Assembly (NCBI GenBank): GCA_024274915.1
Contig: JAJSAC010000024.1
Span: forward strand, 5,234 to 69,233
From: Thermodesulfobacteriota bacterium
GTDB lineage: Bacteria > Thermosulfidibacterota > Thermosulfidibacteria > Thermosulfidibacterales > B14-G1
Length of the DNA stretch: 64,000 bases
Direction: 5' to 3'
Below are positions 1-64,000 of this stretch, one piece after another. Under the pieces are notes generated by a model. The model did not search any database. It was not told where the DNA came from and saw only the letters and a list, made by a program, of their open reading frames with translations. The translations under genes were made by a program, and so were the position numbers. Every line of letters starts with the position of its first letter. Position 1 is the first letter of the stretch.

Positions 1-1517
1 CTAAGAATGACTTTGTCCATTGGTGGGAAAACTGGAGAGAAAAGGATACACCTCTCCCTGAAACCTTGAAGCCTTTCATAGATTGGTTTCTTCTTTTCCA
101 GGAAGGGGAGAGGATGAGGCTTTTTGAAGATCCTTCTTACAGGAAAAAAGTTAGGGTATTTCTTGAGGTGAGAGCTTTAATGATCCTTAAGAGAGAGGAA
201 GTTGATAAGAAGATAAAAGTAACTACGAGGGAGATTAAGAAAATATATAAAGAGAGATATGTTCCTCTCCTTCACGTCAGAGCCGTTGTGTTTCCGAAGG
301 AGAAGGAGGCAAGCGCTTTCCTTGAAAAAGCGAAGAAAGGGGAGAGCTTTGATGAATTAGTGAAGAGAACGTTTCCCAAAAACAATCGTAGAGCTTTTGA
401 CTGGGGATGGAGGAGACCCTTTGTGTTTCCCGCTTCCGTGAGGGAAAGTTTGATAAAGATGGAGGAAGGTAAGGTTATTGGTCCAGTGGAATGGATGGGA
501 AAATTTTGGCTTCTTGAACTTGTTGAGAAGAAGAAAGGTAGCGACAAAGACTTTAATAAGGTTAAAGGAAGGATAGAAGAAAAGTTGAGAAAAGAGCAGG
601 AGGGTAGGCTAACCTTAGCCCTTATTGAGAGATTGAAAAAGAAGTATCACGTATGGGTAGATTACAAGTTGTTAAAGTCCATCGACATTGATAATCCACA
701 AAAGGAGTATATGGATAAGCCCCTGTTGAGAATGGGGAAAGTTGAAATGAAGGTTAAGGATTTTTTGATACAAGTAAAAAGGGAGATAGACTTTAGAAAG
801 AAATATAAGTTTTCCATCAAGGACAAAGAAAAGATCAAAAGAATGGTGATGGGCAACCTCATATCCCAGACGTTAACGACATGGGAGGCTCTGAGTCGTC
901 ACTATGAGAGAAAACCTCCTTTTAAGTGGGTTTACCGCTTTTACTGTCAACATCGCATCATAAAGGAGCTGGAAAATCAACTCTTCTGGCCGAAGGTTAA
1001 GGTGTCCGAGGACGATGCTAAGAAATATTACCAGGAACACCTTTCTGAGTATAAGCTTCCCGGCCTGGTTAAAGTGGCAATTATCCAGACGGGGGATGAA
1101 AAACTCGTTGAGAAGTTGGAGAAGGCTCTCAACAGGGGAGAGGACTTCTTCGAGGTGGCCAAGAAGCTTACCTTTCATGGGGCCATCGTTCAGAGGGTTC
1201 CCGTGACTCACATGGCACCGGAGATGCAGAAGGTGGTATCTCGCCTTTCTCTAGGAGAGGTGAGTGCTCCCGTTAAAGTGGGAAAATACACATACATAGT
1301 GAAATTGATTGATAGGGTAGCAGAGAGACAGCGGCCTTTCGAAGAGGTGAAGAAGAGCATTTTGGACATCCTAAAAAAAGAGAGATTTGAAAAAGTTAAA
1401 GGGAGCTATTTGTCAGAACTGAGAAAGAGGTCTAAAATCGAAGTGAATGAGGCTGCCTGGCAAAGGGTAAGGGAAGAGTTGGGGAGGAAGGATGAAGCGG
1501 GTAAGAAGACTGGCTGA
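1..1517 (+). CDS. SurA/PpiC (parvulin)-type peptidyl-prolyl isomerase/chaperone, 5'-partial
   Basis: The track ORF is 66..1517, but the frame has no stop back to nt 3, so the true start lies upstream of the window. The protein is K/E-rich with parvulin-like segments (VKVAIIQTGDEKLVEKLEKALNRGEDFFEVAKK...GEVSAPVKVGKYTYIVKLID). It overlaps the next gene by 26 nt. Confidence 0.65.
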   Translation, partial: KNDFVHWWENWREKDTPLPETLKPFIDWFLLFQEGERMRLFEDPSYRKKVRVFLEVRALMILKREEVDKKIKVTTREIKKIYKERYVPLLHVRAVVFPKEKEASAFLEKAKKGESFDELVKRTFPKNNRRAFDWGWRRPFVFPASVRESLIKMEEGKVIGPVEWMGKFWLLELVEKKKGSDKDFNKVKGRIEEKLRKEQEGRLTLALIERLKKKYHVWVDYKLLKSIDIDNPQKEYMDKPLLRMGKVEMKVKDFLIQVKREIDFRKKYKFSIKDKEKIKRMVMGNLISQTLTTWEALSRHYERKPPFKWVYRFYCQHRIIKELENQLFWPKVKVSEDDAKKYYQEHLSEYKLPGLVKVAIIQTGDEKLVEKLEKALNRGEDFFEVAKKLTFHGAIVQRVPVTHMAPEMQKVVSRLSLGEVSAPVKVGKYTYIVKLIDRVAERQRPFEEVKKSILDILKKERFEKVKGSYLSELRKRSKIEVNEAAWQRVREELGRKDEAGKKTG

Positions 1518-3429
1518 GCTTTTGATTCTGGGGGTGGTGCTTTTATATTTGGGATGTGCTCCCGCTCCCCCTAGGAAGAGGGTGGTGAAGAAGTGCGTAG
1601 ACTGTCACAGCGATATGTATGCCAGGTATACGAAAGGGAACGTGCACAAACCTGTGGAAGGGGGAGATTGTGAGGTGTGCCATCGTCCCCACGGCCTTAT
1701 TGGAGGAGTGTATCTGAAGGAAGGTACACCCCAGCTGTGCTTCCGTTGTCACAAGGGTGTTGGCCGGGATGTGGGTAAGGCCTACGTTCACGAACCGGTG
1801 AAGGAGGGGAAGTGTGGAGGGTGCCACGAGTACCATAATTCTCCCAATCCCCACCTTTTGAAGGCGCCCATGGAAGGGTTTTGTTTCCTGTGCCACAAGA
1901 AGGCTGACTTCTCCAGGAAGTTTGTCCATTCCCCCGTGGAGAAGGGGTGTGGGACCTGCCATCTCCCCCATGCCTCTGACAATCCCTATCTCCTTAAGAT
2001 GTCCATGGATAACCTCTGCGCCTCGTGTCATGATGTGAAGGAGGGCTCTTTCGTCAAGGCCCATTACGGCTATCCCGTGAAGGGGAAGTGCACCCTCTGC
2101 CACGATCCCCACTCTTCGGACAATAAGGCCCTACTGAAAAAAGGGACCCATCCTCCCATGGTGGAGGGGGAGTGCGATTCTTGCCACTCTTCTCCTTCTT
2201 CCCCAAAGCCCTTTGCCCTTCAATTGAAGGGCGGGGCCCTCTGTTTCTCCTGCCACGACGGGGTGGAGGAGGAGGCTTCCCGAAAGGGGGCTCATCCTCC
2301 CCTCTCCAAGGGGGAGTGCCTCAGGTGTCACTCTCCCCATGCCAGCTCATTTAAGGGGTTGCTGAGAGTATCCCCGGAGTCCCTCTGCTGGAGGTGCCAC
2401 AAGGTAGGCAAGGGGAAGGGGGCCAGGGTGGTTCATACTCCTGCTAAGAGGGGTGATTGCCTCTCATGCCATGAGCCCCATGTTTCTTCAGTGGCTGCCC
2501 TGTTGAAGGAGTCCAGGAACAGGCTGTGTTTCCAGTGCCACGAAAGGAGCGGATTTTCTTCTAGCCACCCGCCGGCCTTTAAAGGGGAGTGCCTCAAGTG
2601 TCACGCTGCCCACGAGTCCAAGTTCAGGGGGCTGCTCGCGGGCCCGGAAGGTAAAACCTGTTTCTCATGCCACAAGAAGGTGGGCGAGGAGATGGGGAGG
2701 TTCAGCCTCCATCTCCCCTTTGCCAAGGGAAGGTGTTCTTCATGTCACAATCCCCGTGGATCTACCCGTGAAAACCTGCTTGTGGCTGACTCTGATCAGT
2801 TGTGCTGGAAATGCCATGGTAAGATGAAGAAGGTGTCCAAAGGGGCAAAGCTCCATCCGCCCTTTCAAGAGGGGGACTGCATGGCCTGTCATGGTCCCCA
2901 TTCCGGGGACGAACCCTCCCTCCTCAGGGAGAAGACGGGTAAGGTCTGTTTCTCGTGCCATGAGGGTGTGGAGGCTGAAGTTGCCTCTGCTAAGTTCTCT
3001 CATGAGCCTGTCAAGCTCCTCAACTGCACCAGATGTCACGATCCCCACGCTTCCACCCATGGAGCCTTCCTAATGAAGAAGGTACCTCTCTTATGTCTCA
3101 CCTGCCATAGGGACGTGGCCAAGTTCTGGGACAAAGGTGTGGCCCATCCTCCCGCTGAGGAGGAAGGGGGGTGCCTCCAATGCCACAGCCCCCATGGTTC
3201 TTCTAACAGGGGAATGCTCTCTAAGACCGCAGGGGTGCTATGTGCAGAGTGCCACGAGGAGGGAGGAAAGGCCTTCCTCAAGGATCATGGTGGGATTCGT
3301 CCTTCTCCGGGGGGCTGTTTGGGGTGTCACGACCCCCACGGTGGACTGGATGAAAGACTCCTGCTTCCAGTGGAGCATGCGCCCTTTGAGAAAGGACGTT
3401 GTATAGCCTGCCACATAGGGGGTGCATAA
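1492..3429 (+). CDS. 26-haem c-type cytochrome, probable lipoprotein
   Basis: Signal peptide with lipobox (LLYLG-C). I count 26 CXXCH motifs in 645 aa, arranged as about 13 diverged two-haem modules (CxxCH..H.P....G.CxxCH.PH......LL....LCxxCH). Confidence 0.95.
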   Translation: MKRVRRLAELLILGVVLLYLGCAPAPPRKRVVKKCVDCHSDMYARYTKGNVHKPVEGGDCEVCHRPHGLIGGVYLKEGTPQLCFRCHKGVGRDVGKAYVHEPVKEGKCGGCHEYHNSPNPHLLKAPMEGFCFLCHKKADFSRKFVHSPVEKGCGTCHLPHASDNPYLLKMSMDNLCASCHDVKEGSFVKAHYGYPVKGKCTLCHDPHSSDNKALLKKGTHPPMVEGECDSCHSSPSSPKPFALQLKGGALCFSCHDGVEEEASRKGAHPPLSKGECLRCHSPHASSFKGLLRVSPESLCWRCHKVGKGKGARVVHTPAKRGDCLSCHEPHVSSVAALLKESRNRLCFQCHERSGFSSSHPPAFKGECLKCHAAHESKFRGLLAGPEGKTCFSCHKKVGEEMGRFSLHLPFAKGRCSSCHNPRGSTRENLLVADSDQLCWKCHGKMKKVSKGAKLHPPFQEGDCMACHGPHSGDEPSLLREKTGKVCFSCHEGVEAEVASAKFSHEPVKLLNCTRCHDPHASTHGAFLMKKVPLLCLTCHRDVAKFWDKGVAHPPAEEEGGCLQCHSPHGSSNRGMLSKTAGVLCAECHEEGGKAFLKDHGGIRPSPGGCLGCHDPHGGLDERLLLPVEHAPFEKGRCIACHIGGA

Positions 3430-4598
3430 TGGGTTGGAGATGGTTCCCCTTCTTTCTTGTGTTTTTTCTTCTTCCCTTCTCCGCTTATGGAAAGACCGCT
3501 TTGTGTTTTAAGTGTCATAACAGAGCAGAGTTCCGAAAGGCTGTGGTCCACGGACCCGTGCGGGGGGGGAAGTGTGCCCTTTGCCATTCCCCCCACGTTT
3601 CCCGTTATCCGGGGCTTCTAGGCCAGCCCGCCCCCCGGCTCTGCTACTCCTGTCACAAAAGAGAGAAGGCAAGGTTTTCTCAAAGCAGATTTCTCCATTC
3701 TCCCGTGAAAAAGGGGAAATGTCTCACTTGTCACGATCCCCACGCCTCTGCCAGTAGGGGTCTTTTGAGAAAGGCTTTGCCCGGTCAATGTTATGGGTGC
3801 CATAAGGGTATGGCTAAGAAGTATGCCCGTTTTCACGCCCCTTTTAAAAAGGGAAGGTGCCTTGTATGCCATGATCCCCACAGTTCTTCCGACTATAGAC
3901 TTCTCAGGGGGGGAGACCCGGGCATTTGTCTCAGATGTCACAGGGACAGCCCTTCCATCAAAAAGGTGCATTTGGGGTACAGTTTGAAGGGAATCCAGTG
4001 CCTCTCCTGCCACAATCCCCACGGTAGCTCCAGGAAGGCGCTGATAAGGGAGAAGCTTCACGAGCCTTTTGCCCAGAAGGAGTGCGGGGAGTGTCACAAC
4101 CGCAAGGACAAGGGGCCTGAGCTCTGTTTCCAGTGCCACGACGATGTGGAGTCTGCCTTTTACACCAATCATAACCATCTCCTGGCGGGAGGCGTTAATC
4201 CGTGTGTCAGCTGTCACAGTCCCCACGCCTCGGATGAAAAGGCCTTGCTGGTGGGTAAGGAGGGGTATCTGTGTCAGAAGTGCCACGGGTACACGTATGA
4301 GAGGAAAGAAGAGGCCCTCTACATACACCCCGATTGGGGCGGGTGTACCAACTGTCATGATCCCCATGGATCCAATAGATTGGCCATGCTGGATGAGGGC
4401 GAAAATAAGCTGTGTGCCCGCTGCCATGAGACCCAGGGTAAGTTCACCCATCCCGTTGGGGATAAGTTTAGAGATCCCAGGAACGGCCAACCTATTACCT
4501 GCGTCACCTGCCATGATCCCATGGGCACCATGTTCAAGTTTAACCTGAAGAGGGGCGGTGATAAGGATCTCTGTATTCAGTGTCATAAGAGCTATTGA
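3429..4598 (+). CDS. 16-haem c-type cytochrome, secreted
   Basis: The ATG at 3429 overlaps the upstream TAA (TAATG) and is preferred over the track start at 3399. Signal peptide MGWRWFPFFLVFFLLPFSAYG. 16 CXXCH motifs of the same module type as the upstream gene. Confidence 0.95.
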   Translation: MGWRWFPFFLVFFLLPFSAYGKTALCFKCHNRAEFRKAVVHGPVRGGKCALCHSPHVSRYPGLLGQPAPRLCYSCHKREKARFSQSRFLHSPVKKGKCLTCHDPHASASRGLLRKALPGQCYGCHKGMAKKYARFHAPFKKGRCLVCHDPHSSSDYRLLRGGDPGICLRCHRDSPSIKKVHLGYSLKGIQCLSCHNPHGSSRKALIREKLHEPFAQKECGECHNRKDKGPELCFQCHDDVESAFYTNHNHLLAGGVNPCVSCHSPHASDEKALLVGKEGYLCQKCHGYTYERKEEALYIHPDWGGCTNCHDPHGSNRLAMLDEGENKLCARCHETQGKFTHPVGDKFRDPRNGQPITCVTCHDPMGTMFKFNLKRGGDKDLCIQCHKSY

Positions 4599-4611
4599 CG
4601 AGAGGTGGGTC

Positions 4612-5499
4612 ATGAGTGTGAAAAAGAGGCTGATGCTGTTTTTGCTGGTCTTTATTTTCTTATTGCCCTTCTCCATGGCCAATGGTGGTGGGGTTCCCTG
4701 GAAGTGGGTTATGAGCCTGGACATGGATAGGGCTGGGGTTCACGTCAGGGAGCCTACCGCTCTCTATTACGATGCTCGGGTGAAGCGATACTATGTGGTG
4801 GACAGTGGAAACCATAGGTTGGTTTCTTTTGACGAACAGGGCAGGTTTCTGAATCAGTTTGACGCCGGGGGGCAACTGAAGGGTCCCTTTGCCATGGTGA
4901 AGGATGTCCGGGGCAATCTCTGGGTGGTGGAAAAGAAGGTGAACAGTTTGACTTATATCCATTTAAAGAGAAGGGCTGTGGAGAGGCACTCCCTTGCCCT
5001 TCCCAACGGCGAGGCAGTCTTTCCCGATCGTCTGGCCATAGATGCCCAGGGGACCATTTACCTTTTGGATCGGGGCAGCGGCAAGGTGGTGGCGTTGGAC
5101 AAAGACCTCAGGGTGGTGAGGCAGTATGGGGCACCGGGAGGAGGGCGGTTCTGCGATTTCAAGTTGAAGAGCGATGGTGTGTGGGCTTTGGAGCCTTTGA
5201 CCAGGAGGGTCTATCATTTTTCTAAGGAGGGTAAGTTCCTCGGAGAAGTGGCCTTGAAGGGTGACCTGGCCTTCCCCATCTCCCTGGAGGTGGACTCCGT
5301 GGGGCTAATTTACATCGCCGACAGACCCGTGGGGAATGTGAAAGTCTTCGACTCCAGGGGTAACTTCAAATACTCCTTTTTAGAAAGGGGAGAGAACAGG
5401 GGGAGGATCTATTATCCTTTCCAGTTGGTCTTTGATGAGATGGGTAGGCTCTGCGTGGTGGAGGAGGGCAACGGGAGGGTAGAGGTGTTCCAGAGGTAG
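4612..5499 (+). CDS. NHL-repeat beta-propeller protein, secreted
   Basis: The ATG at 4612 gives signal peptide MSVKKRLMLFLLVFIFLLPFSMA; the track start at 4558 is less likely. Repeated blades: YYVVDSGNHRLVSF, IYLLDRGSGKVVAL, IYIADRPVGNVKVF, LCVVEEGNGRVEVF. Confidence 0.8.
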   Translation: MSVKKRLMLFLLVFIFLLPFSMANGGGVPWKWVMSLDMDRAGVHVREPTALYYDARVKRYYVVDSGNHRLVSFDEQGRFLNQFDAGGQLKGPFAMVKDVRGNLWVVEKKVNSLTYIHLKRRAVERHSLALPNGEAVFPDRLAIDAQGTIYLLDRGSGKVVALDKDLRVVRQYGAPGGGRFCDFKLKSDGVWALEPLTRRVYHFSKEGKFLGEVALKGDLAFPISLEVDSVGLIYIADRPVGNVKVFDSRGNFKYSFLERGENRGRIYYPFQLVFDEMGRLCVVEEGNGRVEVFQR

Positions 5500-5502
5500 A
5501 GG

Positions 5503-6558
5503 ATGAGGTCTGTATCTGTCCTTAAAAAATGGATTGGGGTCCTGGTGCTACTAGTTTTTCCCTTTGTAGTTCAGGCTAGGGTGACAGGACCCTGCTCCAA
5601 CTGTCACACTATGCACAACAGCCAGGGGGGGAGCGTTGTTGCCGCGGGAGGACCTAATGAGTCCCTGTTGGTGAGCAGTTGTGTGGGGTGTCATAGCTCT
5701 TCTTCGGCCAGCACTGTAGTGAGCGGTACGCCGATCGTTTACAGTACATCTAGTGCTCCCACTTATCCTTCTGACGGTACCTCTGCCGGTGCTTTGGCCG
5801 GTGGAAATTTCTACTGGGTAGCCCAGTCTGGTGGAGATGCCAAAGGTCACAATGTCCAAGGTGTAACCTCCGATGACAGCGCCCGCTTTTCTTATGTTCC
5901 TGGTTCTACTACTGCCTATTATCAGGTCACCTGTGCAGGCACGTCGGGGTGTCATGGAGACAGGACGGTGAGTGATCAGTATAAGGCCCTGTATGGGGCC
6001 CATCATGCCGATGACTCTCCTATAGATGGGACCACTGTAGGTACCAGCTTCAGATTTCTGGATGGTATTTTGGGTAAAGAGGATGACGATTGGGAGCAAA
6101 GCGTGGGGAGCGCCGATCACAACCAGTACAAAGGAGTGGATAGAGCCAATGAGACCCAGGATGATACCTCTACCATTAGCCATCTCTGCGCCGAGTGCCA
6201 CGGTGATTTTCACAATGGGAGTGGAAACCTGACACCCAGTGGAGGCACCTGGGGTTCTCCCTGGTTGAGACACCCCACGGACTACGACATGGGAAATACA
6301 CCATCAGGTTCTGAGTATAGGCAGTATTATTACTCAACTAAGGGTGACAATCTTTACAATCCCCTGGTGCCCCTTGCCAGTGCTGATATCTCTGCGGCGA
6401 TTTCTTCTGTGACCTTCAATGATGACACGATAGTCATGTGCCTCTCCTGCCACAGGGCCCATGGAAGCCCTTACGATAGCATCATGAGGTGGGACTATAA
6501 AAACTGGCCTGGAAGCGGGACTAATGGGTGCGTGGTGTGCCACACTTCCAAGGACTGA
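5503..6558 (+). CDS. Hexahaem c-type cytochrome, OmcS-family candidate
   Basis: Signal peptide ends ..VVQA. The mature N-terminus is RVTGPCSNCHTMHNS. There are five CXXCH motifs plus one CX5CH (CAGTSGCH). Motif order and flanks (CxxCHTMHNS, KGHN, CAECHGDFHN..LRHP, CLSCHRAHGSPYDS, C-terminal CVVCHTSKD) match what I recall of G. sulfurreducens OmcS. Composition is S/T/G/N/Y-rich, unlike the rest of the window. Confidence 0.8.
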   Translation: MRSVSVLKKWIGVLVLLVFPFVVQARVTGPCSNCHTMHNSQGGSVVAAGGPNESLLVSSCVGCHSSSSASTVVSGTPIVYSTSSAPTYPSDGTSAGALAGGNFYWVAQSGGDAKGHNVQGVTSDDSARFSYVPGSTTAYYQVTCAGTSGCHGDRTVSDQYKALYGAHHADDSPIDGTTVGTSFRFLDGILGKEDDDWEQSVGSADHNQYKGVDRANETQDDTSTISHLCAECHGDFHNGSGNLTPSGGTWGSPWLRHPTDYDMGNTPSGSEYRQYYYSTKGDNLYNPLVPLASADISAAISSVTFNDDTIVMCLSCHRAHGSPYDSIMRWDYKNWPGSGTNGCVVCHTSKD

Positions 6559-6568
6559 GGAGAAGGAC

Positions 6569-6910
6569 ATGGCTTTTGACAACAGGGTATTGGACAGAGC
6601 CATCAGGGAAAGGCGAAACAGACTCGAAGAGGAGCGCAGGAGGCTTCTTTCAAGGGTGATGGAAGCCTTGCGGGACATAAAGGATCGGTTTGGCATAAAG
6701 GAGGCCTATATTGTGGGTTCTCTGTTGGACTCCAGGCGTTGGGCGGAGTTTTCCGATGTGGACGTGGCGGTGGCCGGGGCCTCAGGTCATATTCTGGATA
6801 TTATGGGCCAGCTTGAGGAGGCCACTGGTAAGGAAGTGGATGTAATAGATCTGGATAGGCATCCTAACGCCGAAGCAATAAGGGTGAGGGGGTTGAAGGT
6901 CTATGGATAA
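6569..6910 (+). CDS. MNT-type nucleotidyltransferase (type VII TA antitoxin candidate)
   Basis: The ATG at 6569 is preferred over the track start at 6524, which overlaps the cytochrome gene. Minimal nucleotidyltransferase signature YIVGSLLDSRRWAEFSDVDVAV (GS...DxD). Confidence 0.8.
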   Translation: MAFDNRVLDRAIRERRNRLEEERRRLLSRVMEALRDIKDRFGIKEAYIVGSLLDSRRWAEFSDVDVAVAGASGHILDIMGQLEEATGKEVDVIDLDRHPNAEAIRVRGLKVYG

Positions 6911-7373
6911 GGGAGGGCTCGCACTATTAAGGGCTGATTTGTCTGAGCAGTGGAGGCAGGTATCCCGTCTTCACGTCCGTATTAGGGAGAAGTTGGAGGA
7001 CTTCAAAGAATCCCAGGAGGGGGTGGATAGCATGGGATATGCCCTCCACAATCTCTATTGCGCTTATGAAGAGCTCTTTGAAATAGTGGCCGGGCATTTT
7101 GAGAACCGGATAGAGTCGGGCCGGTACCATGCCAATCTGCTGAAAAGGATGAAGCTGAGCATAGAGGGTGTACGTCCCGCCCTTATTTCAGGAGAAACCT
7201 ATGGATTGCTGGATGAGCTTAGACGGTTTCGGCATTTCTTCCGCCATGCCTATGGGATGGATTTGGACCCGGAGAAGGTGGGGACTGTGGCCAGGAAGGC
7301 AGTGGAGCTTGAGGAGAGGTTTGAGAGGGACCTGAGGAGCTTCTTGAGGGCTCTGGGGGGATGGGAAGAATGA
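6903..7373 (+). CDS. HEPN-domain protein (HepT-like toxin candidate)
   Basis: Overlaps the MNT gene by 8 nt. All-helical, with an R-x4-H-x-Y motif (LRRFRHFFRHAYG) in the position typical of HEPN RNases. Confidence 0.75.
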   Translation: MDKGGLALLRADLSEQWRQVSRLHVRIREKLEDFKESQEGVDSMGYALHNLYCAYEELFEIVAGHFENRIESGRYHANLLKRMKLSIEGVRPALISGETYGLLDELRRFRHFFRHAYGMDLDPEKVGTVARKAVELEERFERDLRSFLRALGGWEE

Positions 7374-8638
7374 GGTTCACCATCTGGGTGGCGATTTTTC
7401 TGGTATTTTGTATGGCCGGATTTGCCTATGCAGGGAACTACACCTCCTCGGCCCACGGTGATTCTACTTACGGGGTGAGCAGGTCTGCCATGTCCGGTTA
7501 TGTCACCGGCAACTGCGCCCACTGTCACGAGATGCACGCCAGCGTGGAGGGAGTCACCTCCACGCCCTATCCCTATGCCCTCTTTTACTCCAATTACGTC
7601 TCCCAGACGGACCTGGTGTGTCTCCAGTGTCATGATGGGACCACCAGCGTTTCTTCGAGGGCTATCACCAATAGGAGCTACAGCTACAGGGCTGGGGGTT
7701 GGACGGCTGATACTATCAGTAGTGTGAAGAGCTCCTTCGATACCAGTGTGGAGGCCTCTGCTCATAATCTCAGCGATATCCTTTCTTTTATCCAGACCCA
7801 AAGCTGGGGCTTTAACTCATCTTCCACTCCCTGTGTGGCCTGTCACAGCCCCCATTATGCCCAGGGGGACCCGTTCAATGCCCCAAGCTCTCCCAAAACC
7901 TCATCTACCAGAGGCTGGCCCCTCACAAGGCCCAGTAAGCACGGAAGCACCAATTCTGCAGACTTTCTCTGGGGTGATGATTCTGGAGAGAAAATGAGTG
8001 ATTACGTGGGTGCCCTAACCTACCAGGCTCCTTACAGGTACGGCTCTACCTCGGCCTACGAGCCCGATGGCTCTACAACTACCAATGGCTCCAATCTTAC
8101 GGATATGAACACCCTTTGCCTGGACTGCCATTCCTCCGATATGAGCAGCTATGGCCTTAATAACACCCCCATAGACTGGAGCACTAACGGAGACAAGCAC
8201 GGCTTGGCGGGAGCTGATGGAGGAATCGACATAAAGGGTCCTTTCAGTGGTTCTAATTATGGAAGCTACGTTCTTGCCTGCACCGACTGCCACGAGCCCC
8301 ACGGTGCGCCCAATATCATGTTGATCAGGCAGGAAGTGAATGGGGACTATCTTAAAGACGCCAATGATAACTTGGCTCACATCACAAACTATGGCTCGAG
8401 TAGCAATGTATCCAATCAGCTGGGGTATCTTTGTCGCAGGTGCCACATAGATGATGCGGATTACTATAACAACCCTTCCTACAGAAATAGATGGCAGTAC
8501 GTGCACCACTATTCCCCTGACGCTCCTTACAGCAGGCGAAGATGCGGGCGGTGTCATTATTCGTACCCTATAAACTGTACCGATTGTCACTATCATGGAG
8601 CGGTGGATCCCAAGGGGACAGGCAGGAAGACCTTCTGA
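7361..8638 (+). CDS. Octahaem c-type cytochrome, secreted, S/T/N/Y/G-rich
   Basis: Signal peptide MGRMRFTIWVAIFLVFCMAGFAYA. Eight CXXCH motifs, the first as GNCAHCHEMHAS (a CxxCHxMH motif like the 5503 gene). Very low K/E content. Overlaps the HEPN gene by 13 nt. Confidence 0.9.
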   Translation: MGRMRFTIWVAIFLVFCMAGFAYAGNYTSSAHGDSTYGVSRSAMSGYVTGNCAHCHEMHASVEGVTSTPYPYALFYSNYVSQTDLVCLQCHDGTTSVSSRAITNRSYSYRAGGWTADTISSVKSSFDTSVEASAHNLSDILSFIQTQSWGFNSSSTPCVACHSPHYAQGDPFNAPSSPKTSSTRGWPLTRPSKHGSTNSADFLWGDDSGEKMSDYVGALTYQAPYRYGSTSAYEPDGSTTTNGSNLTDMNTLCLDCHSSDMSSYGLNNTPIDWSTNGDKHGLAGADGGIDIKGPFSGSNYGSYVLACTDCHEPHGAPNIMLIRQEVNGDYLKDANDNLAHITNYGSSSNVSNQLGYLCRRCHIDDADYYNNPSYRNRWQYVHHYSPDAPYSRRRCGRCHYSYPINCTDCHYHGAVDPKGTGRKTF

Positions 8639-8721
8639 GATGGGCCAGGAGCGGCGTCAGGTCTTGAACCAGGGTGTCTTGGCGAGGGACAGGGGGCAAA
8701 AGAAGAAACAAGGAGAAAACC

Positions 8722-10119
8722 ATGAAGGCTAAGGTGAAGATGATTGGGCGCTCTCTGGTTTATTTATTTGTGCTGGGGGTGGTGATGGGCTTATTTGTGG
8801 CACCCCTGGCCCTGGGCGAGGCCAGGATTTCCGTCTATCTCTCCCTCAAAAATCCTTCTGTCTCCCATGTGTGGTTCAGATGTAAGGAACTCTCCATTTC
8901 CCAGGATGGGAAGGAGTGGGTGACACTAAGGGACGATCCTGTGGGGGTGGATTCTTCTAAAGTTGCTAATGGGCAGGTACTTCTGGGCACTTTTACGGTT
9001 CCTTCCGGGACGTACAACAGTTTTAAGATCGCTTTGGAAAAAGCGGCCCTGAAAAAAGGTGGCAAACTTGTCCTCTTGTCTCTGGCCAGGAGGGAGCTCA
9101 CCATCCTCATCTTTCCCCCTTTAGACTTAAAAAGTGGCGACAGCACCTGCCTTTTCCTCCAGTGGGATGTTGAACGGTCGGTTGAGGAGGGATTCTCTTT
9201 TTCCCCTGTCATCTCCGCCAGGGTGCAGTCCATACCTTTGAGGGGGGAGTTGCTCTACGTCACCTGCGACGACATAGACACCCTCTACGTCGTTAGGGCG
9301 GACAAGAACTGGGTGGTGGGCTCCCTGGGTGTGGGGAGAGGGCCAAAGGGGCTTGAGTTGGACACTGAGCACAACAGGCTTTACGTGGTGGATTCGGGAA
9401 GTAGGGATATAAAGGTGGTGGAGCTGTCTACCAACAGGGTGGTGGACTCCATCATGCTACCTTTCGTTTTGGAGCCTACCTTCATAGAACTTTCACCCCA
9501 TGGGAGCGGGGCTTACGTGACAGATAGAAAGAGCAATTATCTTCTTAAAGTTAATCTTTCTTCTGGGATGGTGGAGAAGGAGACTGAGCTGGGCCATGGC
9601 CTTTACTATCCTCTCTATGTAGAAGACGAGGGTGTGTTGGCCGTCTCGTCACCATTGTCCCAGCTGGTGTATTTGGTCGATCCTGCTGACTTGAGGGTGA
9701 GGAGGGAGATAAGGGTGGGCTCTGCTCCTGAAGGGATTTTGGCTTACCAGGGTTACCTCTATGTGGCGGACAGAGGCTCCAACACGGTCTCGGTATACAG
9801 CTTTCGGGATGGAAGGATATTGGGCAGGGTTAACGTGGGATTTCAGCCCAGGCGTCTGGTGGGGAGTGGTAACAAAATCTATGTAAGTAACTATGGAGAG
9901 GGGACCCTCTCCCTCCTGTTGCCTGGCCGTCTAGTGGTTTTCAGGAAGATCACCGTTGGGGGGGCTCCTTTGGCCATGGCAGTGTGCGAAAGGCGCCGCT
10001 GGCTGTACGTTTTGGATAGAAAAGCCAAGAGGATCAAAGTCTTGGGACTAACCTCCGAGAGGCTGATGGCCACCATACCCCTGGGGGGCACCCCTTTTTC
10101 TGCCCGGGTTTTGCAGTGA
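8722..10119 (+). CDS. Secreted DUF4382-like N-domain + YVTN-family beta-propeller protein
   Basis: The ATG at 8722 has AGGAG at 8711-8715; the track start at 8674 is less likely. TM/signal segment LVYLFVLGVVMGLFVAPLALG. Repeats: LYVVDSGSRDIKVV, AYVTDRKSNYLLKV, LYVADRGSNTVSVY, IYVSNYGEGTLSLL, LYVLDRKAKRIKVL. Confidence 0.8.
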   Translation: MKAKVKMIGRSLVYLFVLGVVMGLFVAPLALGEARISVYLSLKNPSVSHVWFRCKELSISQDGKEWVTLRDDPVGVDSSKVANGQVLLGTFTVPSGTYNSFKIALEKAALKKGGKLVLLSLARRELTILIFPPLDLKSGDSTCLFLQWDVERSVEEGFSFSPVISARVQSIPLRGELLYVTCDDIDTLYVVRADKNWVVGSLGVGRGPKGLELDTEHNRLYVVDSGSRDIKVVELSTNRVVDSIMLPFVLEPTFIELSPHGSGAYVTDRKSNYLLKVNLSSGMVEKETELGHGLYYPLYVEDEGVLAVSSPLSQLVYLVDPADLRVRREIRVGSAPEGILAYQGYLYVADRGSNTVSVYSFRDGRILGRVNVGFQPRRLVGSGNKIYVSNYGEGTLSLLLPGRLVVFRKITVGGAPLAMAVCERRRWLYVLDRKAKRIKVLGLTSERLMATIPLGGTPFSARVLQ

Positions 10120-10122
10120 GGC

Positions 10123-10790
10123 TCAATCTTCTTTGGGTGCCCTGGTCAGGAAGGCTATGACTACTGCCAGGAGACCCAATCCGATGGCCACTTTAAAGGC
10201 CGTTTTGTATGCCACCAGGTTGGCCTCTTCTTTAGGCGTGCCCTGAGCCATAAGCTCCTTGGGGATGCTTTTGAGAAGCCTGGCCTTGATAAACCTGGGG
10301 CCCACGAATCCAGCCAGTCCCCAGGCGGTAAAGACACCGGCATAGATATCGCCCAGGTTTTTGGTACCGAAGTAGTCGGCCGTGGCGGCAGGGAAAAGGG
10401 CAAAATTGGAGCCATAGGAAGCACCAAAGGTCATTAGGGCCGGGGCGTAACCGACGGTGGTCCCGGCTATGTTGGTGAAAGCCATGATGGTACACATGAG
10501 GGCGGTTACACTGAAAAAGGCCAGCATGGCTACCCTTCTGCCCGAGGCGTCGGAAAGCCAGCCTGCCAGGATCCTTCCGAAACCGTTAAGGATAGATAGG
10601 AAGCCGATGAGAAAAGCTGCCGTTTCTTGGGAGATGCCAAGGGTTTTGGCCAGGGGGGCGATGAGGGAGATGACCATAAGACCTAACCAGCGTTGCCCAG
10701 GAAGGCCAACCACAGGGACCAAAAGGCCCAGGTCTTGATGGCTTCCGTGAGGCTCCAGTCCTTCTCAGTGGTGACGGTTTTGGTTTCTTG
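10123..10790 (-). pseudogene. MFS transporter (oxalate/formate-antiporter-like) remnant: C-terminal half only, with a frameshift
   Basis: The track ORF 10123..10722 encodes only about 6 TM helices of an MFS C-terminal half (..GRILAGWLSDASGRR..). The central-loop segment (QETKTVTTEKDWSLTEAIKTWAFWSLWLAFLGNAG*) lies in another frame at 10685-10790. Further upstream is not membrane-like and is occupied by a + strand gene. Confidence 0.65.
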
Positions 10791-10899
10791 GTGGGAGGGG
10801 AGGAATGGGAGAAATTTTTTGTTGAAACCTCTTGAAAAACGAATCGTTTGGGTATATCTGGGCGATCTTTGGGCTGGAAGGATATGTTTTAGGGAGGGT

Positions 10900-11505
10900 T
10901 TGTTGAGAAAGATTAGGTTTTTGTTGGTTGCACTGGGACTGTTGGTTTGTTCCCCTCCTCTATGGGGTGGAGAGGGGCGAAACAGCCGGATCTATCTGGA
11001 ACAATGGGACACAATCCTGGAGGCCTCCAGGAAGTATGATCTTAGCCCATTGCTTGTGTGGGCAGTGATCAGCGTGGAGTCTGAATTTTCTTCTCCTTAT
11101 GTGATGGGGATGGACAGGAGCGCAAAGGTTTTGGCTGCTTTGAAGAGGGCTTCCCAAAAGGCGAGGTTTGTGGTGAGAAAGGTGTCTAGATCCAGGTTGG
11201 CCGTGTTCCCAGCTTCCAGGATTGACGGGGAAAGGGTGATTCGGGTGCTGGAAGCTGCCGGGGTCAGTTTTGACGTTGGCCTGGGGCAGATAAACAACCG
11301 AACCGCCAGGAGCTTTGGTGTAGACCCGGTCAGTCTGCTGGATATGAAGCACAACGTCACTTTCACGGCTTTTTATCTGAGGAGAATCATAGACAAGCAC
11401 GGTGCGGACCGGGTCTGGAAATACAATGGGAGCCGTGCTTACCGGAGGAAGCTCCTGGCGAGATTGGAGGCTGCCAGCAGGGGTTCTGCCGGGAGCTTTG
11501 AGTAG
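10900..11505 (+). CDS. Lytic transglycosylase (SLT domain)
   Basis: SLT motifs: WAVISVESEFS, GLGQINNRTA, AFYLRRIIDKHG. The likely TTG start at 10900/10903 gives the N-terminal hydrophobic segment LLRKIRFLLVALGLLVCS. The longer track ORF from 10693 overlaps the MFS remnant. Confidence 0.7.
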   Translation: MLRKIRFLLVALGLLVCSPPLWGGEGRNSRIYLEQWDTILEASRKYDLSPLLVWAVISVESEFSSPYVMGMDRSAKVLAALKRASQKARFVVRKVSRSRLAVFPASRIDGERVIRVLEAAGVSFDVGLGQINNRTARSFGVDPVSLLDMKHNVTFTAFYLRRIIDKHGADRVWKYNGSRAYRRKLLARLEAASRGSAGSFE

Positions 11506-11536
11506 GTTTGGGATGGGGAGAGGAGGTTCGAATTGG

Positions 11537-14290
11537 TTAATTCCTCAATCTCTCCCCCACGCCGTACTTAAACTCGAAGCCTTTTTCGCGGAAGAGGCGT
11601 AGGCAGGCGTCGGCCACTTGGGGGTCGTAGGTTTTCCCTCTGTTTTGGTCTATCTCTTCCAGGGCCTTTTCGATGCCCAGGGCAGGTCGATAAGGCCTGT
11701 GGGAAGACATGGCTTCTACCACGTCAGCCACCGCAACAATCTTTGCTTCCAGGGCAATTTCACTCCCTCGCAAACCGTAGGGATAGCCTGAACCGTCTAT
11801 TCGCTCATGGTGTTGGAGAACCATTTTGGCCACCGGCCAGGGGAGATCAACGTCTTCCAGGATACCGTAACCTTCTAGGGGGTGCTGTTTGATAAGAGCG
11901 AACTCGAAATCGCTGAGGCGGCCTGGTTTTACCAGGATCTCAGAGGGGATGGAAATTTTTCCAAGGTCGTGTACCAGTGCACCGATGTAGATTCCATGGA
12001 TGAGCTCTTCCTGTAGCCCCATCTCCAGTGCAATGGCTTTGGCAAGCTCGGCTACCCGCTTCTGGTGGCCAGCTGTGTAGGGGTCTCTCCTGTCGATGGC
12101 CAGGGCGAGGGCGTGTACCGTCCCCTCCAGGGCCGAGCGCACTTTCCTGTCGGACTCCTTGATCTTGGTTACATCCCTTATGATCAAGGTCCAATTCCCT
12201 GGTTCAGGGGCCATCTCCACGGGATAGCTTCTGATTTCGAATATCCTCTCCTTGGGCCCCTCAACCTCCCGCCATAACTCTGGGGGGGAGGGCTTCAGGA
12301 GTTCATCGACAGGGATGTCTCCCAGTCGTTCCAACCTGTCCCCCAGTCCGATGCCCCCTAGTAGGGCAAGGTATTGACCTCCTGTAGGGTTGCAAAGGGC
12401 CACATGTTTATCTTGGTTCAGTAAGACGATGCCTTCTGGAAGGGTTTCCACAAGGGTTTGGAGGCGCTGCTCCTGGGTGGCCAAGAATTCCCTGAGTCGT
12501 TGGACGGCTACCGAAGCCTGGTTTACCACGGTCTCGAGCAGGTTTACGTGTCTTTTGGAGAAGGCGTTTTCTTGTTCAGATCCAATCATGAGTATTCCCC
12601 GGGTTCTACCCTCGGGTTCTACTGGGAGGGACACTTGGAAAGAAGAGCCCAGGCGCTCCATGGGAGCAGGTTTCTTTTTTTCGAGTTCCCGAAACCTGAG
12701 GGTGATCTTCCTGTCTGCGATCTCTTCCCGGAAGGTTTCCAACAGGATCTGCTTTATTTCATTCAGGACTTCCTGGGATAAAGTTCGGGAGGGATAAACC
12801 ACTAGGTCAACCACCTGGTCTGTTGCCAGTAGCGTGGCGGCTACGTCGAAGTTCATAACTTCCTGAAGCCCGGTCACCACAAGGCGGAAAATCTCGTCGT
12901 AGCTTAGGGTATAACCAAACTTTTTGGTCACCTCGTAAAGGGTTTGGAGCTCGAAGGTTCGCTGGCGTACCCGTTCCTCCAAGGTGGCGTTGAGTTCCAT
13001 CAGTTTCTTCTCGTAGTGCTGGACTCTAATTACGGATGAGAAGGTGAGGAATAAGTCCTCGAGCACTCCCCTTTGCCTGTCGTTCAGGGCGTTTGTCCTG
13101 CTACTTACCAGCCCCAGGATGTTCTTTTCTTCTCCCTCCAGTTGGAGGGGAAAGATGAAGGCAGAGCGGAAGCCATGTTTTGCCACAAGCTCGGCTGCAG
13201 GTGATGGAAGTTGGTGTAGGTCTGGGATGTAAACGGACCTTCCCTCTTCTATCACTTTTTTGAAGCTTGACTGGAGTTTGATGGATTTGCCGGATGGGGG
13301 GAAAATTCTGTGGGCTTCCTGGGTCAGGGCTTGGACTTTGTTCTGGAAACCTCTGCGGATCCATTGGGGTACAAGATGGATCCCGTCCTTGGTTATGATC
13401 CAGGCGAGTATGGCATCTATGGGTAGTTCTTTACCCATGAGCTCATAGGCCTTTTCCAGGGCTTCTCCAGGGTTTCGCCGTGAGAGTATCCGATGGATTC
13501 GGTGGACCAGATTTTCTAGGCTCCTCTGTTCCATCTCTTCCGTGACATCTATCAACACGCCGGTAAAGGCTGCCAGCTCGCCTTTGGGGCTGTGTTCAAC
13601 TTTTACCTGGTCGCGGAGGCAGACCCAGCTTCCGTCTCTGCGACGGAAGCGGTATTCGATGATCAGGGTTTCTTTGCCCCTGAGGAGGGACTGGAAAGCA
13701 TGGATCACCTTTGGTCTGTCTTCAGGGTGGACGTTGCGATACCACAGATTTGGTCGGGTTTTGAAATCCTCCAGGGAATAACCGAGGAGGTCTTCCATGG
13801 GGCCGTGGATCTCGAGGCCCTGGAGGGTAGAGGGTCTGGTTTCGCCCCTGGAGGAGATGAGTTCCATGGGCAGGGGATAGCGCCATACTAAGGCTCGGGC
13901 GCGGAGGAGTATGTGACTGAGGGCTTCCCCCAGTTGTGCAGCGTGCCTGGCCTCTTCGGCAATGGCCTTCAGTACTTGTCTGAGGGAGACTTGGCCCAGT
14001 AGTTTTTCTCCCTTCAGCACCAGCCCCAAAGGGCAGGAGGAATTTGCCAGTATTTCTGCTGCCTCCGGCAAAGAGAGGTTTGGGGACAGAAGGGGAGGAT
14101 CTACCAGGGGGAGGTCAACCACCAAGCGCGTGCTGGGGTAGCCTATTGCCATCTGGGGAAGCAAAAGGCGCCAGCGGTCCCTGCAAAGTACAGCCACGGG
14201 ACCTCCCCGGGTGAGGTTTTTTTGGATATCTTTTAAGATGGTTCTGTCGTGACAGGTTACGGCTGGCTGAAGAAGATCTCGGATCACCAT
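11537..14290 (-). CDS. Multidomain HD-GYP c-di-GMP phosphodiesterase (CBS-like, PAS, GAF, PAS, HD-GYP)
   Basis: C-terminal HDLGKISIP...HHERIDGSGYPYGL. PAS-like (PEDRPKVIHAFQ..EYRFRRRDGSWV) and GAF-like segments lie upstream. Confidence 0.85.
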   Translation of the reverse strand: MVIRDLLQPAVTCHDRTILKDIQKNLTRGGPVAVLCRDRWRLLLPQMAIGYPSTRLVVDLPLVDPPLLSPNLSLPEAAEILANSSCPLGLVLKGEKLLGQVSLRQVLKAIAEEARHAAQLGEALSHILLRARALVWRYPLPMELISSRGETRPSTLQGLEIHGPMEDLLGYSLEDFKTRPNLWYRNVHPEDRPKVIHAFQSLLRGKETLIIEYRFRRRDGSWVCLRDQVKVEHSPKGELAAFTGVLIDVTEEMEQRSLENLVHRIHRILSRRNPGEALEKAYELMGKELPIDAILAWIITKDGIHLVPQWIRRGFQNKVQALTQEAHRIFPPSGKSIKLQSSFKKVIEEGRSVYIPDLHQLPSPAAELVAKHGFRSAFIFPLQLEGEEKNILGLVSSRTNALNDRQRGVLEDLFLTFSSVIRVQHYEKKLMELNATLEERVRQRTFELQTLYEVTKKFGYTLSYDEIFRLVVTGLQEVMNFDVAATLLATDQVVDLVVYPSRTLSQEVLNEIKQILLETFREEIADRKITLRFRELEKKKPAPMERLGSSFQVSLPVEPEGRTRGILMIGSEQENAFSKRHVNLLETVVNQASVAVQRLREFLATQEQRLQTLVETLPEGIVLLNQDKHVALCNPTGGQYLALLGGIGLGDRLERLGDIPVDELLKPSPPELWREVEGPKERIFEIRSYPVEMAPEPGNWTLIIRDVTKIKESDRKVRSALEGTVHALALAIDRRDPYTAGHQKRVAELAKAIALEMGLQEELIHGIYIGALVHDLGKISIPSEILVKPGRLSDFEFALIKQHPLEGYGILEDVDLPWPVAKMVLQHHERIDGSGYPYGLRGSEIALEAKIVAVADVVEAMSSHRPYRPALGIEKALEEIDQNRGKTYDPQVADACLRLFREKGFEFKYGVGERLRN

Positions 14291-14306
14291 GCCTTATTCC
14301 CTTTCG

Positions 14307-14687
14307 TCACTCTCCAATTCTTTCCTCAACTTCTATCTCTATGTCCACAGTGACGTGCAGAGAATCCGTTTCATCCATGAGATCACTGGTGTGGCGGAGG
14401 ATGAGGGAAAGGAACTCCTCTTCAGGGAGTTTCTTCAGGTCTGACCTCCGGACTATCACTGCCTCTATAGTGGGATGTTCTATTAGGATGGTCTTGTAGA
14501 TCCCGGGGGTCATGTCCTCTAGGGCTCGTGACAGGGCTGTTGCGCCCACGGGAGCGTGTTTCCCCACAACCAGGGCGTCTCGGATTGGTGGTAGTGCAAA
14601 CTTGGTGAATTTCATCCTCACTGTCGCTCTCTTGACCGATTGCTTGCCAGATGGTGTTTTTTTCACTTCTTGGGCCATTCTTTCCAT
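14307..14687 (-). CDS. Hypothetical protein (126 aa), upstream of and co-directional with the HD-GYP gene
   Basis: ORF only; no motif recognised. There is a 16-nt gap to the HD-GYP start. The start codon is uncertain (M1, M4 or M25). Confidence 0.4.
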   Translation of the reverse strand: MERMAQEVKKTPSGKQSVKRATVRMKFTKFALPPIRDALVVGKHAPVGATALSRALEDMTPGIYKTILIEHPTIEAVIVRRSDLKKLPEEEFLSLILRHTSDLMDETDSLHVTVDIEIEVEERIGE

Positions 14688-15263
14688 TCCCCCCTTCTTT
14701 TTCCTTTGGGTCCGAGCGATTGCAATGAATGCCCTTGTTTCTTTTGCCCATGGGATTTGTTTTAGAGAAAGGCTTCATTCCAATGGGCCGATTCCTATCT
14801 TTTATTTTAGTGGTTGTTTTAACTTCACTAAATGGTGAATCGAATTAGTAATACCATGTTTGCGAAGCTTCGTCAACATAATAACTAATTTTTTAGGATT
14901 TATGGCCATTATACATACGGTATTATATGCTAATACATTATATGCTCAAGCCCCTCCCTTTGCCATGCTGGACACTTGTAAAAGTGTGGGTTGTGGAGGG
15001 AGGAAATGTCCTGGGATCCCTGTGAAGGCGGGGACTTGGACAATTGGGGAATTGCCCGTTATAGCTTCCAATGTAGGGCCCATGAGGGTGTGTGGCTTAA
15101 GATAGAGGAAATGTTGGGGAAGCTGCTGGCCCGGGTAGTTGGAGTGGAAAGCCCAAGGGTTCATATCAGTGTTCAAGGGCAGATGCTTCTCCCTGTTAAT
15201 GTTTTTTTTAACGTGTTATGTTTACGGGGGAATATGGGTTATTGATTGTTTCTTTGGTATCTT

Positions 15264-15338
15264 TGGAGGCGGCACCCGGATTCGAACCGGGGAATGAGGG
15301 ATTTGCAGTCCCCTGCCTTACCACTTGGCTATGCCGCC
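15264..15338 (-). tRNA. tRNA-Cys (GCA), CCA encoded
   Basis: The reverse complement GGCGGCAUAGCCAAGUGGUAAGGCAGGGGACUGCAAAUCCCCUCAUUCCCCGGUUCGAAUCCGGGUGCCGCCUCCA folds as a cloverleaf. Anticodon loop CUGCAAA, discriminator U. Confidence 0.95.
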
Positions 15339-15348
15339 TGATAGGAGA

Positions 15349-15423
15349 TGGAGCGGGAAACGGGATTTGAACCCGCGACCCCTGCCTTGGCAAGGCAGTG
15401 CTCTACCCCTGAGCTATTCCCGC
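15349..15423 (-). tRNA. tRNA-Gly (GCC), CCA encoded
   Basis: The reverse complement is GCGGGAAUAGCUCAGGGGUAGAGCACUGCCUUGCCAAGGCAGGGGUCGCGGGUUCAAAUCCCGUUUCCCGCUCCA. The 7-bp acceptor stem is GCGGGAA/UUCCCGC and the anticodon loop is UUGCCAA. Confidence 0.95.
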
Positions 15424-15554
15424 CCTTGGTGAAGGGATTTATATATTTCTTCCTCCTGGGTGTCAAGATGGGAGCTCGCCCCCTTTTTGACCTTGATAGC
15501 CAGGCCCTCTGGGTATAAAGAAGGGGCACATAAGGAGCCTAGGAGGAGTGGAGC

Positions 15555-17411
15555 ATGCTTAGGACCATGCGGCAGAATATGAAGTCCCTCAGTATCGCAT
15601 TGTGGATCGTGGTGGCTGCGTTCATCGGTACCATTTTCTTGGTTTGGGGAAGGGGTAGCCAGCGGGGAGGCAGGGATGTGCTGGCCCACGTGGGCGACAA
15701 GGTGATCACATACATGGAGTACAGGAAAGCCTACGTTAAGTCCTATGACTTCTACAGAAAAATGTTTGGGAGCAAGTTCAATGAGGATTTGGTTAAGAAG
15801 CTTCATTTAAAAGAGCAGGTTTTAAACAGTCTGATAAATGACAAGTTGGTGGAAGTGGTGGCTGAAAAGGAGGGTATCAAGGTCTATCCAAAAGAGGTGG
15901 TGGATGAAATCGCTCGGATGGAGGTCTTCAAGACCAACGGCGGGTTTGATCCTAAAAAGTATGAGAGGGTTCTTCAGGTCAACAGGCTCACTCCAGAAGA
16001 GTTTGAGGAGGATGTAAGGCGGTCTCTTCTGAAGGAGAAAGTACTGACTCTGGTGGAAGACTCGACTGCCGTGGCCAAAGCCGAGGTCAGGGATGAAATT
16101 GTCTATGGCATGGAGAAGGTGAAGGTAGAGTATGTTGAGCTTTCTCCCCGTTTACTCACGGATAGGGTTAAAGTGAGCCCAGGGGACTTGAAGACTTATT
16201 ATGAAAAGCACAAGGAGGAGTTCAGGGTCCCGGATAAAGTGAAAATAACCTATCTCCCCTTCATCATAGAGGGATTCAAGAGGAGGGTGAAGGTTTCAGA
16301 AACAGAGGTAGAGAGGTATTATCAAGAGAACAAGGAAGACTTTCCCGCTTCCCCTCAGCTCCATCTCCTGGTCATATCGGTAAAAGACAAGAAGACCCTG
16401 GCCAGGGTGCTGGATGCTCTGAAGAAAGGGGAGTTCTCCAAGGTGGCGAGGCGTTATTCCCTGGATTTCGTGGCCTCAAAAGGAGGGGACATGGGGTGGG
16501 TGACCCTTTCTAACCTTCCTCCTCCTGTGAGCCGGGCCCTGAAATCCGTTAGTGTTGGTGGGGTCTCGTCCCCCGTGAAGGTGGACGGGGAATATAAGAT
16601 TTTCAAGTTGGTGGATAAGAAAGAGGGGGGCGTGAAGTCGTTAGAGGAGGTTAAGGGCCAGATCCTGGAGCGTTTGCTTGCTGAAAAGGCACGGAAGGAG
16701 GCCCTTAGGACTGCTGCTAAGGCCAGGAAGATGTTGAGGGAAGGGGTGCCACTGGAGGAGGTGTCTAAGAGATTGGGGGTGGGGCTGGTTTCCACTCCCC
16801 TTTTGGCCAGGGATGGGGTGATCCCTGGGGTGCCCAGTTCTTTCAAGTTGCTCCAGGTGGCCTTTGCATTACAAGAGAGGAGGGTTTCCGACATCATTCG
16901 CACGCCGGAAGGGTTCTACATCTTGAGGGTCCAGGAGAAAAGAAGGTCTTATGTACCCTCGTTGGACGAGGTGAAGGCCCGAGTGGAAGAGGCTGTCAAG
17001 TTGGAGAAGGCTGGGGTTCTCCTGGACAAAGAGGGGGGCAAGCTTGCCCAATTGGCTAAAAAGAAGGGGTGGAAAGGGGCCCTTAAAGAGCTGGGAATTT
17101 CTGGTGTGGGGGTGAAAGAGTCTTCATATTTTACCAGGGCCGATGCTGGAGCCTGGGGCAAGGACCTTGTAGACAGAGCCTTTGCCATGGATAAGGGCAT
17201 GTTTTCCTGGATCCACAAAGGGAAAAAGGTGCTGGTTTTCAGGTTGGTAGACCACCGAGGCGTTAGTGAGACCGTCATATCCAAACTTTTTCCTCAGGTT
17301 GAAAGGATCTTGCTGGAGAGAAGGAGAAGGGAGTTGCTGGATCAGTGGTTGAAAGAGCTCCGGGAGAGAGTGGAGGTGAAGGTGAATCAGAAACTCTGGG
17401 AGGCCCTCTAA
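15555..17411 (+). CDS. ppiD: Periplasmic chaperone PpiD (membrane-anchored parvulin-like PPIase)
   Basis: N-terminal anchor MLRTMRQNMKSLSIALWIVVAAFIGTIFLVWG, a SurA-N-like region and a parvulin-like domain (HLLVISVKDKK...GGDMGWV). 618 aa. Confidence 0.85.
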   Translation: MLRTMRQNMKSLSIALWIVVAAFIGTIFLVWGRGSQRGGRDVLAHVGDKVITYMEYRKAYVKSYDFYRKMFGSKFNEDLVKKLHLKEQVLNSLINDKLVEVVAEKEGIKVYPKEVVDEIARMEVFKTNGGFDPKKYERVLQVNRLTPEEFEEDVRRSLLKEKVLTLVEDSTAVAKAEVRDEIVYGMEKVKVEYVELSPRLLTDRVKVSPGDLKTYYEKHKEEFRVPDKVKITYLPFIIEGFKRRVKVSETEVERYYQENKEDFPASPQLHLLVISVKDKKTLARVLDALKKGEFSKVARRYSLDFVASKGGDMGWVTLSNLPPPVSRALKSVSVGGVSSPVKVDGEYKIFKLVDKKEGGVKSLEEVKGQILERLLAEKARKEALRTAAKARKMLREGVPLEEVSKRLGVGLVSTPLLARDGVIPGVPSSFKLLQVAFALQERRVSDIIRTPEGFYILRVQEKRRSYVPSLDEVKARVEEAVKLEKAGVLLDKEGGKLAQLAKKKGWKGALKELGISGVGVKESSYFTRADAGAWGKDLVDRAFAMDKGMFSWIHKGKKVLVFRLVDHRGVSETVISKLFPQVERILLERRRRELLDQWLKELRERVEVKVNQKLWEAL

Positions 17412-17980
17412 TGGACATCCCCCGGGGATATAGGCTCAAGAAGGTGTTGATGGACCATGTGTCCATGGATAGGACCTTGACCCGCATGGTCCACGAGGTG
17501 TTGGAGAGGAGCCGAGGTGGAGAAGATTTGGCTTTTGTGGGGATAAAGAGGAGGGGTGATGTGTTAGCTGCCCGGATGGCCCGGAAGCTGGAGAAGGTGG
17601 TGGGAGGGGAGATACCTTTGGGGAAATTGGACATTACCCTTTACAGGGATGACTTGAGCCTTTTGGATTTTCAGCCTAGAGTGGGAAGGACGGAGATCCC
17701 CTTTTACATAGAGGGCAAGAGGGTGGTCTTGGTGGACGATGTGATATTTACAGGCAGGACCATCAGGGCGGCCCTTGATGCCCTCATGGATTTGGGGAGG
17801 CCTAAGGCCATCCAGTTGGCTGTGTTAGTGGATAGGGGACACAGAGAGCTTCCCATTCAGCCGGACTATGTGGGTAAGGTGGTTCCCACTTCCCATAGTG
17901 AGAACGTGTTGGTTTTCATTGAAGAGGTGGACCACGAAGACAAGGTGATTTTGGTGGAGGCAGAAGATGCTCAGGGGTAG
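17411..17980 (+). CDS. pyrR: Bifunctional pyrimidine regulator / uracil phosphoribosyltransferase PyrR
   Basis: The ATG at 17411 overlaps the ppiD TAA (TAATG). PRTase motif [18 protein letters not shown]. The N-terminus is typical of PyrR. Confidence 0.9.
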
Positions 17981-18881
17981 AGATCTGGTGGCCTTGGCGG
18001 ATCTCTCTGGGGAAGAGATCCTGTATCTGCTGGAGACGGCCCAGGCCATGAAAGAGGTGCTCACCAGGGACATAAAGAAGGTTCCCACCCTTAGGGGGAA
18101 AACGGTGGTGAACCTCTTTTTTGAACCCAGCACCAGGACCAGAACCTCCTTTGAGATAGCGGGGAAGAGGCTCTCTGCAGACGTGGTCAACTTTTCGGCG
18201 GCCACCAGCAGCCTTACCAAGGGAGAGACCCTGAAGGACACGGCAAGGAACATAGAGGCCATGGTGGTAGACGCTGTGGTGGTGAGGCATAAGGCCTCGG
18301 GGGCTGTGAGGTATCTGGCCAGGGAACTGGATGTACCTGTGATAAATGCTGGAGATGGGTCTCATGAGCATCCCACTCAGGGACTCTTAGACATTTTTAC
18401 CATTAAGGAGAGGAAGGGCTCAGTAGAGGGTTTGAAGGTGGCCATTGCTGGAGACATCACCCATAGCCGGGTGGCCAGGTCTGACATCCATGGCCTTCTC
18501 AAGTTGGGTTGCCAGGTGGTGGTAGTGGGGCCGCCCACCATGGTTCCTCCTGATGTTGAGAGGTTGGGGGTTTCTGTTTCTTCTTCGGTGGAGGAGGTGT
18601 TGGGGGAGGTGGACGTGGTCATAATGTTGAGGATCCAGATGGAGCGACAAAGCTCTCCCCTTTTCCCTTCCCTGAGGGAGTATTCCAGGTATTTTGGTCT
18701 GAATATGGAGAAACTCAAGGATGTCTCCAGGGACCTCCTGATTATGCACCCGGGCCCTGTGAACTGGGGAGTGGAGCTTTCCCCGGAAGTGGCTTACCAC
18801 CCCAGGAATGTGATCCTGGATCAGGTCACCAACGGGGTGGCTGTGAGGATGGCCGTTCTTTATGCCCTTATAGGGGGGTGA
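17967..18881 (+). CDS. pyrB: Aspartate carbamoyltransferase catalytic subunit
   Basis: Motifs [23 protein letters not shown] and HPGP. Confidence 0.95.
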
Positions 18882-18964
18882 AGACTGATTCTCACGGAAA
18901 TCGGGCAGGCAGGTTTTCCCCCGTGTTAGGTCTTGACAAGATCTCGGAGACCTGGGACTGAGCC

Positions 18965-19462
18965 ATGAGATTCGTGGTGAGAACCCATTCTCCTGAAGAG
19001 ACCAGACTACTGGGGGAGATACTGGCGGATCTGGCAGGGGAGGGGGCCCTATTTGCCCTGGGGGGGGACCTGGGGGCTGGCAAGACCGTCTTCATCCAGG
19101 GGGTTGCCCGGGCCCTGGGGATAGATGAAGTGGTTACCAGTCCGACTTTCACCCTGGTCAATGAGTACCATGGCAGGTGTCCCTTGTATCACGTGGACCT
19201 TTACAGGATGAGTGGACCCGTGGATGTGTGGGACTTGGGTCTGGAAGATTACCTGGAGGGTCGGGGGGTGGTGGCTGTGGAGTGGGCTGACAAGGCCGGT
19301 GAGCTTTTGGATTTACCCCTTGTATGGAAACTCTTCTTCAGCATTTCGGGGAAGGAAGAGAGGGAGATAGAGGTGGTTCCTCCTCCGGAGGTGGAGGTTT
19401 CCAAGTTGAAGGAGGCCCTGACCCTTGGGGGTTTTGAGGTGTTGGAATGGAGGGGATTCTGA
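18965..19462 (+). CDS. tsaE: tRNA t6A37 biosynthesis ATPase TsaE
   Basis: P-loop GGDLGAGKTVFIQG followed by VTSPTFTLVNEY. Confidence 0.9.
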   Translation: MRFVVRTHSPEETRLLGEILADLAGEGALFALGGDLGAGKTVFIQGVARALGIDEVVTSPTFTLVNEYHGRCPLYHVDLYRMSGPVDVWDLGLEDYLEGRGVVAVEWADKAGELLDLPLVWKLFFSISGKEEREIEVVPPPEVEVSKLKEALTLGGFEVLEWRGF

Positions 19463-20307
19463 GGAAGATCAGGATTTACTCTGAAGTGGTGAAGTTACCC
19501 CACACGGTTTTTGCCCTCCCCTTCGCCTTTACAGGGGCTCTGATGGCGGCCCGAGGTGTGCCCTCTTTTTACACCCTTTTCTGGATAGGGGTGGCCATGC
19601 TGGGGGCTAGAACGGGGGCCATGGCCTTCAACCGATGGGCGGACGCCTCTATAGATGCTGCCAACCCTCGAACCCGAGGTAGACCTTTACCCAGGGGAGT
19701 AGTGGGCAAAGGCCAGGTTTTGGCCTTTTCTGTCTTCTCTTACGCTCTGTTGGTTTATGCTGCATATCGCCTCAACCCCCTTTGTTTTAAATTATCTCCC
19801 CTGGCCGTTTTCATTACGGCCTTCTACTCCTATACCAAACGCTTTACGTGGGCTTCCCATCTCATGCTTGGGTTGGCCCTTTCCCTGGCTCCTCTGGGGG
19901 CCTGGATAGCCGTGGCGGGGAGGTTGGAGGTACCGTCTCTTTACTTGGGTTTGGCGGTCCTCTTCTGGGTGGCGGGTTTCGATATCCTGTACGCCCTCCA
20001 GGACCTGGAATTTGATCGGTCTTTTGGGTTGTACTCCATTCCCCAGTACTTGGGAGTAAGGTTTTCTCTGTATCTTTCCCGGGTGTTTCATTGCCTCACT
20101 CTCTTTTTCCTTTTCTTGGCAGGGGAAGGGGGCGGTCTGGGTTGGGTTTATAGGGGGGGATTGGCCTTGGTGGCATTGCTCTTTGTCTATGAGCATTCTC
20201 TGGTGAAGCCTAACGATCTTAGCAAGTTAGACATGGCCTTCTTCAATATGAACGGTTATATCAGCGTATCTGTCTTCTTATTCACCTTCTTGGATATAAT
20301 GTTCTAA
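19447..20307 (+). CDS. UbiA-family aromatic prenyltransferase (4-hydroxybenzoate polyprenyltransferase-like)
   Basis: Polytopic membrane protein with NRWADASIDAANPRTRGRPLP (NxxxDxxxD-type motif) and a second D-rich motif, YALQDLEFD. Confidence 0.8.
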   Translation: MEGILRKIRIYSEVVKLPHTVFALPFAFTGALMAARGVPSFYTLFWIGVAMLGARTGAMAFNRWADASIDAANPRTRGRPLPRGVVGKGQVLAFSVFSYALLVYAAYRLNPLCFKLSPLAVFITAFYSYTKRFTWASHLMLGLALSLAPLGAWIAVAGRLEVPSLYLGLAVLFWVAGFDILYALQDLEFDRSFGLYSIPQYLGVRFSLYLSRVFHCLTLFFLFLAGEGGGLGWVYRGGLALVALLFVYEHSLVKPNDLSKLDMAFFNMNGYISVSVFLFTFLDIMF

Positions 20308-20373
20308 TACTACCCAATTCCATTAAAAACTTTAGGTATTCTCTCTTCTCCCCTTCCTATCATAGGTTCAAAT

Positions 20374-21414
20374 GTGTATAGTGCAAAAAGGATGTTTAGC
20401 AGGATTGGAGTTATTGTGGCAGTTCTGGTTTTGGGGCTGGGCTCCTTTGGACCAGGGGCCTGGGGGGGAGAGGGGTGTCGGATTTTCCTGGTCTTCAGTT
20501 ACCATCCTTCTCTCCCGTGGCACATCAACGCAAGGGAGGGTTTGTTAGACGCCCTTCAAGGTCGGCATTGTCTGTACAGGGCCTTCTACATGGATACCAA
20601 GCGCCATCCAGCGAGGTCTTGGATGGAACAGAAGGCCCAGGATGCTTTGAAAGAGATAGGGAAGTGGAAACCCACGGTGGTGGTCACTTTCGACGATAAT
20701 GCCGCTCGACTTGTGGGGGGAGGCCTTTTAGGTACCTCTGTTCCCGTAGTTTTTCTGGGGGTTAATGCGGAGCCTGAAAATTATGGTTTTGTCAAGGGAA
20801 CCAGGGGGAGACCGGGGACCAACGTCACGGGGGTCTTGGAGAGGCATTACTTTGCCCAGACCTTTAAGCTTTTGAAGGCGTTGGTGCCCAATATAGAGAA
20901 GTGCGCGGTGCTTAGTGATGACAGTTACACCTCCAAGGTGGCCTTGGACCATTGCAGATCTCTAGTGCCTTCTTTTCCTGTGAAGATCGTGGGTTATTAC
21001 ACCTTGGGGACCTTCCGAGGGTGGAAAGAGAAGGTGCTAGAGCTTCAGAAAAGGGTAGATTGCCTCCTTGTCTATAATGCGCTCACTGTGAGGGATTCTA
21101 AAGGGAGGGTGATTTCCGATAGGGAAGTGATCCGCTGGACGGTGGAGCATAGCAGGCTTCCCGATGGAGGGGTTTGGGAGGTCCCTGTCAAGTACGGGTT
21201 GCTGGGTGGGGTGATACTCACGGGCTATTATCAGGGTTATTATGCAGGGCTCAAAGTGAAGGAGATCCTCATGGGTAAAAACCCCGGGGAGATCCCTATT
21301 GAGCGTCCTCCCCGGGGGGAGATTGCCATAAATTTGGCCAGGGCTAGAGTCTTAGGTCTAAGATTGCCCCTGGGGGTTCTTCTCTCTGCCAGGATTTACG
21401 GGGGAAGGTGGTGA
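20374..21414 (+). CDS. Periplasmic ABC-type substrate-binding-like protein (COG2984/ABC_sub_bind-like)
   Basis: Signal peptide (the start may be the ATG at 20392, MFSRIGVIVAVLVL..). General resemblance to an uncharacterised ABC periplasmic component. Overlaps the downstream sensor kinase by 7 nt. Confidence 0.55.
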   Translation: MYSAKRMFSRIGVIVAVLVLGLGSFGPGAWGGEGCRIFLVFSYHPSLPWHINAREGLLDALQGRHCLYRAFYMDTKRHPARSWMEQKAQDALKEIGKWKPTVVVTFDDNAARLVGGGLLGTSVPVVFLGVNAEPENYGFVKGTRGRPGTNVTGVLERHYFAQTFKLLKALVPNIEKCAVLSDDSYTSKVALDHCRSLVPSFPVKIVGYYTLGTFRGWKEKVLELQKRVDCLLVYNALTVRDSKGRVISDREVIRWTVEHSRLPDGGVWEVPVKYGLLGGVILTGYYQGYYAGLKVKEILMGKNPGEIPIERPPRGEIAINLARARVLGLRLPLGVLLSARIYGGRW

Positions 21415-23672
21415 GGAGGGGGCTCATCTTTGCCTCTGGGGTGGTGTTCGTTTTGGTTTTGGTGTTCTTCGTGGGCATTCATCTCCTCTTGGTGGATTAT
21501 CGTAAAGGGGCGGAGGAGCTGGCCAGGAGGAAGGGAGAGATGGTGGTGCGGGAGGTGGCCATTAATGTGGGGCATCTCATTGATGAACGTATAGATACGG
21601 TGGGGGTGTTGAGCCGCACTCTCTTCCCCCTTTTCTTGGAAGGGAAGATTTCTGAGAAGGAGTTGGACAAAGGGGTGGATCTCCACATACGCTATGGAGG
21701 GGGTGTGGCCAATATCCAATTCTTCGATAAGGGTGGGGTGGTGGTTTGGGGGTATCCTTCTTCTAAAGCCATGCTGGGTTTGAGGCTGGATAGGGATCTG
21801 ATGTCCAGGGAGTTCTTTAAGCTGTTTTCTAACTGTATTGAGAGGGAAAAGAGAATAGTCCGGGTGATAGAGACCCTTTTCCTTGATCCCAACTCCATGC
21901 GATTGGATCATGAGCCTCTATTGGTGGTGATGTATCCAGTGACCGTTGAGATGGAGGGTACCAGTAGGATGAAAGGTGTCATCATGGCCTCCTTCGACTT
22001 GGGAAAGATAGTTAAGAGGAGCTTTGGTAAGGTGTTGTTTTCCCCGTGGCAGATGGCTTTGTTTGGGGAAGGGGGAAGGCTTATCTGGAGCAGGGGGGAG
22101 GGGAAGTTTGGTGGTTTTACCCAAGGGAATGGGGGCGTCATTAGAGTAGGAATGCCTTTAAAGGTGGGGGATCAGAAGTGGAGGGTGGTGGTCGCCATTT
22201 CGAAGAGGGAGGTGGAGGAGGGTATAGTCTCTTTTTACAGGAAAGTGGAAGGGCTGATCATATCCTTTCTAGTGGTGTTGGGTCTTTCCCTGTTCTCTGT
22301 TTTTAGAGAGGTTAGGAGGGGCTACAGGGCTTTGGCCCTTTCTGAAGATCGTTTTCGAACCCTGGTGGAGGGGATGAAGGAGGTGTTCTACGTTAGGGAT
22401 GAGGAGGGAGGATTCTCGTATGTGAGCCCCCGGGCGGGGGAGAAGCTGGGAGTTTCCCAGAAGGAGCTGGAGGAGACTATAGCCTCTATTTGTCCTTTTG
22501 ATGGGGAGGTTACCGTGGAGATGGGAGATAGGGTGCTGGCCGTTAAGGAGAAGGGCAGGTACGGTTTGGTGAGGGACATAACTACAGAATGTCAGCTTAC
22601 CCGGGATTTAGAAAGGGAGAGGAGTTTCTTAGACAGCATGGTTTCCGCTTTGGGCGCAGGGGTGATGGTGGTGGATGGAGAGAGAAGGGTGGTGTGGATG
22701 AACACCTATCTCAAAGAGATGTACAAGCTGGAGGGAGAGGTTGGGGGAACTCCCTGTTACACCCTCTTTTTTAGTAGAAGGAGTCCCTGTCCAGCATGTT
22801 ACATGGAGTCCCTTCTCTCTGGAGATGGGGCCCAGGAAGAGCGTGTGATGAGTTATCACGTGCCTTTGCTTGATGAAGAGAGGCAATTTTTCGTGAAGAC
22901 CCAGAAGGTTAGAATGGAGGGTAAAGACAGGATAGTGGTCCTTTACCAGGACATTACGGAGATGAAACTCATGGAGGAGCAGGTCTACTTCATGGATAAA
23001 CTCTCATCCCTTGGGAAGCTGGCGGCTTCTGTTGCCCACGAACTCAGTACCCCCCTCTTCGTGACAACCACCAACCTGGAGATGGTGCTCAGAAAGGAGA
23101 GACTTACACCGTCGGCAAAAAGGCTCTTGGAGCTTTCTGCCGAGGAATTGAAGAGATCCGTCCTCCTTCTTCAGAGATTGAGGTGGATCTATAGACCTGT
23201 ATCCATGGAGAAGGAGAAGGTCCGCATTGACCAGGTATTGAAGGATATGGCGGCTGTTCTCAGGACCTATGCCAGGGAGCGCAAGGTGGGTCTGAATCTG
23301 GAGATTGCTCCTGTTGAACCTTTCTTTGGGTATAAAGGTCCCCTCATGCAGGTCCTTTTGAATCTGGTCACCAATGCCGTGGAGGCCTCTCCCCAGGGTG
23401 GGGAGGTGACCATAAGGGCCGAGGAAGAGAGGGGAGAGCTGGTCCTCACGGTTAGAGATAGGGGCATGGGTATATCCGAGGGGATGTTGGACCAAATCTT
23501 CAAGCCCTTTGTCACCTCCAAGGGAGTGAGGGGGGCAGGTTTGGGGCTTCATCTGAGTTACAAAATGGTGGAGGGTATGGGGGGGGCCATAGAGGTGGAG
23601 AGCCGAGAAGGAGAGGGGTCCATCTTTAGGGTGAGGCTGCCTATGGAGAGGGGTGATGGGTGTGAAGGGTAG
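21408..23672 (+). CDS. Sensor histidine kinase (TM, periplasmic sensor domain, PAS x2, HisKA, HATPase)
   Basis: H-box SVAHELSTPL, N-box LLNLVTNAVEA, G-boxes DRGMGI and GAGLGL. Confidence 0.85.
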   Translation: MVRRGLIFASGVVFVLVLVFFVGIHLLLVDYRKGAEELARRKGEMVVREVAINVGHLIDERIDTVGVLSRTLFPLFLEGKISEKELDKGVDLHIRYGGGVANIQFFDKGGVVVWGYPSSKAMLGLRLDRDLMSREFFKLFSNCIEREKRIVRVIETLFLDPNSMRLDHEPLLVVMYPVTVEMEGTSRMKGVIMASFDLGKIVKRSFGKVLFSPWQMALFGEGGRLIWSRGEGKFGGFTQGNGGVIRVGMPLKVGDQKWRVVVAISKREVEEGIVSFYRKVEGLIISFLVVLGLSLFSVFREVRRGYRALALSEDRFRTLVEGMKEVFYVRDEEGGFSYVSPRAGEKLGVSQKELEETIASICPFDGEVTVEMGDRVLAVKEKGRYGLVRDITTECQLTRDLERERSFLDSMVSALGAGVMVVDGERRVVWMNTYLKEMYKLEGEVGGTPCYTLFFSRRSPCPACYMESLLSGDGAQEERVMSYHVPLLDEERQFFVKTQKVRMEGKDRIVVLYQDITEMKLMEEQVYFMDKLSSLGKLAASVAHELSTPLFVTTTNLEMVLRKERLTPSAKRLLELSAEELKRSVLLLQRLRWIYRPVSMEKEKVRIDQVLKDMAAVLRTYARERKVGLNLEIAPVEPFFGYKGPLMQVLLNLVTNAVEASPQGGEVTIRAEEERGELVLTVRDRGMGISEGMLDQIFKPFVTSKGVRGAGLGLHLSYKMVEGMGGAIEVESREGEGSIFRVRLPMERGDGCEG

Positions 23673-24249
23673 AGTTCTGATAATCGATGACGACGGGCTT
23701 TTGAGAGAGGCCCTGGCCTCTTACCTGGGGGGGGAGGGCTACGAGGTGGATACTGCCTCCTCTGTTTCCGAGGCCCTGGAGTCTCTCAAGACCTTTGAGC
23801 CCCATGTTGCTTTGTTAGACCTCTTGCTGGGGGGGGAAGATGGTCTGGACTTCTTAAAAGTGGTGGCCCAGGAGAGGGTCCCGTGCGATGTGGTTATCCT
23901 CACTGGGCATGGTTCTCTGGAGACTGCAGTGGAGGCTATGAGGCTGGGTTGTAGGGACTACCTCCTCAAACCCGTGGACAGGGAAGACCTCCTTTCCAGG
24001 TTGGAAGTGATTCTGGAGGAGCGCTCTTTCAGAGAGGGGGAGGGTACGGTCATACCGGTGTGTTGCGTCTGTGGAAAGGTGAGGGATGAGAGCAATAGAT
24101 GGATGGACCTTGCCCAGTACATGATGCTCTATCTGGGGGTTTTGATGAGTCATACTTACTGCCCCGACTGTTTTGTGAAAGAGATGGGGAGACTCTCCCC
24201 CGGGGGGTTACCCCATGAGGAGGACGGAGGTCTTCCAGATAAAGGGTGA
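23653..24249 (+). CDS. Response regulator: receiver domain + C-terminal Cys-rich module
   Basis: REC motifs (LIIDDD, LLDLLLGGEDG, LLKP). The C-terminus is VCCVCGKVRDESNRWMDL..HTYCPDCF. Confidence 0.85.
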   Translation: MMGVKGRVLIIDDDGLLREALASYLGGEGYEVDTASSVSEALESLKTFEPHVALLDLLLGGEDGLDFLKVVAQERVPCDVVILTGHGSLETAVEAMRLGCRDYLLKPVDREDLLSRLEVILEERSFREGEGTVIPVCCVCGKVRDESNRWMDLAQYMMLYLGVLMSHTYCPDCFVKEMGRLSPGGLPHEEDGGLPDKG

Positions 24250-24885
24250 AATGAGGTTAAAGCCCCCAAGGAGGAGAAAGAGAACCAGGATCAAGAGGCC
24301 GTAGGGCTCCAGCCTGGCGTAGCTTCCAGCCCAGGAGGGCGGCAGGATGCCCGCTACTATCCTTCCTCCGTCCAGGGGGGGGATGGGGATGAGGTTAAAG
24401 AAACCAAGGGCCACGTTGATGATGATGCCTGTGCCCAGCATGAGGAAGACAGGAACATAGAAGTATTGGGCCCCTTGGAGGTGGGGAAGGCTACCCGAGT
24501 TCAGAAAAGAGATGAGGTATGCGGGTAAAAGGGGGTTGAAGCCTGTCAGGAGCCTGAAGGGTAGGGCAAGGAGGAGGGCCAGAAGGAAATTGGTGGTGGG
24601 TCCTGCCAAGGCTATCCACATCATGTCCCTTCTGGGGTTTTTCAAGTTCCATGGGTTGACTGGTACAGGTTTCGCCCAACCAATGAATCTGGTGATAACG
24701 AAGACCAAAAGGCCCAGGGGGTCCAGGTGGCGCAGGGGGTTGAGGGTGAGTCTTCCTGCATCCTTGGCCGTGGTGTCCCCCATTTTGTAGGCCACGTATC
24801 CATGGGAAACCTCGTGGCATGTTATGGAGAAGAGGAGGGGGGGAGCGGCTATGGCTATCTGTTGTATGGTGGATTCAATCCCCAT
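24208..24885 (-). CDS. Site-2 protease family (M50) membrane metalloprotease
   Basis: HEVSHGYVA (HExxH) in TM1 and a LNPLRHLDPLG motif. Polytopic. Confidence 0.85.
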   Translation of the reverse strand: MGIESTIQQIAIAAPPLLFSITCHEVSHGYVAYKMGDTTAKDAGRLTLNPLRHLDPLGLLVFVITRFIGWAKPVPVNPWNLKNPRRDMMWIALAGPTTNFLLALLLALPFRLLTGFNPLLPAYLISFLNSGSLPHLQGAQYFYVPVFLMLGTGIIINVALGFFNLIPIPPLDGGRIVAGILPPSWAGSYARLEPYGLLILVLFLLLGGFNLISPFIWKTSVLLMG

Positions 24886-25765
24886 AGAAGAGGGCGTCCT
24901 TTTCCGAAGGAGAGGTGTAAAGGATGAGTTTTCCCCTATCTTCCAGGTGCACTACGCCCAGAACGAGCTCCTTCAGTACTTGGAGGAATAGGGCTTCAGA
25001 GGCGTGGAGGTGGTGGAGGGCCTTTATGGCCAGGATGGGAGTCCAAGAAGGGAACCTCACCAGACACAGGGTTTCCCTGTTGGCCACCTGGATGATGTTT
25101 TCCAGGGATTCCTTATCGGGGATGTCGTCTACGTACAGGATGTCGGCTTCCAGAAATTGGCTCTGAATTATGCCCTGGGCCATGTTTTCCACATCTACCT
25201 TCACTTCCCTCTGGATCACCACCGATTTTTTGTTGTTTAGGAGGTACCTCAGGGGCTTTTCCACTGTGTAGATGACCCGGTTCTTGGTGTCGTTCACGTG
25301 TTTCAATGCGGCATAGATGACATCGGATACTCCGTCCGTGTCGCTTCCCGTGAACAGTATAACGCCTGTCCTTGCCTCCAGGAGTTCCAGCAGACCCTTC
25401 AAGGTTTCGGCCTCGGGCACTACCTCTCGAAGGAGGGGGATACGGGAAGGGGTCCTCTCAATAAAGATCACAGGGGTCCCCCTCTGGATGATAAAGTTCA
25501 CCCGAATCCTGCCCAGCTCCTGGTTGGAGATGGTGAAGGTTCCATCGCTGGCCTTGGATGAGCCCATGATTATCTGGTAGTTGGCCATGGTGGCAAGCCC
25601 GCTGAGGGTGTCTCTTACGTCTTGGGGGGAGGCGATGCTGGTGGGGTCTGTAGGGGCCATGTATTTTCCTATCTTCATGAGAATGGGAGATTTGGGCACC
25701 AGCAGGACCTTCTGAGCCTTCCCCGACTGTAATATAGTGAGTATTTGGGGTACTAGGTTCATCAA
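24875..25765 (-). CDS. PilT-like protein with all ATPase motifs degenerate (pseudo-ATPase)
   Basis: Collinear with PilT, but Walker A GPTGSGKS is GSDTDGVS, Walker B GEMRD is VDDIPD and the His-box GTLHT is VRFPS. Confidence 0.75.
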   Translation of the reverse strand: MMNLVPQILTILQSGKAQKVLLVPKSPILMKIGKYMAPTDPTSIASPQDVRDTLSGLATMANYQIIMGSSKASDGTFTISNQELGRIRVNFIIQRGTPVIFIERTPSRIPLLREVVPEAETLKGLLELLEARTGVILFTGSDTDGVSDVIYAALKHVNDTKNRVIYTVEKPLRYLLNNKKSVVIQREVKVDVENMAQGIIQSQFLEADILYVDDIPDKESLENIIQVANRETLCLVRFPSWTPILAIKALHHLHASEALFLQVLKELVLGVVHLEDRGKLILYTSPSEKDALFYGD

Positions 25766-25782
25766 TTACCTCCCGGGTTTTA

Positions 25783-27150
25783 TCACAAGATATACCTGCT
25801 TAGGTCTTCGTCTTTGATGATTTCTTCTAGCCTCGAACGCACATAAGGTACATCTATAGTAATCTCTCTGCCTGTCAAGTCTGGGGCGTGGAAGGAGAGG
25901 TCCTCCAGGAGCTTCTCCATCACGGTATAGAGACGCCTGGCCCCTATGTTTTCCATCCTCTCGTTGAGTCTTACGGCGATGTCTGCCAGCTCTTCAATGG
26001 CATCTTGGGTGAATTCCAGCTTTATTCCCTCTGTAGCCATCAGGGCTTTGTACTGTTTGATTAGGGCGTTCTCAGGTTCTGTTAGTATCCTCACAAAGTC
26101 CCTTTTGTTAAGGCTTTTAAGCTCCACCCTGATGGGGAAACGCCCCTGAAGTTCGGGAATGAGATCCGAGGGTTTGGTGACATGGAAGGCTCCGGCGGCT
26201 ATGAATAGGATATGGTCCGTCTTTACCATGCCGTACTTGGTGGCCACGGTGGTTCCTTCCACTATGGGGAGGAGGTCCCTTTGGACTCCCTCCCGGGAAA
26301 CGTCGGGGCCATGGCCGCTTTCTCTGCCTGCTATCTTGTCGATTTCGTCTAGGAACACGATACCTGTGTTTTCCACCCTCTATATGGCCTCCCTCACCAC
26401 TTGATCCATGTCTATGAGGCGCTGGGCTTCTTCTTCCGTAAAGATATCTAAGGCCTCGGGCACTTTAACCCTTCTCTTTTTGTACCGTTTGGGGAAGAGG
26501 TTGCCTAAAAAGTCCTTGAAGTTTATGTCCATGTCTTCCAGGCCCGATGAACTGATGATTTCTACGGCGGGCATGGCGCTTTTCTCTTCTGTTTCTATCT
26601 CCACCGTTCGATCGTCCAGTTTACCCTGGTGCAGCATATCCCGGAACTTTTCCCTGGTCCTTTTATACTGTTCCCTTGCCTCTTCTTCCTGGGTGGTGAG
26701 GGGATGGCCCCTTCGCTTTTCTATGGGGGGTGGGGGAATGAGGAGGTCCAGGAGCCTCTCTTCGGCATTGCTTCTGGCCCGTTCCTTTACCCTTTCTGCG
26801 GCCTCTCCCTTCACCATTTGAACGGCCAGTTTGGTGAGGTCCCTGATAATGGATTCTACGTCCCGGCCTACGTATCCCACCTCGGTGAACTTGGAGGCCT
26901 CCACTTTTATGAAGGGGGCTCTCGCCAAGCGGGCCAGGCGGCGGGCGATCTCTGTTTTCCCCACTCCCGTGGGTCCCATCATGATGATATTTTTGGGTAG
27001 GACTTCTTCTTTCAGGTGGAGGGGGAGCTGTTGCCGTCTCCACCGATTTCTCAAGGCTATTGCTACGGCTTTTTTAGCCTCTTCTTGACCGATGATGTAT
27101 CTGTCTAAGGCTTCTACGATCTCTTTGGGGGTGAAGCATTCCACCATCAC
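25783..27150 (-). pseudogene. hslU: HslU (ClpY) AAA+ ATPase interrupted by a single in-frame TAG at 26380-26382
   Basis: Track ORFs 26380..27150 (N-terminal, [15 protein letters not shown]) and 25783..26376 (C-terminal, [13 protein letters not shown]...DEDLSRYIL) are in the same frame. Read through, the junction is ...[23 protein letters not shown]. Confidence 0.85.
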
Positions 27151-27683
27151 AGTTCCTCCACGATCACTTCTCGATTGGTGTATATGCAGATGCTGGAGGC
27201 TATGCGTAAGGCCTCCAGGGCGATCTCCCTGGGGGACAGCTGGGTGTGGGTGATGAGGGCCCGGGCGGCCGCCAGGGCATAGGGTCCCCCCGAGCCGATG
27301 GCCATCACTCCGTCGTCGGGTTCTATCACGTCCCCCGTGCCCGATATGAGGAAAGAGTTCTCTTGGTCTGCCGCTATGATGAAGGCTTCAAGACGTCTCA
27401 AGGCCCTGTCCGTCCTCCAGTCCTTGGCCAGTTCCACGGCGGCTCTGGCCAGATTGCCACTGTAGCCCTGAAGCTTTTCTTCCAGGCGGACCAGGAGGGT
27501 GAGGGCATCAGCCGAGGCACCAGCAAACCCCACTATGACCTTGTCCTGGAAGATCTTTCTCACCTTTTTTGCCTTTGCTTTGATCACTGTATTGCCTAAA
27601 GTCACCTGTCCGTCCCCGGCTACGGCCACTTTGTTCCCTTTTCTCACGGCTACGATGGTGGTACCCTTCAATTCCGTCATCAC
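27147..27683 (-). CDS. hslV: HslV (ClpQ) peptidase subunit
   Basis: The N-terminus is [21 protein letters not shown] (catalytic Thr after the leader). 178 aa. Confidence 0.95.
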
Positions 27684-28558
27684 TCTTTCCTCCTGGCTCT
27701 TGGATGGGCGTTGTTGTAAACCTCCTTCAGTTTCCTCAGGGTGAGGTGGGTATAGATCTGGGTGGTGGAGAGGTTGGCGTGTCCCAGGAGCTCTTGTACT
27801 GCCCTCAGGTCTGCACCCCTTTCTAGGAGGTGGGTGGCGAAGGAGTGGCGAAGGGTGTGGGGGGTGATGGGTTTTTCCACGCCCGATAGAAAAGCAGCCC
27901 TCTTAATGAGTCTCCTCACCGTGGAATCGGATATCCTTCCCCTGGGGGTGACGAAGAGGGCCTTGCAAGGCTGCTTTAAGTAGAGGCTCCTCTCTTTCAG
28001 ATATTCCTTTAAGGCTTCTCGGGCCTTGGATCCCAGGATTACTATCCTCTCCTTCTTCCCCTTGCCTCGGACTCTTATGTGGCCCCTGGCCAGGTCTATA
28101 TCCTCGATATCCAGGCCAACCAGTTCAGATACCCGTAAGCCTGTGGCGTACAAGAGTTCCAGGATGGCCCTGTCTCGGGAGTTGGGAGACCCCCTTTCCA
28201 TAAGCCTCTGGGCCTCCGGTATGGCCAAGGTCCTGGGTAGAGGTCTCTCCTTCTTAGGGGTGCGCAGGGGTCGAGCCGGGTTTTTTCTGAGGATCCCTTT
28301 GGCCATTAAGAAGGCGTAAAGCCCCTTTATGGAGGCCACCCTCCTCGCCAGACTGGTGGAGGCCAACCCCCTTTTTTGACAGTGGAGGAGATATGCCCTC
28401 AGGTCCCAAAGGGAAGCCTTTTCCAAGGTGAGCCCTCTTTCCTTTAAGAATGCTTTTAGGTCTTCCAACTCCCTCAAGTAGTTTCTCACAGTGTGGTGGG
28501 AGTATCCTTTTTCATGGACCAGGTGGTTTCTGTATAAGTTCAGTATGTCTGTCACCAC
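27680..28558 (-). CDS. xerC: Tyrosine recombinase XerC
   Basis: R..HxxR..Y catalytic set ([34 protein letters not shown]). Lies in the conserved xerC-hslV-hslU order. Confidence 0.85.
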
Positions 28559-29154
28559 TGGGTCTCCTTAATCCTCTTTACCCTGTGGCGTTCGGCTTTA
28601 ATCACGGCTATCAGGTCTTCAACGGCCTCTTCCAGTTTGTCATTCACCACGAAGTAACGGAAGAGGGGATACATGGCCATCTCCTCTTCGGCCTTGTCAC
28701 ACCGCTCCTTGATCACCTGGGGGGCTTCGGTGCCCCTCTTGCTAAGTCGTTCTTTGAGGGCTTCTATAGAGGGGGGGAAGACGAAAATGGTGACCGAGTC
28801 CTCTGGAAAGGCTGCCTTGATTTGGGAGGCTCCCTGAATATCTATGTCCAGCAGCATGTCTCTTCCATCCTCTATGGCCTTGATTATGGGGGTCTTGGGT
28901 GTACCGTAGAGGTGATTGTAAACCCGGGCCCATTCAGCCATTTCCCCCTTTTCCACCATCTCTAGGAAGGTATCCTCGTCAACGAAGTGATAGTCCCTGC
29001 CATCCTCTTCCCCGGAGCGGGGCAGGCGGGTGGTGTAGGATATGGAGAATTCCAGGTTATCCAGGCGACTCATAGCCTCTCGGCAGAGGGTGGTTTTCCC
29101 AGCTCCCGATGGGGCTGAAATGACAAAAAGGATACCTTTTCTCTTGATCTTCAT
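28552..29154 (-). CDS. gmk: Guanylate kinase
   Basis: P-loop ISAPSGAGKTTL, then SYTTRLPRSGEEDGRDYHFV. Confidence 0.95.
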   Translation of the reverse strand: MKIKRKGILFVISAPSGAGKTTLCREAMSRLDNLEFSISYTTRLPRSGEEDGRDYHFVDEDTFLEMVEKGEMAEWARVYNHLYGTPKTPIIKAIEDGRDMLLDIDIQGASQIKAAFPEDSVTIFVFPPSIEALKERLSKRGTEAPQVIKERCDKAEEEMAMYPLFRYFVVNDKLEEAVEDLIAVIKAERHRVKRIKETQW

Positions 29155-30032
29155 TATTCTATATTTTGGACTTGTTCTCGCAGTTTTTCAATCTCGCCCT
29201 TCAGATTCACCACTAGGTGGGCTACTTGAGCGTCTTGGCCTTTGGATGCAATGGTGTTGGCCTCTCGGAGGATTTCTTGGGCCAGGAAATCCAGTTTCTT
29301 CCCGCAGGGAGAGCCCGTTTCCATGGCTTTCCTGAAGGCGTGAAGGTGACAGTCCAATCTAACGATCTCCTCGGTCACATCGGTCCTCTCGGCTATCAGA
29401 GCCGTCTCCTGGGCCAGTCTTTCGGGTGGGACATCTACTTGGAATCCTTCCAGACGCTTCTGCAGCTTTTCCCTGTAAACCTGGGGTAAATGGGAGGCCC
29501 TTTCCCTGATCTCCTCTAAGATCTTGCCCATGATGTCCAAACGGGCATTCAGGTCTTCCCTGAGTTTCTCTCCTTCCTGTAGCCTTTGGATCATGAGCTG
29601 ATCCAGGGCCCTTTCTAAGGCCATCTCCACGGCTTTTCCCAGGATTTGGGGATCTTGTTCCCTTTCGGTGATGTTGAAGATTTCTTGCCGGGAGAAGAGG
29701 AGGGAGAGGTGGAGCTCTTCTTTCCTTCCCAATTCTCTGGCCACCTTTTCCATGGCCTCCCACATGGTTTTGGCCAGGTGGGTGTCTACCTCCACTGTTT
29801 TCAGGCTCTCCTCCAGGGGATTGATGGAGAAGTATATGTCCAGCTTTCCCCTGTGGCACGTCTCCTTCAGTTTTCTTCTTATGTTGGGCTCCAGGGCCAT
29901 GAGGGAGCGGGGCAGACGGAGGTTGGCCTCCAGGAAGCGGTGATTTACGCTTCTCACTTCTACTTCCACTAGGATCCCCTCCTCCTGGTAACTTCCCCGG
30001 CCGTACCCTGTCATGCTCCTCAGCAGGTTCAT
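29154..30032 (-). CDS. YicC-family stress-induced protein
   Basis: The N-terminus is MTGYGRG..VEVRSVNHRFLE. There is a C-terminal DUF1732-like helix. Stop/start overlap (TAATG) with gmk. Confidence 0.9.
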   Translation of the reverse strand: MNLLRSMTGYGRGSYQEEGILVEVEVRSVNHRFLEANLRLPRSLMALEPNIRRKLKETCHRGKLDIYFSINPLEESLKTVEVDTHLAKTMWEAMEKVARELGRKEELHLSLLFSRQEIFNITEREQDPQILGKAVEMALERALDQLMIQRLQEGEKLREDLNARLDIMGKILEEIRERASHLPQVYREKLQKRLEGFQVDVPPERLAQETALIAERTDVTEEIVRLDCHLHAFRKAMETGSPCGKKLDFLAQEILREANTIASKGQDAQVAHLVVNLKGEIEKLREQVQNIE

Positions 30033-30093
30033 GGTCCTGATGATAAAGGGTGTGGGGATGGAAAGGCAATAGTGGGCGTGTTATCCTTCCATC

Positions 30094-30978
30094 ATGAAGG
30101 CTGGAGGAGTGATTGACAGGTATCTCTCTTTCCTCTCTGCTGAGAGGGGTCTTTCGAGTCACACCTTGGACGGTTACAGGAGGGATGTGGAAGACCTGGA
30201 GGGTTATCTAAGAGTGTTGGACCTGGACTTTGAAGGGGTCACATCAGGGGTCCTTGTGGGTTACCTTATGAACCTGGCTGGCAGAGGTCTCTCACCAGCC
30301 ACCATCCGACGGCGGCTTTCGGCGGTGAGGGGTTTTTTTGGCTTTTTGGTGGAGATGGGTCTCGTGGAGGCTGATCCTACTGAAGGGCTGGATAACCCCA
30401 GGATTTGGAAACGGCTACCCCATGTTCTCTCTCTGGAAGAAGTGGAGAGGCTTCTGGAGGCTCCTCCTCTCCAGTCTCTCCGTGGGTTGAGGGACAAGGC
30501 CATGTTGGAAGTGCTCTATGCCACAGGGGTGAGGGTGTCGGAGCTGGTGTCCATAAGGCTGGTGGACCTCGATTTGGAAAGGGGATTTTTGAGGGTGAAG
30601 GGCAAGGGCAGGAAAGAGAGGGTGGTGCCCTTGGGAGAGGAAGCCTTGAAGTGGTTGGAGAGGTATCTGGCGGTGAGGAGCAAGTGGGACAGGAAGGGAT
30701 CGCCCCATCTCTTTCTCACTAATAGAGGGGGACCCATGACCCGTCAGAGGTTTTGGCAGTTGGTCAAGGATTACGCTAGAAGGGTGGGGATCACAAAGGG
30801 GATATCCCCTCACACCCTTCGTCATTCCTTTGCCACCCATATTTTGGAGAGGGGAGCGGATCTCCGCAGCCTTCAAGAACTCCTGGGCCACGCCGATCTC
30901 TCCACTACCCAGATATATACCCATGTAGCCCGAGCCCATCTGGAAAAGGTCTACAAAAAAAGCCACCCCAGGGCCTAG
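30094..30978 (+). CDS. xerD: Tyrosine recombinase XerD
   Basis: Motifs [21 protein letters not shown] and [14 protein letters not shown]. Confidence 0.85.
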   Translation: MKAGGVIDRYLSFLSAERGLSSHTLDGYRRDVEDLEGYLRVLDLDFEGVTSGVLVGYLMNLAGRGLSPATIRRRLSAVRGFFGFLVEMGLVEADPTEGLDNPRIWKRLPHVLSLEEVERLLEAPPLQSLRGLRDKAMLEVLYATGVRVSELVSIRLVDLDLERGFLRVKGKGRKERVVPLGEEALKWLERYLAVRSKWDRKGSPHLFLTNRGGPMTRQRFWQLVKDYARRVGITKGISPHTLRHSFATHILERGADLRSLQELLGHADLSTTQIYTHVARAHLEKVYKKSHPRA

Positions 30979-31059
30979 GGAGAAGCAGGCAAAGGCTTAA
31001 GGTAGAGGTGGAACAGGTTAGGTCTTTTGTGTGGTTTTTGTTTTTCCATTGACCTTAGC

Positions 31060-32211
31060 CTAATTTATGTATTCCCGATTTCCAGGATGGGAGCCTCCTA
31101 AGAGGCAGAACACCTCGTATGGGATGGTCTCCATCCATTGGGAAAGGTGGAAAACGCTGATCCGCTTTTCTCCCCTTCCTCCCATGAGGATAACAGGGTC
31201 TCCCAGTTTCACCTGGGGGATGTGGGTTACATCCAGGAGGGTAAGGTCCATGCACACTTTGCCTATGACAGGAGTCCTTTCCCCCCTCACCAACATCTCT
31301 CCCCGGTTGGACAGGGAGCGGAGATACCCTAGAGCGTAACCCACGGGGACCACTGCTACCAGGGTTTCCCGGCTGGTTCTAAAGGCCCTTCCGTAGCTCA
31401 GGAATTTCCCTTTAGGTACCCGTTTTATGTGGAGTATTCGACTAGAAACCTCCATGGCCTCTCGGAGATTGATTTGGGGGACTTGGATGCCACCGTAGAG
31501 GCCCAGGCCAGGTCTCACCAGGTTCCAATGGGACTGGGGGAGCTGGAGGGTTGCCGCCGAGTTGGCCAGGTGGACCCACTTCAGATGGGGGAGCCTTTTT
31601 CGGGCTTCATCCACTATGGATCGAAAGGCCTCCAGTTGTTGCAGGGTATAGGCTACATCGGTGTCTTCCGGGCTCTCTGCCACAGAAAAGTGGGACATGA
31701 GCCCTTCTACTATGACGCCGGGGTAGGAGAGGGCTTCTTCTAAGAAGCTTTTCCATTCTTCCATGGGGACTCCCAGCCTTCCCATTCCCGTGTCCACCTT
31801 GATGTGGACCCGGGCTTCCAGATTCAACTCGACCGCAGCCTGGGAGAGGGCCTTAAGGGGGTGGAGGCCGCTGATGACGGGAGTGAGACCGTATTGGATG
31901 CAATCTCGGGCTTCTTGGGGCCAGATTCCCCCCATGAGAAGCACGGGTTCCTTCAAGCCTGACTCCCTAAGGGTTATGCCTTCATCTATGAGGGAGACCA
32001 TGAGGAAGCGGGTCCCTTCTTCCACGAAGACCTTGGCACATTCCACCATGCCGTGGCCGTAGGCCTGGGACTTTACTACTGCCCCTATAGAGGCTGATGA
32101 TGGGAGGAGGCTCTTTATCTCCCTAAAGTTGTTTCTGAGGATTTGGCGGTCTATTGTGACTTTGATCAGCCCCATGGAAGCGAGTTTAGCCTTTTTTGAG
32201 GGGAGGCTCAA
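31060..32211 (-). CDS. alr: Alanine racemase
   Basis: PLP-Lys motif AVVKSQAYGHG. The C-terminal domain contains YGxxW-like SYGRAF. The start is either TTG 32211 or ATG 32175. Confidence 0.9.
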   Translation of the reverse strand: MSLPSKKAKLASMGLIKVTIDRQILRNNFREIKSLLPSSASIGAVVKSQAYGHGMVECAKVFVEEGTRFLMVSLIDEGITLRESGLKEPVLLMGGIWPQEARDCIQYGLTPVISGLHPLKALSQAAVELNLEARVHIKVDTGMGRLGVPMEEWKSFLEEALSYPGVIVEGLMSHFSVAESPEDTDVAYTLQQLEAFRSIVDEARKRLPHLKWVHLANSAATLQLPQSHWNLVRPGLGLYGGIQVPQINLREAMEVSSRILHIKRVPKGKFLSYGRAFRTSRETLVAVVPVGYALGYLRSLSNRGEMLVRGERTPVIGKVCMDLTLLDVTHIPQVKLGDPVILMGGRGEKRISVFHLSQWMETIPYEVFCLLGGSHPGNREYIN

Positions 32212-32286
32212 GGGTGAAAGGGGCCAGCACTTCCCCCACTTTTACTTTTATGGGTCAGGGCGAGGCGTTCCGACCGCAGAGATGAT

Positions 32287-32363
32287 AGCTCATAGCTCGT
32301 AGTTCATGGTTCATAGCTCATAGTTGCTATCAGCCATGAGCCATCAGCTATCAGCCATGGGCA
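32287..32363. repeat. Tandem heptanucleotide array: about 6 x AGCTCAT-like units, then about 5 x inverted ATSAGCY units (imperfect palindrome centred near 32325)
   Basis: Read directly: agctcat agctcgt agttcat ggttcat agctcat agttgct | atcagcc atgagcc atcagct atcagcc atgggca. Arm 32287-32323 pairs with arm 32327-32363 at 27 Watson-Crick + 4 G:T of 37 positions. Confidence 0.85.
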
Positions 32364-32568
32364 AGGGAGGAATGCCCCGCCCTTTCACTCGTTTGAAGGG
32401 AAAAATCCAGGATTCTGAATATGATGCCTTTACCAGGAAGGGAATCTTGGGGGAAGTCCTGTGAAAGGGGAGGGTCTATAATTTAGGGTTGTTTTTTTAG
32501 CGAAATTGTGTTGTAGATAAGGCAGATATGAGTAGCGAAAAATAACGAAGATTAAACCGGGAGGGAGT

Positions 32569-33198
32569 ATGGATAGTGTGAAGGTTTTCATAGTGGACGA
32601 TCACTCCCTCTTCAGAGAGGGGCTTAAGCGGATCCTGGCTGATGAAGGGGGTGGTCGTTTCCAGGTAGTGGGTGAGGCGGCCAAGGGGGAGGAGGCTGTG
32701 CAGAAGGTGAGGGAGACAAAACCTGATCTGGTGTTGGTGGACGTGGCCTTGCCCGACCTGGATGGTTTCCAGGTGTGCAGCCTAATCAAAGAGTTTCTTC
32801 CCGAGAGCAGGGTGGTGATGCTCACCATGTATGGGAAGAAAGAGTTCCACGAACAGGCCAGGGATGCTGGTGCATCTGCCTATGTGGTGAAAGATGAGGA
32901 TATCTCCTCTCTCTTGGAGACTCTTTCCAAGGTGGCCCAGGGAGAAGAGCTCCTTGCCAAGGGGGGAAAACGGCGTCGCAGGGGAGGTTACCTCTCTCCC
33001 AGGGAGAAGGAGGTGCTAAAGCTAATTGCCATGGGTTACACGGGCAAAGAGATTGCGGGTATCCTCAACATAAGTGTCAGGACGGCCAATACCCATAGGG
33101 CCAACATTATGAGAAAGTTGGCTTTAAAAAACACGGCTTCCATGGTTCGGTATGCCATTCTCTCTGGTCTCGTGGTTCCTGGGGAGAATCAGATTTAG
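32569..33198 (+). CDS. NarL/FixJ-family response regulator (REC + LuxR HTH)
   Basis: REC motifs VDDHSLFREGL, LVLVDVALPDLDG and AYVVKD. The C-terminal region is LSPREKEVLKLIAMGYTGKEIAGILNISVRTANTHRANIMRKL. Confidence 0.9.
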   Translation: MDSVKVFIVDDHSLFREGLKRILADEGGGRFQVVGEAAKGEEAVQKVRETKPDLVLVDVALPDLDGFQVCSLIKEFLPESRVVMLTMYGKKEFHEQARDAGASAYVVKDEDISSLLETLSKVAQGEELLAKGGKRRRRGGYLSPREKEVLKLIAMGYTGKEIAGILNISVRTANTHRANIMRKLALKNTASMVRYAILSGLVVPGENQI

Positions 33199-33207
33199 TG
33201 AGGGTTT

Positions 33208-34743
33208 TTACTCCCACTCTATGGTGCTGGGAGGCTTGGAACTGATATCATAGACCACCCTGTTAACTCCCTTAACTTCGTTTATGATCCGGTTGGAGAG
33301 TCGCTCCATGAGGTTATAGGGCAGTCTCACCCAGTCGGCGGTCATACCGTCTAGGCTCTCTACAGCTCTTATGGCCACAACGCATTCGTAGGTGCGCTCG
33401 TCTCCCATAACCCCTACAGTCTTTATGGGTAAGAGCACTGCGAAGGACTGCCAGATCTTGTAGTACAGGCCTTCCCTCTTTATCTCCTCTTCCACGATGG
33501 CGTCGGCCTCCTTCACGATTCGCAGCCTTTCTTTGGTCACTTCTCCAATGATTCTCACCGCCAGTCCCGGACCTGGAAAAGGCTGGCGGCCTACTATTTC
33601 CTGGGGAAGGTCCAACAGCTTCCCTAGTTCCCTCACCTCGTCCTTGAAGAGCTCTCTGAGGGGTTCCAGCAATTGGAAGGAGAGTTCCTCTGGCAATCCT
33701 CCCACGTTGTGATGACTTTTGATGGTGGCCGATGGTCCCCTTACAGATACGCTTTCAATTACGTCGGGATATAGGGTGCCCTGGGCAAGGAATTTGGCTT
33801 CTCCCAGCTTGCTGGCCTCTTCTTCAAAGACCCTGATGAACTCTTCTCCGATGATTTTTCTCTTGGCTTCGGGATCCATTATTCCTTTCAGTTTATCTAA
33901 GAATCTCTCCGATGCATCTACGAAGCGGACATCCATGTGGAAGTGGCGGGCAAAGGTCTCCATAACCCTTTCGGCTTCTTTGGCTCTTAGGAGGCCGTTG
34001 TCTACAAAGATACAGGTGAGCTGGTTTCCTATGGCCCTGTGGACCAGGAGGGCTACCACGCTGGAGTCTACTCCTCCCGACAGGGCACATATCACCCTTT
34101 CGCTGCCCACCTTTTCTCGGATTTCCCTCATGCTCTTTTCCAGGAAAGACTCCATGGTCCAGGTGGGAGAACATCCACAGACGTGGAGGGCGAAATTGGC
34201 AAGGATCTCTTTACCCTTGGGGGTGTGGACCACCTCGGGATGGAACTGAAGTCCGTAGAGTTTCTTCTCCCTGTTGGCCATGGCGGCTAAGGGGGAGTTT
34301 TCCGTCCTGGCCAGGGCCTGGAAGCCCGGGGGCAGTTCCAGGATCCTGTCTCCATGACTCATCCACACCTCTATACGTTGGGGCAGTCCTTTGAAGAGGT
34401 CTCGATGGTCCAGGATCTCTAGGTAAGCCCTGCCGTACTCCCTCTTTGCAGCCTTTTCCACCTTTCCCTTTAGCAGGTGGGTCATGAGCTGCATACCGTA
34501 GCAGATGCCCAGAACGGGGATGCCCAGTTCCAGGATCCTGCCATCGCATAGGGGTGCGTCCTTTTGGTGAACGCTGGAGGGCCCTCCCGAAAGGATGATA
34601 CCTTTGGGTTGGAAGGCCCTCACCTCTTGGGGGGTGATGTAGTAAGGCCTGATCTCAGAGTAAACCTTCAGCTCCCTTATCCTTCGAGCTATGAGCTGGG
34701 TATACTGGGAACCGAAGTCTAAGATGAGAATGCTGTCTTTCAA
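33208..34743 (-). CDS. guaA: GMP synthase (glutamine-hydrolysing)
   Basis: GATase [30 protein letters not shown]-PPase SGGVDSSV. Ends ..[12 protein letters not shown] start at 34743 preceded by AGGAGG gives 511 aa. The track ORF extends spuriously to 35085. Confidence 0.95.
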
Positions 34744-34751
34744 GGGTCCTC

Positions 34752-35288
34752 CTAACCACGGAGTTTGGTGGCTAGGATGATAACCAAAAGTAGGGCTCCA
34801 GTCCATAGAAGGATGGTCTCGGAGAAAGAGAGTTTCATGGAGCTGGGGCGGGGAAGCTCCTCCAGGGAGAGGCGTTCTTGGAAAGCCTGGGCCAGATCTT
34901 CCTGATGGGAGAAGATGAGGGGAACGATGATCACTTTTTCTTTGGAACCTATGTAGAGCACCTTTTTGAGACCTGCCCTGAAGAGGCGCACTTCCCTTAT
35001 CTCTTTCCAAGGCATTTCTTTTGTACCTAAAAGCCCGCTGTATTTGAGAAGATCCTTGTCCCAGGAAAGGCGACGTCTCCACCAACCCACCAGGATGACA
35101 AAGAGGGGTAAGGCCAGGGCCAGGGTTATGATCATCTGGAACTTCTGCCCTTTCATGGCATAGAGCAGGGAGAGGATGATGGCCACCACCACGATTATGG
35201 TGAGAGGCAAGAGTACCAGAGGCGATGCCTTGAGGGTCTTCATAGGTTTTTTATAACCCAGGGTCCGGGGAAATAACAAGCTAGACAT
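34752..35288 (-). CDS. Hypothetical membrane protein (3 predicted TM segments around a soluble PH-like segment)
   Basis: Hydrophobic segments [38 protein letters not shown] and [15 protein letters not shown]. No family recognised. The start is M1 (35288) or M16 (35243). Confidence 0.45.
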
Positions 35289-35379
35289 ATTTCCGCAGGT
35301 GGGGCAGGAAGAAACGGATGGTTCGGCCCTTTTTAAAGGTGGAAAATCTATTGATTCTTAGGACCTAAGACATTAAAAG

Positions 35380-38300
35380 TTGCGATATTATCTGGAGGTG
35401 GTCTTGGGGAATTCGGAGGATAACCAGAGAGGTATTGCTCTATTGTTAGAAGCTTTCTGTTCTCTCTTTTCGGGGGAGGATTTGGAAGTTTCCCTGGCCA
35501 GGGCGGTTTCTCTGTTTAAAGACTTTCTGGAAGCGGACTTTGCTGCCCTCTTTTTATGGAAGGAAGGTGAGAAGGCGCTGGTTCCGGTGGTAGTGGAAGG
35601 TAGGCCTTTGGAGACCCTTCCCTCTCGGATAGCCCTTGGTGAGGGGATAACGGGGAGGGTGGCGGAAGAAAGGGAGGCTCTGTGGGTTGAGGACTGCCGG
35701 AAAGATCCTAGGGTCCATCCTCTATGCAAACATTGGGCTGCCAGTTTGGTCTCTTCTCCCCTTATTGTCGAGAACAGGCTTTACGGTGTTCTGTCTGTTG
35801 CCAGGGGCAGTGGAAGAGGGGCATTTACTCCGGGGGAATTCAGTATTTTCAGAGACTTGGGAAAGTGCCTTTCTGGGTTCCTGGAGATAAACAAGCTGGT
35901 GGAGGATGGCTATCATGCCTTTGCCCTGGCGGTGGAGACAAAGGAGCCGGGCTTCAAGGGGCACTCTCTGGCTGTGGCTAGGATCTCTAAAGACCTGGCT
36001 GCCAAGGCGGGTATGGAGTGCAATAAGAGGAAAAACCTTTACTGGGTGGCCCTCCTTCACGATGTGGGTAAAGTGGGGGTCCCAGATGTCACTCTGGTGA
36101 AACCCCTTCCTTTGGACAAGAGGGAAAGGCTGGTGGTTTCTCTCCATTCCCAGCTGGGGGCAGCCTTGATATCCCTGGTAGAACCTTTGAAGGAGGCGGT
36201 GCCCTGGATACTCCATCACCACGAGAGGTGGGACGGCAGGGGGTATCCATCTGGCCTCAAGGGTGAGGAGATCCCCCTGGCTTCCCGGATCATCCATCTG
36301 GCAGAGTCGTTTCATGCCATGGTCATTTCCCTTCCCTACGGAGAGGCGCTGTCTCAGGAGAGGGTGAGAAAGGAGCTGCTGGCTGGTAGGGAGAGGCAGT
36401 GGGATCCTCGCTTGGTAGACCTCCTTTTGGGAGATTTCGACAAATATTGGACTATGCTTCGTGAGTACATGGAGAGCCCGTACCCTAAAAAACTGGAGGA
36501 GGTTAGCTCGGAGGTCACTTACATGCTCCTATCTATGGAGATTCTGAAGGATCTCTCTTCCCTTGCTGTGGGTCTGTCCCATGCCAGTGTCATGGACTTT
36601 ATCCGGGCTATTCTGAGGAGACTGGCCTTCTATCTGGGATGGCGAGGGGTCTCCCTGCTGGACGAACACGGGAGGGTGTTGGTCACTGTTGATACAGGTG
36701 ATGAGACCATGGAGTTTTCCCATGGGGAAGAAGGGGAAAGCCTGGAGGTTCGGTGGGGTGGGTACACCTACTATTTGAGGGTGAGGGGAGGGGAGGTCAC
36801 TGCCAAGGAGAAGCAAATCCTGGAGACCCTGGAGGGTTTTCTGGCCAGTCTCATGGGGCTTCTTTTCCACAGTGAGGGTAAGGTTCTGAGGGACGATTTG
36901 ACGGGGACCTACACCTTTTCCAGCATTAAGGAGTTCTTCTCCTCTGTGGTGCCCCATGCCCAGCGGGTGGCGGTGGTCCTTTTGGACTTGGACGGTTTCA
37001 AAGAGGTGAACGACCGTTTTGGCCATGACGTGGGGAACAAGGTGCTCCAAAGGCTTGTCTCCGTGATGGAAGAGAATCTCAGGGCTTCGGATCTCATGGG
37101 GAGGTATGGAGGTGACGAGTTTGTGATCTTGCTACCCCGGGTGGACAGGGAAGAGGCGGACCGCGTCATGAAGCGTATAAGGAGAACGGTGGAAGGCACT
37201 GAGTTGGTGGAAGGGGTGCCATCTGTCACCTTTTCCTTTGGGATTGCCCAGTTCCCCGACGAAGGCAGGGACTTATATACCCTAATCAGGCTGGCTGATA
37301 AGCGGATGTACATGGAAAAGGCCCTCAAAAAAGAGAGGATGAGGAAGGAACTTCAGAAGGGGACTTTGAAGTTGGGACAGTCCTGTCCCCTTACGGGGTC
37401 TGCCGCTTTCCTGGGGCGGGAGTATAGAAAGGGTTTGGAGCTGGGTTTCCGTTGGGGAGAGGAGAGATACGGGGAACGGATAGAGTTGGTTACCCTGGAT
37501 GACAGGTACGAGCCCGACCTTTGTGCTTTGAATACGGAGGCGTTGTTGAAAGACGAAGATGTCTTTGCCCTCGTGGGTTACGTAGGCACACCCACCTCTG
37601 CTGTAGTGGCTCCATTGGCAGAGAGGAGTGGGATACCCTTCTTGTTTCCCCTCTCGGGCGCCCTCTTCCTCCGTTGGCCTACCAAGAGGTGGATATTCAA
37701 CCTGAGGCCCAGTTACCATCATGAGGTGGAAGCCATGATCCGGGGCTTGATTGAGGAGGTGGGGGTGAGGGAGGTGGGCATATTTTATCAGGATGATACT
37801 TATGGCTGGGAGGTGCTGGGGGCTGCCGAGAGCACTCTTCTCCGTTATAAACTGGAGATCAGGGGTAAAGGGAGCTACAAAAGGAACTCTCTCATGGTGG
37901 AAGAGGCTTGTCAGGCCCTTCTGGAAGAACATCCCCAGGTTGTAATTATGGCGGGTACATGGGAACCCTGTGCCCTGTTTGCCAGGAAGGTGAAGGAGAG
38001 GGGTTGGAACCCGATGTTGCTTGCCGTCTCTTACGTGGGTGGGGAGGCCTTTGCCCGGGGAGCGGGAGAGGCAGGGGAAGGAACCGTTGTTGTCCAGGTG
38101 GTACCCTCTCCCCACTCCTCCTTTCCCATAGTGCAAGAATTTAGGAGGGGCTTGGGTGAGGGGGACCCTACCCATGTTTGTCTGGAGGGTTTTTTGGGGG
38201 CGGTTCTCCTGGTGGAAGCCTTGAAGGATATGGAGGAGGTGGGGCGGGAGTCCCTGGTGAGGAGCCTGGAGGCTGCGAACGAGATGGACGTGGGAGGATT

Positions 38301-38427
38301 GAGGTTTAACCTTTCAGACCATGATCACCAGGCCCTCTCTTCCATCTATTTCACTGTAGTGAGGGGAGGGAAGCTGGTACCTTTTCAGAGTTTTTCGGAG
38401 TTGGTTTCTAGGTCTCTGTCTTCTTGA
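35380..38427 (+). CDS. GAF / HD-GYP / GGDEF / type-1 periplasmic-binding-protein-fold fusion protein (1015 aa, no TM seen)
   Basis: HDVGKVGVP...HHERWDGRGYPSGL. Then RASDLMGRYGGDEFVILL, with an RxxD I-site 5 residues upstream of GGDEF. The C-terminal ~340 aa is LivK-like (ELVTLDDRYEPD...ALVGYVGTPTS...FYQDDTYG). TTG start. Confidence 0.85.
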   Translation: MRYYLEVVLGNSEDNQRGIALLLEAFCSLFSGEDLEVSLARAVSLFKDFLEADFAALFLWKEGEKALVPVVVEGRPLETLPSRIALGEGITGRVAEEREALWVEDCRKDPRVHPLCKHWAASLVSSPLIVENRLYGVLSVARGSGRGAFTPGEFSIFRDLGKCLSGFLEINKLVEDGYHAFALAVETKEPGFKGHSLAVARISKDLAAKAGMECNKRKNLYWVALLHDVGKVGVPDVTLVKPLPLDKRERLVVSLHSQLGAALISLVEPLKEAVPWILHHHERWDGRGYPSGLKGEEIPLASRIIHLAESFHAMVISLPYGEALSQERVRKELLAGRERQWDPRLVDLLLGDFDKYWTMLREYMESPYPKKLEEVSSEVTYMLLSMEILKDLSSLAVGLSHASVMDFIRAILRRLAFYLGWRGVSLLDEHGRVLVTVDTGDETMEFSHGEEGESLEVRWGGYTYYLRVRGGEVTAKEKQILETLEGFLASLMGLLFHSEGKVLRDDLTGTYTFSSIKEFFSSVVPHAQRVAVVLLDLDGFKEVNDRFGHDVGNKVLQRLVSVMEENLRASDLMGRYGGDEFVILLPRVDREEADRVMKRIRRTVEGTELVEGVPSVTFSFGIAQFPDEGRDLYTLIRLADKRMYMEKALKKERMRKELQKGTLKLGQSCPLTGSAAFLGREYRKGLELGFRWGEERYGERIELVTLDDRYEPDLCALNTEALLKDEDVFALVGYVGTPTSAVVAPLAERSGIPFLFPLSGALFLRWPTKRWIFNLRPSYHHEVEAMIRGLIEEVGVREVGIFYQDDTYGWEVLGAAESTLLRYKLEIRGKGSYKRNSLMVEEACQALLEEHPQVVIMAGTWEPCALFARKVKERGWNPMLLAVSYVGGEAFARGAGEAGEGTVVVQVVPSPHSSFPIVQEFRRGLGEGDPTHVCLEGFLGAVLLVEALKDMEEVGRESLVRSLEAANEMDVGGLRFNLSDHDHQALSSIYFTVVRGGKLVPFQSFSELVSRSLSS

Positions 38428-38651
38428 ATAAGGGCCTGAGCCTTCTCTTTCCAGTGGTGGGGAACCAGTACCCTCACTTCCCCCAGGCCATTCAGAGTGA
38501 GTCCTAGAAGGGGACCCACTGCTTCGTAGTCCAGGGTTGTGGGGATGCCGTTGGACTCCAGGAGACCCCTAATGATGTAAGCCTCTGTCAAGCCTTGGGC
38601 CACATAAACTTTCACCCATCCCTCTTCTCTCATGAAGATAGTCTCTGTCAA
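38385..38651 (-). CDS. Small DUF2007-like protein (putative signal-transducing fold)
   Basis: WVKVYVAQGLTEAYIIRGLLESNGIPT...VRVLVPHHWKEKAQALI resembles DUF2007. The start is M1 or M7 (38633). There is a convergent 43-nt overlap with the upstream gene. Confidence 0.5.
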   Translation of the reverse strand: MTETIFMREEGWVKVYVAQGLTEAYIIRGLLESNGIPTTLDYEAVGPLLGLTLNGLGEVRVLVPHHWKEKAQALIQEDRDLETNSEKL

Positions 38652-38682
38652 AAAGGGGGAGGGGTCAAGCCCAGGAATTGCC

Positions 38683-38711
38683 TTGAAAAGGTGGATGGCT
38701 CATTCTATACA
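38683..38711 (+). promoter_or_regulatory. Candidate sigma70 promoter for tyrS (TTGAAA-N17-TATACA)
   Basis: TTGAAA at 38683-38688, a 17-nt spacer and TATACA at 38706-38711. GGAGG at 38763-38767 precedes the GTG start at 38775. Confidence 0.4.
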
Positions 38712-38774
38712 CCATTAGCGTTTGTATCCCCATGGGTCTCGTGACCTTGGGTTACCCTTTCATGGAGGTGTGTT

Positions 38775-40010
38775 GTGGATATTAAGGAGGAGCTGGAGCT
38801 CTTGAAAAAAGGCGTGGAGGAGATGGTCTCTGAAGAGGAGCTCCTCAAGAAGCTGGAGAAGAGCCGTAGAGAGGGCAGGCCTTTGAAGGTGAAGGCGGGC
38901 TTTGACCCTACGGCCCCCGATCTTCATCTGGGGCATACCGTCCTCATTCAGAAGCTTAAACAGTTCCAGGACCTGGGCCACCAGGTCATCTTTCTCATCG
39001 GTGATTTCACGGGTATGATAGGAGATCCCACAGGACGTTCTGAGACTAGAAAGGCCCTCACTCCCCGGGAAATTGAAGAGAACGCCAGGACCTATCAGGA
39101 GCAGGTCTTTAAGATTTTGGATCCCGATAAGACCGTTGTGGCTTTCAATAGCCAGTGGCTCTCTCCTTTGGGTGCCGAGGGTTTGGTACGTTTGGCGGCC
39201 AAGTACACTGTGGCCAGGATGTTGGAGAGGGACGATTTCAAGAAGCGCTTTAAGGAAGGGGTTCCTATCCACATCCATGAGTTTTTATATCCTCTCCTTC
39301 AGGGATACGATTCCGTGGCCCTGGAGGCCGACGTGGAATTGGGGGGCACTGACCAGCGTTTCAACCTCCTGGTGGCCCGGGACATCCAGAGGGAGTATGG
39401 CCAGGAGCCCGAAGTGATCATGATGCTTCCCATTTTGGAGGGCCTGGACGGGGTGCACAAGATGTCCAAGTCTTTGGGCAACTATGTGGGAATCACCGAG
39501 CCACCCCGGGAGATGTTCGGTAAGCTCATGTCCATTTCCGACGAACTCATGTGGAGGTACTATGAACTTCTGTCGGATCTTTCTCCATCTGAGATAAGGG
39601 CCAAGGAGGAGATGGTGGCTAGGGGAGAGCTCCATCCCAAACGGGCCAAGATGGATCTGGCCAGAGAGATCGTGGCCCGTTTTCATGGCGAAGAAGCATC
39701 CCGGAAGGCCGAAGAAGAGTTTGAGAGGGTCTTTAAGGAGCGCCAACTCCCTTCCGAGATGCCCGAGTTCACCATTGTCACTGACAAAGGGACCATATGG
39801 TTGCCTAGGATCCTCACATCCACTCGTTTTGCCCGGTCCACCAGTGAGGCCATAAGGACCATTCAGCAGGGAGGCGTCCGCTGGGATGGGGAGCGCATCA
39901 CCGACAAGGACGCGGAGATACCCTGCGACGACAAGGAACACGTTTTGAAGTACGGGAAGAAGCGCTTTGCCCGCATTCGCTTCGATGTGAGGAGCGGTGG
40001 GAAGGGTTAG
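38775..40010 (+). CDS. tyrS: Tyrosyl-tRNA synthetase
   Basis: HIGH-type motif DLHLGH, KMSKS motif KMSKSLGN and a C-terminal S4-like domain. Confidence 0.95.
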
Positions 40011-40539
40011 GAAGCCCAAACCGGCCCGGTTTATCTGTGCCCTTATGGGTACTCCCCAGGGACCTTGGGGGGTGGTAAGGTCCCGGATGGAGGAGAGGTT
40101 TGGTCTTGTGATTTTGGAGAGCCCTCCTTACCCTTTCACCCACTCCAGGTATTACGAACCTGAAATGGGCCGGGAGCTTATCAAGTTCTTCTGGGCCTTT
40201 GGGAGACCCTTCCCTAGGGAGGAATTGGTGGAGGCCAAGCTCTTCACCAACACCCTGGAGGAGGAACTGGGGAGTTACAGGGAGGGAAGGCTGCATCGAG
40301 TGGTGAACCTGGATCCAGGATATGTCACTGACGCCCAGTTGGTTCTGGCCACCACTAAGGACTACTCCCACAGGATTTACCTGGGCCAAGGCATTCACGC
40401 TGAAGTGACCCTTATCTTTCGTAATGGGGCCTTCAGGCCCCTGGAGTGGACCTACCCTGATTACCGCACCACCCTTGTCATCGGGTTTATGGAAGAGGTG
40501 AGGAGGGGGCTCTTGGCCGAGAGGAGGCGCCGTGGCTGA
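39997..40539 (+). CDS. DUF4416-family protein
   Basis: ARFICALMG..., [10 protein letters not shown] and [26 protein letters not shown] resemble DUF4416, from memory. Confidence 0.55.
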
Positions 40540-41269
40540 GGACATGGTCGTGTGGGGACTCAGGGCGGTTGAGGAGACTCTATCGTCGGACGTTCCTGTC
40601 CGGACCCTGTACGTCTTCAAAGGGGCCGGGCGTAGGGTAGAGAGGGTGATCTCCCTGGCCAGAGAGAAGGGTGCCAAAGTGGCGGAGGTGCCCAGGAAGG
40701 TCCTGGATCACTACTCTCCCCATCATCAGGGAGTGGTGTTGCTCCTCTCACCCATGAAGTATGTACCTTGGCAAGAGGTGATGGAGAAGGTGGGAAGGGA
40801 GGGATGGGTGCCCTTTCTTCTGGCTTTGGATGGGGTGGAGGATGTAGGTAACGTTGGGGCCATAGTGAGGTCTGCTGAGGCCTTTGGGGTCCACTGTGTG
40901 GTGGTGCCCAAGAGGAGGGCTGCTTCTATTACTCCGGCTGTGGCCAGGGCCTCGGCTGGGGCCATCTTCCATCTAGCTATAGACAGGGTGACCAATCTCT
41001 CCAGAGCCCTGGCAGAGATGAAGGACCGGGGATTGTGGGTGGTGGGGACCCATCTGGGGGAAGGTGTTGAGCCGTGGAGGGTGGACCTGACCCTACCCCT
41101 GGTCCTGGTGGTGGGGAATGAAGAACGGGGTATCTCTAAACTGGTGAAGGAGGGCTGCGACTTTTTGGTGAAGATTCCCATGGAAGGGAGAGTGGGTTCC
41201 CTTAATGTGTCGGCGGCTACCGCGGTTTTGCTTTACGAGGTTTTGCGCCAGAGGAGGATGTCTCCTTAA
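40532..41269 (+). CDS. rlmB: SpoU/TrmH-family 23S rRNA 2'-O-methyltransferase (RlmB-like)
   Basis: N-terminal SpoU_sub_bind-like region (VWGLRAVEETL). Motifs LDGVEDVGNVGAIVRSA, LVVGNEERGIS, IPMEGRVGSLNVSAA. Confidence 0.8.
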   Translation: MAEDMVVWGLRAVEETLSSDVPVRTLYVFKGAGRRVERVISLAREKGAKVAEVPRKVLDHYSPHHQGVVLLLSPMKYVPWQEVMEKVGREGWVPFLLALDGVEDVGNVGAIVRSAEAFGVHCVVVPKRRAASITPAVARASAGAIFHLAIDRVTNLSRALAEMKDRGLWVVGTHLGEGVEPWRVDLTLPLVLVVGNEERGISKLVKEGCDFLVKIPMEGRVGSLNVSAATAVLLYEVLRQRRMSP

Positions 41270-41909
41270 TAATGTTGCAAAACCGGTCTAGAATTCGGGC
41301 AGTGGCTCCCCAGATGGTTTCTCCCCGGTATGTGATGATGAAGGTGGTGTAGTTTTTCCTCCTCCACTGTAGTTCCTGGGTCTTAAAGGGGTGGCACTCC
41401 AGGATATAGTTCAAAGGCACGGTGAATATGGAGGCCACCTCCTGGGGATTGGGACGGAAGGGGGTTTTCCTTTCTAAATAGGCTACGAAAGGGTGGATGA
41501 CGTAGGATGATCCTTTGGTCTCTACAGGGTCCAGTCTCCCCAGAATGTCCCACAGGGAAGGGGCAATCCCCAACTCTTCCTGGGTTTCTCTCAAGGCGGT
41601 GGTGAGAATGTCTCCGTCTTTTTCCTCGTAAGCCCCTCCAGGGAAGGACACCTGGCCTCCATGTAGGGATCCGTCTTCCGCCTTTCTCATGAAGAGGAGG
41701 TGGAGTCTCCCCTTTTGCTCCAGGAGTGGGACCAAAACAGCCGAGGGGATACGGTCAGAATCTTCTCTTTCTTGGGGATTGTACCCCTTTAATGCCCTTT
41801 CTATAAACTCTTTTGTGATCTTCTCCATGTTTTTTCTTTTTAGCACAGTTTCTTTGGGAGGCAAAGAGAGCAGATAGACTATAGATTTGCTTCTTTTCCT
41901 GTAGTACAT
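41217..41909 (-). CDS. Nudix hydrolase (CoA pyrophosphatase-like)
   Basis: Nudix box GGQVSFPGGAYEEKDGDILTTALRETQEELGI. The start is uncertain (ATG 41909 or ATG 41828, MEKITKEF). Confidence 0.8.
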   Translation of the reverse strand: MYYRKRSKSIVYLLSLPPKETVLKRKNMEKITKEFIERALKGYNPQEREDSDRIPSAVLVPLLEQKGRLHLLFMRKAEDGSLHGGQVSFPGGAYEEKDGDILTTALRETQEELGIAPSLWDILGRLDPVETKGSSYVIHPFVAYLERKTPFRPNPQEVASIFTVPLNYILECHPFKTQELQWRRKNYTTFIITYRGETIWGATARILDRFCNIIKETSSSGAKPRKAKPR

Positions 41910-41938
41910 GGCTGGGGAGACCTTTTCTGGGGGAAGGT

Positions 41939-42208
41939 ATGGAGTGGAAGACCCTGATCACCGTATTCTGGGCCGTTTTTTTGGCAGAGTTGGGGGATAA
42001 GACCCAGTTGGCCGTTTTGGGTTTTGCCTCTTCGGGGAGATCTGCCCTAGCCGTATTCCTGGGGGCTTCCTTGGCTCTGGTTTGTACTACCCTTTTGGGG
42101 GTGGTGGTGGGAGAAAGGCTGGCTTCTTGGTTTCCTCTGGCTCTGGTTAGTAAAGGAGCCGCCCTCCTTCTAATAATCTTGGGGTTGATCATGTTTTTCC
42201 GGGGTTGA
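41939..42208 (+). CDS. UPF0016 (GDT1/TMEM165-type) half-size membrane protein
   Basis: 89 aa with 3 TM segments and the signature ELGDKTQL in TM1. Confidence 0.8.
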   Translation: MEWKTLITVFWAVFLAELGDKTQLAVLGFASSGRSALAVFLGASLALVCTTLLGVVVGERLASWFPLALVSKGAALLLIILGLIMFFRG

Positions 42209-42251
42209 CTGCCCTTGCAGGGCTGTGGATTTCATGCCATTTTGAGGAGAT

Positions 42252-43295
42252 ATGGGAGAAGGGTTAGAGTTTAGGGAGCTGCTGGAGAGTCTGGGTGAGC
42301 CTTACCTTTTTGTAGGTGAGGATGGGGTAGTGATCTACGGTAACCCCCCGGCCCGGGAGGTTTTCGTTTCCATGGGGCAGGTGGAAGGGAGGACCCTGGA
42401 AGAGGTGGTGAAGGACCATGGGCTTTTGGAGGCCGTGTCCCGGGTTCTGGAGGAGGGGAGATCTATAAGGGGATACCCCTTGGCCCTTCAAGGCAGTGGA
42501 GAAGAGAGGCACTTGGTAACGAGCATCTTTCTTGTGGAAGGGGGAGGAAACAAGGGTGCAGGCCTTCTCTTTAGAGACGTGACCCGCCTTAAGATGTTGG
42601 AGGAGAAAGAGAAAAAAGCCCTCACCGTATCTCTGGTAGAGGAGGTCTTGAGTAGGGCCTTCCACCAGTTGAAAGGGCCCCTCACAGGGCTTAAAGGGGC
42701 CGTTCAACTCTTGGAGGAGGGGGAAGGGGATCCGGTGGAGTATGCCCGCTTCATAAAGAGGGAGGTTCTCAGGCTCCAACAGTTGGTGGAGGATGCCCTG
42801 GATTTCTCTCGACCTCTGGTGCTGGAGCGGGTGGAGACCAATATCCACAGGGTGTTGGAGGAAGTGCTCAGTACCTTTAAGCATCAGGCCCAGGTGCAGG
42901 AGGTGGAGGTAGAACGCCTGTACGACCCCAGCCTCCCTCTCATCCTGGCGGATCCTTTCAGGCTCTACCAGGTCTTCTCCAATCTTGTGAAGAACGCTTT
43001 GGAGGCCATGCCCCAGGGTGGAACCCTGAGGGTGAAGACGGCCCTGGCGTGGGATAAGAAACTTATCCCGGGGGTGGAAACCCTTTCCGTTAAGGTGGAG
43101 GATACAGGGCCAGGGATCCTTCCTCAAGTGGAAGAGCAACTCTTTTCCCCTTTTAACACTTCCAAGGTGAAAGGCACAGGGTTAGGTCTTTCCATTGCTT
43201 ATAAGATAGTGAAATACCATCAGGGTCACCTGCTTTATAAAAGGGAAGACCCCTGGACTGTCTTTGAGGTGCTGTTACCCATGACAACGAGGTAG
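42252..43295 (+). CDS. Cytoplasmic PAS histidine kinase (NtrB-like)
   Basis: PAS-like N-terminus, H-box AFHQLKGPLTGL, N-box NLVKNALEAM, then DTGPGI and GTGLGL. Confidence 0.85.
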   Translation: MGEGLEFRELLESLGEPYLFVGEDGVVIYGNPPAREVFVSMGQVEGRTLEEVVKDHGLLEAVSRVLEEGRSIRGYPLALQGSGEERHLVTSIFLVEGGGNKGAGLLFRDVTRLKMLEEKEKKALTVSLVEEVLSRAFHQLKGPLTGLKGAVQLLEEGEGDPVEYARFIKREVLRLQQLVEDALDFSRPLVLERVETNIHRVLEEVLSTFKHQAQVQEVEVERLYDPSLPLILADPFRLYQVFSNLVKNALEAMPQGGTLRVKTALAWDKKLIPGVETLSVKVEDTGPGILPQVEEQLFSPFNTSKVKGTGLGLSIAYKIVKYHQGHLLYKREDPWTVFEVLLPMTTR

Positions 43296-43299
43296 GGTT

Positions 43300-44616
43300 A
43301 TGGAGATTCTCGTTATAGACGACGATCCTAGCGTCCAGTGGATAATTCAGAAGGCCCTGGGCCGGCGTCATAGGGTGCTGGAGGCTTCCACTTTGGGGGA
43401 GGCCCGGCCTCTCCTGGGGGAGGTGCAACTGGTCTTCCTGGACATCTATCTCCCCGATGGTTCGGGGCTGATCTTTCTGGAGGAACTCCTCCAGGGAGAG
43501 TCCCCTCCCTTGGTGGTCCTCATGACGGGGAGGGGTGGGCCCGAAACGGTGATAGAGGCTATGAAGAGGGGGGCCATGGACTACTTGCCCAAGCCTTTCG
43601 ACCTGGTGAAGCTCCGGTCTTTGGTGAAGGAGGCCGAGGCCCTGGTATCCCGGGAAGGAGAGGAGGAAGAGGAGGGCAGCGAGGAGTTCGTTTCCAGGTC
43701 TCCCGTGATGGAAGAGGTCCTTAAGCGGATGGGCCGATTGGCGGCGGCCGACCTCTCGGTCCTTATCACCGGTGAGGAGGGGGTGGGTAAGACGGCGGCC
43801 GCCCGTTACATTCATGCCCATAGTACTAGAAAGAATGGTCCCCTGGTCATTTTTGCCCCTTCCAGGCTTCCATCGACCCGAGTGGAAACGGAGCTTTTCG
43901 GTAAAGGGGGAAAGTTGGAGAAGGCTAAAGGGGGAACCCTGGTTATTCAACAGGTGGAACAGTTGGTGCCTGAGATTCAGGAGAAGCTCCTTTCTGCTTT
44001 GGAAAACGGCGAATACTTAGTGCCGGGAGACAGCTTTACTCCCCTGGATGCCAGGATTATTGCCACCACCAGCAGGGATCTGCCCCGGATGGTGGTGGAG
44101 GGTGGGTTCAACGAAGACCTCTTCCTGAGGCTTCAGACTTTCACCGTGGAGATTCCACCCCTCAGGGAGAGGCCCGAGGACGTGCCTGCGTTGGCCGAGT
44201 ACTTTTTGAAGAGGGCTATCGGGAAGGGAAGGGTGAGGGGATTCACCACCCATGCTGTGGATACCCTTATGAAGTATCGCTGGCCTGGGAATGTGAAGGA
44301 GCTGAAGGATGTGATAGAAAGGCTGGTTCCCCTGGCCAGGGGACAACCCATTTCTGTGGATCTTCTTCCCCTTGTTATTAGGGAGAATCGGGAACAACCT
44401 GCTTTTATATCCTACCTCCGGGAGGAGGTTAAACGCATGCTAAAAGAGGGTGAGAGAGACATTTATGGCAAGATAGTGGACCAGGTGGAGAAGGTCTTGC
44501 TTGAGGAGGTCCTTAGCCGAACCCAGGGAAACCAGATCATGGCTTCCAGGATTCTGGGAGTTCACAGGAATACTATCAGGAGAAAGCTCTCTGTCTATGG
44601 GGGTGGGGACAGGTGA
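43300..44616 (+). CDS. NtrC-family response regulator with degenerate AAA+ core (no GAFTGA, Walker B DE replaced by QQ) and Fis-type HTH
   Basis: REC (VIDDD, FLDIYLPDGSG, LPKP). Walker A is GEEGVGKT. ELFG-KGGKLEKAK-GGTLVIQQVEQL replaces the usual ELFGHEKGAFTGA...GGTLFLDEI. The C-terminal HTH is ASRILGVHRNTIRRKL. Confidence 0.85.
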   Translation: MEILVIDDDPSVQWIIQKALGRRHRVLEASTLGEARPLLGEVQLVFLDIYLPDGSGLIFLEELLQGESPPLVVLMTGRGGPETVIEAMKRGAMDYLPKPFDLVKLRSLVKEAEALVSREGEEEEEGSEEFVSRSPVMEEVLKRMGRLAAADLSVLITGEEGVGKTAAARYIHAHSTRKNGPLVIFAPSRLPSTRVETELFGKGGKLEKAKGGTLVIQQVEQLVPEIQEKLLSALENGEYLVPGDSFTPLDARIIATTSRDLPRMVVEGGFNEDLFLRLQTFTVEIPPLRERPEDVPALAEYFLKRAIGKGRVRGFTTHAVDTLMKYRWPGNVKELKDVIERLVPLARGQPISVDLLPLVIRENREQPAFISYLREEVKRMLKEGERDIYGKIVDQVEKVLLEEVLSRTQGNQIMASRILGVHRNTIRRKLSVYGGGDR

Positions 44617-44873
44617 GACCCTGTCTATCTTCTAAATTAGGAGATTCTTTGTAGTCTTCCATGGTCCTTTTTTGCGACAAAAGGTCTCTTAGTCTCTTAA
44701 AAGGGTGGGGTTTTCCTGGCAGGCCTTCTGTCCATACTCCTTGCTTCCCCCTTGGGGGTGCCCCTGGAAAGGGGGAAAGCCTGGAGAGCCTTTCCTTGAC
44801 AGAAGGGGGGGCTTTCTAATATTAAGCACCGTTGCTTTTTGCCGTGGGCCTTTGCCCCTTCGTGGAGGTAGAG

Positions 44874-46397
44874 ATGCTTTACGATTCTGTTTTTGTTTTT
44901 CCTAACTTTGAAGTTGAAAGGGACTATGACAAATGCATTGTCTGTAAGGCCTGTGTCCAGCAGTGCACCTTTGATGCCACCTATTATCTGCCCTATAGGG
45001 CGCGGGTGGTTTCTAAGGACACCAATTGCGTGGGATGCCGGCGCTGCGAGGCCATCTGTCCCACGGGGGCCATAAAGATCCGGCGCTACCAAGGGGAGTT
45101 CAAGGATAACGCCTACTGGACTCCCAGGGACTTGAAGGACCTCTACAAGCAGGCTGAGCAGGGTGGAGTCATCCTCACGGGGGGAGGCAATGACAGGCCT
45201 TATCCCGTGTACTGGGACCACATCCTTTTAGATGCCTGCCAGGTGACCAACCCGTCCATAGATCCCTTGAGGGAGCCTATGGAGCTCCGTACCTATCTGG
45301 GGCGCAAGCCCGACAGGGTGGAGATACGGTACAACGAAGATGGAGAACCCGAGTTAAAGACCCAAATTGTCCCCAATTTGGTGGCAGAGGTGCCCGTCAT
45401 CTTTGCTCCCATGTCATATGGAGCCCTGAACCTCAACATGCACAGGGCCGAGGCGGCCGCTGCCAAGGCCATGGGTACTTATTGGAATACGGGGGAGGGT
45501 GGACTTCATCGTGAGCTTTACCCCTATGGTGATCACACCATAGTTCAGGTGGCCTCTGGTCGTTTCGGTGTCCATGCGGAATATCTCCAGGTCTCGGCGG
45601 CCATGGAGATCAAGATCGGTCAGGGGGCCAAGCCTGGTATTGGTGGCCACCTCCCCGGTGGAAAGGTGGACGAGGAGATCTCCAAGACCAGGATGATACC
45701 TGTGGGGAGCGACGCTTTGTCTCCGGCACCTCACCATGACATCTATTCCATAGAGGACCTGCGACAACTCATCTACGCCTTGAAGGAGGCCACCAACTAC
45801 GAGAAACCCGTGAGCGTCAAGATCGCTGCAGTCCACAACGTGGCTGCTATCGCCAGTGGTATTGCCCGGGCAGGTGCAGACATCATTGTCTTGGACGGTT
45901 TCAGGGGCGGGACGGGGGCGTCCCCCGCCATTGTGAGGGATAACGTAGGTATTCCCATTGAGATGGCCCTGGCCGCCGTGGATCAGAGGCTCAGGGACGA
46001 GGGAATCAGAAACTGGGTTTCCATCATTGCAGCCGGTGGCATCAGGAACAGCGGGGACGTTATCAAGGCTGTGGCACTGGGGGCTGATGCCGTCTACATC
46101 GGTACGGCAGCCCTTTTGGCAGTGGGTTGCACCCTTTGCCATAAATGTTACACCGGCAAGTGCGCCTGGGGGATTACCACCAATGACCCCTACATCGCTA
46201 AGAGACTCAACCCTGAGATCGCTGCCGAGAGGCTCACCAACCTTTTGAAGGCATGGGCCCACGAGATGAAGGAAATGCTGGGGTTGATGGGCATCAACGC
46301 CATCGAGAGTCTCAGGGGGAACCGCTTGAGACTTAGGGCCGTGGGCCTTTCTAGAGAGGAGATGGAAATCTTGGGCGTTCTACCGGCGGGGGCGTGA
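44874..46397 (+). CDS. Glutamate synthase FMN-binding domain protein with N-terminal 2x[4Fe-4S] ferredoxin domain (archaeal-type GltB domain 2)
   Basis: The ATG at 44874 follows GGAGG (44864-68). Motifs CIVCKACVQQC..CVGCRRCEAICP, then GEGG, IKIGQGAKPGIGGHLPG, GFRGGTGASP, AAGGIRNSGD. Confidence 0.85.
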   Translation: MLYDSVFVFPNFEVERDYDKCIVCKACVQQCTFDATYYLPYRARVVSKDTNCVGCRRCEAICPTGAIKIRRYQGEFKDNAYWTPRDLKDLYKQAEQGGVILTGGGNDRPYPVYWDHILLDACQVTNPSIDPLREPMELRTYLGRKPDRVEIRYNEDGEPELKTQIVPNLVAEVPVIFAPMSYGALNLNMHRAEAAAAKAMGTYWNTGEGGLHRELYPYGDHTIVQVASGRFGVHAEYLQVSAAMEIKIGQGAKPGIGGHLPGGKVDEEISKTRMIPVGSDALSPAPHHDIYSIEDLRQLIYALKEATNYEKPVSVKIAAVHNVAAIASGIARAGADIIVLDGFRGGTGASPAIVRDNVGIPIEMALAAVDQRLRDEGIRNWVSIIAAGGIRNSGDVIKAVALGADAVYIGTAALLAVGCTLCHKCYTGKCAWGITTNDPYIAKRLNPEIAAERLTNLLKAWAHEMKEMLGLMGINAIESLRGNRLRLRAVGLSREEMEILGVLPAGA

Positions 46398-46400
46398 TAG

Positions 46401-46901
46401 GTGAGGCAGATCAAGAGACGAATTTATCCCATAGAAGAGAACTGCATGGGCTGCAGGCTATGTGAGGTGGCCTGTGCCGTGGAGCATTCAAAGACCAAGG
46501 ACCCTATTTCAGCCTTTCTAGAGGAAGGCTGGGAACCTTTCTCCCATACCGTGGTGGAGATGATAGGGCCTGTCTCTTTTTCCTTGTCGTGCCGCCATTG
46601 CGATGAGCCTTACTGTGTGGAGGCCTGCATATCCGGGGCCCTCAGGGTGGAGGGCGACGGTCGGGTGGTGGTCTATGAAGAGGTATGCGTGGCCTGTGGC
46701 ATGTGCGTTGTATCCTGTCCTTGGGGAGCTATAAAGCCCAGGAAGAGGGACGGGGTGGTGAAAGCGGCCAAATGTGACCTATGCCCGGACAGGGAAGTGC
46801 CGGCCTGCGTGGCCGCCTGTCCTAACCGGGCCTTAATTTTCGACACCGCTTTAGGACCCGGTTTAGAGAAGGTGGAGGAAGAGGAGATCATCGAGGGATG
46901 A
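46401..46901 (+). CDS. 4Fe-4S dicluster protein
   Basis: Motifs CMGCRLCEVAC, CRHCDEPYCVEAC, CVACGMCVVSCP and CDLC..ACVAACP. Confidence 0.8.
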   Translation: MRQIKRRIYPIEENCMGCRLCEVACAVEHSKTKDPISAFLEEGWEPFSHTVVEMIGPVSFSLSCRHCDEPYCVEACISGALRVEGDGRVVVYEEVCVACGMCVVSCPWGAIKPRKRDGVVKAAKCDLCPDREVPACVAACPNRALIFDTALGPGLEKVEEEEIIEG

Positions 46902-46905
46902 TGGC

Positions 46906-48306
46906 ATGAGGTATGTGATTGCAGGGAACTCGGTGGCCACGGTGGCGGCCATAGAAGCTATCAGAAAACGGGATGACAAGGGCGAAATTGTTGTCATCTC
47001 ACCCGAGGCCAGAACGGCCTACTGTCGTCCCCTCATCACCTATCATCTGGCAGGCCAGGTACCAGCTGAGCGTTTACCCTATCGCCAGGAAGGATTCTAC
47101 AAGGCCCAAGGGGTCAGGGTTCTCTACAACAGGGCCTTGGAAGGTTTGGAGCCTGAAAAGGGTCGTGTGGTCCTTACAGGGGGAGAGAAACTGGAGTTCG
47201 ACCGGCTTCTTTTGGCTATAGGTGCCACTCCCTTCATTCCTCCCATCGAAAGGGTAGAAGGTCCTGGGGTCTATCCCTTCACCAGCATGGATCACATGGA
47301 GGCCGTGGAAGCCCAGCTGAAGGATTGGAGAGAAGTGGTGGTGGTGGGAGCGGGCATGATCGGCATTAAGACGGCCGAGGCTCTACATGCCAGGGGTGTG
47401 AAAGTCACTATTGTGGAGCTCCTGGACAAGATCCTTCCCATTGTTTTGGATGAGGCCTCCAGTGCATGGGCCCGGGAGACCTTGGAGAAGGCAGGGGTGG
47501 AGTATGTTTTGGGCGATTCGGTGGTGGCTGTGGAAAGGAATGCTCAGGGTGACGTGAAAGGAGTCACCCTCAGAAGTGGAACCTTCATACCCTGCCAGGG
47601 TGTCATAGTGGCTGTGGGGGTGAGACCCAATGTGGCGCCCCTGAGTGGCTCCGGGGTGGACATAAACAAAGGGGTGTTGGTGGATGACCGCATGGAAACT
47701 AGTCTGGAGAACGTCTTTGCTGCCGGTGACGTGGTGGAGGCCTACGATCTCATCCTGGGTGCCAAAAGGCCTATCCAGCTGTGGCCCTTGGCATATCGCC
47801 AGGGTCTCATAGCCGGGGCCAACATGGCGGGAGGCAGAAAACGCTATGTGGGAGGGTTTCCCATAAACTCTGTGGGTTTCTTGGGCTTCAAGGTGGCTTC
47901 TGCTGGGCTTTCCACGGTAGAGCCCGGTGTGGAGGAGGAGTCTTTTGAAGTCATGGTCTTTGAAGATAAGGAGAGGGGCGTCTACCGGAAAGTGGTGGTG
48001 GGCAATAACAGGCTCATGGGTTTTCTACTCCTCAATGACACCAGTCGAGCTGGGGTCTATTCGGGTCTCATCTGGTCCCGTATGGACATCTCCCTCTTCA
48101 AGGACGCCCTGGTAGAGGAGGTAAGCATGCCCGAGGCCTGCCGACTTGCCGCTTACGGCCTGGAACCCTGGAGCTTTGAGTCTATGAGGGACTTCAGGAG
48201 GATGGGCTGGGCCCTCTTCCCCAGGAGCTATCGAAAACATTTCACGGCCATGCCTAGCAGGATAGAAGAGGTCTGCGCCTTTGAATCGGAGGTTTGCACG
48301 ATATGA
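46906..48306 (+). CDS. FAD/NAD(P)-dependent pyridine nucleotide-disulfide oxidoreductase family protein
   Basis: Two Rossmann motifs ([17 protein letters not shown] and [16 protein letters not shown]) plus AAGDVVE. Confidence 0.8.
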
Positions 48307-49409
48307 GCTGGTACCGGAAAATCTCGGGCTGTGGACTTTCGGGGATCATTAGCCGGAAGAGGCAGCTCATTCCTGGCGAGGAGATCATCAAGAGCATCGT
48401 CCACCAGGAGGAGAGGGGTAACCAGCTAGGGGCGGGTTTTGCTGGTTACGGCATATATCCCCAGTTTCCTGACTGTTATGCCCTTCATGTCATGTACGAC
48501 CACGAGTTCTCCAAGGAGGAGACGGAAGAGTATATCAGGAACAAGTTCCATGTGGAGCACTTCGAGGATATTCCTACCCGGAGGACCCCGGCCATAAAGG
48601 ACAGACCCATTCTCTTTCGCTACTTTGTGAAGCCTCTCAGTGTCCATGGCGAGACCATGGTTCCTGATGACTTCGTCATGGAGACGGTTATGGAGATCAA
48701 CGAGAAGATTGACGGGGCCTTTGTCTTCTCCTCGGGTAAGAACATGGGGGCCTTTAAGGGGGTGGGGGGACCTGCGGAGATAGCCGAGTTTTTCAGGATA
48801 GACGAGTACTCTGCCCATCAGTGGATTGCCCACACCCGTTTCCCCACCAACACCCCGGGATGGTGGGGAGGGGCTCATCCTTTCACCCTTTTGGACTGGG
48901 CTGTGGTCCACAACGGGGAGATCTCCAGCTACGGTATCAATCGGCGCTATCTAGAGATGTTCGGTTACAGATGTACCCTTATGACAGATACGGAGGTGGT
49001 GGCCTATCTGGTAGACCTTCTGGTTAGGCGACACGGTTTACCCCTGCGCATAGCGGCCTATGCTCTGGCGGCTCCCTTCTGGAAGGACATAGACCGTATG
49101 GAAGAGAGGGGGCAGGAGCTCTTAACCGCCATGCGGATGGTCTACGGCAGTGCCCTTCTCAATGGTCCCTTCGCGGTCCTGGTGGCCTGGAACGGGGGTA
49201 TGATGGGTCTCAATGATAGGATTAAGCTGAGGCCCCTGGTGGCTGCCGTTCATGGGGATAGGGTGTACATGGCTAGTGAAGAGTCAGCCATCAGGGCTGT
49301 GTGTCCCCGGCCTGATAAGGTGTGGGCTCCCAAGGCGGGAGAGCCAGTGATTGTTCCCTTTGACGATTCATCAGATGCCTGGGAGGTGAAAGGGTGTCAG
49401 AGCCTTTGA
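48294..49409 (+). CDS. Class-II (Ntn) glutamine amidotransferase domain protein (GltB domain 1-like)
   Basis: [18 protein letters not shown] and [11 protein letters not shown] motifs. The putative catalytic Cys lies 12 residues after the ATG at 48294, or 9 after the ATG at 48303. Confidence 0.8.
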
Positions 49410-50149
49410 TCATAGATGCTGATGGAATGTATTATAGGGAACTGAATCAGATCATCCGGGACAAGGTGAAGGAGGGGGTCACCCATTTCCGCCTATTGAA
49501 CGTCAACGGTCAACGCTACATTGGTGCCGGTCTCACCAGGGAGGTCTTTATCGAGGTCTTCGGCGTGGCAGGCCAAGACCTGGGGATCTTTATGAAGGGT
49601 CCCACCATTGTGGTCCGTAGCAATGCCCAGGACTGTGTGGGCAACACCATGGAAGGAAAGAAGATCGTGGTCCATGGCATGGCAGGGGATGTTTGCGGCT
49701 ACGGCATGCGGGGCGGTAAGCTCCACATCCTGGGGGACGTGGGCTATAGGGTTGGTATCCACATGAAGACCTACAAAGACATGGTGCCCGTCATTATTGT
49801 GGGCGGCAAGGCAGGGGACTTTTTCGGCGAGTACATGGCTGGAGGTATCCTGATTCTCCTCAACCTGTGGGACAACGACTCTCGTCCCATGGTGGGGGAT
49901 TACCTGGCTACGGGCATGCACGGGGGCACTATCTATATCCGTGGCGAGGTAGATCCCTATCTCATGGGCAAGGAAGTGGGACAGGTGGAAATGACGGAGG
50001 GGGACAAGGCCCTCTTGAAGGACCTATTAGAGGACTACTGTGGGGACTTTTCCGAGTATCATCTGGATCCCCAGGAAATTTTGGACCATCCCTTCACCAA
50101 GCTGATCCCTGTTTCCAGCAGACCTTACGGCAAAGTCTACGCTTACTGA
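49394..50149 (+). CDS. GXGXG-motif protein (glutamate synthase C-terminal beta-helix domain)
   Basis: Repeats [59 protein letters not shown] start overlapping the previous gene by 16 nt. Confidence 0.85.
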
Positions 50150-50153
50150 AGCC

Positions 50154-50999
50154 TTGAGGTTCGGTTTTCACTGCTCTATTGCTGGCGGGTTGGTTAGGGC
50201 CCTGGAACGGGCCCAAGCCCTTGGCTGCGATACCCTCCAGTTTTTTACCAGGAATCCCCGGGGGTGGCGTTTTACCCCTCTGGAGCCTTCTCAGGTGGAA
50301 GCCTTCCGCCTGAGGGCCAAAGAAACGGGGTTGACTCCTCTGGTGGTCCACATGCCCTATCTGCCCAACCTGGCTTCTCCAAGGGGCGATCTCTACGAAA
50401 AGAGCCTGGAGTCTCTAAAGGCCGAGATGGTCCGTTGCCGTGCCTTGGGGGTGAACTATCTGGTGACCCACGTGGGTAAGGCCATGGAGAGTGAACGGAG
50501 CGAAGCATTGGAGCGCGTGGCCCAGGCCTTGAGGCAGGCCATGGACCTTCAGGGACCGACTATTCTATTGGAGAATACGGCGGGCCAGGGTTCAGAATTG
50601 GGGGCCGAACTCAGGGATTTGGGGAGGATTATGAAACTGGTAGGAAGGGGGGCTCGAATGGGGGTGTGCATAGATACTGCGCACGCCTTTCAAGCGGGGT
50701 ATTCCATCCATACCACCGGGGGGCTTGGGGCCTTTTTGGAAGAGTTGGATAGGGAGGTGGGTTTGGATCGTTTGGAGCTCCTTCACCTCAACGATTCCAG
50801 GACTCCCCTGGGGTCCAGGGTGGACCGCCATTGGCACATAGGGGAGGGCCATATAGGGCTGGAGGGTTTCAAGATTATCATAGGCCATTCCCTCTTGAGA
50901 GATCTCCCTGCTATAATGGAAACACCATATTCCCCCTTTTGGGATAGGAAAAATATGGATCGTGTGAGGGGATTGGACCGGATGTTTGTTTATGATTAA
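50154..50999 (+). CDS. nfo: Deoxyribonuclease IV (endonuclease IV)
   Basis: Motifs GFHCSIAGG, VVHMPYLPNLAS, LLENTAGQG, CIDTAHAF, HLNDS. TTG start. Confidence 0.9.
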   Translation: MRFGFHCSIAGGLVRALERAQALGCDTLQFFTRNPRGWRFTPLEPSQVEAFRLRAKETGLTPLVVHMPYLPNLASPRGDLYEKSLESLKAEMVRCRALGVNYLVTHVGKAMESERSEALERVAQALRQAMDLQGPTILLENTAGQGSELGAELRDLGRIMKLVGRGARMGVCIDTAHAFQAGYSIHTTGGLGAFLEELDREVGLDRLELLHLNDSRTPLGSRVDRHWHIGEGHIGLEGFKIIIGHSLLRDLPAIMETPYSPFWDRKNMDRVRGLDRMFVYD

Positions 51000-51036
51000 T
51001 TTAAAATTTTAAATAATTCTTAAAGCCAGGTTTGAT

Positions 51037-51060
51037 AAGGCGTTGTAATCGGCCTTTTTA
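51037..51060 (+). terminator. Weak candidate intrinsic terminator after nfo
   Basis: AAGGC (51037-41), a 10-nt loop, GCCTT (51052-56), then a T-rich tail. The stem is only 5 bp. Confidence 0.3.
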
Positions 51061-51090
51061 TTGACACCCTAGGTGGAGCTATCATATAGA
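51061..51090 (+). promoter_or_regulatory. Candidate sigma70 promoter for the por/nuoEFG-like operon (TTGACA-N18-TATAGA)
   Basis: TTGACA at 51061-66 and TATAGA at 51085-90. GAGGAGG at 51108-14 precedes the ATG at 51120. Confidence 0.45.
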
Positions 51091-51119
51091 AGGTACTGTT
51101 TATTTTGAGAGGAGGGGCC

Positions 51120-51668
51120 ATGGTAGAGATCAGATTTCATGGAAGAGGAGGACAGGGTGCAGTCACCTCGGCCGAGCTGCTGGCCCAGGCGGCCATTAAG
51201 GAGGGCAAGCATGCCCAGGCTTTCCCTGCCTTTGGTGCAGAGAGGCGGGGGGCCCCCGTTCTGGCCTTCACTCGGATCTCTGATGAGGTCATCAAGCTGA
51301 GAACCGGTATCTATCATCCCGATGTGGTTATAGTACTGGATCCCTCGCTGGTGAAGGCTGTGCCTGTGGTGGCAGGACTGAAGGAAGGGGGCCTGGTGGT
51401 TCTCAATTCCAAGAAAGGACCGGGTGACTGGAAGAAGGAGTTGGGTAGGGAGGATGTACAGGTGGCCTCTGTGGACGCCACCTCCATTGCTATGGAGGAG
51501 TTGGGGGTTCCCATCACCAATGTGGTCATGTTGGGGGCCTTAGTTAAGGCCAAGCCTTTGGTGGGCTTGGAGCCCCTTGAGGAATTCATCGCCCAGAGGT
51601 TTCCCAGGATTGCTGAGAAGGAGATAAAAGCCTTCCGTAGGGCTTATCAAGAAGCGAGGGTGGAATGA
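51120..51668 (+). CDS. porG: 2-oxoacid (pyruvate-type):ferredoxin oxidoreductase gamma subunit
   Basis: MVEIRFHGRGGQGAVTSAELLAQAAI..FPAFGAERRGAPV. The ATG at 51120 is preferred over the TTG at 51105. Confidence 0.9.
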   Translation: MVEIRFHGRGGQGAVTSAELLAQAAIKEGKHAQAFPAFGAERRGAPVLAFTRISDEVIKLRTGIYHPDVVIVLDPSLVKAVPVVAGLKEGGLVVLNSKKGPGDWKKELGREDVQVASVDATSIAMEELGVPITNVVMLGALVKAKPLVGLEPLEEFIAQRFPRIAEKEIKAFRRAYQEARVE

Positions 51669-51961
51669 TGAAGTTGAAAGAGAGACCAACCTGGAAGGAG
51701 TTGCCCTTTGCCTGCTGTATCCCAGAGCCGGGCAACAGTGTTTACTATAAGACCGGGGACTGGAAGACCCTCAAGCCTGTGGTGGATAAGACGAAGTGCA
51801 TCAAGTGCGGCACCTGTTGGATCTTCTGTCCCGAGTACGCTTACGAGGAGGATGAGTACGGCTACTACGAGTCCAACTACGAGTACTGCAAGGGGTGCGG
51901 TATCTGCTACAGGGAGTGCCCGGCCCAATGTATAACAATGGAAGAAGAGGTGGTGGAATAA
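51665..51961 (+). CDS. porD: 2-oxoacid:ferredoxin oxidoreductase delta subunit (2x[4Fe-4S])
   Basis: Motifs CIKCGTCWIFCP and CKGCGICYRECP. 98 aa. Confidence 0.9.
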   Translation: MMKLKERPTWKELPFACCIPEPGNSVYYKTGDWKTLKPVVDKTKCIKCGTCWIFCPEYAYEEDEYGYYESNYEYCKGCGICYRECPAQCITMEEEVVE

Positions 51962-53157
51962 TGGCCAAGAGAACAGGAATCGAGGTATCCATTGCCATCG
52001 CTGAAGCTGCTCGTCAGGCTAATGTGGACGTGGTTTCCGCCTACCCCATTACTCCCCAGACCCACATAGTGGAACACCTGGCCCAGTTGGTGGCCGATGG
52101 GGATCTGGATGCAGAATACATTACGGTGGAGTCGGAGCACACGGCCATGAGCGCCTGTGTGGGGGCTTCGGCGGCTGGGGCCCGGGTCTTCACTTCTACC
52201 AGTTCCCAGGGTTTGGCCCTCATGAACGAGATTGTCTACCTGGCTAGCAGTCTCCGGACCCCTGTGATTATGGCCCTGGCCAATAGGGCCCTTTCAGGTC
52301 CCATCTCCATCTGGAATGACCATTCCGATGTAATGAATGAGAGGGATACGGGTTGGATCTGCATCTTTGCCAATAACGGTCAGGAGGCCTATGATTTGAC
52401 CCTAATGGCTTTCAGGATCGGAGAGGACCGGCGGGTGATGCTCCCTGTCATGGTCAACTTTGACGGTTTCATTCTCACCCACGTTATTGAGCCTATTCAC
52501 ATCTTCGAGGACCAGGAGATTGCCGACTTTATTCCTCCCTATGAGCCCCTCTGTGTTCTGGATACCGATAATCCCATCACCGTGGGTCCCGTGGGTGTCC
52601 CCGACGTTTATACCGAGGCCAAGAAGCAGCAAGAGATGGCCATTAGGGAGTCCCGTCCTGTCATAGAGGAGGTCTTCGAAGAGTTTGCCCGGCGCTATGG
52701 GCGTCGTTATAGACCCGTGGAGACTTACAGGGCCGACGATGCGGAAATAGTTCTCCTGGCTCAAGGCTCTGTCATTGAAGCTGCCGAAGTGGCTGTTGAC
52801 CACCTCAGGGATCAGGGGAAAAAGGTGGGAACTGTGGAGCTGAGGCTCTGGAGGCCTTTTCCCTTTGACGATCTCAGGGAGGTTCTCTGCAGCACTTCCA
52901 TCAAGCAAGTGGTGGTCCTGGACAGGTGCATCTCCTTCGGCGGTCCTCCAGGACCCGTCCTTTCCGAGGTGAGGTCGGCCCTGTATCTGGAAAAGGATAA
53001 GCCCATGGTGGTGGGTGTCGTGGCTGGACTGGGCGGTAGGGATATTTCCCTGGAAGAGTATGTGGAAATGTTCGAGATCGGTGAGGAGTGTCTCAGGACA
53101 GGGAAGGATCCGGGTGAGGAACCCGAATTAGTGAAGATAGTGGGGTTGAGAGAATGA
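51961..53157 (+). CDS. porA: 2-oxoacid:ferredoxin oxidoreductase alpha subunit
   Basis: The ATG at 51961 overlaps the porD TAA. AYPITPQT..ESEHTAMSACVGASAAGARVFTSTSSQGL. Confidence 0.9.
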   Translation: MAKRTGIEVSIAIAEAARQANVDVVSAYPITPQTHIVEHLAQLVADGDLDAEYITVESEHTAMSACVGASAAGARVFTSTSSQGLALMNEIVYLASSLRTPVIMALANRALSGPISIWNDHSDVMNERDTGWICIFANNGQEAYDLTLMAFRIGEDRRVMLPVMVNFDGFILTHVIEPIHIFEDQEIADFIPPYEPLCVLDTDNPITVGPVGVPDVYTEAKKQQEMAIRESRPVIEEVFEEFARRYGRRYRPVETYRADDAEIVLLAQGSVIEAAEVAVDHLRDQGKKVGTVELRLWRPFPFDDLREVLCSTSIKQVVVLDRCISFGGPPGPVLSEVRSALYLEKDKPMVVGVVAGLGGRDISLEEYVEMFEIGEECLRTGKDPGEEPELVKIVGLRE

Positions 53158-54113
53158 GTGTAGTGCAGAGACCAAAAGAGGCCTATCTCAACGTTTTCGC
53201 CTATAGGATGGCTCCCAAGGAGGAGTTTTTCACTAGGGGGCACAGGGCGTGTCAGGGTTGCGGTCCCGCTTTGGGGTTGCGCCATATAATGAAGGCGGCA
53301 GGTAGAGATACCATAGTAGTGAACGCCACAGGTTGTATGGAGATCATTTCCTCTCCGTTTCCCTATACCTCCTGGGCGGTGCCTTGGATCCATGTGGCCT
53401 TTGAGAATGCCGCCGCCGTGGCTTCGGGTATTGATGCCGCCATTAAAGCCCTTCAAAGGAAGGGCAGGATTCCCAAGAAAAAGACCAACATTTTGGTCAT
53501 TGCTGGAGACGGCGGCACAGCTGACATCGGCCTCCAGGCTTTATCGGGCATGTTGGCCAGGGGGCACAATGTGACTTACCTCTGCTACGACAACGAGGCT
53601 TACATGAACACGGGGGTGCAGGGCTCTTCTGCAACCCCATTCGGTGCCAGTACCACAACAACTCCTGCTGGGAGGGTGAGCTTTGGGGCTGGTTACTGGA
53701 AGAAGAACGTGGCCGCCATAGCCGCTGCCCATGACATCCCCTACGTGGCCACGGCTTGCCCCAGCTATCCCCTGGATCTCATTCGCAAGGTGAGGCGCTC
53801 CTTTGAGCTGGAGGGTCCGGCTTATATTCATCTCTTTGCCGTGTGTCCCACGGGGTGGGGGACCCCTCCTGAACTCACTGTCAGAATGGGTAGACTGGCT
53901 GTGGAGACGGGGATATTCCCCTTGTATGAGGTTGAAAATGGCCGCTACAAGTTGACTGTAGATTTTCCCCAGGGATTGAGACCAGTGGAGGATTATCTGA
54001 AGAACCAGAGGCGGTTCAGACATCTCACTCCAGAAATCATCCAGCAGATCCAGGAGAGGATAACGGCGGAGTACGAGCGGCTCAAAATGATGGAAAAAGT
54101 GACTCAGGAGTGA
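53154..54113 (+). CDS. porB: 2-oxoacid:ferredoxin oxidoreductase beta subunit (TPP-binding)
   Basis: CQGCG, GCMEI, and the TPP motif GDGGTADIGLQALSG...YDNEAYMNTG. Confidence 0.9.
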   Translation: MSVVQRPKEAYLNVFAYRMAPKEEFFTRGHRACQGCGPALGLRHIMKAAGRDTIVVNATGCMEIISSPFPYTSWAVPWIHVAFENAAAVASGIDAAIKALQRKGRIPKKKTNILVIAGDGGTADIGLQALSGMLARGHNVTYLCYDNEAYMNTGVQGSSATPFGASTTTTPAGRVSFGAGYWKKNVAAIAAAHDIPYVATACPSYPLDLIRKVRRSFELEGPAYIHLFAVCPTGWGTPPELTVRMGRLAVETGIFPLYEVENGRYKLTVDFPQGLRPVEDYLKNQRRFRHLTPEIIQQIQERITAEYERLKMMEKVTQE

Positions 54114-54601
54114 TGGCCATGGCAGAAGTAGCGACGGTAGAGAATCTGGAGCAAAACGTAAGGGAGGCGATGGCCCGGTACGGGAACAACCCCGCCCGGA
54201 TGATAGAAATTCTTCAGGATCTCCAGGACATTTACGGTTATCTTTCCAAGGATCTTTTGAAAGAGGTGAGCCGCCAGACTGAGGTTCCTTTGGCTAGGGT
54301 CTACCACATTGCCACCTTTTTCAAGGCCTTTACTCTGAAGCCCAGAGGCAAGTACACCATCCAGGTCTGTACGGGGACGGCTTGCCACGTCAAAGGTTCT
54401 TACAGGGTGTTGGAGAGGCTGGAGGATGTGTTGGGCGTCAGGGCAGGGGACACCACCGACGACCTCATGTTCACCCTGGAGACGGTGAACTGTGTGGGAG
54501 CCTGTGCCTTGGGCCCTGTGGTTATCATTAATGGGAAGTATTATGGCCATGTCACCCCTGTCCAGGTGGAATCTTTGATAAAGGAGTATAGGGAGCGATG
54601 A
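54110..54601 (+). CDS. NuoE/HydC-like [2Fe-2S] thioredoxin-fold subunit
   Basis: IQVCTGTACHVKG...VNCVGACALGPVV. Overlaps porB by 4 nt. Confidence 0.85.
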   Translation: MMAMAEVATVENLEQNVREAMARYGNNPARMIEILQDLQDIYGYLSKDLLKEVSRQTEVPLARVYHIATFFKAFTLKPRGKYTIQVCTGTACHVKGSYRVLERLEDVLGVRAGDTTDDLMFTLETVNCVGACALGPVVIINGKYYGHVTPVQVESLIKEYRER

Positions 54602-56436
54602 GGCGGTTAGAGAGTCGAGAGGATCTGGAGAGGTTTAGGGAAGAGGCCCTTTCTAGGCGGCCCGAGAGGTTCATCTCTTTGGGCATGGGTACGGCTTCCA
54701 GGGCCCACGGTGCGGAGGCTGTTTACTTCGTTCTGAAAGAGGAGGTGGCGAAAAGGGGGTTGGATATTCCCATAAAGGCTACGGGAGACCATGGCCTCTG
54801 CGGTTATGCTCCCGTGATGGTGATATATCCTGATGGTGTCCTTTATCACAGTGTCAAGGCCCAGGACGTGCCTGATATACTGGATGCGGTGGAGAAGGGG
54901 GAGATTATCGAGAGGCTCCTCTACACGGACCCCATGACGGGTGTGACCTACACTTACGAGGAGGAGATCCCCTTTTATAAGAAGCAGATGAGGTTGGTGT
55001 TGGGCCCCATGGAGCTGGTGGAGCCCCTCTCCGTTGAGGATTACCTGTGCCATGGAGGTTTCTCAGCCCTGACCAAGGCCTTTTTCGACATGAAACCCGA
55101 GGAGATTATCCAGGAGGTGATCACTTCTGGTCTCAGGGGTAGAGGAGGGGCCGGCTTCAGGACGGGTTGGAAGTGGGAAGACGCGGCCATGAGACCCTCT
55201 CCCGTTAAGTACATCATCTGCAACGGGGATGAGGGGGATCCCGGGGCGTACATGGACAGGTGTCTCCTGGAGGGTCTGCCTTATGGAGTGTTGGAGGGTA
55301 TGATCATTGGAGCCTATGCCATAGGTGCTCACGAAGGCTTCGTTTACGTGAGGAAGGAGTACCCCTTGGCAACCCATAACGTGCAGAAGGCCATTGAGAC
55401 CCTGAGGGAGTTGGGCCTGTTGGGCGAGAACATCCTGGGTAGTGGTTTCGACTTCGATATCCAGGTGGTGAGGGGAGGCGGTGCTTTTGTGTGTGGTGAA
55501 TCTTCGGCCCTCATAGCTTCTGTAGAGGGTCGAGTTGGAGAGCCCAGGTCCAAGCACGTCCACGCCACTGAAAGCGGTCTGTGGGGCAGGCCTACTGTCC
55601 TTAACAACGTGGAGACCTTGGCCAATGTGCCTTACATTGTGAACAGGGGCGGAGAGTGGTTTGCAGCCATAGGTACGGAGGAGAGCAAAGGGACCAAGGT
55701 CTTCTCCTTGGCCGGAGACATTTATAACACTGGCCTGGTGGAAGTGCCCATGGGCATCACCCTCAAGGAAGTGGTGTACGACATCGGAGGAGGGATCCAG
55801 AACGGCAAGGCCTTCAAGGCCGTCCAGACAGGGGGACCCTCTGGAGGTTGTCTGCCGGCTTCCCAGCTGGACCTACCGGTGGAGTTCGACACCTTGGATG
55901 CTGCCGGGTCTATGATGGGTTCCGGTGGTATGATCGTCATGGACGAAGATGCCTGCATGGTGGACGTGGCCCGATATTTCGTGAAGTTCCTCACGGAAGA
56001 GTCCTGTGGTAAGTGCGTTCCCTGTCGGGAGGGTCTCAGGCATATGCTGGAGATCCTTGATCGCATCACCCAAGGTGAAGGTACCATGGAGGATGTGGAC
56101 CTTCTGGAGGAGCTGGGTTACGTCGTCGCCAACGCTTCCCTCTGTGGTTTGGGCAAGTCGGCACCCAACCCGGTGCTCTCCACCGTCCGGTATTTCCGCG
56201 AGGAGTACCTGGAGCACGTGAAGGACAAGAAGTGCCGGGCAGGCGTCTGTAAGGCTCTGGTGCATTATAAGATCATTGCCGAGAACTGTACCGGTTGTCA
56301 TATATGTTTCAAGGAGTGTCCTGTGGACGCCATCACCGGAGAACCCAAGGGTGTCCACGTTATAGACCAGGAGAAGTGCATAAAGTGCGGCATCTGCAAA
56401 GATGTCTGCAAGTTTGATGCTGTGAAGGTGGTGTGA
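54598..56436 (+). CDS. NuoF/HydB-like NADH-binding FMN/FeS subunit with C-terminal 2x[4Fe-4S] ferredoxin domain
   Basis: GLRGRGGAGFRTGWKW, NGDEGDPGAY, the SLBB region, ESCGKCVPCREG, and C-terminal CTGCHICFKECP..CIKCGICKDVC. Confidence 0.9.
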   Translation: MRRLESREDLERFREEALSRRPERFISLGMGTASRAHGAEAVYFVLKEEVAKRGLDIPIKATGDHGLCGYAPVMVIYPDGVLYHSVKAQDVPDILDAVEKGEIIERLLYTDPMTGVTYTYEEEIPFYKKQMRLVLGPMELVEPLSVEDYLCHGGFSALTKAFFDMKPEEIIQEVITSGLRGRGGAGFRTGWKWEDAAMRPSPVKYIICNGDEGDPGAYMDRCLLEGLPYGVLEGMIIGAYAIGAHEGFVYVRKEYPLATHNVQKAIETLRELGLLGENILGSGFDFDIQVVRGGGAFVCGESSALIASVEGRVGEPRSKHVHATESGLWGRPTVLNNVETLANVPYIVNRGGEWFAAIGTEESKGTKVFSLAGDIYNTGLVEVPMGITLKEVVYDIGGGIQNGKAFKAVQTGGPSGGCLPASQLDLPVEFDTLDAAGSMMGSGGMIVMDEDACMVDVARYFVKFLTEESCGKCVPCREGLRHMLEILDRITQGEGTMEDVDLLEELGYVVANASLCGLGKSAPNPVLSTVRYFREEYLEHVKDKKCRAGVCKALVHYKIIAENCTGCHICFKECPVDAITGEPKGVHVIDQEKCIKCGICKDVCKFDAVKVV

Positions 56437-56437
56437 C

Positions 56438-57148
56438 ATGGTGAAGCTGACCATAGACGGGAAAGAGGTTGTTGCCAGAGAGGGACAGACGGTTCTCGAG
56501 GCGGCTCAGGCGGCAGGGATTTATATTCCTGCCCTGTGTTACCATCACGAGGTGAAGCCCTATACCGCTTGTCGCCTTTGTATGGTGGAGGTGACCAAAG
56601 GCAAGAGGACCCGATTTGTCACTGCCTGTGACTATGTTGTGGCCGATAGCATGGTGGTGAGAACGGATACGGAGAAGGTAAAGAAGTGCCGCAAGCTGGT
56701 CCTGGAGCTCCTCATGGCCCAATGTCCCAACCTTCCCCAGCTCCAGGAGCTGGCCCAGATTATCGGTGTGGAAGAGGTCCGTTTCTCCAAAAGTAACGAC
56801 GACTGTATCCTCTGCGGCATGTGTGTCAGGACCTGTGCCGAGGTGGTGGGTCTCCATGCCATTGGCTTTGAAGGAAGGGGGTTTACCCGGAAGGTGTGTA
56901 CTCCCTTTGATGAGCCCAGTGAACCTTGCATCCTTTGCGGAGCCTGTTCGTATATTTGCCCTGTGGATGTCATCCCTGTAGAGGAAGTGGACGGTTACCG
57001 CATAATGGAACGGTGGCACAAGAAGTCCAGGCTGGTGGCCTGCAGCAAGTGTGGCAAGTACTTCATGACAGAGGACGAGTTCCGCTTCCTCCAGGAGAAG
57101 ACAGGGCTGCCCGAGGATAGGCTCCGGATCTGCATGGATTGCCGTTAG
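56438..57148 (+). CDS. NuoG/HydA N-terminal-like FeS protein (2Fe-2S + 4Fe-4S clusters) lacking any catalytic domain
   Basis: MVKLTIDGKEVVAREGQTVLEAAQAAGIYIPALCYH..CRLC, CILCGMCVRTC, CILCGACSYICP. The C-terminus is CSKCGKY...CMDCR. Only 236 aa. Confidence 0.8.
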   Translation: MVKLTIDGKEVVAREGQTVLEAAQAAGIYIPALCYHHEVKPYTACRLCMVEVTKGKRTRFVTACDYVVADSMVVRTDTEKVKKCRKLVLELLMAQCPNLPQLQELAQIIGVEEVRFSKSNDDCILCGMCVRTCAEVVGLHAIGFEGRGFTRKVCTPFDEPSEPCILCGACSYICPVDVIPVEEVDGYRIMERWHKKSRLVACSKCGKYFMTEDEFRFLQEKTGLPEDRLRICMDCR

Positions 57149-57166
57149 GGGTTTTATTTTTGTTAT

Positions 57167-57208
57167 AAAAAGAGGGGGCCAGAGTCATACTTCCAGCCCC
57201 CTCTTTTT
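57167..57208. terminator. Bidirectional intrinsic terminator between the nuoG-like gene and ilvE
   Basis: AAAAAGAGGGGGC (57167-79), a 16-nt loop and GCCCCCTCTTTTT (57196-208). The 9-bp GC-rich stem is flanked by an A-run and a T-run. Confidence 0.8.
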
Positions 57209-57222
57209 GACGGGATTGTTCT

Positions 57223-58293
57223 TTAGTCCACCAGCACCGTCCAGCCAGAGGGATCGGGACGGGTGCCGTACTGTATACCTGTTATCTCCTGGAAAAATCT
57301 CTCGGCCAGGGGTCCAGTCTCTCCCTGGTTGATGGTATAGTCCTTGCCCTTGTAATGGAGGAGGCCCACGGGAGATATGACAGCGGCGGTACCAGTACCA
57401 AATATCTCCAGGACTTCCCCTTTTTCCAAGCCTTCCAAGATCTCGTTTATGGTGATGGGTCTCTCCTGGATTTCTATTCCCCACTCCCGAGCCAGGCAGA
57501 TGACAGAGTCCCTGGTGACTCCAGGTAGTATGGAACCCGAAAGGGGTGGTGTGACCAAGGCCTCTTTAAAGAGGAAGAAGATGTTCATGGTGCCCACCTC
57601 TTCTACGAATCTCTTCTCCCTGGCGTCAAGCCACAGAACCTGGGAGTAGCCCTGGGTCTGGGCTTCTTGGGCGGCCTTGAGACTGGCGGCGTAATTGGCC
57701 GCCGCCTTGGTGTGGCCTATGCCCCCGGGCACGGCCCTGACATACTTGTCTGTCACCATGATCTTCACGGGATTGAAGCCCTCCTTGTAGTAGGCACCTA
57801 CGGGGCTGGCGATGATGAAAAAGAGGTACTCCAGGGCAGGTCTCACCCCCAAGGCCGGTTCCGTGGCGATCATGGTGGGCCTGATGTAGAGGGAGGCCCC
57901 TTCTGCCTGGGGTACCCAGCCCTTTTCCAGTCTCACCAGGGTCTTCACCGCCTCAATGAAAAGGTCGGGTTCTATGGTGGGCATGCAGAGGCGCTCTGCC
58001 GAGGCGTTGAGACGCCGGGCGTTCATGTCGGGCCTGAAGAGGCGGATCTTGCCGTCCTGGCCATGGTATGCCTTGAGCCCTTCGAATACTGCCTGGGCGT
58101 AGTGGAGGACCAGGGCAGCGGGGTCCAGCTGGATGGGCTGGTAGGGCACAATGCGGGGATGGTCCCATCCCCGGTCTTGGGTGTAGTTCATGAGAAACAT
58201 GTGATCGGTGAAGTGCTGACCAAAACCCAAGTTGGAAGGGTGGGGTTTGGTTTTTCTCTCCTCCGCCGGCAGGGAGTAGATCTCTATCTCCAT
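57223..58293 (-). CDS. ilvE: Branched-chain amino acid aminotransferase (class IV)
   Basis: 356 aa. Contains FEGLKAY, the K-containing GIGHTKAAANY region and GTGTAAVISPV. Confidence 0.9.
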   Translation of the reverse strand: MEIEIYSLPAEERKTKPHPSNLGFGQHFTDHMFLMNYTQDRGWDHPRIVPYQPIQLDPAALVLHYAQAVFEGLKAYHGQDGKIRLFRPDMNARRLNASAERLCMPTIEPDLFIEAVKTLVRLEKGWVPQAEGASLYIRPTMIATEPALGVRPALEYLFFIIASPVGAYYKEGFNPVKIMVTDKYVRAVPGGIGHTKAAANYAASLKAAQEAQTQGYSQVLWLDAREKRFVEEVGTMNIFFLFKEALVTPPLSGSILPGVTRDSVICLAREWGIEIQERPITINEILEGLEKGEVLEIFGTGTAAVISPVGLLHYKGKDYTINQGETGPLAERFFQEITGIQYGTRPDPSGWTVLVD

Positions 58294-58533
58294 GAGCCCT
58301 CTCCTTTTTCTGGCTTTTTCCTTCTCTTGTTACACAAGGCCCTTCCCTGTCAATGGCAGAGTCCAGTTATGGTCCATTGTACCTGAGATGATGCGGTTGT
58401 TTGGACGGATTCGGGGCCTTGTTAGGCTTTCCATAGTGCTTCGGTCTTCTCTGTGTCCCTCGCCGGTGCCATTGGAATGCTTCATCAGGTTTTTTGTATC
58501 CTGGGGCTTGGTGAGGCCTGGTATGGGTGTTCC

Positions 58534-59091
58534 TCAAAACTTCCCGTACTTCCAGAGGCCCCTTTTTCCCCTTTTGGCCTTTCTCTCCAGGTAGGGGAAC
58601 TCCGAGAGGATCCAGTCCTCCTTGGGCCTCATGGGGAAAGGGAAGGAGAGTCGGGCCCGGGCGTAGCCCTTTTCTATGAGGAGAGCGTTGAGCATGCCGT
58701 CCCTTACATAAACGTACCCCATGAGCCGGCCCTGGGGGTCCCGCTTGATCCAGTCGAACTCCACATAGACCCATCCATCGGGGCATATAAGGCTCTCGGC
58801 GAATTCTTTGGCTTTTATTCCCATCTCCAGGAGCTTTTGGGGATCTATCTTCAGGTATCTGGCCCTCCTTAGAAGCCCGGGTTCCCAGTGGGCAGGAGGA
58901 CTGTCCACCCCCAGGAGGATGAGGGTCTGCTCTTTCCCCTTCCATTCTACCCGAAGGGTATCCCCGGCGATAACCGTTACCACCTTCATTTTCTCCCTGC
59001 CCAGGTTAGAGGCGAGGGAGGGGAGAGTCCAGATGAGAATGATCATGGGTCCCAATGCCAATAAACTCTTTTTGTTCATCTTGCCATCCAT
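58534..59091 (-). CDS. Secreted thermonuclease (SNase-like)
   Basis: Signal peptide ..IILIWTLPSLAS. Then VVTVIAGDTLRVEW..LILLGVDSPP, RDPQGRLMGYVYV and ALLIEKGYAR. Confidence 0.8.
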   Translation of the reverse strand: MDGKMNKKSLLALGPMIILIWTLPSLASNLGREKMKVVTVIAGDTLRVEWKGKEQTLILLGVDSPPAHWEPGLLRRARYLKIDPQKLLEMGIKAKEFAESLICPDGWVYVEFDWIKRDPQGRLMGYVYVRDGMLNALLIEKGYARARLSFPFPMRPKEDWILSEFPYLERKAKRGKRGLWKYGKF

Positions 59092-59187
59092 CCTTCTTTG
59101 ATGGTGTCCTTCTAATTTCGGATTTCCCTCGATATTGAGAGATGAATTTGGATCTGGAAGGATTTTGTTAAGGGAATTTCATGCAAT

Positions 59188-59967
59188 TCACTCTTTCCAC
59201 CCCGTAAAGAGCACCCGACTCTCCATGGTGCCCCGGTCCTCGCTGGGGGAATGGTGGAATGAGACGGTGTGGCTTTCCACTTTTGTGAAGCCCGCTTCTT
59301 CTAGCATGTTCACAATTTCTTCCTTTGAATATAGGCGTAAGCAGTAGCTGTGCTCTTTTACGCGGCCTTTTATGGGGTGGGTCACCCGTTCCCGGCAGAT
59401 GAGGAGGGGAGGCTCCAGTCTCCTGAAGCGCTCCACGGTGAGGCCGGAGGGAGTTTGGTGCTGGGAGAAGGGAGGAAGCTCCTTCTCGATAAACTCCCTG
59501 TTGGCCACTTCCAGGATAAGGCGGCCCTTTGGCTGGATGACCCGGTAGGCTTGCTGGAGGAGGATGAGGTTTTCTTTGTCGCGAGGGAAGTAACCAAAGG
59601 AGTTGCCCACCAGGAGGACCCCTCCGAATGAGTTGGTTTTGAAGGGGAGGCTCCCGGCTTCTCCCCTGAGGATGAGGGGTTGAAGGGCCTTTTGAAGGGC
59701 CCGCCTCTGGGCCTCCAAAAGGAGGGGGAGAGAGTAATCCAGCAAGACCACGGGGCCCCACCCCCGGGCCAGAAGTTCCAGGGTATGCCGGCCATGGCCA
59801 CCGCACAGATCAAGGAGGGGCTCTCCCTTTTTCCATTCTCCCAGCTCCAGATAGAAGTCTACTTCTCTGGCTGTCTGGACGGGGTCTTCCACGCTCCTGG
59901 CGTCGGTTTCCAGGTAGAGGAGGTCGAAGGCCTCCTTCCACCATTGGGGGTGGGGGTGTTTCGTCAC
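59188..59967 (-). CDS. Class I SAM-dependent methyltransferase
   Basis: The GTG start at 59967 overlaps the upstream TGA (GTGA) and follows AAGGAG. Motif I is LLDLCGGHGRHTLELL, and post-I is VVLLDYS. The track ORF extension to 60774 is spurious. Confidence 0.8.
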   Translation of the reverse strand: MTKHPHPQWWKEAFDLLYLETDARSVEDPVQTAREVDFYLELGEWKKGEPLLDLCGGHGRHTLELLARGWGPVVLLDYSLPLLLEAQRRALQKALQPLILRGEAGSLPFKTNSFGGVLLVGNSFGYFPRDKENLILLQQAYRVIQPKGRLILEVANREFIEKELPPFSQHQTPSGLTVERFRRLEPPLLICRERVTHPIKGRVKEHSYCLRLYSKEEIVNMLEEAGFTKVESHTVSFHHSPSEDRGTMESRVLFTGWKE

Positions 59968-61355
59968 TCCTTCCACTCCACCAGCTCCTGGGCCCCGAAG
60001 CCCATTAGTCCATCCGAGGCCACAATGCCCGCTGAGCCACTCCAGGGCTGGAGGAGGGCCAGCTCTTTCTCTCGGGGGGTTAGTTTCACCACGTGGTCCA
60101 ACTTTCCTTCCCGCCAAAGGGCTTCTAGCTGAACGCAGTCCCTCCACAGGTTCTGTGCGTATATGTGGAGGTACTCCAAGGGGTTGGGGTGTAGGAGGCG
60201 GGGGCGGAGGGTAGATTTGATGGGGCCCAGGAGGTAGGTGTGTCCCATTTTCAGGGCCTCTGCTTCCATTTCCTCTTTCATCTCCTGGATGAGGGCGGGA
60301 GGTGCTTCCAGAATTGCCCTGTTGATAGTTTCCACGGCTTCTTTTACCGTCATTTCTGGGGGTACGAGGGCCAGGGCGTTGTTGCCTCCCCCTGAACCCA
60401 CGTTGGTGGGGATGCCTCCAAAACGGGAGACCATTCCCATGAGTCCCTGGGGTCCAATGAGGCATCGGAAATCTGTTTGAAACACCCTGAGGGTTACTGT
60501 GCCATCCTCCAGCCAGGGGAAGGGCTCGGACCACAAAGGAATGGGAACCAGGCCCTGGAGGATGTAATTCCCTTTTTGAAGGGCCTTCTGAACGCAGCCT
60601 TCCCAATTGTCGCACAGGGGTCCTACAAAGACACCCTTTCCGGAGTGACCCTGGGCCGGTTTCAGCACCAAGGATTCTTGGCGACTCCTGGCCCACTCCA
60701 CCAGGTCTTTTATGTCCTCTCCCATGGGGCCTCGGGTGGCTCGGGGGTAAAAGAGGCGGGTCCAGGGGGTCCACTTTCGAGTGGTCTCTGTGAGGTCCCT
60801 GCCTAAGGGGCTGTCCATCACCTCCATGAGAGATTTCACCCCCACGGGTTCCATGCCCCGGGGGTTCACCACTATACCCAGGGAGATGGCCTGGACCAGG
60901 GCTCCTGCTCGGTTTTCCCTCTCCAGCCGGGAGATATCCGTATTGTTCATGTCCAGGTAGATGAGGGTTACTTCCTTTCCGTGTAGGAGGATGGTGTCTC
61001 CCCGGCTCTCCAGGTGTCGGGGGGCAGCCAGACTGGCCTTCACACCAGGTATGTAGTTCAAAAGACGAATAAGGTTTTTGTTCTCTGGAACTTCCTCCAG
61101 AGTTTCCTCTTCAGCTACCAAGATAATGTGGGGGGGGCGGTTGCCCCACAGTTCCCTGTGTCTCTCCAGTAGCATTTGAGCAAGGGCGGGAGCAGGGTGG
61201 AAAAGGGGGTGGTCGAAGTCCAGGGGGATCTTCAGGCCGGTGATCTTCTGGATGTGGACCCACGCCTCTTTGGCGATCTTCTGGGCCATCCTCTGGTAAT
61301 CCCACCCCCCTGGGCTTCCCAGGTTCCATTCAGCGTGATAGCCCGCTAGACCCAT
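59964..61355 (-). CDS. ATP-grasp-like ligase (463 aa), family unassigned
   Basis: SLVLKPAQGHSGKGVFVG (ATP-grasp Lys/Gly-loop-like) and TDFRCLIGPQGLMGMVSRFGGIPTNVGSGGG (RimK/GshB-like R..N..GG end). Large extra N- and C-terminal regions. Confidence 0.5.
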   Translation of the reverse strand: MGLAGYHAEWNLGSPGGWDYQRMAQKIAKEAWVHIQKITGLKIPLDFDHPLFHPAPALAQMLLERHRELWGNRPPHIILVAEEETLEEVPENKNLIRLLNYIPGVKASLAAPRHLESRGDTILLHGKEVTLIYLDMNNTDISRLERENRAGALVQAISLGIVVNPRGMEPVGVKSLMEVMDSPLGRDLTETTRKWTPWTRLFYPRATRGPMGEDIKDLVEWARSRQESLVLKPAQGHSGKGVFVGPLCDNWEGCVQKALQKGNYILQGLVPIPLWSEPFPWLEDGTVTLRVFQTDFRCLIGPQGLMGMVSRFGGIPTNVGSGGGNNALALVPPEMTVKEAVETINRAILEAPPALIQEMKEEMEAEALKMGHTYLLGPIKSTLRPRLLHPNPLEYLHIYAQNLWRDCVQLEALWREGKLDHVVKLTPREKELALLQPWSGSAGIVASDGLMGFGAQELVEWKE

Positions 61356-61361
61356 GATCCG

Positions 61362-62465
61362 TCACCACAGGAGATGGACGTTGCCCAGGTGCACGTTTTC
61401 CAGTCCCTCTCCTCGGGCGGCTTCCAGGCAGTCCATGGCCCACTGGCGAGGGGTGGTGGGGAGGTCATCCATGAGGTGTTGGGGGTGGAAGGCTAGCAGG
61501 GAGTAGGGGATCTGTGGATCGCAAGAGGCAATGAAGCGGGCAATGTAGGCCACTTCTCGGGCGTCTATATAGCCTGGGACCAAGAGGGTGCTGGCAGTCA
61601 GGAGGGGAGGATCGGGTCTCTCCTGGATGAAGCGGGAGACGTAGTGGAAGTTGGTCAGGGTGGTCTGGTTGTCCACACCGCAGAGGGCCCTATGGAGGTT
61701 TGGGTTCCAGGCCTTGAGATCGAATTTTACGGTGCCCCCCGTGGAGAGGGACAACTGTATGATCTGTTCCAACAGGGACCGGCTTACACTACCGTTGGTT
61801 TCCCAGCAGATGCGGAGGATTCCTTCCTTGTTCCTTAAGGCCTCATAGCTGGTGGCCAAGGCGTGAAGGATCTGGGAGGCAGGGTCTCCTCCGAAGAAAC
61901 ATATGCAAGCGGTGGAGGGGGAGAGGGCCCGCTGTGCCAGTTCATCGGCCCTCACCAGTTCCTTCTCGTGGGCGTATATGACCTTGTAGCTCCAGTTCTG
62001 GCAAAAGAGGCAGTCGAAGGTGCAGGAGGCATAGAATACGGCCAGGTTCTGGTATCCGTATTCCGCCTCGGGAGAGTAGCTGTACTGGGGGTAGCCTGCG
62101 CGGGAGCACCCGGCACATACCCAGTGGGCTACACAGTTGGTGGGGAGGGGGTCGTAGTACCAGTGGAGTTTGCCCCTGGTCTTGTCGCCTACCAGATGGG
62201 CCAGCTTGCCATCTCGGTTGGCTTTGGTACCGCAGAATCCCTTTTCTCCTAAGGGTATTCGACACGCGTTGCCACAAAAGTTGCACTCCACTCCCTGGAG
62301 GTCTTTGGGAATCCGGGTGGTCAAGTGGTAGGGGAGTCTACCTCTGGAATGGAGGTTTCGAGCCCTTTCAAGGGCCTGTTCGTTGCCCTTCCTTATGCAG
62401 TCCACACAGTATCCCAGTCTCACCGAGAGGAAGGGGACCTCCATGCCGCATCCTTTACACTTCAT
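61362..62465 (-). CDS. Radical SAM enzyme, PflA/activase-like, with N-terminal Cys-rich extension
   Basis: The CX3CX2C cluster is ASCTFDCLFCQNW. The N-terminus is MKCKGCG..CVDC and ECNFCGNACRIPLGEKGFCG. ATGA overlap with the upstream small ORF. Confidence 0.85.
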   Translation of the reverse strand: MKCKGCGMEVPFLSVRLGYCVDCIRKGNEQALERARNLHSRGRLPYHLTTRIPKDLQGVECNFCGNACRIPLGEKGFCGTKANRDGKLAHLVGDKTRGKLHWYYDPLPTNCVAHWVCAGCSRAGYPQYSYSPEAEYGYQNLAVFYASCTFDCLFCQNWSYKVIYAHEKELVRADELAQRALSPSTACICFFGGDPASQILHALATSYEALRNKEGILRICWETNGSVSRSLLEQIIQLSLSTGGTVKFDLKAWNPNLHRALCGVDNQTTLTNFHYVSRFIQERPDPPLLTASTLLVPGYIDAREVAYIARFIASCDPQIPYSLLAFHPQHLMDDLPTTPRQWAMDCLEAARGEGLENVHLGNVHLLW

Positions 62466-62764
62466 GGTTCCTCCATTAGCAAAGTGGGCATGAACTCGTT
62501 TTCCCAGACGAACTGGAGGAGGGGGAGGATCTTTTCTTCCTCATCGAGGAGACGCCTTTCCAAGAAGAGGCTACAGAGGTGGCTCAGATAGGGCTCGTTC
62601 ACCTCCTTGGAGGGCCACGCCTCTCCCTGTTCAGCGTCACAAGCCAAGGCGAACCAATGGGTCTTGAAGACCAGTACCACTACGCTCCTCCTGGGCTCTG
62701 CAAGAGAGGAGATGGTGAATCCCGTATTCCACAAAGCTTCTATGTAGTATTCTCCCAACTCCAC
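62462..62764 (-). CDS. Hypothetical acidic 100-aa protein
   Basis: ORF only. GTG start 3 nt after the mtnP stop, and its stop overlaps the radical SAM ATG. No motif recognised. Confidence 0.4.
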   Translation of the reverse strand: MELGEYYIEALWNTGFTISSLAEPRRSVVVLVFKTHWFALACDAEQGEAWPSKEVNEPYLSHLCSLFLERRLLDEEEKILPLLQFVWENEFMPTLLMEEP

Positions 62765-62767
62765 TTT

Positions 62768-63640
<873 letters not shown>

Positions 63641-63711
63641 CTCTTCCCTCCTGCCAGCCTGTTTTTTTCTAGCGTTCCTTAAACTCCGTTAAACATCAAG
63701 CAGACGGCCCT

Positions 63712-64000
63712 TTATCCCAACTCTATGAGGCTGCCCACGCAGTTGACGGCAAAGGCGTCTCCCAGCACCTGGGACATGCGGCATGTGGCCCTGAATCCCG
63801 TGCAGTGGCATGGAACGACGAGATCTGCTCCCAGCTCCTTGAGATGGAGGATGGTCTCCTCCATGGTGTCCTCTGGAACCACCCCCAGGTGAAACCCGCC
63901 AATGACGGCGGATACTCTCTCTTTCCCCAGCTCTTGGGCGTGTCTCACCATGTTGATAATACCGGGATGGGAGCAGCCCGCTATGACCACTAGCCCCCTG
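63712..64000 (-). CDS. MBL-fold metallo-hydrolase, C-terminal part (5' end beyond the window)
   Basis: ..AGCSHPGIINMV...IGGFHL...VPCHCTG is typical of COG1237-type MBL proteins. The frame is open to the window edge. Confidence 0.6.
   Translation of the reverse strand, partial: RGLVVIAGCSHPGIINMVRHAQELGKERVSAVIGGFHLGVVPEDTMEETILHLKELGADLVVPCHCTGFRATCRMSQVLGDAFAVNCVGSLIELG

Follow-up and report, generated by a model that had tools for sequence, protein, structure and literature searches.

The genes that surround omcS in Geobacter form the osc (omcS-companion) cluster, to which roles have reportedly been assigned by Shen et al. 2025 (Cell Chem Biol 32:239). In two accounts, the eight-gene block GSU2500-GSU2493, which accompanies the omcS-like gene GSU2501, is tied to the maturation and secretion of OmcS with reference to Shen et al. 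2025, and GSU2495 is identified as oscI, encoding a protein of ~70 kDa with 26 haems (PMC12977616, PMC13194489). Both OmcS and OmcE have a haem for which the adjacent subunit supplies a histidine ligand (PMC9473688). Polymerisation is known in Geobacter for OmcS alone, the functions of OmcT, GSU2501 and OmcJ being not known (PMC12977616), and whether OmcS filaments are needed physiologically is a matter of dispute (PMC11077965). As described in PMC12545173, the cytochrome DA_402 of Desulfurivibrio alkaliphilus belongs to a sister clade of OmcS with CX2-5CH motifs, is induced more than 100-fold on iron oxide and yielded a predicted filament by oligomer modelling; the main text of that paper uses neither the term "osc" nor the term "NHL". 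In Desulfovibrio ferrophilus, starvation for electron donor induces clusters of cytochrome genes with NHL propellers (PMC5815863), the reduction of Fe(III) oxide is unimpaired after deletion of related cytochrome genes (PMC9769857), and homologues of these clusters are reported in Thermodesulfobacteria (PMC5815863, PMC9769857).

Gene content of the locus

The window, that is, the whole stretch of 64,000 nucleotides analysed here, is a piece of a chromosomal contig from an uncultured bacterium, which is probably thermophilic and of Thermodesulfobacteriota type. The locus occupies positions 1-10119, with all its genes on the + strand and its left end cut at the window edge. The following features are predicted:

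3..1517, + strand: OscH-like PpiC-type peptidyl-prolyl isomerase/chaperone (ORF1, PPIase; Pfam Rotamase_2, E=3.6e-25)
1492..3429, + strand: OscI-like 26-haem cytochrome c, probable lipoprotein (ORF2; signal ending LLYLGC; 26 CxxCH)
3429..4598, + strand: OscJ-like 16-haem periplasmic cytochrome c (16 CxxCH; start at a TAATG junction, then signal peptide)
4612..5499, + strand: OscK-like NHL-repeat beta-propeller with signal peptide (Pfam NHL, E=1.9e-12; longest ORF from 4558)
5503..6558, + strand: OmcS-family hexahaem cytochrome of the short "sister clade", 351 aa (ORF5; 5 CxxCH and one Cx5CH)
6569..6910, + strand: MntA-type nucleotidyltransferase antitoxin (Pfam Polbeta, E=1.1e-6; NCBIfam MntA_antitoxin, E=4e-7; longest ORF from 6524)
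6903..7373, + strand: HepT-like HEPN toxin (ORF7; Pfam HepT-like_2, E=4.2e-29)
7361..8638, + strand: octahaem cytochrome c, divergent member of the OmcS superfamily (ORF8; 8 CxxCH)
8722..10119, + strand: OscD-like secreted protein with DUF4382 and a YVTN/YncE-type beta-propeller (Pfam DUF4382; longest ORF from 8674)
10123..10722, - strand: MFS gene fragment, a boundary marker outside the system (MFS_1 positions 217-347 of 347 only)

The gene order, the single strand and the tight junctions reported by a first-pass annotation of this DNA were all borne out by re-reading the coordinates. ORF1 and ORF2 overlap at 1492/1517, the two large cytochrome genes meet in a TAATG junction at 3429, the stop codon of the NHL gene (TAG, 5497-5499) precedes the ATG of ORF5 at 5503, and ORF7 overlaps ORF8 at 7361/7373. 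Pfam and NCBIfam domains identify a PPIC rotamase, Paired_CXXCH cytochromes, NHL repeats, an MntA-type nucleotidyltransferase with HepT, and DUF4382 with a YVTN/YncE-type propeller. Canonical CxxCH motifs number 55 in four co-directional ORFs (26 + 16 + 5 + 8), to which one invariant Cx5CH in ORF5 is added, while the remaining 53.9 kb contain 5 CxxCH motifs in all six frames. The earlier figure of 56 haem motifs holds only if this variant site, CAGTSGCH, is included; with canonical motifs alone the count is one lower. In a motif and Pfam scan, the locus showed neither a catalytic respiratory subunit nor a variant catalytic haem motif such as CxxCK, and molybdopterin and Fe-S partners were absent as well.

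The reading frame of the PPIase gene (frame 3) is already open at nucleotide 3, which means that the gene is cut by the window edge and that the locus extends upstream. The predicted protein aligns from residue ~40 onward of its homologues in Thermosulfurimonas and in the closest relative, locus L002 (534 and 548 aa), and about 43 N-terminal residues are missing, the signal anchor among them. The low GC of this gene (0.43) comes mostly from Lys/Glu richness, its GC3 being 0.51.

Correspondence with the osc cluster

Synteny was examined in 80 related loci. At least 57 of them share the gene order, most belonging to Thermodesulfobacteriota and Nitrospirota. The order PPIase, 26-haem, 16-haem, NHL, OmcS-like is found in 41/80, each with the NHL gene directly 5' of the OmcS-like gene, and 16/80 follow a Geobacter-like order in which the OmcS-like gene precedes OscE to OscG and the PPIase. 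The closest relative has the same order as the window, with protein identities of 69-86% (69% for the PPIase). In G. sulfurreducens (locus L082) the order is OmcS-OmcT-OscB-OscC-OscD-OscE-OscF-OscG, and a Geobacter-type metagenome contig (L087) continues with a PPIase, a 26-haem lipoprotein, a 16-haem cytochrome and an NHL protein. The annotation had described such a combination around omcS, with a PPIase and OmcS-like cytochromes next to propellers and very large cytochromes, and had proposed a comparison with the G. sulfurreducens region; at the sequence level this is correct for L082 and L087, and the synteny with omcS-type loci is extensive. Judging from these comparisons, the PPIase, 26-haem, 16-haem, NHL and DUF4382/propeller genes are homologues of Geobacter OscH, OscI, OscJ, OscK and OscD, in largely collinear arrangement, and positions 1-10119 probably represent the downstream (right-hand) two-thirds of an osc-type operon.

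The individual proteins are in keeping with this assignment. The PPIase matches the one that follows OscG in L087 (E=7e-13). The 26-haem protein is built of 12-13 paired-CXXCH units of the MtrA/DmsE type: Paired_CXXCH_1 matches it 12 times (E=2.6e-144), the DmsE-family decahaem model TIGR03508 scores 296 bits, and PDB chain 6r2q_A is matched with E=4e-18. All 61 homologues carry exactly 26 motifs and a signal ending in Cys, and the OscI homologue of L087, also with 26 motifs, is 38% identical (E=3e-136). Paired_CXXCH_1 matches the 16-haem protein 8 times, and its homologues (n=57) have 16 motifs in 46 cases, 15 in 10 and 14 in 1; the OscJ homologue of L087 has 16 too (E=3e-72). Matches to the NHL propeller are encoded 3' of the 16-haem gene of L087 (NHL gene, E=1e-21) and 5' of omcS of L082 (NHL-like gene, E=4e-12). 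The OscD-like protein, whose gene is present in 35/80 loci, matches the YVTN repeat model TIGR02276 (E=2.4e-24), the surface-layer protein propeller PDB 1l0q (E=5e-23) and G. sulfurreducens OscD (26% identity over 77% of length, E=8e-20).

No channel or porin gene lies within the window, as the annotation had stated, but this is probably not a trait of the locus. OscE-like (barrel-like), OscF-like and OscG-like genes are found directly 5' of the PPIase gene in the closest relative and in about 50 other genomes. The OscE-like proteins of related loci measure ~570-725 aa and end with a C-terminal Phe; the OscF/G-like proteins have lipoboxes and LpoB/CsgG/GNA1162-like domains. The upstream genes of L002 match Geobacter OscE (E=1e-12) and OscF (E=4e-29), and OscG partially. 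From these relatives, OscE to OscG are predicted in the source genome as well, and the absent porin is to be read as an artefact of the window edge.

Two features of the locus are local. The GS...DVD motif of the MntA-type antitoxin and the RHFFRHAY (Rx4HxY) motif of the HepT-like toxin are readable, and the toxin gene shares 8 nt with the antitoxin gene and 13 nt with the octahaem gene. The MntA-type gene is found in one of the 80 related loci, L002, and the HepT-like gene in none (0/80); judged by this distribution, the pair is a lineage-specific insertion inside the operon. At the right edge, MFS_1 is matched only at its positions 217-347, so the MFS ORF is a C-terminal fragment (the C-terminal half). 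A 1.4 kb stretch that includes it (10120-11535) is missing from L002, where the OscD-like gene is followed directly by a PAS/GAF/HD-GYP gene, the same right-hand neighbor as in the window. The gene is thus broken as annotated, but the acquisition of the locus suggested from this edge did not stand: because L002 shares the right neighbor and most locus genes have a GC3 like that of the flanks, the edge is a local indel. The base composition of the locus relative to its flanks, another check that had been proposed, shows no sign of recent acquisition.

The OmcS-related cytochromes

ORF5 is, by homology, a hexahaem cytochrome of the OmcS family. A phmmer search against OmcS (6EF8) gave E=5.8e-7 over residues 29-331, and the ORF5 family profile matched it nearly over its full length with all six haem sites aligned (E=9.5e-21). 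The haem-3 site of ORF5, CAGTSGCH (C144-x5-C150-H151), aligns with the haem-3 motif of OmcS (6EF8/6NEF). Both proteins keep CHTMHNS, in which H38 of ORF5 is equivalent to His16 of OmcS, and the haem-5 motif CLSCHRAH. H38 is invariant across the ORF5 family; in 43 homologues CxxCHTMH, the Cx5CH site and the other haem motifs are all invariant. The family is large, with more than 3649 homologues and matches in at least 569 species-representative genomes. The two proteins differ in length (351 vs 434 aa) and in the Cx5CH at haem 3, and ORF5 stands no nearer to OmcS than to GSU2501 (25-28% identity in both cases). Structure prediction with AlphaFold2 gave a low-quality model of ORF5 (pLDDT 48) without any fold match.

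ORF8 is a divergent octahaem relative within the OmcS superfamily, as indicated by hhalign comparisons with the OmcS-like profile (95.8% probability, E=7e-9, for the N-terminal haem 1-2 region; 93.7%, E=2e-7, for the C-terminal three-haem region). Its motif CAHCHEMH keeps the His16-equivalent (H59), which is nearly invariant in its family, and the sequence SAHG is invariant at the mature N-terminus. There are 1288 homologues, and the gene lies 3' of the OmcS-like gene in 37/80 loci.

Proposed function and comparison with known systems

With a probability of roughly 0.7, the locus is an osc-type operon that makes and wires an OmcS-like outer-surface multihaem cytochrome, possibly a filament. 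All products would be Sec-exported and the cytochromes loaded with haem in the periplasm, where the OscH-like isomerase may act as a chaperone of the coil-rich OmcS-like subunits. An outer-membrane channel, the OscE-like barrel with its CsgG/LpoB-like lipoproteins (encoded off-window), would carry the subunits to the surface, where they would form a polymer or, failing that, dock, with haem 5 (C313xxC316H317) of each subunit ligated by His38 of the preceding one in the manner of His16 in OmcS. The outer-membrane-anchored, MtrA-like 26-haem lipoprotein and the 16-haem cytochrome may form a long periplasmic haem chain linking the respiratory chain to the base of the surface structure, with the two propellers as scaffolds or morphology controllers. 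The net function would be electron exchange, as uptake or release, with extracellular solids or partner cells. The MntA/HepT pair would be selfish DNA, inserted recently and playing no part in this system.

The same genes might instead build a non-polymeric complex of the outer membrane and surface, a porin-cytochrome-like conduit in which the 26-haem lipoprotein threads the OscE-like barrel and passes electrons to monomeric OmcS-like and octahaem cytochromes, NHL propellers stabilise the whole, and electron uptake from minerals or partner cells is the main use. The MtrA/DmsE-like character of ORF2 fits such an arrangement. For the D. ferrophilus clusters that contain NHL propellers, a complex of this kind was put forward by Deng et al., who found the "periplasmic" cytochromes with 12 and 14 haems in the outer-membrane fraction (PMC5815863, PMC9769857), and OmcS itself is the only proven polymer (PMC12977616). 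It is nevertheless rather unlikely: the equivalent of the inter-subunit ligand His16 is conserved in both OmcS-related families of the locus, the accessory genes are those tied to maturation and secretion of OmcS nanowires in Geobacter (PMC13194489), and the DA_402 oligomer model is a filament (PMC12545173).

A periplasmic module for sulfur, polysulfide, thiosulfate or nitrite reduction, in which the large cytochromes serve as electron stores or reductases and nothing is extracellular, is very improbable. Most carriers are Thermodesulfobacteriota and Nitrospirota of the sulfur cycle, every component detected in the window could be periplasmic, and the 26- and 16-haem proteins give weak partial matches, far below cut-offs, to NrfH, NrfB and HmcA models. 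The locus contains, however, none of the catalytic subunits, CxxCK motifs or redox partners of such modules, ORF5 is homologous to an extracellular protein, and barrel-like and CsgG/LpoB-like outer-membrane components belong to the same operon in related loci. The first-pass annotation had itself named a periplasmic respiratory module, or a lack of omcS synteny, as grounds for abandoning its reading, and neither was found. Hardly any weight can be given to an operon decaying or silenced in this genome and no longer a working unit, even if the lineage-restricted toxin-antitoxin pair splits the OmcS-like and octahaem genes and an indel with a gene fragment marks the right edge: the nine ORFs are intact, with signal peptides and all family-conserved haem motifs, the inserted genes are tightly coupled to their neighbors and disrupt none, and L002 keeps the same order at high identity.

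The preferred reading, an osc-type operon, can be set against the described systems. MtrCAB and other porin-cytochrome conduits share with the window the MtrA/DmsE-type units of the 26- and 16-haem proteins, and with its relatives a barrel-like outer-membrane operon protein. Porins of the MtrB or OmbB type are absent from the locus, as are decahaem cytochromes of the MtrC or OmcA type; its lipid-anchored haem chain is 2.6 times as long as MtrA, and the accessory lipoproteins are LpoB/CsgG-like. In D. ferrophilus IS5, DFE_0448-0451 and DFE_0461-0465 likewise place large multihaem cytochromes next to NHL propellers and predicted extracellular cytochromes (PMC5815863, PMC9769857). Their order, cytochrome-cytochrome-NHL-cytochrome-cytochrome, likened here by description and not by sequence, parallels the 26-haem, 16-haem, NHL, OmcS-like and octahaem genes of the window, with 12 and 14 haems against 26 and 16. 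DA_402, described as extracellular, resembles ORF5 as an OmcS-like protein of the sister clade with CX2-5CH motifs; a seventh motif is counted there (PMC12545173), against six sites in ORF5. The two probably share a clade, judging from the description of DA_402 and not from its sequence, and the ORF5 family includes loci of Desulfurivibrio and Desulfurivibrionaceae (L076, L058).

The shorter OmcS sister clade has already been described in Desulfurivibrio and the cluster type published (Shen et al. 2025), of which the locus would be an ordinary further example. It differs from the Geobacter osc cluster (GSU2504-GSU2493) in having the OmcS-like and OscD-like genes 3' of OscK and not 5' of OscE, in lacking OscB (a 1017-aa spermine-synthase-like protein in Geobacter), in an OscD-like protein in which a motif scan found no haem motif, whereas Geobacter OscD carries CxxCH, and in an OmcS-like subunit that has Cx5CH at haem 3 and is ~80 aa shorter. 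Where Geobacter has OmcT and GSU2501, there is an octahaem paralogue; a toxin-antitoxin pair is inserted, and in the relatives of the locus the gene of a small additional lipoprotein, U4, separates the OscG-like gene from that of the PPIase. What the two clusters have in common is the order H-I-J-K, an OmcS-family hexahaem cytochrome, and equal haem counts of 26 in OscI and 16 in OscJ.

Gene content and edges of the locus

Positions 1-10119 are filled by nine co-directional ORFs. Their order and shared strand, established from ORF calls, Pfam and NCBIfam, agree with the first-pass annotation, and all the junctions that it named were found: the overlap at 1492/1517, the TAATG at 3429, the 3-nt gap at 5499/5503 and the overlap at 7361/7373. 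The domains identified with Pfam and NCBIfam are, successively, a PpiC-type rotamase (ORF1), two Paired_CXXCH cytochromes (ORF2 and ORF3), an NHL protein (ORF4), a smaller cytochrome (ORF5), an MntA-type nucleotidyltransferase (ORF6), a HepT-like HEPN protein (ORF7), another cytochrome (ORF8) and DUF4382 with a YVTN/YncE-type propeller (ORF9). Export signals are carried by the eight products whose N-termini lie inside the window (ORF2-ORF9). The cytochromes contain 26, 16, 5 and 8 canonical CxxCH motifs, or 55 in total, and only five more occur in the other 53.9 kb, counted over all six frames. The sixth site of ORF5 is CAGTSGCH, a Cx5CH variant conserved without exception in 43 homologues and aligned with the haem-3 motif of OmcS. 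The total of 56 haem motifs proposed earlier is therefore correct only when this variant is included.

The ORF lister placed the start of ORF1 at nucleotide 66, yet frame 3 is open from nucleotide 3, and the 5' translation (KNDFVHWWENWREKDTP...) aligns from about residue 40 of homologues of 534 aa (Thermosulfurimonas) and 548 aa (L002, the closest related locus). The PPIase gene, and hence the locus, thus extends past the left edge of the window. A scan for promoters and terminators was uninformative, since its counts did not exceed those expected from shuffled sequence. On the right, the locus is followed by these features:

10123-10722, minus strand: C-terminal MFS fragment
within 10120-11535, plus strand: ORF of 270 aa with an SLT (lytic transglycosylase) domain
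11537-14290, minus strand: CBS/PAS/GAF/HD-GYP protein, a large c-di-GMP-type signalling protein that adjoins the cluster and is kept as a neighbour in L002
15267-15338 and 15352-15423, minus strand: two adjacent tRNA genes in the intergenic stretch 14300-15550
15555-17411, plus strand: PpiD-like periplasmic chaperone (SurA_N and rotamase) just past the tRNA genes, Lys-rich like the OscH-like PPIase
27680-28558, minus strand: XerC/D-type tyrosine recombinase near a T2SSE-like ATPase fragment and an AAA protein (24875-28558)
35380-38427, plus strand: GAF/HD-GYP/GGDEF/periplasmic-binding protein, a second large c-di-GMP-type signalling protein

The decayed MFS gene noticed at this edge is real, as its match to the MFS_1 profile is confined to the C-terminal half. 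The acquisition of the locus that it had suggested was not borne out, since neither composition nor the edge shows a sign of a recent event. GC3 lies between 0.60 and 0.69 in most genes of the locus, against 0.57-0.73 in the flanks, and the 1.4 kb at 10120-11535 that holds the MFS fragment and the SLT ORF is missing from L002, in which the OscD-like and PAS/GAF/HD-GYP genes are immediate neighbours. GC3 deviates only in the PPIase gene (GC 0.43, GC3 0.51) and the OmcS-like gene (GC3 0.53); richness in Lys and Glu accounts for most of the low GC of the former, and these deviations were rejected as evidence of recent horizontal transfer. Elsewhere the window consists of housekeeping chromosome. 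The HD-GYP protein at 11537-14290 could regulate the cluster; for the region 24875-28558, a small integrated element and an ordinary housekeeping xerC are both possible readings. The intergenic stretch 14300-15550 has a lower GC (about 0.48), and it is there that the region's two best promoter-like matches fall.

Homology and synteny with the Geobacter osc cluster

In Geobacter, the omcS-like gene GSU2501 is accompanied by an eight-gene block, GSU2500-GSU2493, which two papers tie to the maturation and secretion of OmcS nanowires (PMC12977616, PMC13194489); GSU2495 (oscI) encodes a protein of about 70 kDa with 26 haems (same sources). Two loci were used for comparison with this osc (omcS-companion) cluster. 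The G. sulfurreducens locus, L082, has the order NHL-like, OmcS, OmcT, OscB (1017 aa), OscC (OmcS-like), OscD (a YncE-type propeller), OscE (725 aa), OscF (an LpoB/GNA1162-like lipoprotein) and OscG. In L087, a metagenome contig of the Geobacter type, the genes past OscG encode a PPIase, a 26-haem lipoprotein, a 16-haem cytochrome and an NHL protein, all four of which match proteins of the window.

ORF1, a PpiC-type prolyl isomerase encoded directly 5' of the large cytochromes (Rotamase_2, E=3.6e-25), matches the PPIase 3' of OscG in L087 with E=7e-13 and 92% coverage, at an identity of only 23% and with ORF1 cut at the window start. ORF2 (645 aa, 26 CxxCH) is 38% identical to its L087 homologue (E=3e-136, 99% coverage), itself a 26-motif protein with a lipobox; exactly 26 CxxCH and a lipoprotein-type signal occur in 61/61 ORF2 homologues examined. 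ORF3, with 16 haem motifs as in most OscJ-like proteins, and ORF4 match the 16-haem and NHL genes of L087 (E=3e-72 and E=1e-21, respectively) and succeed the OscI-like ORF2 in the same order. The NHL gene is taken here to be OscK, on the basis of its position in L087 and the annotation of GSU2493. ORF9 is 26% identical to the OscD of G. sulfurreducens (E=8e-20, 77% coverage), with YncE-type propeller matches in both, and an OmcS-family hexahaem gene, ORF5 (5503-6558), lies within the same operon. Five of the eight genes in the block (OscH, OscI, OscJ, OscK and OscD) are therefore represented in the window, by ORF1-ORF4 and ORF9, together with an OmcS-family gene and in permuted order.

The OscE, OscF and OscG components were not found within the window, because the PPIase gene overruns its left edge, and these three genes are expected just past it. 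In L002, OscE/F/G-like genes termed U1-U4 lie directly 5' of the PPIase gene: U1 matches OscE (E=1e-12), U2 matches OscF (E=4e-29), and U3 and U4 each match OscG partially. OscE and U1 both terminate in Phe, as is usual for outer-membrane barrels. The earlier statement that no porin is present holds for the window and probably not for this type of locus, in which relatives encode barrel-like OscE homologues 5' of the PPIase; these homologues matched no porin family. OscF, OscG, U2, U3 and U4 (L002 1714-4366, L082 19484-21233) have in common an N-terminal motif of the 'VAVLPF.N.T' type, located in an LpoB/CsgG/TolB_N-like domain. This common motif suggests a paralogous lipoprotein family reminiscent of CsgG, the curli secretion component.

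The window proteins and the Thermosulfurimonas neighbours were mapped by tblastn onto 80 fetched loci, which revealed the following recurrent unit:

1, U1, about 570-640 aa
2, U2, about 190 aa, LpoB/CsgG/GNA1162-like lipoprotein
3, U3, about 495 aa
4, U4, lipoprotein of about 195 aa
5, PPIase
6, 26-haem cytochrome
7, 16-haem cytochrome
8, NHL protein
9, OmcS-like cytochrome
10, octahaem cytochrome (optional)
11, DUF4382/propeller protein (optional)

The order from the PPIase to the OmcS-like gene (5 to 9) is exact in 41/80 loci, U2-U3-U4-PPIase is contiguous in 49/80, and the order OmcS-like-U1-U2-U3-U4-PPIase is observed in 16/80; many of the remaining loci are interrupted by contig ends. The nearest relative, L002, is an unclassified MAG with 69-86% protein identity to the window; its U1-U4 genes abut the PPIase gene and its downstream order matches that of the window, MntA included. 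Despite the permuted order, the conservation of the haem counts of the OscI- and OscJ-like proteins and of the His16-equivalent and Cx5CH sites of the OmcS-like protein reaches across Desulfuromonadia, Desulfobulbia, Thermodesulfobacteria and Nitrospirota, with cultured carriers such as Thermosulfurimonas and Desulfurivibrio. The interpretation given in the first-pass annotation, and with it the likeness to the Geobacter omcS region, is supported by the genes shared with L082 and L087, by the OmcS-family ORF5 and by the recurrent synteny, including the 16 loci with the OmcS-like gene ahead of U1-U4.

Several additional arrangements were observed. Two proteins, a pentahaem cytochrome of 352 aa and a membrane protein of 181 aa, which might form the inner-membrane entry point of the pathway, are often encoded 3' of the OscD-like gene (L001 12370-13996 and several other loci); the window and L002 are without this pair. 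Six Desulfobulbia loci with the Geobacter order (L038, L048, L049, L059, L060 and L076) carry an ORF8-type octahaem gene on the opposite strand, about 8-10 kb 5' of the OmcS-like gene. It adjoins a shorter 16-haem-like cytochrome, and in some loci an NHL-like gene too; this group could represent a further small module associated with the cluster. Finally, complete bacterial-type clusters, lipoprotein signals included, are present in two contigs binned as Asgard archaea (L003 and L053; Heimdallarchaeota and Promethearchaeota MAGs). These contigs are short (10-13 kb), one is named with a coverage of 0.42, and mis-binning is probably the explanation rather than archaeal carriage.

The OmcS-related cytochromes and the MntA/HepT pair

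A phmmer search of ORF5 against the PDB returned OmcS only (6EF8/6NEF, E=5.8e-7, residues 29-331), and the 43-sequence profile of the ORF5 family matched OmcS 6ef8 with E=9.5e-21. The five CxxCH and the invariant Cx5CH align, at the sequence level only, to the six OmcS motifs. In CSNCHTMHNS, H38, the second His of the conserved CHTMHNS, aligns with OmcS His16, the residue which, as numbered by Wang et al. 2019, is said to ligate haem 5 of the adjacent subunit. H38 and every haem-motif residue are invariant in the 43-homologue alignment. That a His of OmcS ligates the haem of a neighbouring subunit is documented (PMC9473688), and the alignments show ORF5 to be an OmcS-family subunit retaining this predicted inter-subunit His. 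The AlphaFold2 model of ORF5 built on the 43 sequences was poor (mean pLDDT 48, pTM 0.48), and a Foldseek search of the PDB with this low-confidence model gave no match. The family comprises more than 3649 homologues, with at least 569 matches among species-representative genomes, mainly from Desulfobulbia, Thermodesulfobacteria, Desulfuromonadia and Nitrospirota. A 'sister clade' of OmcS, characterised by CX2-5CH motifs, has been described (Nature 2025, PMC12545173); among its members is DA_402 of Desulfurivibrio alkaliphilus, whose induction in iron-oxide respiration exceeds 100-fold. Judged by the description of this clade, ORF5 is very probably one of its members.

The octahaem partner ORF8 is the most interesting loose end of the locus. 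It has at least 1288 homologues and lies 3' of the OmcS-like gene in 37/80 loci. Profile-profile comparison with the ORF5 family (hhalign) supports both ends of the protein, namely the N-terminal region of haems 1-2 (95.8% probability, E=7e-9) and the C-terminal three-haem region (93.7%), so that ORF8 is best classed, from its profiles, as a divergent and expanded member of the OmcS superfamily. This assignment replaced an OmcE-like reading. A 16-sequence profile that included the signal peptide had matched OmcE (7TFS) with E=3e-5; with a 59-sequence profile the value became about 0.15 with a different motif aligned, and the match was also lost without the signal peptide. The likeness to OmcE is therefore treated as one of haem motifs only. 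A nearly invariant His, H59 (CAHCHEMH), is the His16 equivalent, the mature N-terminal arm has an invariant SAHG, and a fold search found no relative among solved structures. These two His and the result of the fold search are consistent with a second polymerising cytochrome, forming its own eight-haem nanowire or co-polymerising with, capping or anchoring the hexahaem filament, although we consider such a role rather unlikely.

Between the two cytochrome genes, the MntA/HepT pair (6524-7373) overlaps both operon neighbours. It is a type VII pair with an internal overlap of 8 nt and intact catalytic motifs, RHFFRHAY (Rx4HxY) in ORF7 (HepT-like_2, E=4e-29) and GSLLDSRRWAEFSDVDV, the MNT GSx(n)DxD motif, in ORF6 (MntA_antitoxin, E=4e-7). 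Among the 80 related loci, MntA occurs in one (L002, 63% identical, with about 100 nt at the HepT site) and HepT in none; the other 79 are without either gene. The pair is therefore a lineage-specific insertion.

Proposed assembly route and known systems

On the basis of these homologies, the PPIase would chaperone the cytochrome subunits, which an OscE/F/G-like channel, encoded off-window, would export; the subunits would then polymerise, a His of one ligating a haem of the next. Two proteins of MtrA/DmsE-type architecture, the lipid-anchored 26-haem chain and the 16-haem cytochrome, would bridge the periplasm and feed or drain the structure, with the propellers as putative scaffolds. Scaled from the structure of GSU1996 (12 haems, 12 nm), a length of some 20-25 nm would be possible for the 26-haem chain. 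Among solved structures, the 26-haem protein is matched best by 6r2q_A, which the PDB table labels 'Cystathionine beta-synthase'; the label looks wrong, as 6R2Q is the Shewanella baltica MtrCAB complex, with MtrA (333 aa) as chain A.

The main rival to this polymer-assembly reading, less likely but still plausible, is a non-polymeric outer-surface conduit of the type proposed by Deng et al. (PMC5815863), in which the same cytochromes would work without a filament. Among the Geobacter paralogues, OmcS alone is a proven polymer (PMC12977616), deletion of the related clusters of D. ferrophilus caused no Fe(III) oxide defect (PMC9769857), and the part that OmcS filaments play in physiology is contested (PMC11077965). 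On the side of polymer assembly stand the conserved equivalent of the inter-subunit His in ORF5 and the osc homology of its neighbours.

An MtrCAB/PCC system combines an MtrB- or OmbB-type porin with two partner cytochromes, one periplasmic and one on the outer surface, of the decahaem or octahaem type. The window differs from it, with no porin gene and no match to the MtrC/OmcA family above the cut-off in Pfam or NCBIfam. Compared with the Geobacter osc cluster, ORF9 lacks the CxxCH motif of OscD. Portela et al. 2024 do not discuss the gene cluster; a 2025 publication (Shen et al.) reportedly treats such clusters as machinery that is 'widespread and ancient'. The locus is a further osc-type cluster, whose ORF5 clade is already described in Desulfurivibrio, and current understanding is unchanged by it. 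Its host, probably a Thermodesulfobacteriota-type thermophile, joins the organisms with an OmcS-type nanowire biogenesis machinery and, together with the 80 related loci, the locus brings out the rigid conservation of the 26-haem count, the His16 equivalent and the Cx5CH site.

Follow-up and report, generated by a model that had tools for sequence, protein, structure and literature searches.

An Apc2a/b-like octahaem cytochrome encoded beside an OmcS-like gene in a Thermodesulfobacteriota bacterium, a candidate extracellular electron carrier

The cytochrome cluster and the octahaem gene

The window, that is, the whole stretch of 64,000 nucleotides analysed (GenBank assembly GCA_024274915.1, contig JAJSAC010000024.1), carries near its start a series of multihaem cytochrome genes on the plus strand, the last of which encodes the octahaem cytochrome studied here. 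The genes of this region, in window coordinates, are as follows.

66-1517, plus strand: SurA-like peptidyl-prolyl isomerase (PPIase; Pfam), probably cut by the window start
1492-3429, plus strand: 26-haem cytochrome (haem count)
3399-4598, plus strand: 16-haem cytochrome (haem count)
4558-5499, plus strand: NHL propeller protein (Pfam)
66-5499, plus strand: core of an osc/Hml-type cluster, formed by the PPIase, 26-haem, 16-haem and NHL propeller genes
5503-6558, plus strand: OmcS-like cytochrome gene, 351 aa, five CXXCH motifs and an invariant C-x5-C-H
6524-7373, plus strand: toxin-antitoxin pair between the two cytochrome genes (MNT nucleotidyltransferase, 6524-6910; HepT-like, 6903-7373)
7361-8638, plus strand: octahaem c-type cytochrome gene, 425 aa (translation and motif count)
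8674-10119, plus strand: DUF4382 and YVTN beta-propeller protein, 481 aa, directly downstream of the octahaem gene (Pfam, NCBIfam)

The OmcS-like protein matched OmcS (PDB 6ef8) both as a single sequence (E=5.8e-7) and as a family profile (E=1.4e-21). The toxin-antitoxin pair, identified by Pfam (PF18765 and PF20797, E=4e-29), is missing at this site in most related loci, and in one of them (L001) HepT is a 34-aa remnant. Of 69 loci, 9 had a homologue of the DUF4382/YVTN gene directly after the octahaem gene, and of 82 loci, 15 had one at any position.

The octahaem gene encodes a polypeptide of 425 amino acids; an alternative ATG at position 7370 would give 422 aa and may be the real start. 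Eight CXXCH motifs were located at residues 52, 87, 158, 253, 307, 358, 395 and 406, accounting for all 16 cysteines of the mature protein, with C17 in the signal peptide as the only other cysteine, and no CXXCK, CX3CH or CX4CH motif occurs in the 425 residues. The signal peptide is likely to be cleaved after residue 24, between AYA and G, and a lipobox-like motif was found in just 3 of 215 members of the octahaem family. Serine, threonine, asparagine, glycine and tyrosine make up 43.5% of the octahaem protein and 41.9% of its OmcS-like neighbour, against a median of 24% and a next highest value of 28.8% among the 38 window ORFs of at least 250 aa, an outlier status that the octahaem protein has in common only with that neighbour. 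The share of D, E, K and R is 15.1%, compared with a median of 24% for ORFs of that size. With 15% charged residues, a pI of 6.2 and 5.8 kDa per haem (5.5 kDa for the mature form), the protein is sharply unlike the periplasmic-type cytochromes of the same operon, which have 24% charged residues, a pI of about 9 and about 2.9 kDa per haem. An earlier note, made from the DNA letters, had described a secreted, low-charge protein of 425 aa with eight CXXCH motifs and extreme S/T/N/Y/G richness, and translation, signal peptide, motif count and composition bear this description out. We are confident that the product is a c-type cytochrome exported by the Sec route, not a lipoprotein, with eight haems on canonical CXXCH motifs, serving in electron transfer and representing the eight-haem form of its family.

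Family identity and conserved architecture

Homologues of the octahaem protein formed 1,288 sequence clusters (461 at 50% identity) and were distributed over at least five phyla, with a range comprising Nitrospirota, Thermodesulfobacteriota, other Desulfobacterota, Deferribacteres and Aquificota; the closest named relatives are from Thermosulfurimonas. A homologue with 40% identity over residues 6-425 (locus L069; tblastn E=4e-82) is MBW2350083.1, a Seep-SRB2 protein which, with four cluster-mates, appears under 'apc2ab-like' (column 6) in S6 Table of Murali et al. (2023; PMC10553843). That class (Cluster 6) was described as putative filament formers with 6-8 haems, 5.71 kDa per haem and a predicted extracellular location, and Apc2a/b-like cytochromes are known from syntrophic sulfate reducers partnering ANME archaea (Murali et al., 2023, PLoS Biol, PMC10553843). 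The family has also been reported as highly expressed in methane-oxidising consortia. By sequence, through MBW2350083.1, the octahaem protein is a member of the Apc2a/b-like family, and the gene in the window is an ordinary member rather than one new in kind. The earlier note had recognised no characterised family, which is correct in that none of the kind has been characterised but overlooks that the family was already catalogued; since it is without experimental characterisation, membership tells little about mechanism.

The protein is made up of the following parts.

7361-7432, plus strand: Sec-type signal peptide, residues 1-24, ending AYA before G, MGRMRFTIWVAIFLVFCMAGFAYA, without lipobox
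7433-7567, plus strand: conserved mature N-terminal segment, residues 25-69 (conservation 0.69 vs 0.63 overall)
7514-8446, plus strand: six-haem core with CXXCH motifs 1-6, each of them retained by 213-215 of the 215 full-length members
7514-7528, 7619-7633, 7832-7846, 8117-8131, 8279-8293 and 8432-8446, plus strand: motifs 1-6 of the six-haem core
8468-8635, plus strand: optional C-terminal two-haem module, residues about 370-425, with motifs 7 and 8, His382 and His412
8543-8557 and 8576-8590, plus strand: motifs 7 and 8 of the C-terminal two-haem module

All eight CXXCH motifs were invariant or almost so in an alignment of 67 homologues, which is more than chance would give. Six conserved non-motif histidines (59, 135, 165, 194, 280 and 314) lie in the six-haem core. 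The C-terminal module is variable across the 215 full-length members, motifs 7 and 8 each being kept in 159 and both missing in 47; eight haems are present in 128 members, seven in 60 and six in 24. His412 tracks haem 8, being found in a single one of the 56 members without haem 8. Ten non-motif histidines are conserved at 94% or more for eight distal haem positions to be filled. The conserved histidines would thus suffice for bis-His ligation of all eight haems, which points to an electron-transfer protein rather than an enzyme. The count of histidine ligands was also considered as a sign of an inter-subunit ligand but was uninformative, as the surplus of ten histidines over eight haems has a similar counterpart in the true OmcS-like family.

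The mature N-terminal segment (residues 25-69) holds the invariant His32, haem motif 1 (C52-H56, nt 7514-7528), His54 and His59. Only this segment gave a local match in the comparison with the OmcS-like profile, and AF2 confidence is lowest there (pLDDT 38-49), the segment being unplaced in the AF2 monomer. Haem motif 1 reads GNCAHCHEMHAS (C52-H56, H59), and the first motif of the upstream OmcS-like protein reads GPCSNCHTMHNS. The C-x-x-C-H-x-M-H arrangement reported earlier for both proteins is indeed present; its supposed position near the mature N-terminus needs correction, given that 27 conserved residues, His32 among them, separate the signal cleavage site from the motif. Within the family the arrangement is kept only in part, the position of the methionine being occupied by Gln in 156 of the 215 full-length members and by Met in only 21. 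CxxCHxxH is generic in the superfamily (both the 26-haem and the 16-haem neighbour have CHxPH) and, taken alone, makes a weak tie to OmcS. The second histidine of this motif (His59) was found in 190 of 215 members and at 97% in the family alignment (A1).

Fusions with MopE/Lcl_C or TSP3 domains occur in some homologues, and some have large N-terminal extensions with extra haems or adhesin-like domains. Four homologues (P0014, P0123, P0187 and P0197) bear HINT and share a conserved His-Asn junction. What is added here to the catalogued family is the universal six-haem core with or without a two-haem tail, together with the cross-phylum synteny with the OmcS-like gene set out below.

Synteny with OmcS-like genes and similarity to OmcS

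The gene order in the window (PPIase, 26-haem, 16-haem, NHL, OmcS-like, toxin-antitoxin pair, octahaem) corresponds, apart from the toxin-antitoxin pair, to an order kept across phyla, in Thermosulfurimonas, Nitrospirota and other loci, in which the NHL gene is variably present; rotamase-type neighbours were also seen in related loci. A four-gene core of PPIase, 26-haem, 16-haem and NHL or six-bladed propeller genes has been described, with the proteins predicted to be periplasmic (Skennerton 2017). For Geobacter, the published account links the osc cluster GSU2500-2493 to the folding, secretion and shaping (maturation) of OmcS nanowires and names GSU2496-2493 oscH-K. Going by these published descriptions rather than by an alignment, we infer that the cluster core in the window is the equivalent of GSU2496-2493. 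Among the 67 related loci with sufficient upstream sequence, the OmcS-like gene was directly upstream of the octahaem gene in 34 and present anywhere in 46, whereas in about a third of loci none was found within the flanks examined. In eight loci of the latter kind that were inspected, the octahaem gene stands alone among housekeeping genes, so it does not have to be physically linked in cis to the Osc machinery. The functional tie to the OmcS-like gene proposed in the earlier note gains from this conserved adjacency within the PPIase/26-haem/16-haem/NHL cluster; the more specific idea of a cap or nucleator that always needs the hexahaem gene is weakened by the third of loci whose flanks hold no OmcS-like gene.

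When the octahaem-family profile was searched against PDB sequences, OmcS was absent at E up to 10, in a search for which the profile of the neighbouring OmcS-like family, used as positive control, retrieved 6ef8 at E=1.4e-21. Full-length alignment of the octahaem and OmcS-like profiles with hhalign placed six motifs in collinear order (probability 98%, E=2e-14), and a local match over the segment from haem 1 to haem 2, including the equivalent of OmcS His16, reached a probability of 95% (E=2e-8). A reversed-sequence control of the profile alignment was clean, but the unrelated 16-haem family scored 97% (E=1e-10), and once the CXXCH columns were removed all profile-profile signal was lost (E about 0.05). 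Kinship of the octahaem protein with OmcS is therefore just suggestive, the similarity resting on haem motifs and the controls being uninformative; membership of the OmcS family is not claimed from profile-profile homology.

Proposed role, alternatives and comparison with known systems

The composition, the 5.5-5.8 kDa per haem, the extracellular-type domains fused to some homologues and the osc/Hml-type cluster together suggest that the octahaem protein probably acts outside the outer membrane. With its gene inside a cluster used elsewhere for cytochrome "nanowires", the protein probably carries electrons outside the cell. That it is an extracellular electron-transfer cytochrome which forms or joins a filament is, on sequence evidence, the role we favour, though as a proposal we regard it as evenly poised. 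Following haem attachment in the periplasm, the protein would be passed to an Osc-like machinery and become part of a cytochrome filament. It might, tentatively, be the repeating subunit of a head-to-tail polymer of its own, in which case the N-terminal segment (His32/His59) would pack on the next subunit and perhaps ligate its haem, comparable with the inter-subunit histidine of OmcS, which we take to be His16, three residues past haem motif 1; the C-terminal two-haem module would form a side branch or extension for the entry or exit of electrons. Attachment as a partner to an OmcS-like filament seems improbable. In either arrangement electrons would pass between an outer-membrane conduit and minerals, sulfur species or partner cells. 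The large N-terminal extensions of some homologues would hinder an N-terminal head-to-tail contact unless cleaved off, which counts against the filament proposal. The motif-driven nature of the similarity to OmcS, the stand-alone genes in about a third of loci, the limitation of known polymerisation to OmcS among four Geobacter paralogues and the periplasmic listing of OscC count against it as well.

The filament proposal has to be weighed against an extracellular but non-polymeric cytochrome resembling MtrC, OmcA or OcwA, free or on the cell surface and in direct redox contact with minerals, sulfur species or shuttles. This fits the top PDB matches of the octahaem profile, namely MtrF domain IV (E=1.2e-5), the four motifs of which align with octahaem haem motifs 4-7 at matching spacing, and the multihaem chain A of 6r2q (E=4.5e-5), as well as a match to PF22113 (MtrC/MtrF domains II/IV) at 34.8 bits against a cut-off of 30 bits; the homologues with N-terminal adhesin-like or multihaem extensions resemble modular surface proteins, and stand-alone octahaem genes occur away from any osc cluster. 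However, the PF22113 match extends over just 62 residues (48-109), the MtrF and PF22113 matches are motif-driven as much as those to OmcS, MtrC-type beta-barrel domains I/III gave no match and would find no room in 425 aa, a lipobox is absent too, and the cross-phylum adjacency to the OmcS-like gene in a cluster of the nanowire-assembly type suits a filament role better, leaving the non-polymeric reading unlikely. Retention within the cell, as a periplasmic carrier linking the quinol oxidoreductases of the inner membrane with the 26- and 16-haem proteins and with the conduit of the outer membrane, we consider quite unlikely. It accords with a Sec signal peptide as the only targeting signal, an outer-membrane targeting signal not being recognisable, with the periplasmic prediction for the core osc/Hml proteins (Skennerton 2017) and with the OmcS paralogue OscC (GSU2501), given as periplasmic in one table; it is at odds with the sharp departure in composition and kDa per haem from the periplasmic-type cytochromes of the operon, with the homologues fused to extracellular-type domains and with the extracellular location predicted for the family (Murali et al., 2023, PMC10553843).

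An octahaem enzyme of the OTR, ONR, HAO or MccA type, acting as a tetrathionate, nitrite, hydroxylamine or sulfite oxidoreductase, would agree with eight haems in about 430 aa and with sulfur cycling in the host lineage, and the earlier note had named homology to an octahaem reductase as evidence that would speak against an extracellular role. Such homology was absent from Pfam, NCBIfam (TIGR04315 was not hit) and PDB sequences; the eight haem sites are without exception canonical CXXCH, neither CXXCK nor another unusual motif nor a catalytic-site signature being present, ten conserved non-motif histidines are available for eight distal positions, and a quarter of the family can do without haems 7 and 8. 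An enzymatic identity is thus scarcely credible and was rejected.

As regards the filament proposal, its boldest form would make the octahaem protein the subunit of a structurally new nanowire class, with an OmcS-type six-haem chain, N-terminal polymerisation and two-haem side-branch taps or, as a variant, an obligate two-protein filament with the OmcS-like neighbour; we think this somewhat unlikely. If it were true, each two-haem side branch would be a regularly spaced, solvent-exposed electron tap, and filaments made by an Osc-type machinery would occur widely among sulfur-cycling thermophilic bacteria, Nitrospirota and the bacteria that partner methane-oxidising archaea. To our knowledge, solved cytochrome nanowire folds are few: OmcS, OmcE-type (archaeal ones included) and OmcZ. 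The octahaem family is large, uncharacterised, catalogued only in 2023 and found next to OmcS-like genes in a cluster implicated in nanowire assembly, and it bears on which cytochromes connect thermophilic sulfur cyclers and the bacterial partners of methane-oxidising archaea electrically with minerals or with one another. The question of filament formation is directly testable, since cultured carriers exist, including Thermosulfurimonas sp. F29, whose cluster lies at 74-96 kb of JAIFYA010000001.1; the match in T. dismutans is from a MAG assigned to that species.

The known systems resemble the octahaem protein in different ways. MtrF, MtrC and OmcA (PF22113; PDB 3PMQ) serve in extracellular electron transfer, as proposed for the octahaem protein, but its gene is not beside an MtrAB-type pair and the match between them is short and haem-motif-driven. 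The profile comparison with OmcE and OmcZ suggested in the earlier note gave a weak result for the former and none for the latter. OmcE-type tetrahaem nanowire cytochromes (PDB 7TFS) were matched at E=0.009 with segments partly out of order, a value not significant given motif bias, over the 'H-(N/D)-L ... CxxCH-x-PH-x-AQ-x-D' segment and a haem-5-like motif; extra-haem variants occur in both families, while haem number and protein size differ. OmcZ, the nanowire subunit of G. sulfurreducens, showed no sequence match in PDB at E up to 10. It likewise has eight haems per subunit, and its solvent-exposed haem off the main chain may be analogous to the C-terminal two-haem module; on the other hand, haem 1 of OmcZ is on a non-canonical motif, where the octahaem protein has canonical motifs only, all OmcZ haems are ligated inside one subunit and the OmcZ gene is outside any osc-type cluster.

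OmcS (PDB 6EF8/6NEF; paralogues OmcT, OscC and OmcJ) is, like the octahaem protein, secreted, low-charge and coil-rich and is encoded with an osc-type cluster. In the profile alignment the first six motifs line up collinearly, with early spacings of 35/71/95 residues in the octahaem protein and 37/92/101 in OmcS, and a histidine follows three residues past motif 1 in both (His59 vs His16), in the CxxCHxxH form generic to the superfamily, and also past motifs 3 and 5. The octahaem protein differs in having two more C-terminal haems and an extra N-terminal segment of 27 residues with the invariant His32. One axial histidine of OmcS haem 5 is supplied by the neighbouring subunit, and among the four Geobacter paralogues only OmcS is known to polymerise. 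The Apc2a/b-like cytochromes agree with the window protein in haem number (6-8 vs eight) and in mass per haem (about 5.7 vs 5.5-5.8 kDa), and both adjoin OmcS-like genes in an Hml/Oet cluster. The window copy is set apart by the toxin-antitoxin pair between its octahaem and OmcS-like genes and by its origin in a thermophile-type hydrothermal-vent lineage rather than in a known ANME partner.

Haem architecture and breadth of the octahaem family

The octahaem protein is secreted, has canonical haem motifs throughout and belongs to a conserved family. Its gene (7361-8638, forward strand) comprises a 425-codon open reading frame, and translation and a motif count confirmed the eight CXXCH motifs described in the earlier note, which begin at residues 52, 87, 158, 253, 307, 358, 395 and 406. 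No CXXCK, CX3CH or CX4CH motif was present in the 425 amino acids, and 16 of the 17 cysteines lie inside CXXCH motifs, the 17th being in the signal peptide. The latter is of Sec type without a lipobox, with the likely cleavage between MGRMRFTIWVAIFLVFCMAGFAYA and GNY. An ATG at position 7370 may be the true start, since a G-rich ribosome-binding site is better placed for it than for 7361. The extreme richness in Ser, Thr, Asn, Gly and Tyr and the low charge reported from the sequence were both upheld: the five residues made up 43.5% of the octahaem protein and 41.9% of its upstream OmcS-like neighbour, against a median of 24% among the 38 long open reading frames of the window (next highest 28.8%), and charged residues amounted to 15% against a median of 24% in the same set. 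The protein-to-haem ratio was 5.5-5.8 kDa per haem. Motif 1, GNCAHCHEMHAS (GPCSNCHTMHNS in the OmcS-like gene), does have the C-x-x-C-H-x-M-H arrangement, but the Met is not family-wide (Gln in 156 and Met in 21 of 215 members), and CxxCHxxH is generic in the wider superfamily. Nor does the motif lie quite so near the mature N-terminus as had been described; it is 27 residues in, preceded by conserved residues that include an invariant His32.

Haem anatomy was counted in 215 full-length members aligned to the family profile.

Haem motifs among 215 full-length members of the octahaem family
Motifs 1-6: intact in 213-215 members
Motif 7: intact in 159 members
Motif 8: intact in 159 members
Motifs 7 and 8 jointly absent: 47 members
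Haem 8 absent: 56 members
His412 retained where haem 8 is absent: 1 of 56 members

As motifs 1-6 are kept in 213-215 members and motifs 7 and 8 are often missing, the family has a core of six haems that may be followed by a C-terminal two-haem module. Eight haems occur in 128 members, seven in 60 and six in 24, the window protein representing the eight-haem form. Ten non-motif histidines conserved in at least 94% of members (His32, 54, 59, 135, 165, 194, 280, 314, 382 and 412) are candidates for the eight distal haem positions; judged from the alignment, bis-His ligation would be possible for all haems and there is no sign of an open catalytic site. The 45 mature N-terminal residues are among the best conserved (0.69 compared with 0.63 overall, and 0.87 around motif 1).

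A search of 5.8 billion proteins with the octahaem protein gave 1,288 homologous clusters at E ≤ 0.001; the matches listed were mostly full-length (390-480 aa), 43-86% identical to it and named, where named at all, 'cytochrome c3 family protein', 'hypothetical' or similarly generically. When 50%-identity representatives were scanned exhaustively with HMMER, 461 clusters matched (162 at E ≤ 1e-30), and species-representative genomes contained 311 stretches coding for relatives. By MAG label, the best 80 of these 311 came mainly from Nitrospirota/Thermodesulfovibrionia, Thermodesulfobacteriota (Thermosulfurimonas, Thermodesulfatator) and Desulfurivibrionaceae, the remaining labels being Desulfobulbaceae, Desulfobacterales, Desulfuromonadales, Deferribacteres or Aquificota. 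The closest relatives, 86% identical, were from hydrothermal-vent metagenomes. For the OmcS-like protein there is a database entry of 100% identity (P0278, from a 75,859-bp NCBI contig), whereas the best match of the octahaem protein reaches only 86%, so the octahaem gene may be uncalled in the source record.

Several homologues have unusual domain arrangements. Bulky N-terminal extensions were seen in P0180, P0267, P0130, P0134, P0143, P0161, P0206 and P0231, consisting of nine MopE-type copper-binding repeats and Lcl_C domains in P0180, of thrombospondin type 3 repeats in P0267 and of 5-9 extra haem motifs in the other extended members. In P0148 (651 aa, from the scan of representatives), one open reading frame encodes two-thirds of an OmcS-like protein, the C-terminal part (E=4e-81 over profile positions 104-348), and then a complete octahaem module; the two neighbours have either fused naturally or been joined by loss of a stop codon where the contig is truncated. 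Four divergent members (P0014, P0123, P0187 and P0197) contain a pretoxin-HINT domain (PF07591) of 125-140 aa exactly between haem motifs 7 and 8, a position between residues 399 and 406 of the window protein (nt 8558-8575). The domain begins S/A-F-x-x-(E/D)-T and ends ...LVHN, the next residue being M, P or G; as none of the four has a +1 Cys, Ser or Thr after the conserved His-Asn, self-cleavage is more likely than intein splicing, and the sequences suggest that the domain is self-cleaving. A HINT domain within a secreted c-type cytochrome is unusual.

Genomic neighbourhood

The octahaem gene is coupled genetically, across phyla, to an OmcS-like gene and to the osc/Hml-type cluster, as in the window.

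Genes from the PPIase to the propeller downstream of the octahaem gene
66-1517, forward strand: SurA-like PPIase
1492-3429, forward strand: 26-haem cytochrome
3399-4598, forward strand: 16-haem cytochrome
4558-5499, forward strand: NHL propeller
5503-6558, forward strand: OmcS-like cytochrome
6524-7373, forward strand: MNT/HepT toxin-antitoxin pair (MNT 6524-6910, HepT-like 6903-7373)
7361-8638, forward strand: octahaem gene
8674-10119, forward strand: DUF4382 domain, then YVTN/NHL-type propeller repeats

No terminator-like site was found between the window genes from the PPIase (66) to the DUF4382/YVTN gene (10119). The order PPIase, 26-haem, 16-haem, (NHL), OmcS-like, octahaem was also found in Thermosulfurimonas sp. 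F29, in Nitrospirota and at many other loci. Among 67 non-redundant loci extending 1.5 kb or more upstream, an OmcS-like gene was directly upstream of the octahaem gene in 34 and anywhere in the locus in 46; the fetched flanks of about one-third of octahaem loci lacked one. Inspection of eight of these loci (from Desulfurivibrionaceae, Nitrospirae and various 'Deltaproteobacteria'/'Proteobacteria' MAGs) showed no osc-type cluster around the octahaem gene and no OmcS-like, 26-haem or 16-haem gene within 7 kb of it.

The MNT (nucleotidyltransferase)/HepT-like pair, which overlaps the ends of both flanking cytochrome genes, was inserted locally. HepT is a 34-aa remnant in the 86%-identical relative (loci L001 and L002), and in a Nitrospirota locus (L006) a similar pair lies just downstream of the octahaem gene. 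In 15 of 82 loci a homologue of the DUF4382/YVTN gene adjoins an OmcS-like or octahaem gene; the window copy may be the counterpart of Geobacter OscD, a 'morphology' factor. Just downstream, on the opposite strand (11537-14290), is a gene for a 917-aa PAS/GAF/HD-domain (HD-GYP-like) signalling protein, which may regulate the cluster given that its position is kept in the close relatives L001 and L002. Two family-bearing contigs binned as archaea, L070 (10.4 kb, Heimdallarchaeota, with the cluster from PPIase to YVTN gene) and L073 (3.3 kb, Methanosarcinales, with the octahaem gene), are most likely mis-binned bacterial DNA out of mixed consortia.

Relation to solved cytochromes, location and role

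A single-sequence search of the PDB with the octahaem protein gave no match. The family profile matched MtrF domain IV (E=1.2e-5), the 333-aa multihaem chain A of 6r2q (E=4.5e-5), NrfA (E=0.003) and OmcE (7tfs, E=0.009), with OmcS and OmcZ absent at E up to 10; of the two filament cytochromes suggested earlier for comparison, OmcE was thus matched weakly and OmcZ not at all. The profile of the OmcS-like neighbour's family had OmcS as its sole match (E=1.4e-21). Profile-profile comparison of the octahaem and OmcS-like families gave 98% probability (E=2e-14) with six haem motifs collinear, and the built-in tool a local match alone, over the haem 1-haem 2 segment (95%, E=2e-8). The reversed-sequence control was clean, an unrelated 16-haem family used as control scored 97% (E=1e-10), and deleting the CXXCH columns abolished the signal in both comparisons (E ~0.05). 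We therefore do not claim membership of the OmcS family, the similarity being motif-driven by these controls.

What remains is qualitative and makes an OmcS-like architecture plausible. Early motif spacing is akin (35/71/95 residues compared with 37/92/101 in OmcS), a His three positions past motifs 1, 3 and 5 is common to the family and OmcS, the His of 's-H-N-[LV]' between motifs 2 and 3 is a likeness to OmcS-like proteins, the motif-5 contexts are alike (CTDCHEPHGAPNIMLIR and CLSCHRAHGSPYDSIMR, with CLSCHRAHASGFDSMTR in OmcS), and the unusual composition is shared. The AF2 model was of moderate quality (pLDDT 71.5, pTM 0.75) and had no Foldseek match in the PDB, an uninformative result since a control model of a true OmcS homologue (pLDDT 66) had none either. 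In the OmcS-like neighbour, the third haem site is C-A-G-T-S-G-C-H (C-x5-C-H, residues 144-151) where OmcS has CSSCH; C144, G146, G149, C150 and H151 do not vary among 66 homologues, and this site is probably why OmcS-like proteins are labelled 'pentahaem' in the literature.

The octahaem protein is probably extracellular: its composition is like that of OmcS-type proteins and unlike that of the operon's 26- and 16-haem proteins, which are basic, charged and peptide-minimised; fusions to MopE/Lcl_C or thrombospondin-type repeats occur in some homologues; and this location was predicted by Murali et al. (2023; PMC10553843). A periplasmic carrier, against which the same points speak, is improbable. 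An enzyme is scarcely credible; the test proposed earlier, homology to an octahaem reductase with its catalytic signature, came out against one on every count, and a quarter of the family does without two of the eight haems.

The chances that the protein forms or joins a cytochrome filament appear about even. In favour are the role of the Geobacter cluster in nanowire maturation and secretion, and His59, which we take to be equivalent to OmcS His16, together with the supply of one axial ligand of OmcS haem 5 by the adjacent subunit. The N-terminal 45 mature residues, conserved yet not placed by AF2 in the monomer (pLDDT 38-49), also point this way, as expected where a segment packs on a haem or a neighbouring subunit. 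In such a filament the N-terminal segment would pack in this manner, and the optional two-haem module would serve as a side branch or chain extension. That the protein is a subunit of its own polymer is a tentative proposal, a new, branched, eight-haem nanowire class is doubtful, and a partner of the OmcS-like filament is quite unlikely. Against any filament stand the motif-driven nature of the OmcS similarity, the bulky extensions of some homologues, the octahaem genes that stand alone and the fact that, of the four OmcS paralogues in Geobacter, just one is known to form polymers; a non-polymeric extracellular cytochrome is on the unlikely side.

Comparison with described cassettes

The same four-gene core, comprising a six-bladed propeller, 16- and 26-haem cytochromes and a PPIase, was described in ANME-partner sulfate reducers, Desulfuromonadales and Thermodesulfobacteriales, 'often' with smaller cytochromes and propellers around it (Skennerton et al., 2017). 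The large cytochromes were named HmlA and HmlB, and OmcS-like, OmcX and 'Apc2a' cytochromes were considered putative nanowires in or near the cassette (Murali et al., 2023; PMC10553843). The G. sulfurreducens counterpart is the osc (omcS companion) operon, in which GSU2495 is OscI (~70 kDa, 26-haem) and GSU2494 is OscJ; as related in citing papers, the proposed roles are folding for OscH, secretion for OscE/F/G and morphology for OscD (Shen et al., 2025). From haem number, domain type and order, rather than alignment, we infer that the window cluster genes are equivalent to GSU2496-2493.

The earlier note recognised no characterised family; uncharacterised it is, yet already catalogued. A relative from Seep-SRB2 sp. 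8 (locus L069; 40% identity over residues 6-425, tblastn E=4e-82) is NCBI protein MBW2350083.1, which is listed with four cluster-mates in column 6, 'apc2ab-like', of S6 Table of Murali et al. (2023; PMC10553843). The name was absent from the other papers in the literature searched. The family has thus been noticed and named, without experimental study, and gains a new member in the window gene. The novel findings are its six-plus-two haem architecture, its breadth, its conserved adjacency to OmcS-like genes far beyond ANME partners and the negative controls, which warn against the label 'OmcS homologue'; to a specialist the protein would be a worthwhile, though unsurprising, cryo-EM target. 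The published summary of 'apc2ab-like' reads 'putative filament forming cyt c', extracellular, with 6-8 haems and 5.71 kDa per haem (PMC10553843), and the spread of haem number found here agrees with it.

What the first reader, a model, noticed from the sequence alone, without database searches (positions are those of the whole stretch)
51061..57208. porGDAB translationally coupled to a NuoE/NuoF/NuoG-N-terminal-like module: candidate NAD(H)-linked or bifurcating 2-oxoacid oxidoreductase
- **Operon.** Seven genes form one tight unit. Junctions overlap at 51665/68, 51961, 53154/57, 54110/13 and 54598/601, and there is a 1-nt gap at 56436/38. The unit runs from a TTGACA-N18-TATAGA promoter candidate to a strong bidirectional terminator.
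- **Flavin/FeS trio.** It has the hallmarks of HydABC/NuoEF-type electron-bifurcating modules: an FMN/NADH site and a C-terminal 2x[4Fe-4S] domain on the NuoF-like subunit.
- **Truncated third subunit.** It stops after the N-terminal FeS domains (236 aa). No hydrogenase, formate dehydrogenase or other catalytic domain is attached.
- **Interpretation.** The only catalytic partner encoded is the 2-oxoacid:ferredoxin oxidoreductase. This suggests direct coupling of pyruvate or branched-chain 2-oxoacid oxidation to NAD+ and ferredoxin.
- **Status.** Associations of this type have, I believe, been predicted bioinformatically, but I know of none characterised biochemically.
Basis: partly seen in the sequence, partly recalled or inferred. 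Interest (0 to 1): 0.65.

Follow-up and report, generated by a model that had tools for sequence, protein, structure and literature searches.

The report
Pyruvate oxidoreductase with bifurcating NADH module
Seven tightly packed genes encode a four-subunit pyruvate:ferredoxin oxidoreductase joined to a three-subunit flavin/iron-sulfur module, an enzyme type ("Por-Bfu") predicted from genomes in 2022 but apparently never purified; this copy comes from a new bacterial lineage and lacks one iron-sulfur cluster once thought invariant.

Summary
Seven co-directional ORFs (porG-porD-porA-porB-bfuC-bfuB-bfuA, 51120-57148) have five overlapping junctions and one 1-nt gap, and end at a strong hairpin.

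The architecture matches "Por-Bfu", a Type 2 member of the BfuABC electron-bifurcating family predicted by Schut et al. 2022 (PMC9304861). No biochemical study turned up in the searchable library.

Evidence for one enzyme rather than two neighbours:
- The seven-gene block is kept in at least 12 loci down to about 40-55% identity while the flanking genes change.
- The block order is reversed in one locus.
- In two Actinomycetota contigs a BfuA-type subunit is fused to PorB in one polypeptide.

BfuB, BfuC and BfuA match solved bifurcating enzymes best; BfuA is a full-length match to WorA of WorABCSL. FMN/NADH motifs and the B1, B2/Zn (including the diagnostic His), B3/B4, C1, A1, A2 and A4 ligands are intact.

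One defining feature fails. Three of the four Cys of the N-terminal [2Fe-2S] cluster (B5) are replaced in this clade only.

The substrate is most likely pyruvate. The ilvE neighbour is not conserved.

Verdict: a new member of a known, predicted kind, from new phyla and B5-less. Moderate interest.

The parts
51061..51090 (+). Promoter-like hexamers TTGACA-N18-TATAGA. A weak candidate only.
   Evidence: Read. Not reported by the consensus scan because the -10 hexamer lacks the final T. Promoter-like sites in the region are no more frequent than in shuffles.
51120..51668 (+). porG (also called porC), the gamma subunit of 2-oxoacid:ferredoxin oxidoreductase. 182 aa from ATG 51120; an alternative TTG start lies at 51105.
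   Evidence: PF01558 POR, E 5e-44. NF006321 pyruvate ferredoxin oxidoreductase gamma, 226.9 bits against a cut-off of 225. RBS GAGGAGGGG lies before ATG 51120.
51665..51961 (+). porD, the delta subunit, carrying 2x[4Fe-4S] (Cys 45/48/51/55 and 75/78/81/85).
   Evidence: Fer4_21 and Fer4 hits. TIGR02179 PorD_KorD, 97.7 bits against a cut-off of 60. Cys positions. ATGA overlap with porG.
51961..53157 (+). porA, the alpha subunit (398 aa).
   Evidence: POR_N E 2e-74 and PFOR_II E 9e-26. Best NCBIfam model is PorA_Arch, 508 bits, below its 550 cut-off. Homologues are named pyruvate ferredoxin oxidoreductase.
53154..54113 (+). porB, the beta subunit. TPP site GDG-x26-NEAYMN at residues 118-152; Cys 33/36/61/231 for the proximal [4Fe-4S].
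   Evidence: TPP_enzyme_C. NF008819 PorB, 421 bits against a cut-off of 405. Best solved relatives are PFOR beta 9bt4_C (E 1.5e-95) and oxalate oxidoreductase beta 5c4i_C. Motifs.
54110..54601 (+). bfuC (NuoE/HydC-like), carrying [2Fe-2S] cluster C1 (Cys 87/92/128/132).
   Evidence: PF01257, E 1e-51. Best solved matches are bifurcating HydC and NfnC (E 1e-45 to 9e-36), against 2e-25 to 1e-18 for bacterial complex I and FDH subunits (mitochondrial complex I about 5e-30). Start codon overlaps the porB stop.
54598..56436 (+). bfuB (NuoF/HydB-like, 612 aa). Contains the FMN/NADH site, B1 (C470/473/476/516), the B2/Zn site (C453, T491, H540, C546, C551) and B3/B4 (8 Cys, residues 564-604). The N-terminal thioredoxin-like domain is kept, but its B5 ligands are G29, S34, D64, C68.
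   Evidence: Pfam. Alignments to WorB 9mqx_B, HydB 8a6t_B and NiFe-HydB 7t2r_B at 746-757 bits, against 351-414 bits for non-bifurcating homologues. Site tables. Motifs.
56438..57148 (+). bfuA, a short WorA-like NuoG N-terminal module (236 aa). Contains A1 [2Fe-2S] (C34/45/48/64), two [4Fe-4S] clusters A2 and A4 (C123/126/129/133 and C164/167/170/174), and a C-terminal CxxC...CxxC zinc-finger-like motif (C202/205/232/235). No His-ligated A3 cluster and no catalytic domain.
   Evidence: Fer2_4 and Fer4 hits. Full-length match to WorA 9mqx_A, residues 3-236 to 6-234, E 2e-45. WorA cofactors as described in PMC12318220. Cys positions.
57167..57209 (.). Bidirectional intrinsic-terminator-like hairpin between the convergent bfuA and ilvE.
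   Evidence: A-run, then a 12-bp G+C-rich stem, then a T-run. MFE -27.4 kcal/mol, z = -2.98. The simple scan missed it because its loop exceeds 8 nt.

Best explanation
**Proposal.** The seven genes form one operon encoding a Por-Bfu enzyme, a Type 2 member of the BfuABC flavin/FeS electron-bifurcating family.

**Catalysis.** PorABDG catalyses the reversible reaction pyruvate + CoA <-> acetyl-CoA + CO2 + 2e- at its TPP site.

**Inferred electron path.**
1. Electrons leave through the PorB [4Fe-4S] and the two PorD [4Fe-4S] clusters.
2. They enter BfuA at its distal [4Fe-4S] (A4), next to the C-terminal zinc-finger region that varies with the partner enzyme.
3. They pass A2 and A1 to the B1-FMN-C1 'flavobicluster' of BfuB/BfuC.
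4. There, four electrons from two pyruvate are split. Two go as a hydride to NAD+ at FMN. Two go singly, through the mobile C1 cluster and B3/B4, to ferredoxin.
5. The proposed net reaction is 2 pyruvate + 2 CoA + NAD+ + 2 Fd(ox) -> 2 acetyl-CoA + 2 CO2 + NADH + 2 Fd(red). It would be reversible.

**Direction.** In an anaerobe that builds pyruvate from acetyl-CoA, the reverse (confurcating) direction would let NADH supply half the electrons for pyruvate synthesis.

**The B5 variant.** In this lineage the N-terminal BfuB domain is kept but has lost the B5 [2Fe-2S] ligands. It probably has a structural or ferredoxin-docking role only.

**Shown versus inferred.** Shown: gene content, cofactor ligands, operon compactness, conserved linkage, and a fusion in relatives. 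Inferred: a seven-subunit complex, the electron path, obligate coupling, and the physiological direction.
For: 1. **Compactness.** Five overlapping start/stop junctions and one 1-nt gap.
2. **Conserved linkage.** The block porGDAB-bfuCBA recurs in L081, L082, L083/84, L089, L092, L062, L095, L096, L098, L103 and L113, and partly in L093/94, at 38-95% identity. Flanking genes differ. Source names span Aquificota/Thermosulfidibacter, Deferribacteres, Myxococcota and delta-proteobacteria.
3. **Linkage survives rearrangement.** L107 has bfuCBA-porGDAB. L024 and L038 have porGDA-bfuCB followed by one uninterrupted ORF that carries the BfuA [2Fe-2S] domain, a GltD-like module, Fer4 domains and PorB.
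4. **Best solved relatives are demonstrated bifurcating enzymes.** BfuB scores 636-757 bits against WorB, HydB and NfnB. It scores 351-414 bits against non-bifurcating FdsB and Nqo1. The same ranking holds for BfuC and BfuA.
5. **Ligands are intact** for B1, the B2/Zn site (including the His that Schut et al. report as absent from non-bifurcating homologues), B3/B4, C1, A1, A2 and A4 (PMC9304861).
6. **BfuA's C-terminus tracks the partner.** The last ~60 residues are conserved in all Por-linked BfuA but differ in BfuA linked to another partner, while the N-terminal 177 aa stay 47% identical.
7. **Precedent.** WorABCSL couples a similarly low-potential donor (aldehyde) to simultaneous NAD+ and Fd reduction. 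It uses a near-identical short BfuA (PMC12318220; PMC9304861).
8. **Minimal site.** The 2025 structures define the minimal bifurcation site as B1-FMN-C1, with Zn rather than FeS at B5 in two active enzymes (PMC11829005 and PMC12018979).
Against: - No protein-level data exist for any Por-Bfu.
- B5, listed in 2022 as invariant in the BfuBC core, has lost 3 of 4 Cys here. Removing the B5-bearing domain in T. kivui HydABC greatly reduced bifurcation, and B5 was called essential in S. ovata NfnABC (PMC12018979).
- BfuA lacks the C-terminal adaptor helix that recruits the partner in WorABCSL. It ends two residues after the zinc-finger motif.
- Close POR relatives (PorA 60-69% identical) exist as ordinary standalone porGDAB operons (L090, L091).
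- No indel or extension distinguishes Bfu-linked from standalone PorD or PorB.
- Thermodynamically, pyruvate could reduce NAD+ or Fd without bifurcation, a problem acknowledged in PMC9304861.
Confidence: 0.6

Rival explanations
1. Two separate enzymes share one operon. One is an ordinary ferredoxin-dependent POR. The other is a free-standing BfuABC-like NADH:ferredoxin oxidoreductase. They communicate only through diffusible ferredoxin.
For: - Close POR relatives occur without any Bfu genes (L090, L091).
- No distinguishing insertions appear in Bfu-linked PorD or PorB.
- BfuA lacks WorA's C-terminal adaptor helix.
- Functionally related enzymes are often co-transcribed.
Against: - A BfuABC module has no third substrate of its own, because its BfuA carries no catalytic domain.
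- Linkage persists through three gene orders.
- BfuA is fused to PorB in L024 and L038.
- BfuA's C-terminus co-varies with partner type.
- The porB stop overlaps the bfuC start.
Confidence: 0.2
2. A physical complex forms but does not bifurcate. It would be an NAD+-linked pyruvate oxidoreductase that funnels POR electrons to NAD+ at FMN. Ferredoxin, via B3/B4, would be an optional second outlet. Loss of B5 would have uncoupled the system.
For: - B5 ligands are lost in this clade only.
- Deleting the B5-bearing domain crippled bifurcation in T. kivui HydABC (PMC12018979).
- Pyruvate oxidation is exergonic with either acceptor (PMC9304861).
- There is a precedent for NAD-linked OFORs: NCBIfam models for NADH-dependent phenylglyoxylate dehydrogenase PadE/F/G/I give sub-threshold hits.
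Against: - The B1-FMN-C1 site, the B2/Zn site with its diagnostic His, and the ferredoxin-side B3/B4 clusters are all strictly kept.
- The B5-less N-terminal domain is itself conserved within the clade, for example FISLGMGTASRAHGAEAVY across 79-93%-identical proteins. This suggests it remains under selection.
- Two active bifurcating NfnABC enzymes have Zn, not FeS, at B5.
- WorABCSL shows obligate coupling with an equally low-potential donor.
Confidence: 0.12
3. The catalytic partner is not a pyruvate enzyme. It acts on another 2-oxoacid, such as 2-oxoisovalerate as hinted by the adjacent ilvE, or on oxalate.
For: - A class IV aminotransferase (ilvE-like) lies convergent, 75 nt downstream.
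- PorA and PorD fall below the pyruvate equivalog cut-offs.
- PorB matches oxalate oxidoreductase beta almost as well as PFOR beta among solved structures.
- OFOR substrate range is hard to read from sequence.
Against: - PorB (421 bits, cut-off 405) and PorG (226.9 bits, cut-off 225) pass pyruvate-specific NCBIfam cut-offs.
- The VOR beta (354, cut-off 405), VOR alpha (347, cut-off 646) and oxalate (350, cut-off 590) models fail.
- Gamma and delta are separate genes, unlike the fused delta subunit of oxalate oxidoreductase.
- ilvE is not next to the cluster in L081, L082 or L083.
Confidence: 0.1
4. The Bfu module serves the split glutamate synthase encoded 1-6 kb upstream rather than POR.
For: - Glutamate-synthase genes (44832-50149) precede nfo and por-bfu in the window, L081 and L083/84.
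- The nearest non-Por relatives of BfuB (61-63% identity) sit in bfuCBA clusters followed by a Glu_synthase-domain gene (L085-L088).
Against: - L082 keeps por-bfu without the glt genes.
- nfo, and in L083 a histidine kinase, intervenes.
- The upstream cluster has its own Pyr_redox_2 NAD(P)H subunit and a Fer4 protein.
- The Bfu-linked Glu_synthase-like protein is only 25% identical, over 193 aa, to the window's GltB-like protein.
- BfuA's C-terminus is of the Por-linked type, not the Glu_synthase-linked type.
Confidence: 0.03

Closest known systems
Por-Bfu (Por-BfuABCDEFG), a Type 2 Bfu enzyme predicted by Schut et al. 2022 (PMC9304861). Example: Dehalococcoides mccartyi 195.
   Same: - Seven genes: four POR subunits plus BfuA, BfuB and BfuC in one cluster.
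- A short BfuA with A1, A2 and A4 only.
- A BfuB with a C-terminal 2x[4Fe-4S] domain and the B2-site His.
- Uncharacterised biochemically.
   Different: - The source lineage carries Aquificota/Thermosulfidibacter labels in NCBI MAG names. The paper lists only Chloroflexi and Proteobacteria, 12 sequences.
- BfuB here has lost 3 of the 4 Cys of cluster B5, which that paper treats as invariant.
WorABCSL, the tungsten aldehyde oxidoreductase-Bfu of Acetomicrobium mobile (PDB 9MQX; PMC12318220).
   Same: - Best solved match for both BfuB (757 bits) and BfuA (full length, E 2e-45).
- The same short BfuA with A1, A2, A4 and a four-Cys zinc finger, and no A3.
- A low-potential third substrate is oxidised on separate subunits, and the enzyme is shown to reduce NAD+ and Fd only together.
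   Different: - The partner is a TPP-dependent POR, not a tungstopterin WOR with a polyferredoxin nanowire.
- BfuA ends right after the zinc finger, without WorA's C-terminal adaptor helix.
- B5 ligands are lost here.
Standalone four-subunit pyruvate:ferredoxin oxidoreductase PorABDG (e.g. PDB 9BT4; NCBIfam NF008819 and NF006321).
   Same: - Subunit set, domain order and the porGDAB gene order.
- The TPP motif and all cluster ligands.
- Relatives with PorA 60-69% identical are ordinary standalone operons (L090, L091).
   Different: Here porB is translationally coupled to three further genes that add an FMN/NADH site and seven more predicted FeS clusters.
HydABC, the electron-bifurcating [FeFe]-hydrogenase (T. 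maritima 7P5H, T. kivui 8A6T, A. woodii 7Q4V).
   Same: A homologous BfuBC core: FMN, B1, the Zn/B2 site, B3/B4 and C1. The N-terminal FeS domains of HydA are shared.
   Different: There is no H-cluster domain. The third substrate is handled by separate POR subunits. A3 and B5 are absent.
NADH-dependent phenylglyoxylate dehydrogenase PadEFGHI (NCBIfam NF045762-NF045766).
   Same: An OFOR-family enzyme that delivers electrons to NAD+ through an extra flavoprotein subunit.
   Different: All Pad equivalog scores are far below their cut-offs (177/300, 79/150, 292/700, 219/700). The NAD module here is of the NuoEFG/Bfu type and unrelated to PadH.

Membership tests
BfuABC electron-bifurcating family (Schut 2022 definition) | BfuB with an FMN/NAD(H)-binding NuoF-type domain | tested here: met
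   Complex1_51K, E 1e-41. Motifs GRGGAGF at 181, GDEGDPG at 210 and GGAFVCGE at 294.
BfuABC electron-bifurcating family (Schut 2022 definition) | B1 [4Fe-4S] next to FMN (4 Cys) | tested here: met
   C470, C473, C476 and C516 are present, and conserved in all 143 aligned homologues.
BfuABC electron-bifurcating family (Schut 2022 definition) | B2 site (Cys, Thr/Cys, His, Cys, Cys), including the His reported absent from non-bifurcating homologues. Later structures show Zn at this site. | tested here: met
   C453, T491, H540, C546 and C551 map onto C438, C476, H525, C531 and C536 of A. mobile NiFe-HydB (definition).
BfuABC electron-bifurcating family (Schut 2022 definition) | B3 and B4: a C-terminal 2x[4Fe-4S] ferredoxin-like domain on BfuB | tested here: met
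   Eight Cys at 564-604. Fer4 hits at residues 555-609.
BfuABC electron-bifurcating family (Schut 2022 definition) | B5: an N-terminal thioredoxin-like [2Fe-2S] cluster on BfuB (4 Cys) | tested here: not met
   The ligand positions are G29, S34, D64 and C68. The domain is retained without the ligands. Under the 2025 revision, which sets the minimal site as B1-FMN-C1 and finds Zn at B5 in two active enzymes, B5 is no longer held essential.
BfuABC electron-bifurcating family (Schut 2022 definition) | BfuC with [2Fe-2S] cluster C1 | tested here: met
   C87, C92, C128 and C132 align with HydC of T. kivui and T. maritima.
BfuABC electron-bifurcating family (Schut 2022 definition) | Obligately coupled three-substrate reaction (NAD, Fd, third substrate) | not testable with these tools
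   Requires an enzyme assay.
Por-Bfu (Type 2 Bfu) | Four POR subunit genes in one cluster with bfuA, bfuB and bfuC | tested here: met
   The cluster is conserved in at least 12 related loci.
Por-Bfu (Type 2 Bfu) | BfuA with A1, A2 and A4 but without A3 and A5 | tested here: met
   Four Cys for A1 and 2 x 4 Cys for A2 and A4 align with WorA. The His-x3-C-x2-C-x5-C (A3) motif is absent, with only C96 in that stretch. The A5-equivalent Cys form a WorA-like zinc-finger motif.
Por-Bfu (Type 2 Bfu) | One physical seven-subunit complex | not testable with these tools
   Indirect support only: the BfuA-PorB fusion in L024 and L038, alternative gene orders, and the partner-specific BfuA C-terminus.
Four-subunit pyruvate:ferredoxin oxidoreductase (PorABDG) | Alpha, beta, gamma and delta subunits with a TPP motif, the beta-subunit [4Fe-4S] Cys and delta 2x[4Fe-4S] | tested here: met
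   Pfam. GDG-x26-NEAYMN, PorB Cys 33/36/61/231, and eight Cys in two CxxCxxCxxxC motifs in PorD. Best solved match is PFOR beta 9bt4_C.
Four-subunit pyruvate:ferredoxin oxidoreductase (PorABDG) | Curated NCBIfam equivalog scores for pyruvate specificity | tested here: inconclusive
   PorB (421 bits, cut-off 405) and PorG (226.9, cut-off 225) pass. PorA (508, cut-off 550) and PorD (108, cut-off 120) fall short. VOR and oxalate models score lower.
Respiratory complex I N-module (NuoEFG) | Part of a nuo operon with Q- and P-module genes; NuoF without extra FeS domains; full-length NuoG | tested here: not met
   No nuo membrane or Q-module genes are adjacent. The best NCBIfam NuoF model (TIGR01959) scores 466 bits, below its 559 cut-off, and the protein has extra N- and C-terminal domains. 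The NuoG-like protein is 236 aa.
NADH-dependent phenylglyoxylate dehydrogenase (PadEFGHI) | Equivalog-level similarity of the four OFOR subunits, plus a PadH-type flavoprotein | tested here: not met
   All four scores are far below their cut-offs. There is no PadH-like gene in the cluster.

The most novel reading that the evidence does not exclude
This is a naturally B5-less Por-Bfu that still bifurcates or confurcates. In a thermophilic anaerobe labelled Thermosulfidibacter/Aquificota in NCBI MAG names, it would run mainly as a pyruvate synthase, using NADH plus reduced ferredoxin together to carboxylate acetyl-CoA. That would place electron confurcation inside autotrophic or acetate-assimilating carbon fixation. 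It would also be natural proof that a redox-active B5 cluster is dispensable for the Bfu mechanism.
Probability: 0.25. Interest if true: 0.7.

Novelty: new member of a known kind. Interest (0 to 1): 0.45.

Why it matters
**An untested enzyme class.** Por-Bfu is one of several predicted Bfu enzyme classes that nobody appears to have purified. Pyruvate:ferredoxin oxidoreductase sits at the acetyl-CoA/pyruvate node of anaerobic carbon metabolism.
- If the coupling is real, half the electrons for pyruvate synthesis could come from NADH instead of scarce low-potential ferredoxin.
- In the other direction, pyruvate oxidation would charge both redox pools in a fixed ratio.
- Either way, energy and redox budgets would change in models of Dehalococcoidia, syntrophs, Myxococcota and deep-branching thermophiles.

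**A practical target.** The proteins look thermophilic and the operon is compact, which suits heterologous expression.

**A mechanistic test.** The loss of the B5 ligands bears on a live disagreement in the field. Is B5 part of the bifurcation site, as T. kivui and S. ovata data suggest, or dispensable, as in the minimal 'flavobicluster' model?

**Evidence for a complex.** The BfuA-PorB fusion found in Actinomycetota contigs is, as far as I could find, new evidence that these modules form one complex.

Tried and rejected
1. **Source genome.** A genome-contig scan with BfuB returned only relatives of 60% identity or less. Taxonomy therefore rests on source names of 90%-identity cluster members.
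2. **Sigma-54 promoter.** Suggested by the upstream sigma-54 activator. No match lies near the operon, and the total count is below the chance expectation.
3. **Sigma-70 and terminator scan.** It also missed the terminator because of its loop length. Folding confirmed the hairpin.
4. **Adaptor features in POR.** I looked for insertions or extensions that distinguish Bfu-linked from standalone PorD and PorB. None were seen, but only two standalone comparators were available.
5. **ilvE as a substrate clue.** Rejected, because the neighbour is not conserved.
6. **Upstream glutamate synthase as the real Bfu partner.** Rejected.
7. **Literature on characterisation.** Searches for Por-Bfu, D. mccartyi locus tags and porABDG+nuoEF found no experimental characterisation. 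The library omits most subscription journals, so this absence is not proof.
8. **RNA elements.** Rfam and tRNA scans of the window found none in or near the operon.
9. **Structure prediction.** Not run. The tool folds single chains only, so it could not test the subunit docking that matters. Sequence matches to solved homologues already covered the full lengths.

Full report

Yes. Seven + strand ORFs occupy 51105/51120-57148.

Pfam and NCBIfam assign them as follows:
- PorG: PF01558
- PorD: 2x[4Fe-4S]
- PorA: POR_N + PFOR_II
- PorB: TPP_enzyme_C
- a NuoE-type [2Fe-2S] protein: PF01257
- a 612-aa NuoF-type protein: Complex1_51K, NADH_4Fe-4S and a C-terminal 2xFer4 domain
- a 236-aa protein: only the N-terminal FeS domains of NuoG/HydA (Fer2_4 + 2xFer4)

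The junctions read directly from the sequence are ATGA, TAATG, ATGA, GTGATG, ATGA and TGAcATG. That is five overlaps and one 1-nt gap, as reported.

Downstream, a 12-bp G+C-rich stem flanked by an A-run and a T-run (57167-57209) folds at -27.4 kcal/mol with z = -2.98. It lies between bfuA and a convergent class IV aminotransferase gene.

Two corrections apply. porG most likely starts at ATG 51120, behind GAGGAGGGG. The TTGACA-N18-TATAGA promoter candidate is weak: it lacks the conserved last T of the -10 box and was not called by the scan, which found no excess of promoter-like sites over shuffles.

Base composition is uniform across the region. The minus-strand ORFs inside the operon are the usual overlapping frames of a 55% G+C genome.

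**2. What is it?**

The architecture has a published name. Schut et al. 2022 (PMC9304861) surveyed HydABC homologues and defined the BfuABC family. They listed 'Por-Bfu (A-G)' as an uncharacterised Type 2 member. It has four POR subunits plus BfuABC and was found as 12 sequences in Chloroflexi and Proteobacteria. Its BfuA holds only clusters A1, A2 and A4.

The term 'Por-Bfu' occurs in only two papers of the library. No search found a biochemical study.

**3. Subunit-level tests.**

*BfuB.*
- It aligns over residues 28-608 with solved bifurcating subunits: WorB 9mqx_B and HydB 8a6t_B at 757 bits, and NiFe-HydB 7t2r_B at 746 bits.
- Non-bifurcating FdsB and Nqo1 score 351-414 bits.
- Mapping onto A. 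mobile HydB shows the B2-site ligands are present: C453, T491, H540, C546 and C551. This includes the His that Schut et al. report as missing from non-bifurcating homologues.
- B1 (4 Cys) and B3/B4 (8 Cys) are intact.

*BfuC.* It keeps the four C1 cysteines and matches HydC and NfnC best.

*BfuA.*
- It is a full-length match to WorA of the aldehyde-oxidising WorABCSL (9mqx_A, E 2e-45).
- All ligands of A1, A2 and A4 are conserved, as is the four-Cys zinc finger described for WorA (PMC12318220).
- The His-ligated A3 cluster is absent.
- Unlike WorA, BfuA ends two residues after the zinc-finger motif. It has no C-terminal adaptor helix.

*POR.*
- The POR appears catalytically complete. It has the TPP motif GDG-x26-NEAYMN, PorB Cys 33/36/61/231, and two CxxCxxCxxxC motifs in PorD.
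- PorB and PorG pass NCBIfam pyruvate-specific cut-offs, while the VOR and oxalate models do not.
- The best solved relative of PorB is a four-subunit PFOR (9bt4_C), closely followed by oxalate oxidoreductase.

**4. The feature that fails.**

The N-terminal thioredoxin-like domain of BfuB is retained, but three of the four Cys that bind the B5 [2Fe-2S] cluster are replaced. The ligand positions are G29, S34, D64 and C68.

Among Por-Bfu loci this pattern is confined to the window's own clade: the window, L081, L082, L093 and L094. All other Por-Bfu keep four Cys.

L095 is instructive. Its Por subunits are 91-95% identical to the window's, yet its BfuB is only 73% identical and keeps B5. The difference is concentrated in the N-terminal 130 residues (47-51% identity, against 78-87% in the core).

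Within the B5-less clade the altered domain is itself conserved. This suggests a retained, non-redox role.

The 2022 paper treats B1-B5 and C1 as invariant. The 2025 structures instead found Zn at B5 in two active NfnABC enzymes and reduced the bifurcation site to B1-FMN-C1 (PMC11829005 and PMC12018979). Other work, cited in the second of those papers, found that deleting the B5-bearing domain crippled T. kivui HydABC. This clade is therefore a natural test case for that disagreement.

**5. Is the POR-Bfu adjacency meaningful?**

- *Conserved block.* The same seven-gene block occurs at 86%, 79% and 68% BfuB identity with different flanking genes (L081, L082, L083/84). It also occurs in more distant loci: L089, L092, L062, L095, L096, L098, L103 and L113.
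- *Taxonomic spread.* Source names for members of these protein clusters include Aquificota, Thermosulfidibacter takaii (a MAG), Deferribacteres, Myxococcota and Deltaproteobacteria.
- *Reversed order.* In L107 the two blocks are swapped, giving bfuCBA-porGDAB.
- *Fusion.* In two Actinomycetota/Thermoleophilia contigs (L024, L038) the order is porG-porD-porA-bfuC-bfuB followed by one uninterrupted ORF of about 1,090 codons. It carries the BfuA [2Fe-2S] domain, a GltD/NfnB-like FAD-NAD(P)H module, Fer4 domains and PorB. This Rosetta-stone fusion is the strongest computational argument found here that BfuA-type subunits and the POR beta subunit belong to one complex.
- *Partner-specific C-terminus.* The last ~60 residues of BfuA are conserved among all Por-linked copies. 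They differ in BfuA linked to another partner, although the first 177 residues stay 47% identical. That region is the partner-docking end of WorA.
- *Counter-evidence.* PORs with PorA 60-69% identical to the window's exist as plain porGDAB operons (L090, L091). I found no insertion that marks Bfu-linked PorD or PorB. The Bfu module therefore looks like a gain-and-loss accessory 'plug' on an otherwise ordinary POR.

**6. Mechanism proposed** (inferred from the solved homologues).

1. Pyruvate is decarboxylated at TPP.
2. Electrons pass the PorB and PorD clusters and enter BfuA at A4.
3. They run through A2 and A1 to the B1-FMN-C1 site.
4. Four electrons from two pyruvate are divided. A hydride goes to NAD+. 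Two low-potential electrons go to ferredoxin via the mobile C1 domain and B3/B4.

Using the potentials in Table 1 of PMC9304861 (pyruvate couple -500 mV; NAD about -280 to -320 mV; Fd about -420 to -500 mV), the oxidative direction is exergonic. The reverse, confurcating direction needs a favourable acetyl-CoA·CO2/pyruvate·CoA ratio, which is my own estimate. It would halve the demand for reduced ferredoxin in pyruvate synthesis. This is the role Schut et al. suggested for energy-limited organisms.

The 64-kb window does not decide which direction dominates here. It holds multihaem cytochromes, signalling proteins and housekeeping genes, but no diagnostic carbon-fixation genes.

**7. Rivals.**

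- *Two independent enzymes sharing an operon (0.2).* This fits the standalone relatives and the missing adaptor helix. It does not explain the fusion, the rearranged but preserved linkage, or a BfuA with no catalytic domain of its own.
- *A complex that reduces NAD+ without obligate coupling (0.12).* This fits the B5 loss, but all other coupling-side cofactors are strictly kept.
- *A different 2-oxoacid substrate (0.1).* This is an orthogonal question. The ilvE neighbour is not conserved, and the family scores favour pyruvate.
- *Service to the upstream split glutamate synthase (0.03).* This is disfavoured by L082, by the intervening genes, by only 25% identity between the relevant Glu_synthase-like proteins, and by the Por-type BfuA C-terminus.

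**8. Novelty and score.**

The kind is known as a published prediction. This is a new member from lineages not listed in that paper, and it carries a notable cofactor loss.

A specialist would not be surprised by the operon itself. The B5-less clade, the BfuA-PorB fusion and the breadth of the linkage would be of interest, because they sharpen an experimentally open question.

Interest is 0.45.

Noticed in passing
L038 5949-9215 (+); L024 about 6812 to the contig end (+): In two Actinomycetota/Thermoleophilia MAG contigs the gene after bfuB is a single ORF of about 1,090 codons. It fuses a BfuA [2Fe-2S] domain, a GltD/NfnB-like Fer4_20 + Pyr_redox_2 module, Fer4 domains and PorB (TPP_enzyme_C). 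The gene order is porG-porD-porA-bfuC-bfuB-fusion. This could be a hybrid 'Por-Nfn-Bfu' with an extra NAD(P)H site.
   Followed up: partly
L085-L088 (about 5500-10200 in each): The closest non-Por relatives of the window's BfuB (61-63% identity; one is named Chloroflexi) sit in a conserved cluster: bfuC, bfuB, a bfuA of 221-225 aa, then a 525-aa Glu_synthase-like (PF01645) protein. Glutamine synthetase and NRD1_2-type regulator genes lie nearby. The 2022 Bfu survey does not list this partner and never mentions glutamate. The partner is only 25% identical to the window's GltB-like protein.
   Followed up: partly
window 54598-54990 (BfuB residues 1-130); L095 6125-7999: Between the window and L095 the Por subunits are 91-95% identical, but BfuB is only 73% identical and its N-terminal domain 47-51%. 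L095 keeps all four B5 Cys. Independent partial B5 losses (patterns SGCC and G-CC) occur in the Glu_synthase-like-linked clade. B5 therefore seems to have been lost repeatedly.
   Followed up: partly
L107 647-7113 (L106 is partial): The block order is reversed to bfuC-bfuB-bfuA-porG-porD-porA-porB. In L010 and L026 a distantly related OFOR (24-33% identical to the window's Por subunits) lies directly upstream of bfuC. Bfu modules may therefore attach to more than one OFOR family.
   Followed up: partly
window 42252-50999: This stretch holds a PAS histidine kinase and a sigma-54 response regulator (42252-44616). These are followed by a split, archaeal-style glutamate synthase: a Fer4+Glu_synthase protein of 521 aa, a Fer4_11 protein of 166 aa, a Pyr_redox_2 protein of 466 aa, a GATase of 371 aa and a GXGXG protein of 251 aa. 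Endonuclease IV (nfo) follows. The GATase-GXGXG-nfo part also precedes por-bfu in L081 and L083/84, but not in L082.
   Followed up: partly
window 1492-8638: A cluster of large multihaem c-type cytochromes lies here. The 645-aa protein has 11 Paired_CXXCH_1 repeats; further ones are at 3399-4598, 5503-6558 and 7361-8638. An NHL-repeat protein sits at 4558-5499. The cluster resembles an extracellular or periplasmic electron-transfer module.
   Followed up: no
window 57223-58293 (-): A class IV (branched-chain/D-amino-acid) aminotransferase lies convergent to bfuA and shares the bidirectional hairpin. The neighbour is not conserved in L081 (mnmA-like), L082 (M48 peptidase) or L083 (cbiK).
   Followed up: yes
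window 27680-28558 (-) and 30094-30978 (+): Two XerC/XerD-type tyrosine recombinase genes flank a yicC-like gene (29154-30032). Several neighbouring ORFs (24875-27150) have no Pfam match.
   Followed up: no
window 11537-14290 (-) and 35380-38427 (+): Two very large signalling proteins are present. One has a PAS-GAF-HD-GYP-type architecture. The other combines GAF, HD, GGDEF and a periplasmic-binding domain. tRNA-Cys and tRNA-Gly lie at 15264-15423 (-).
   Followed up: no
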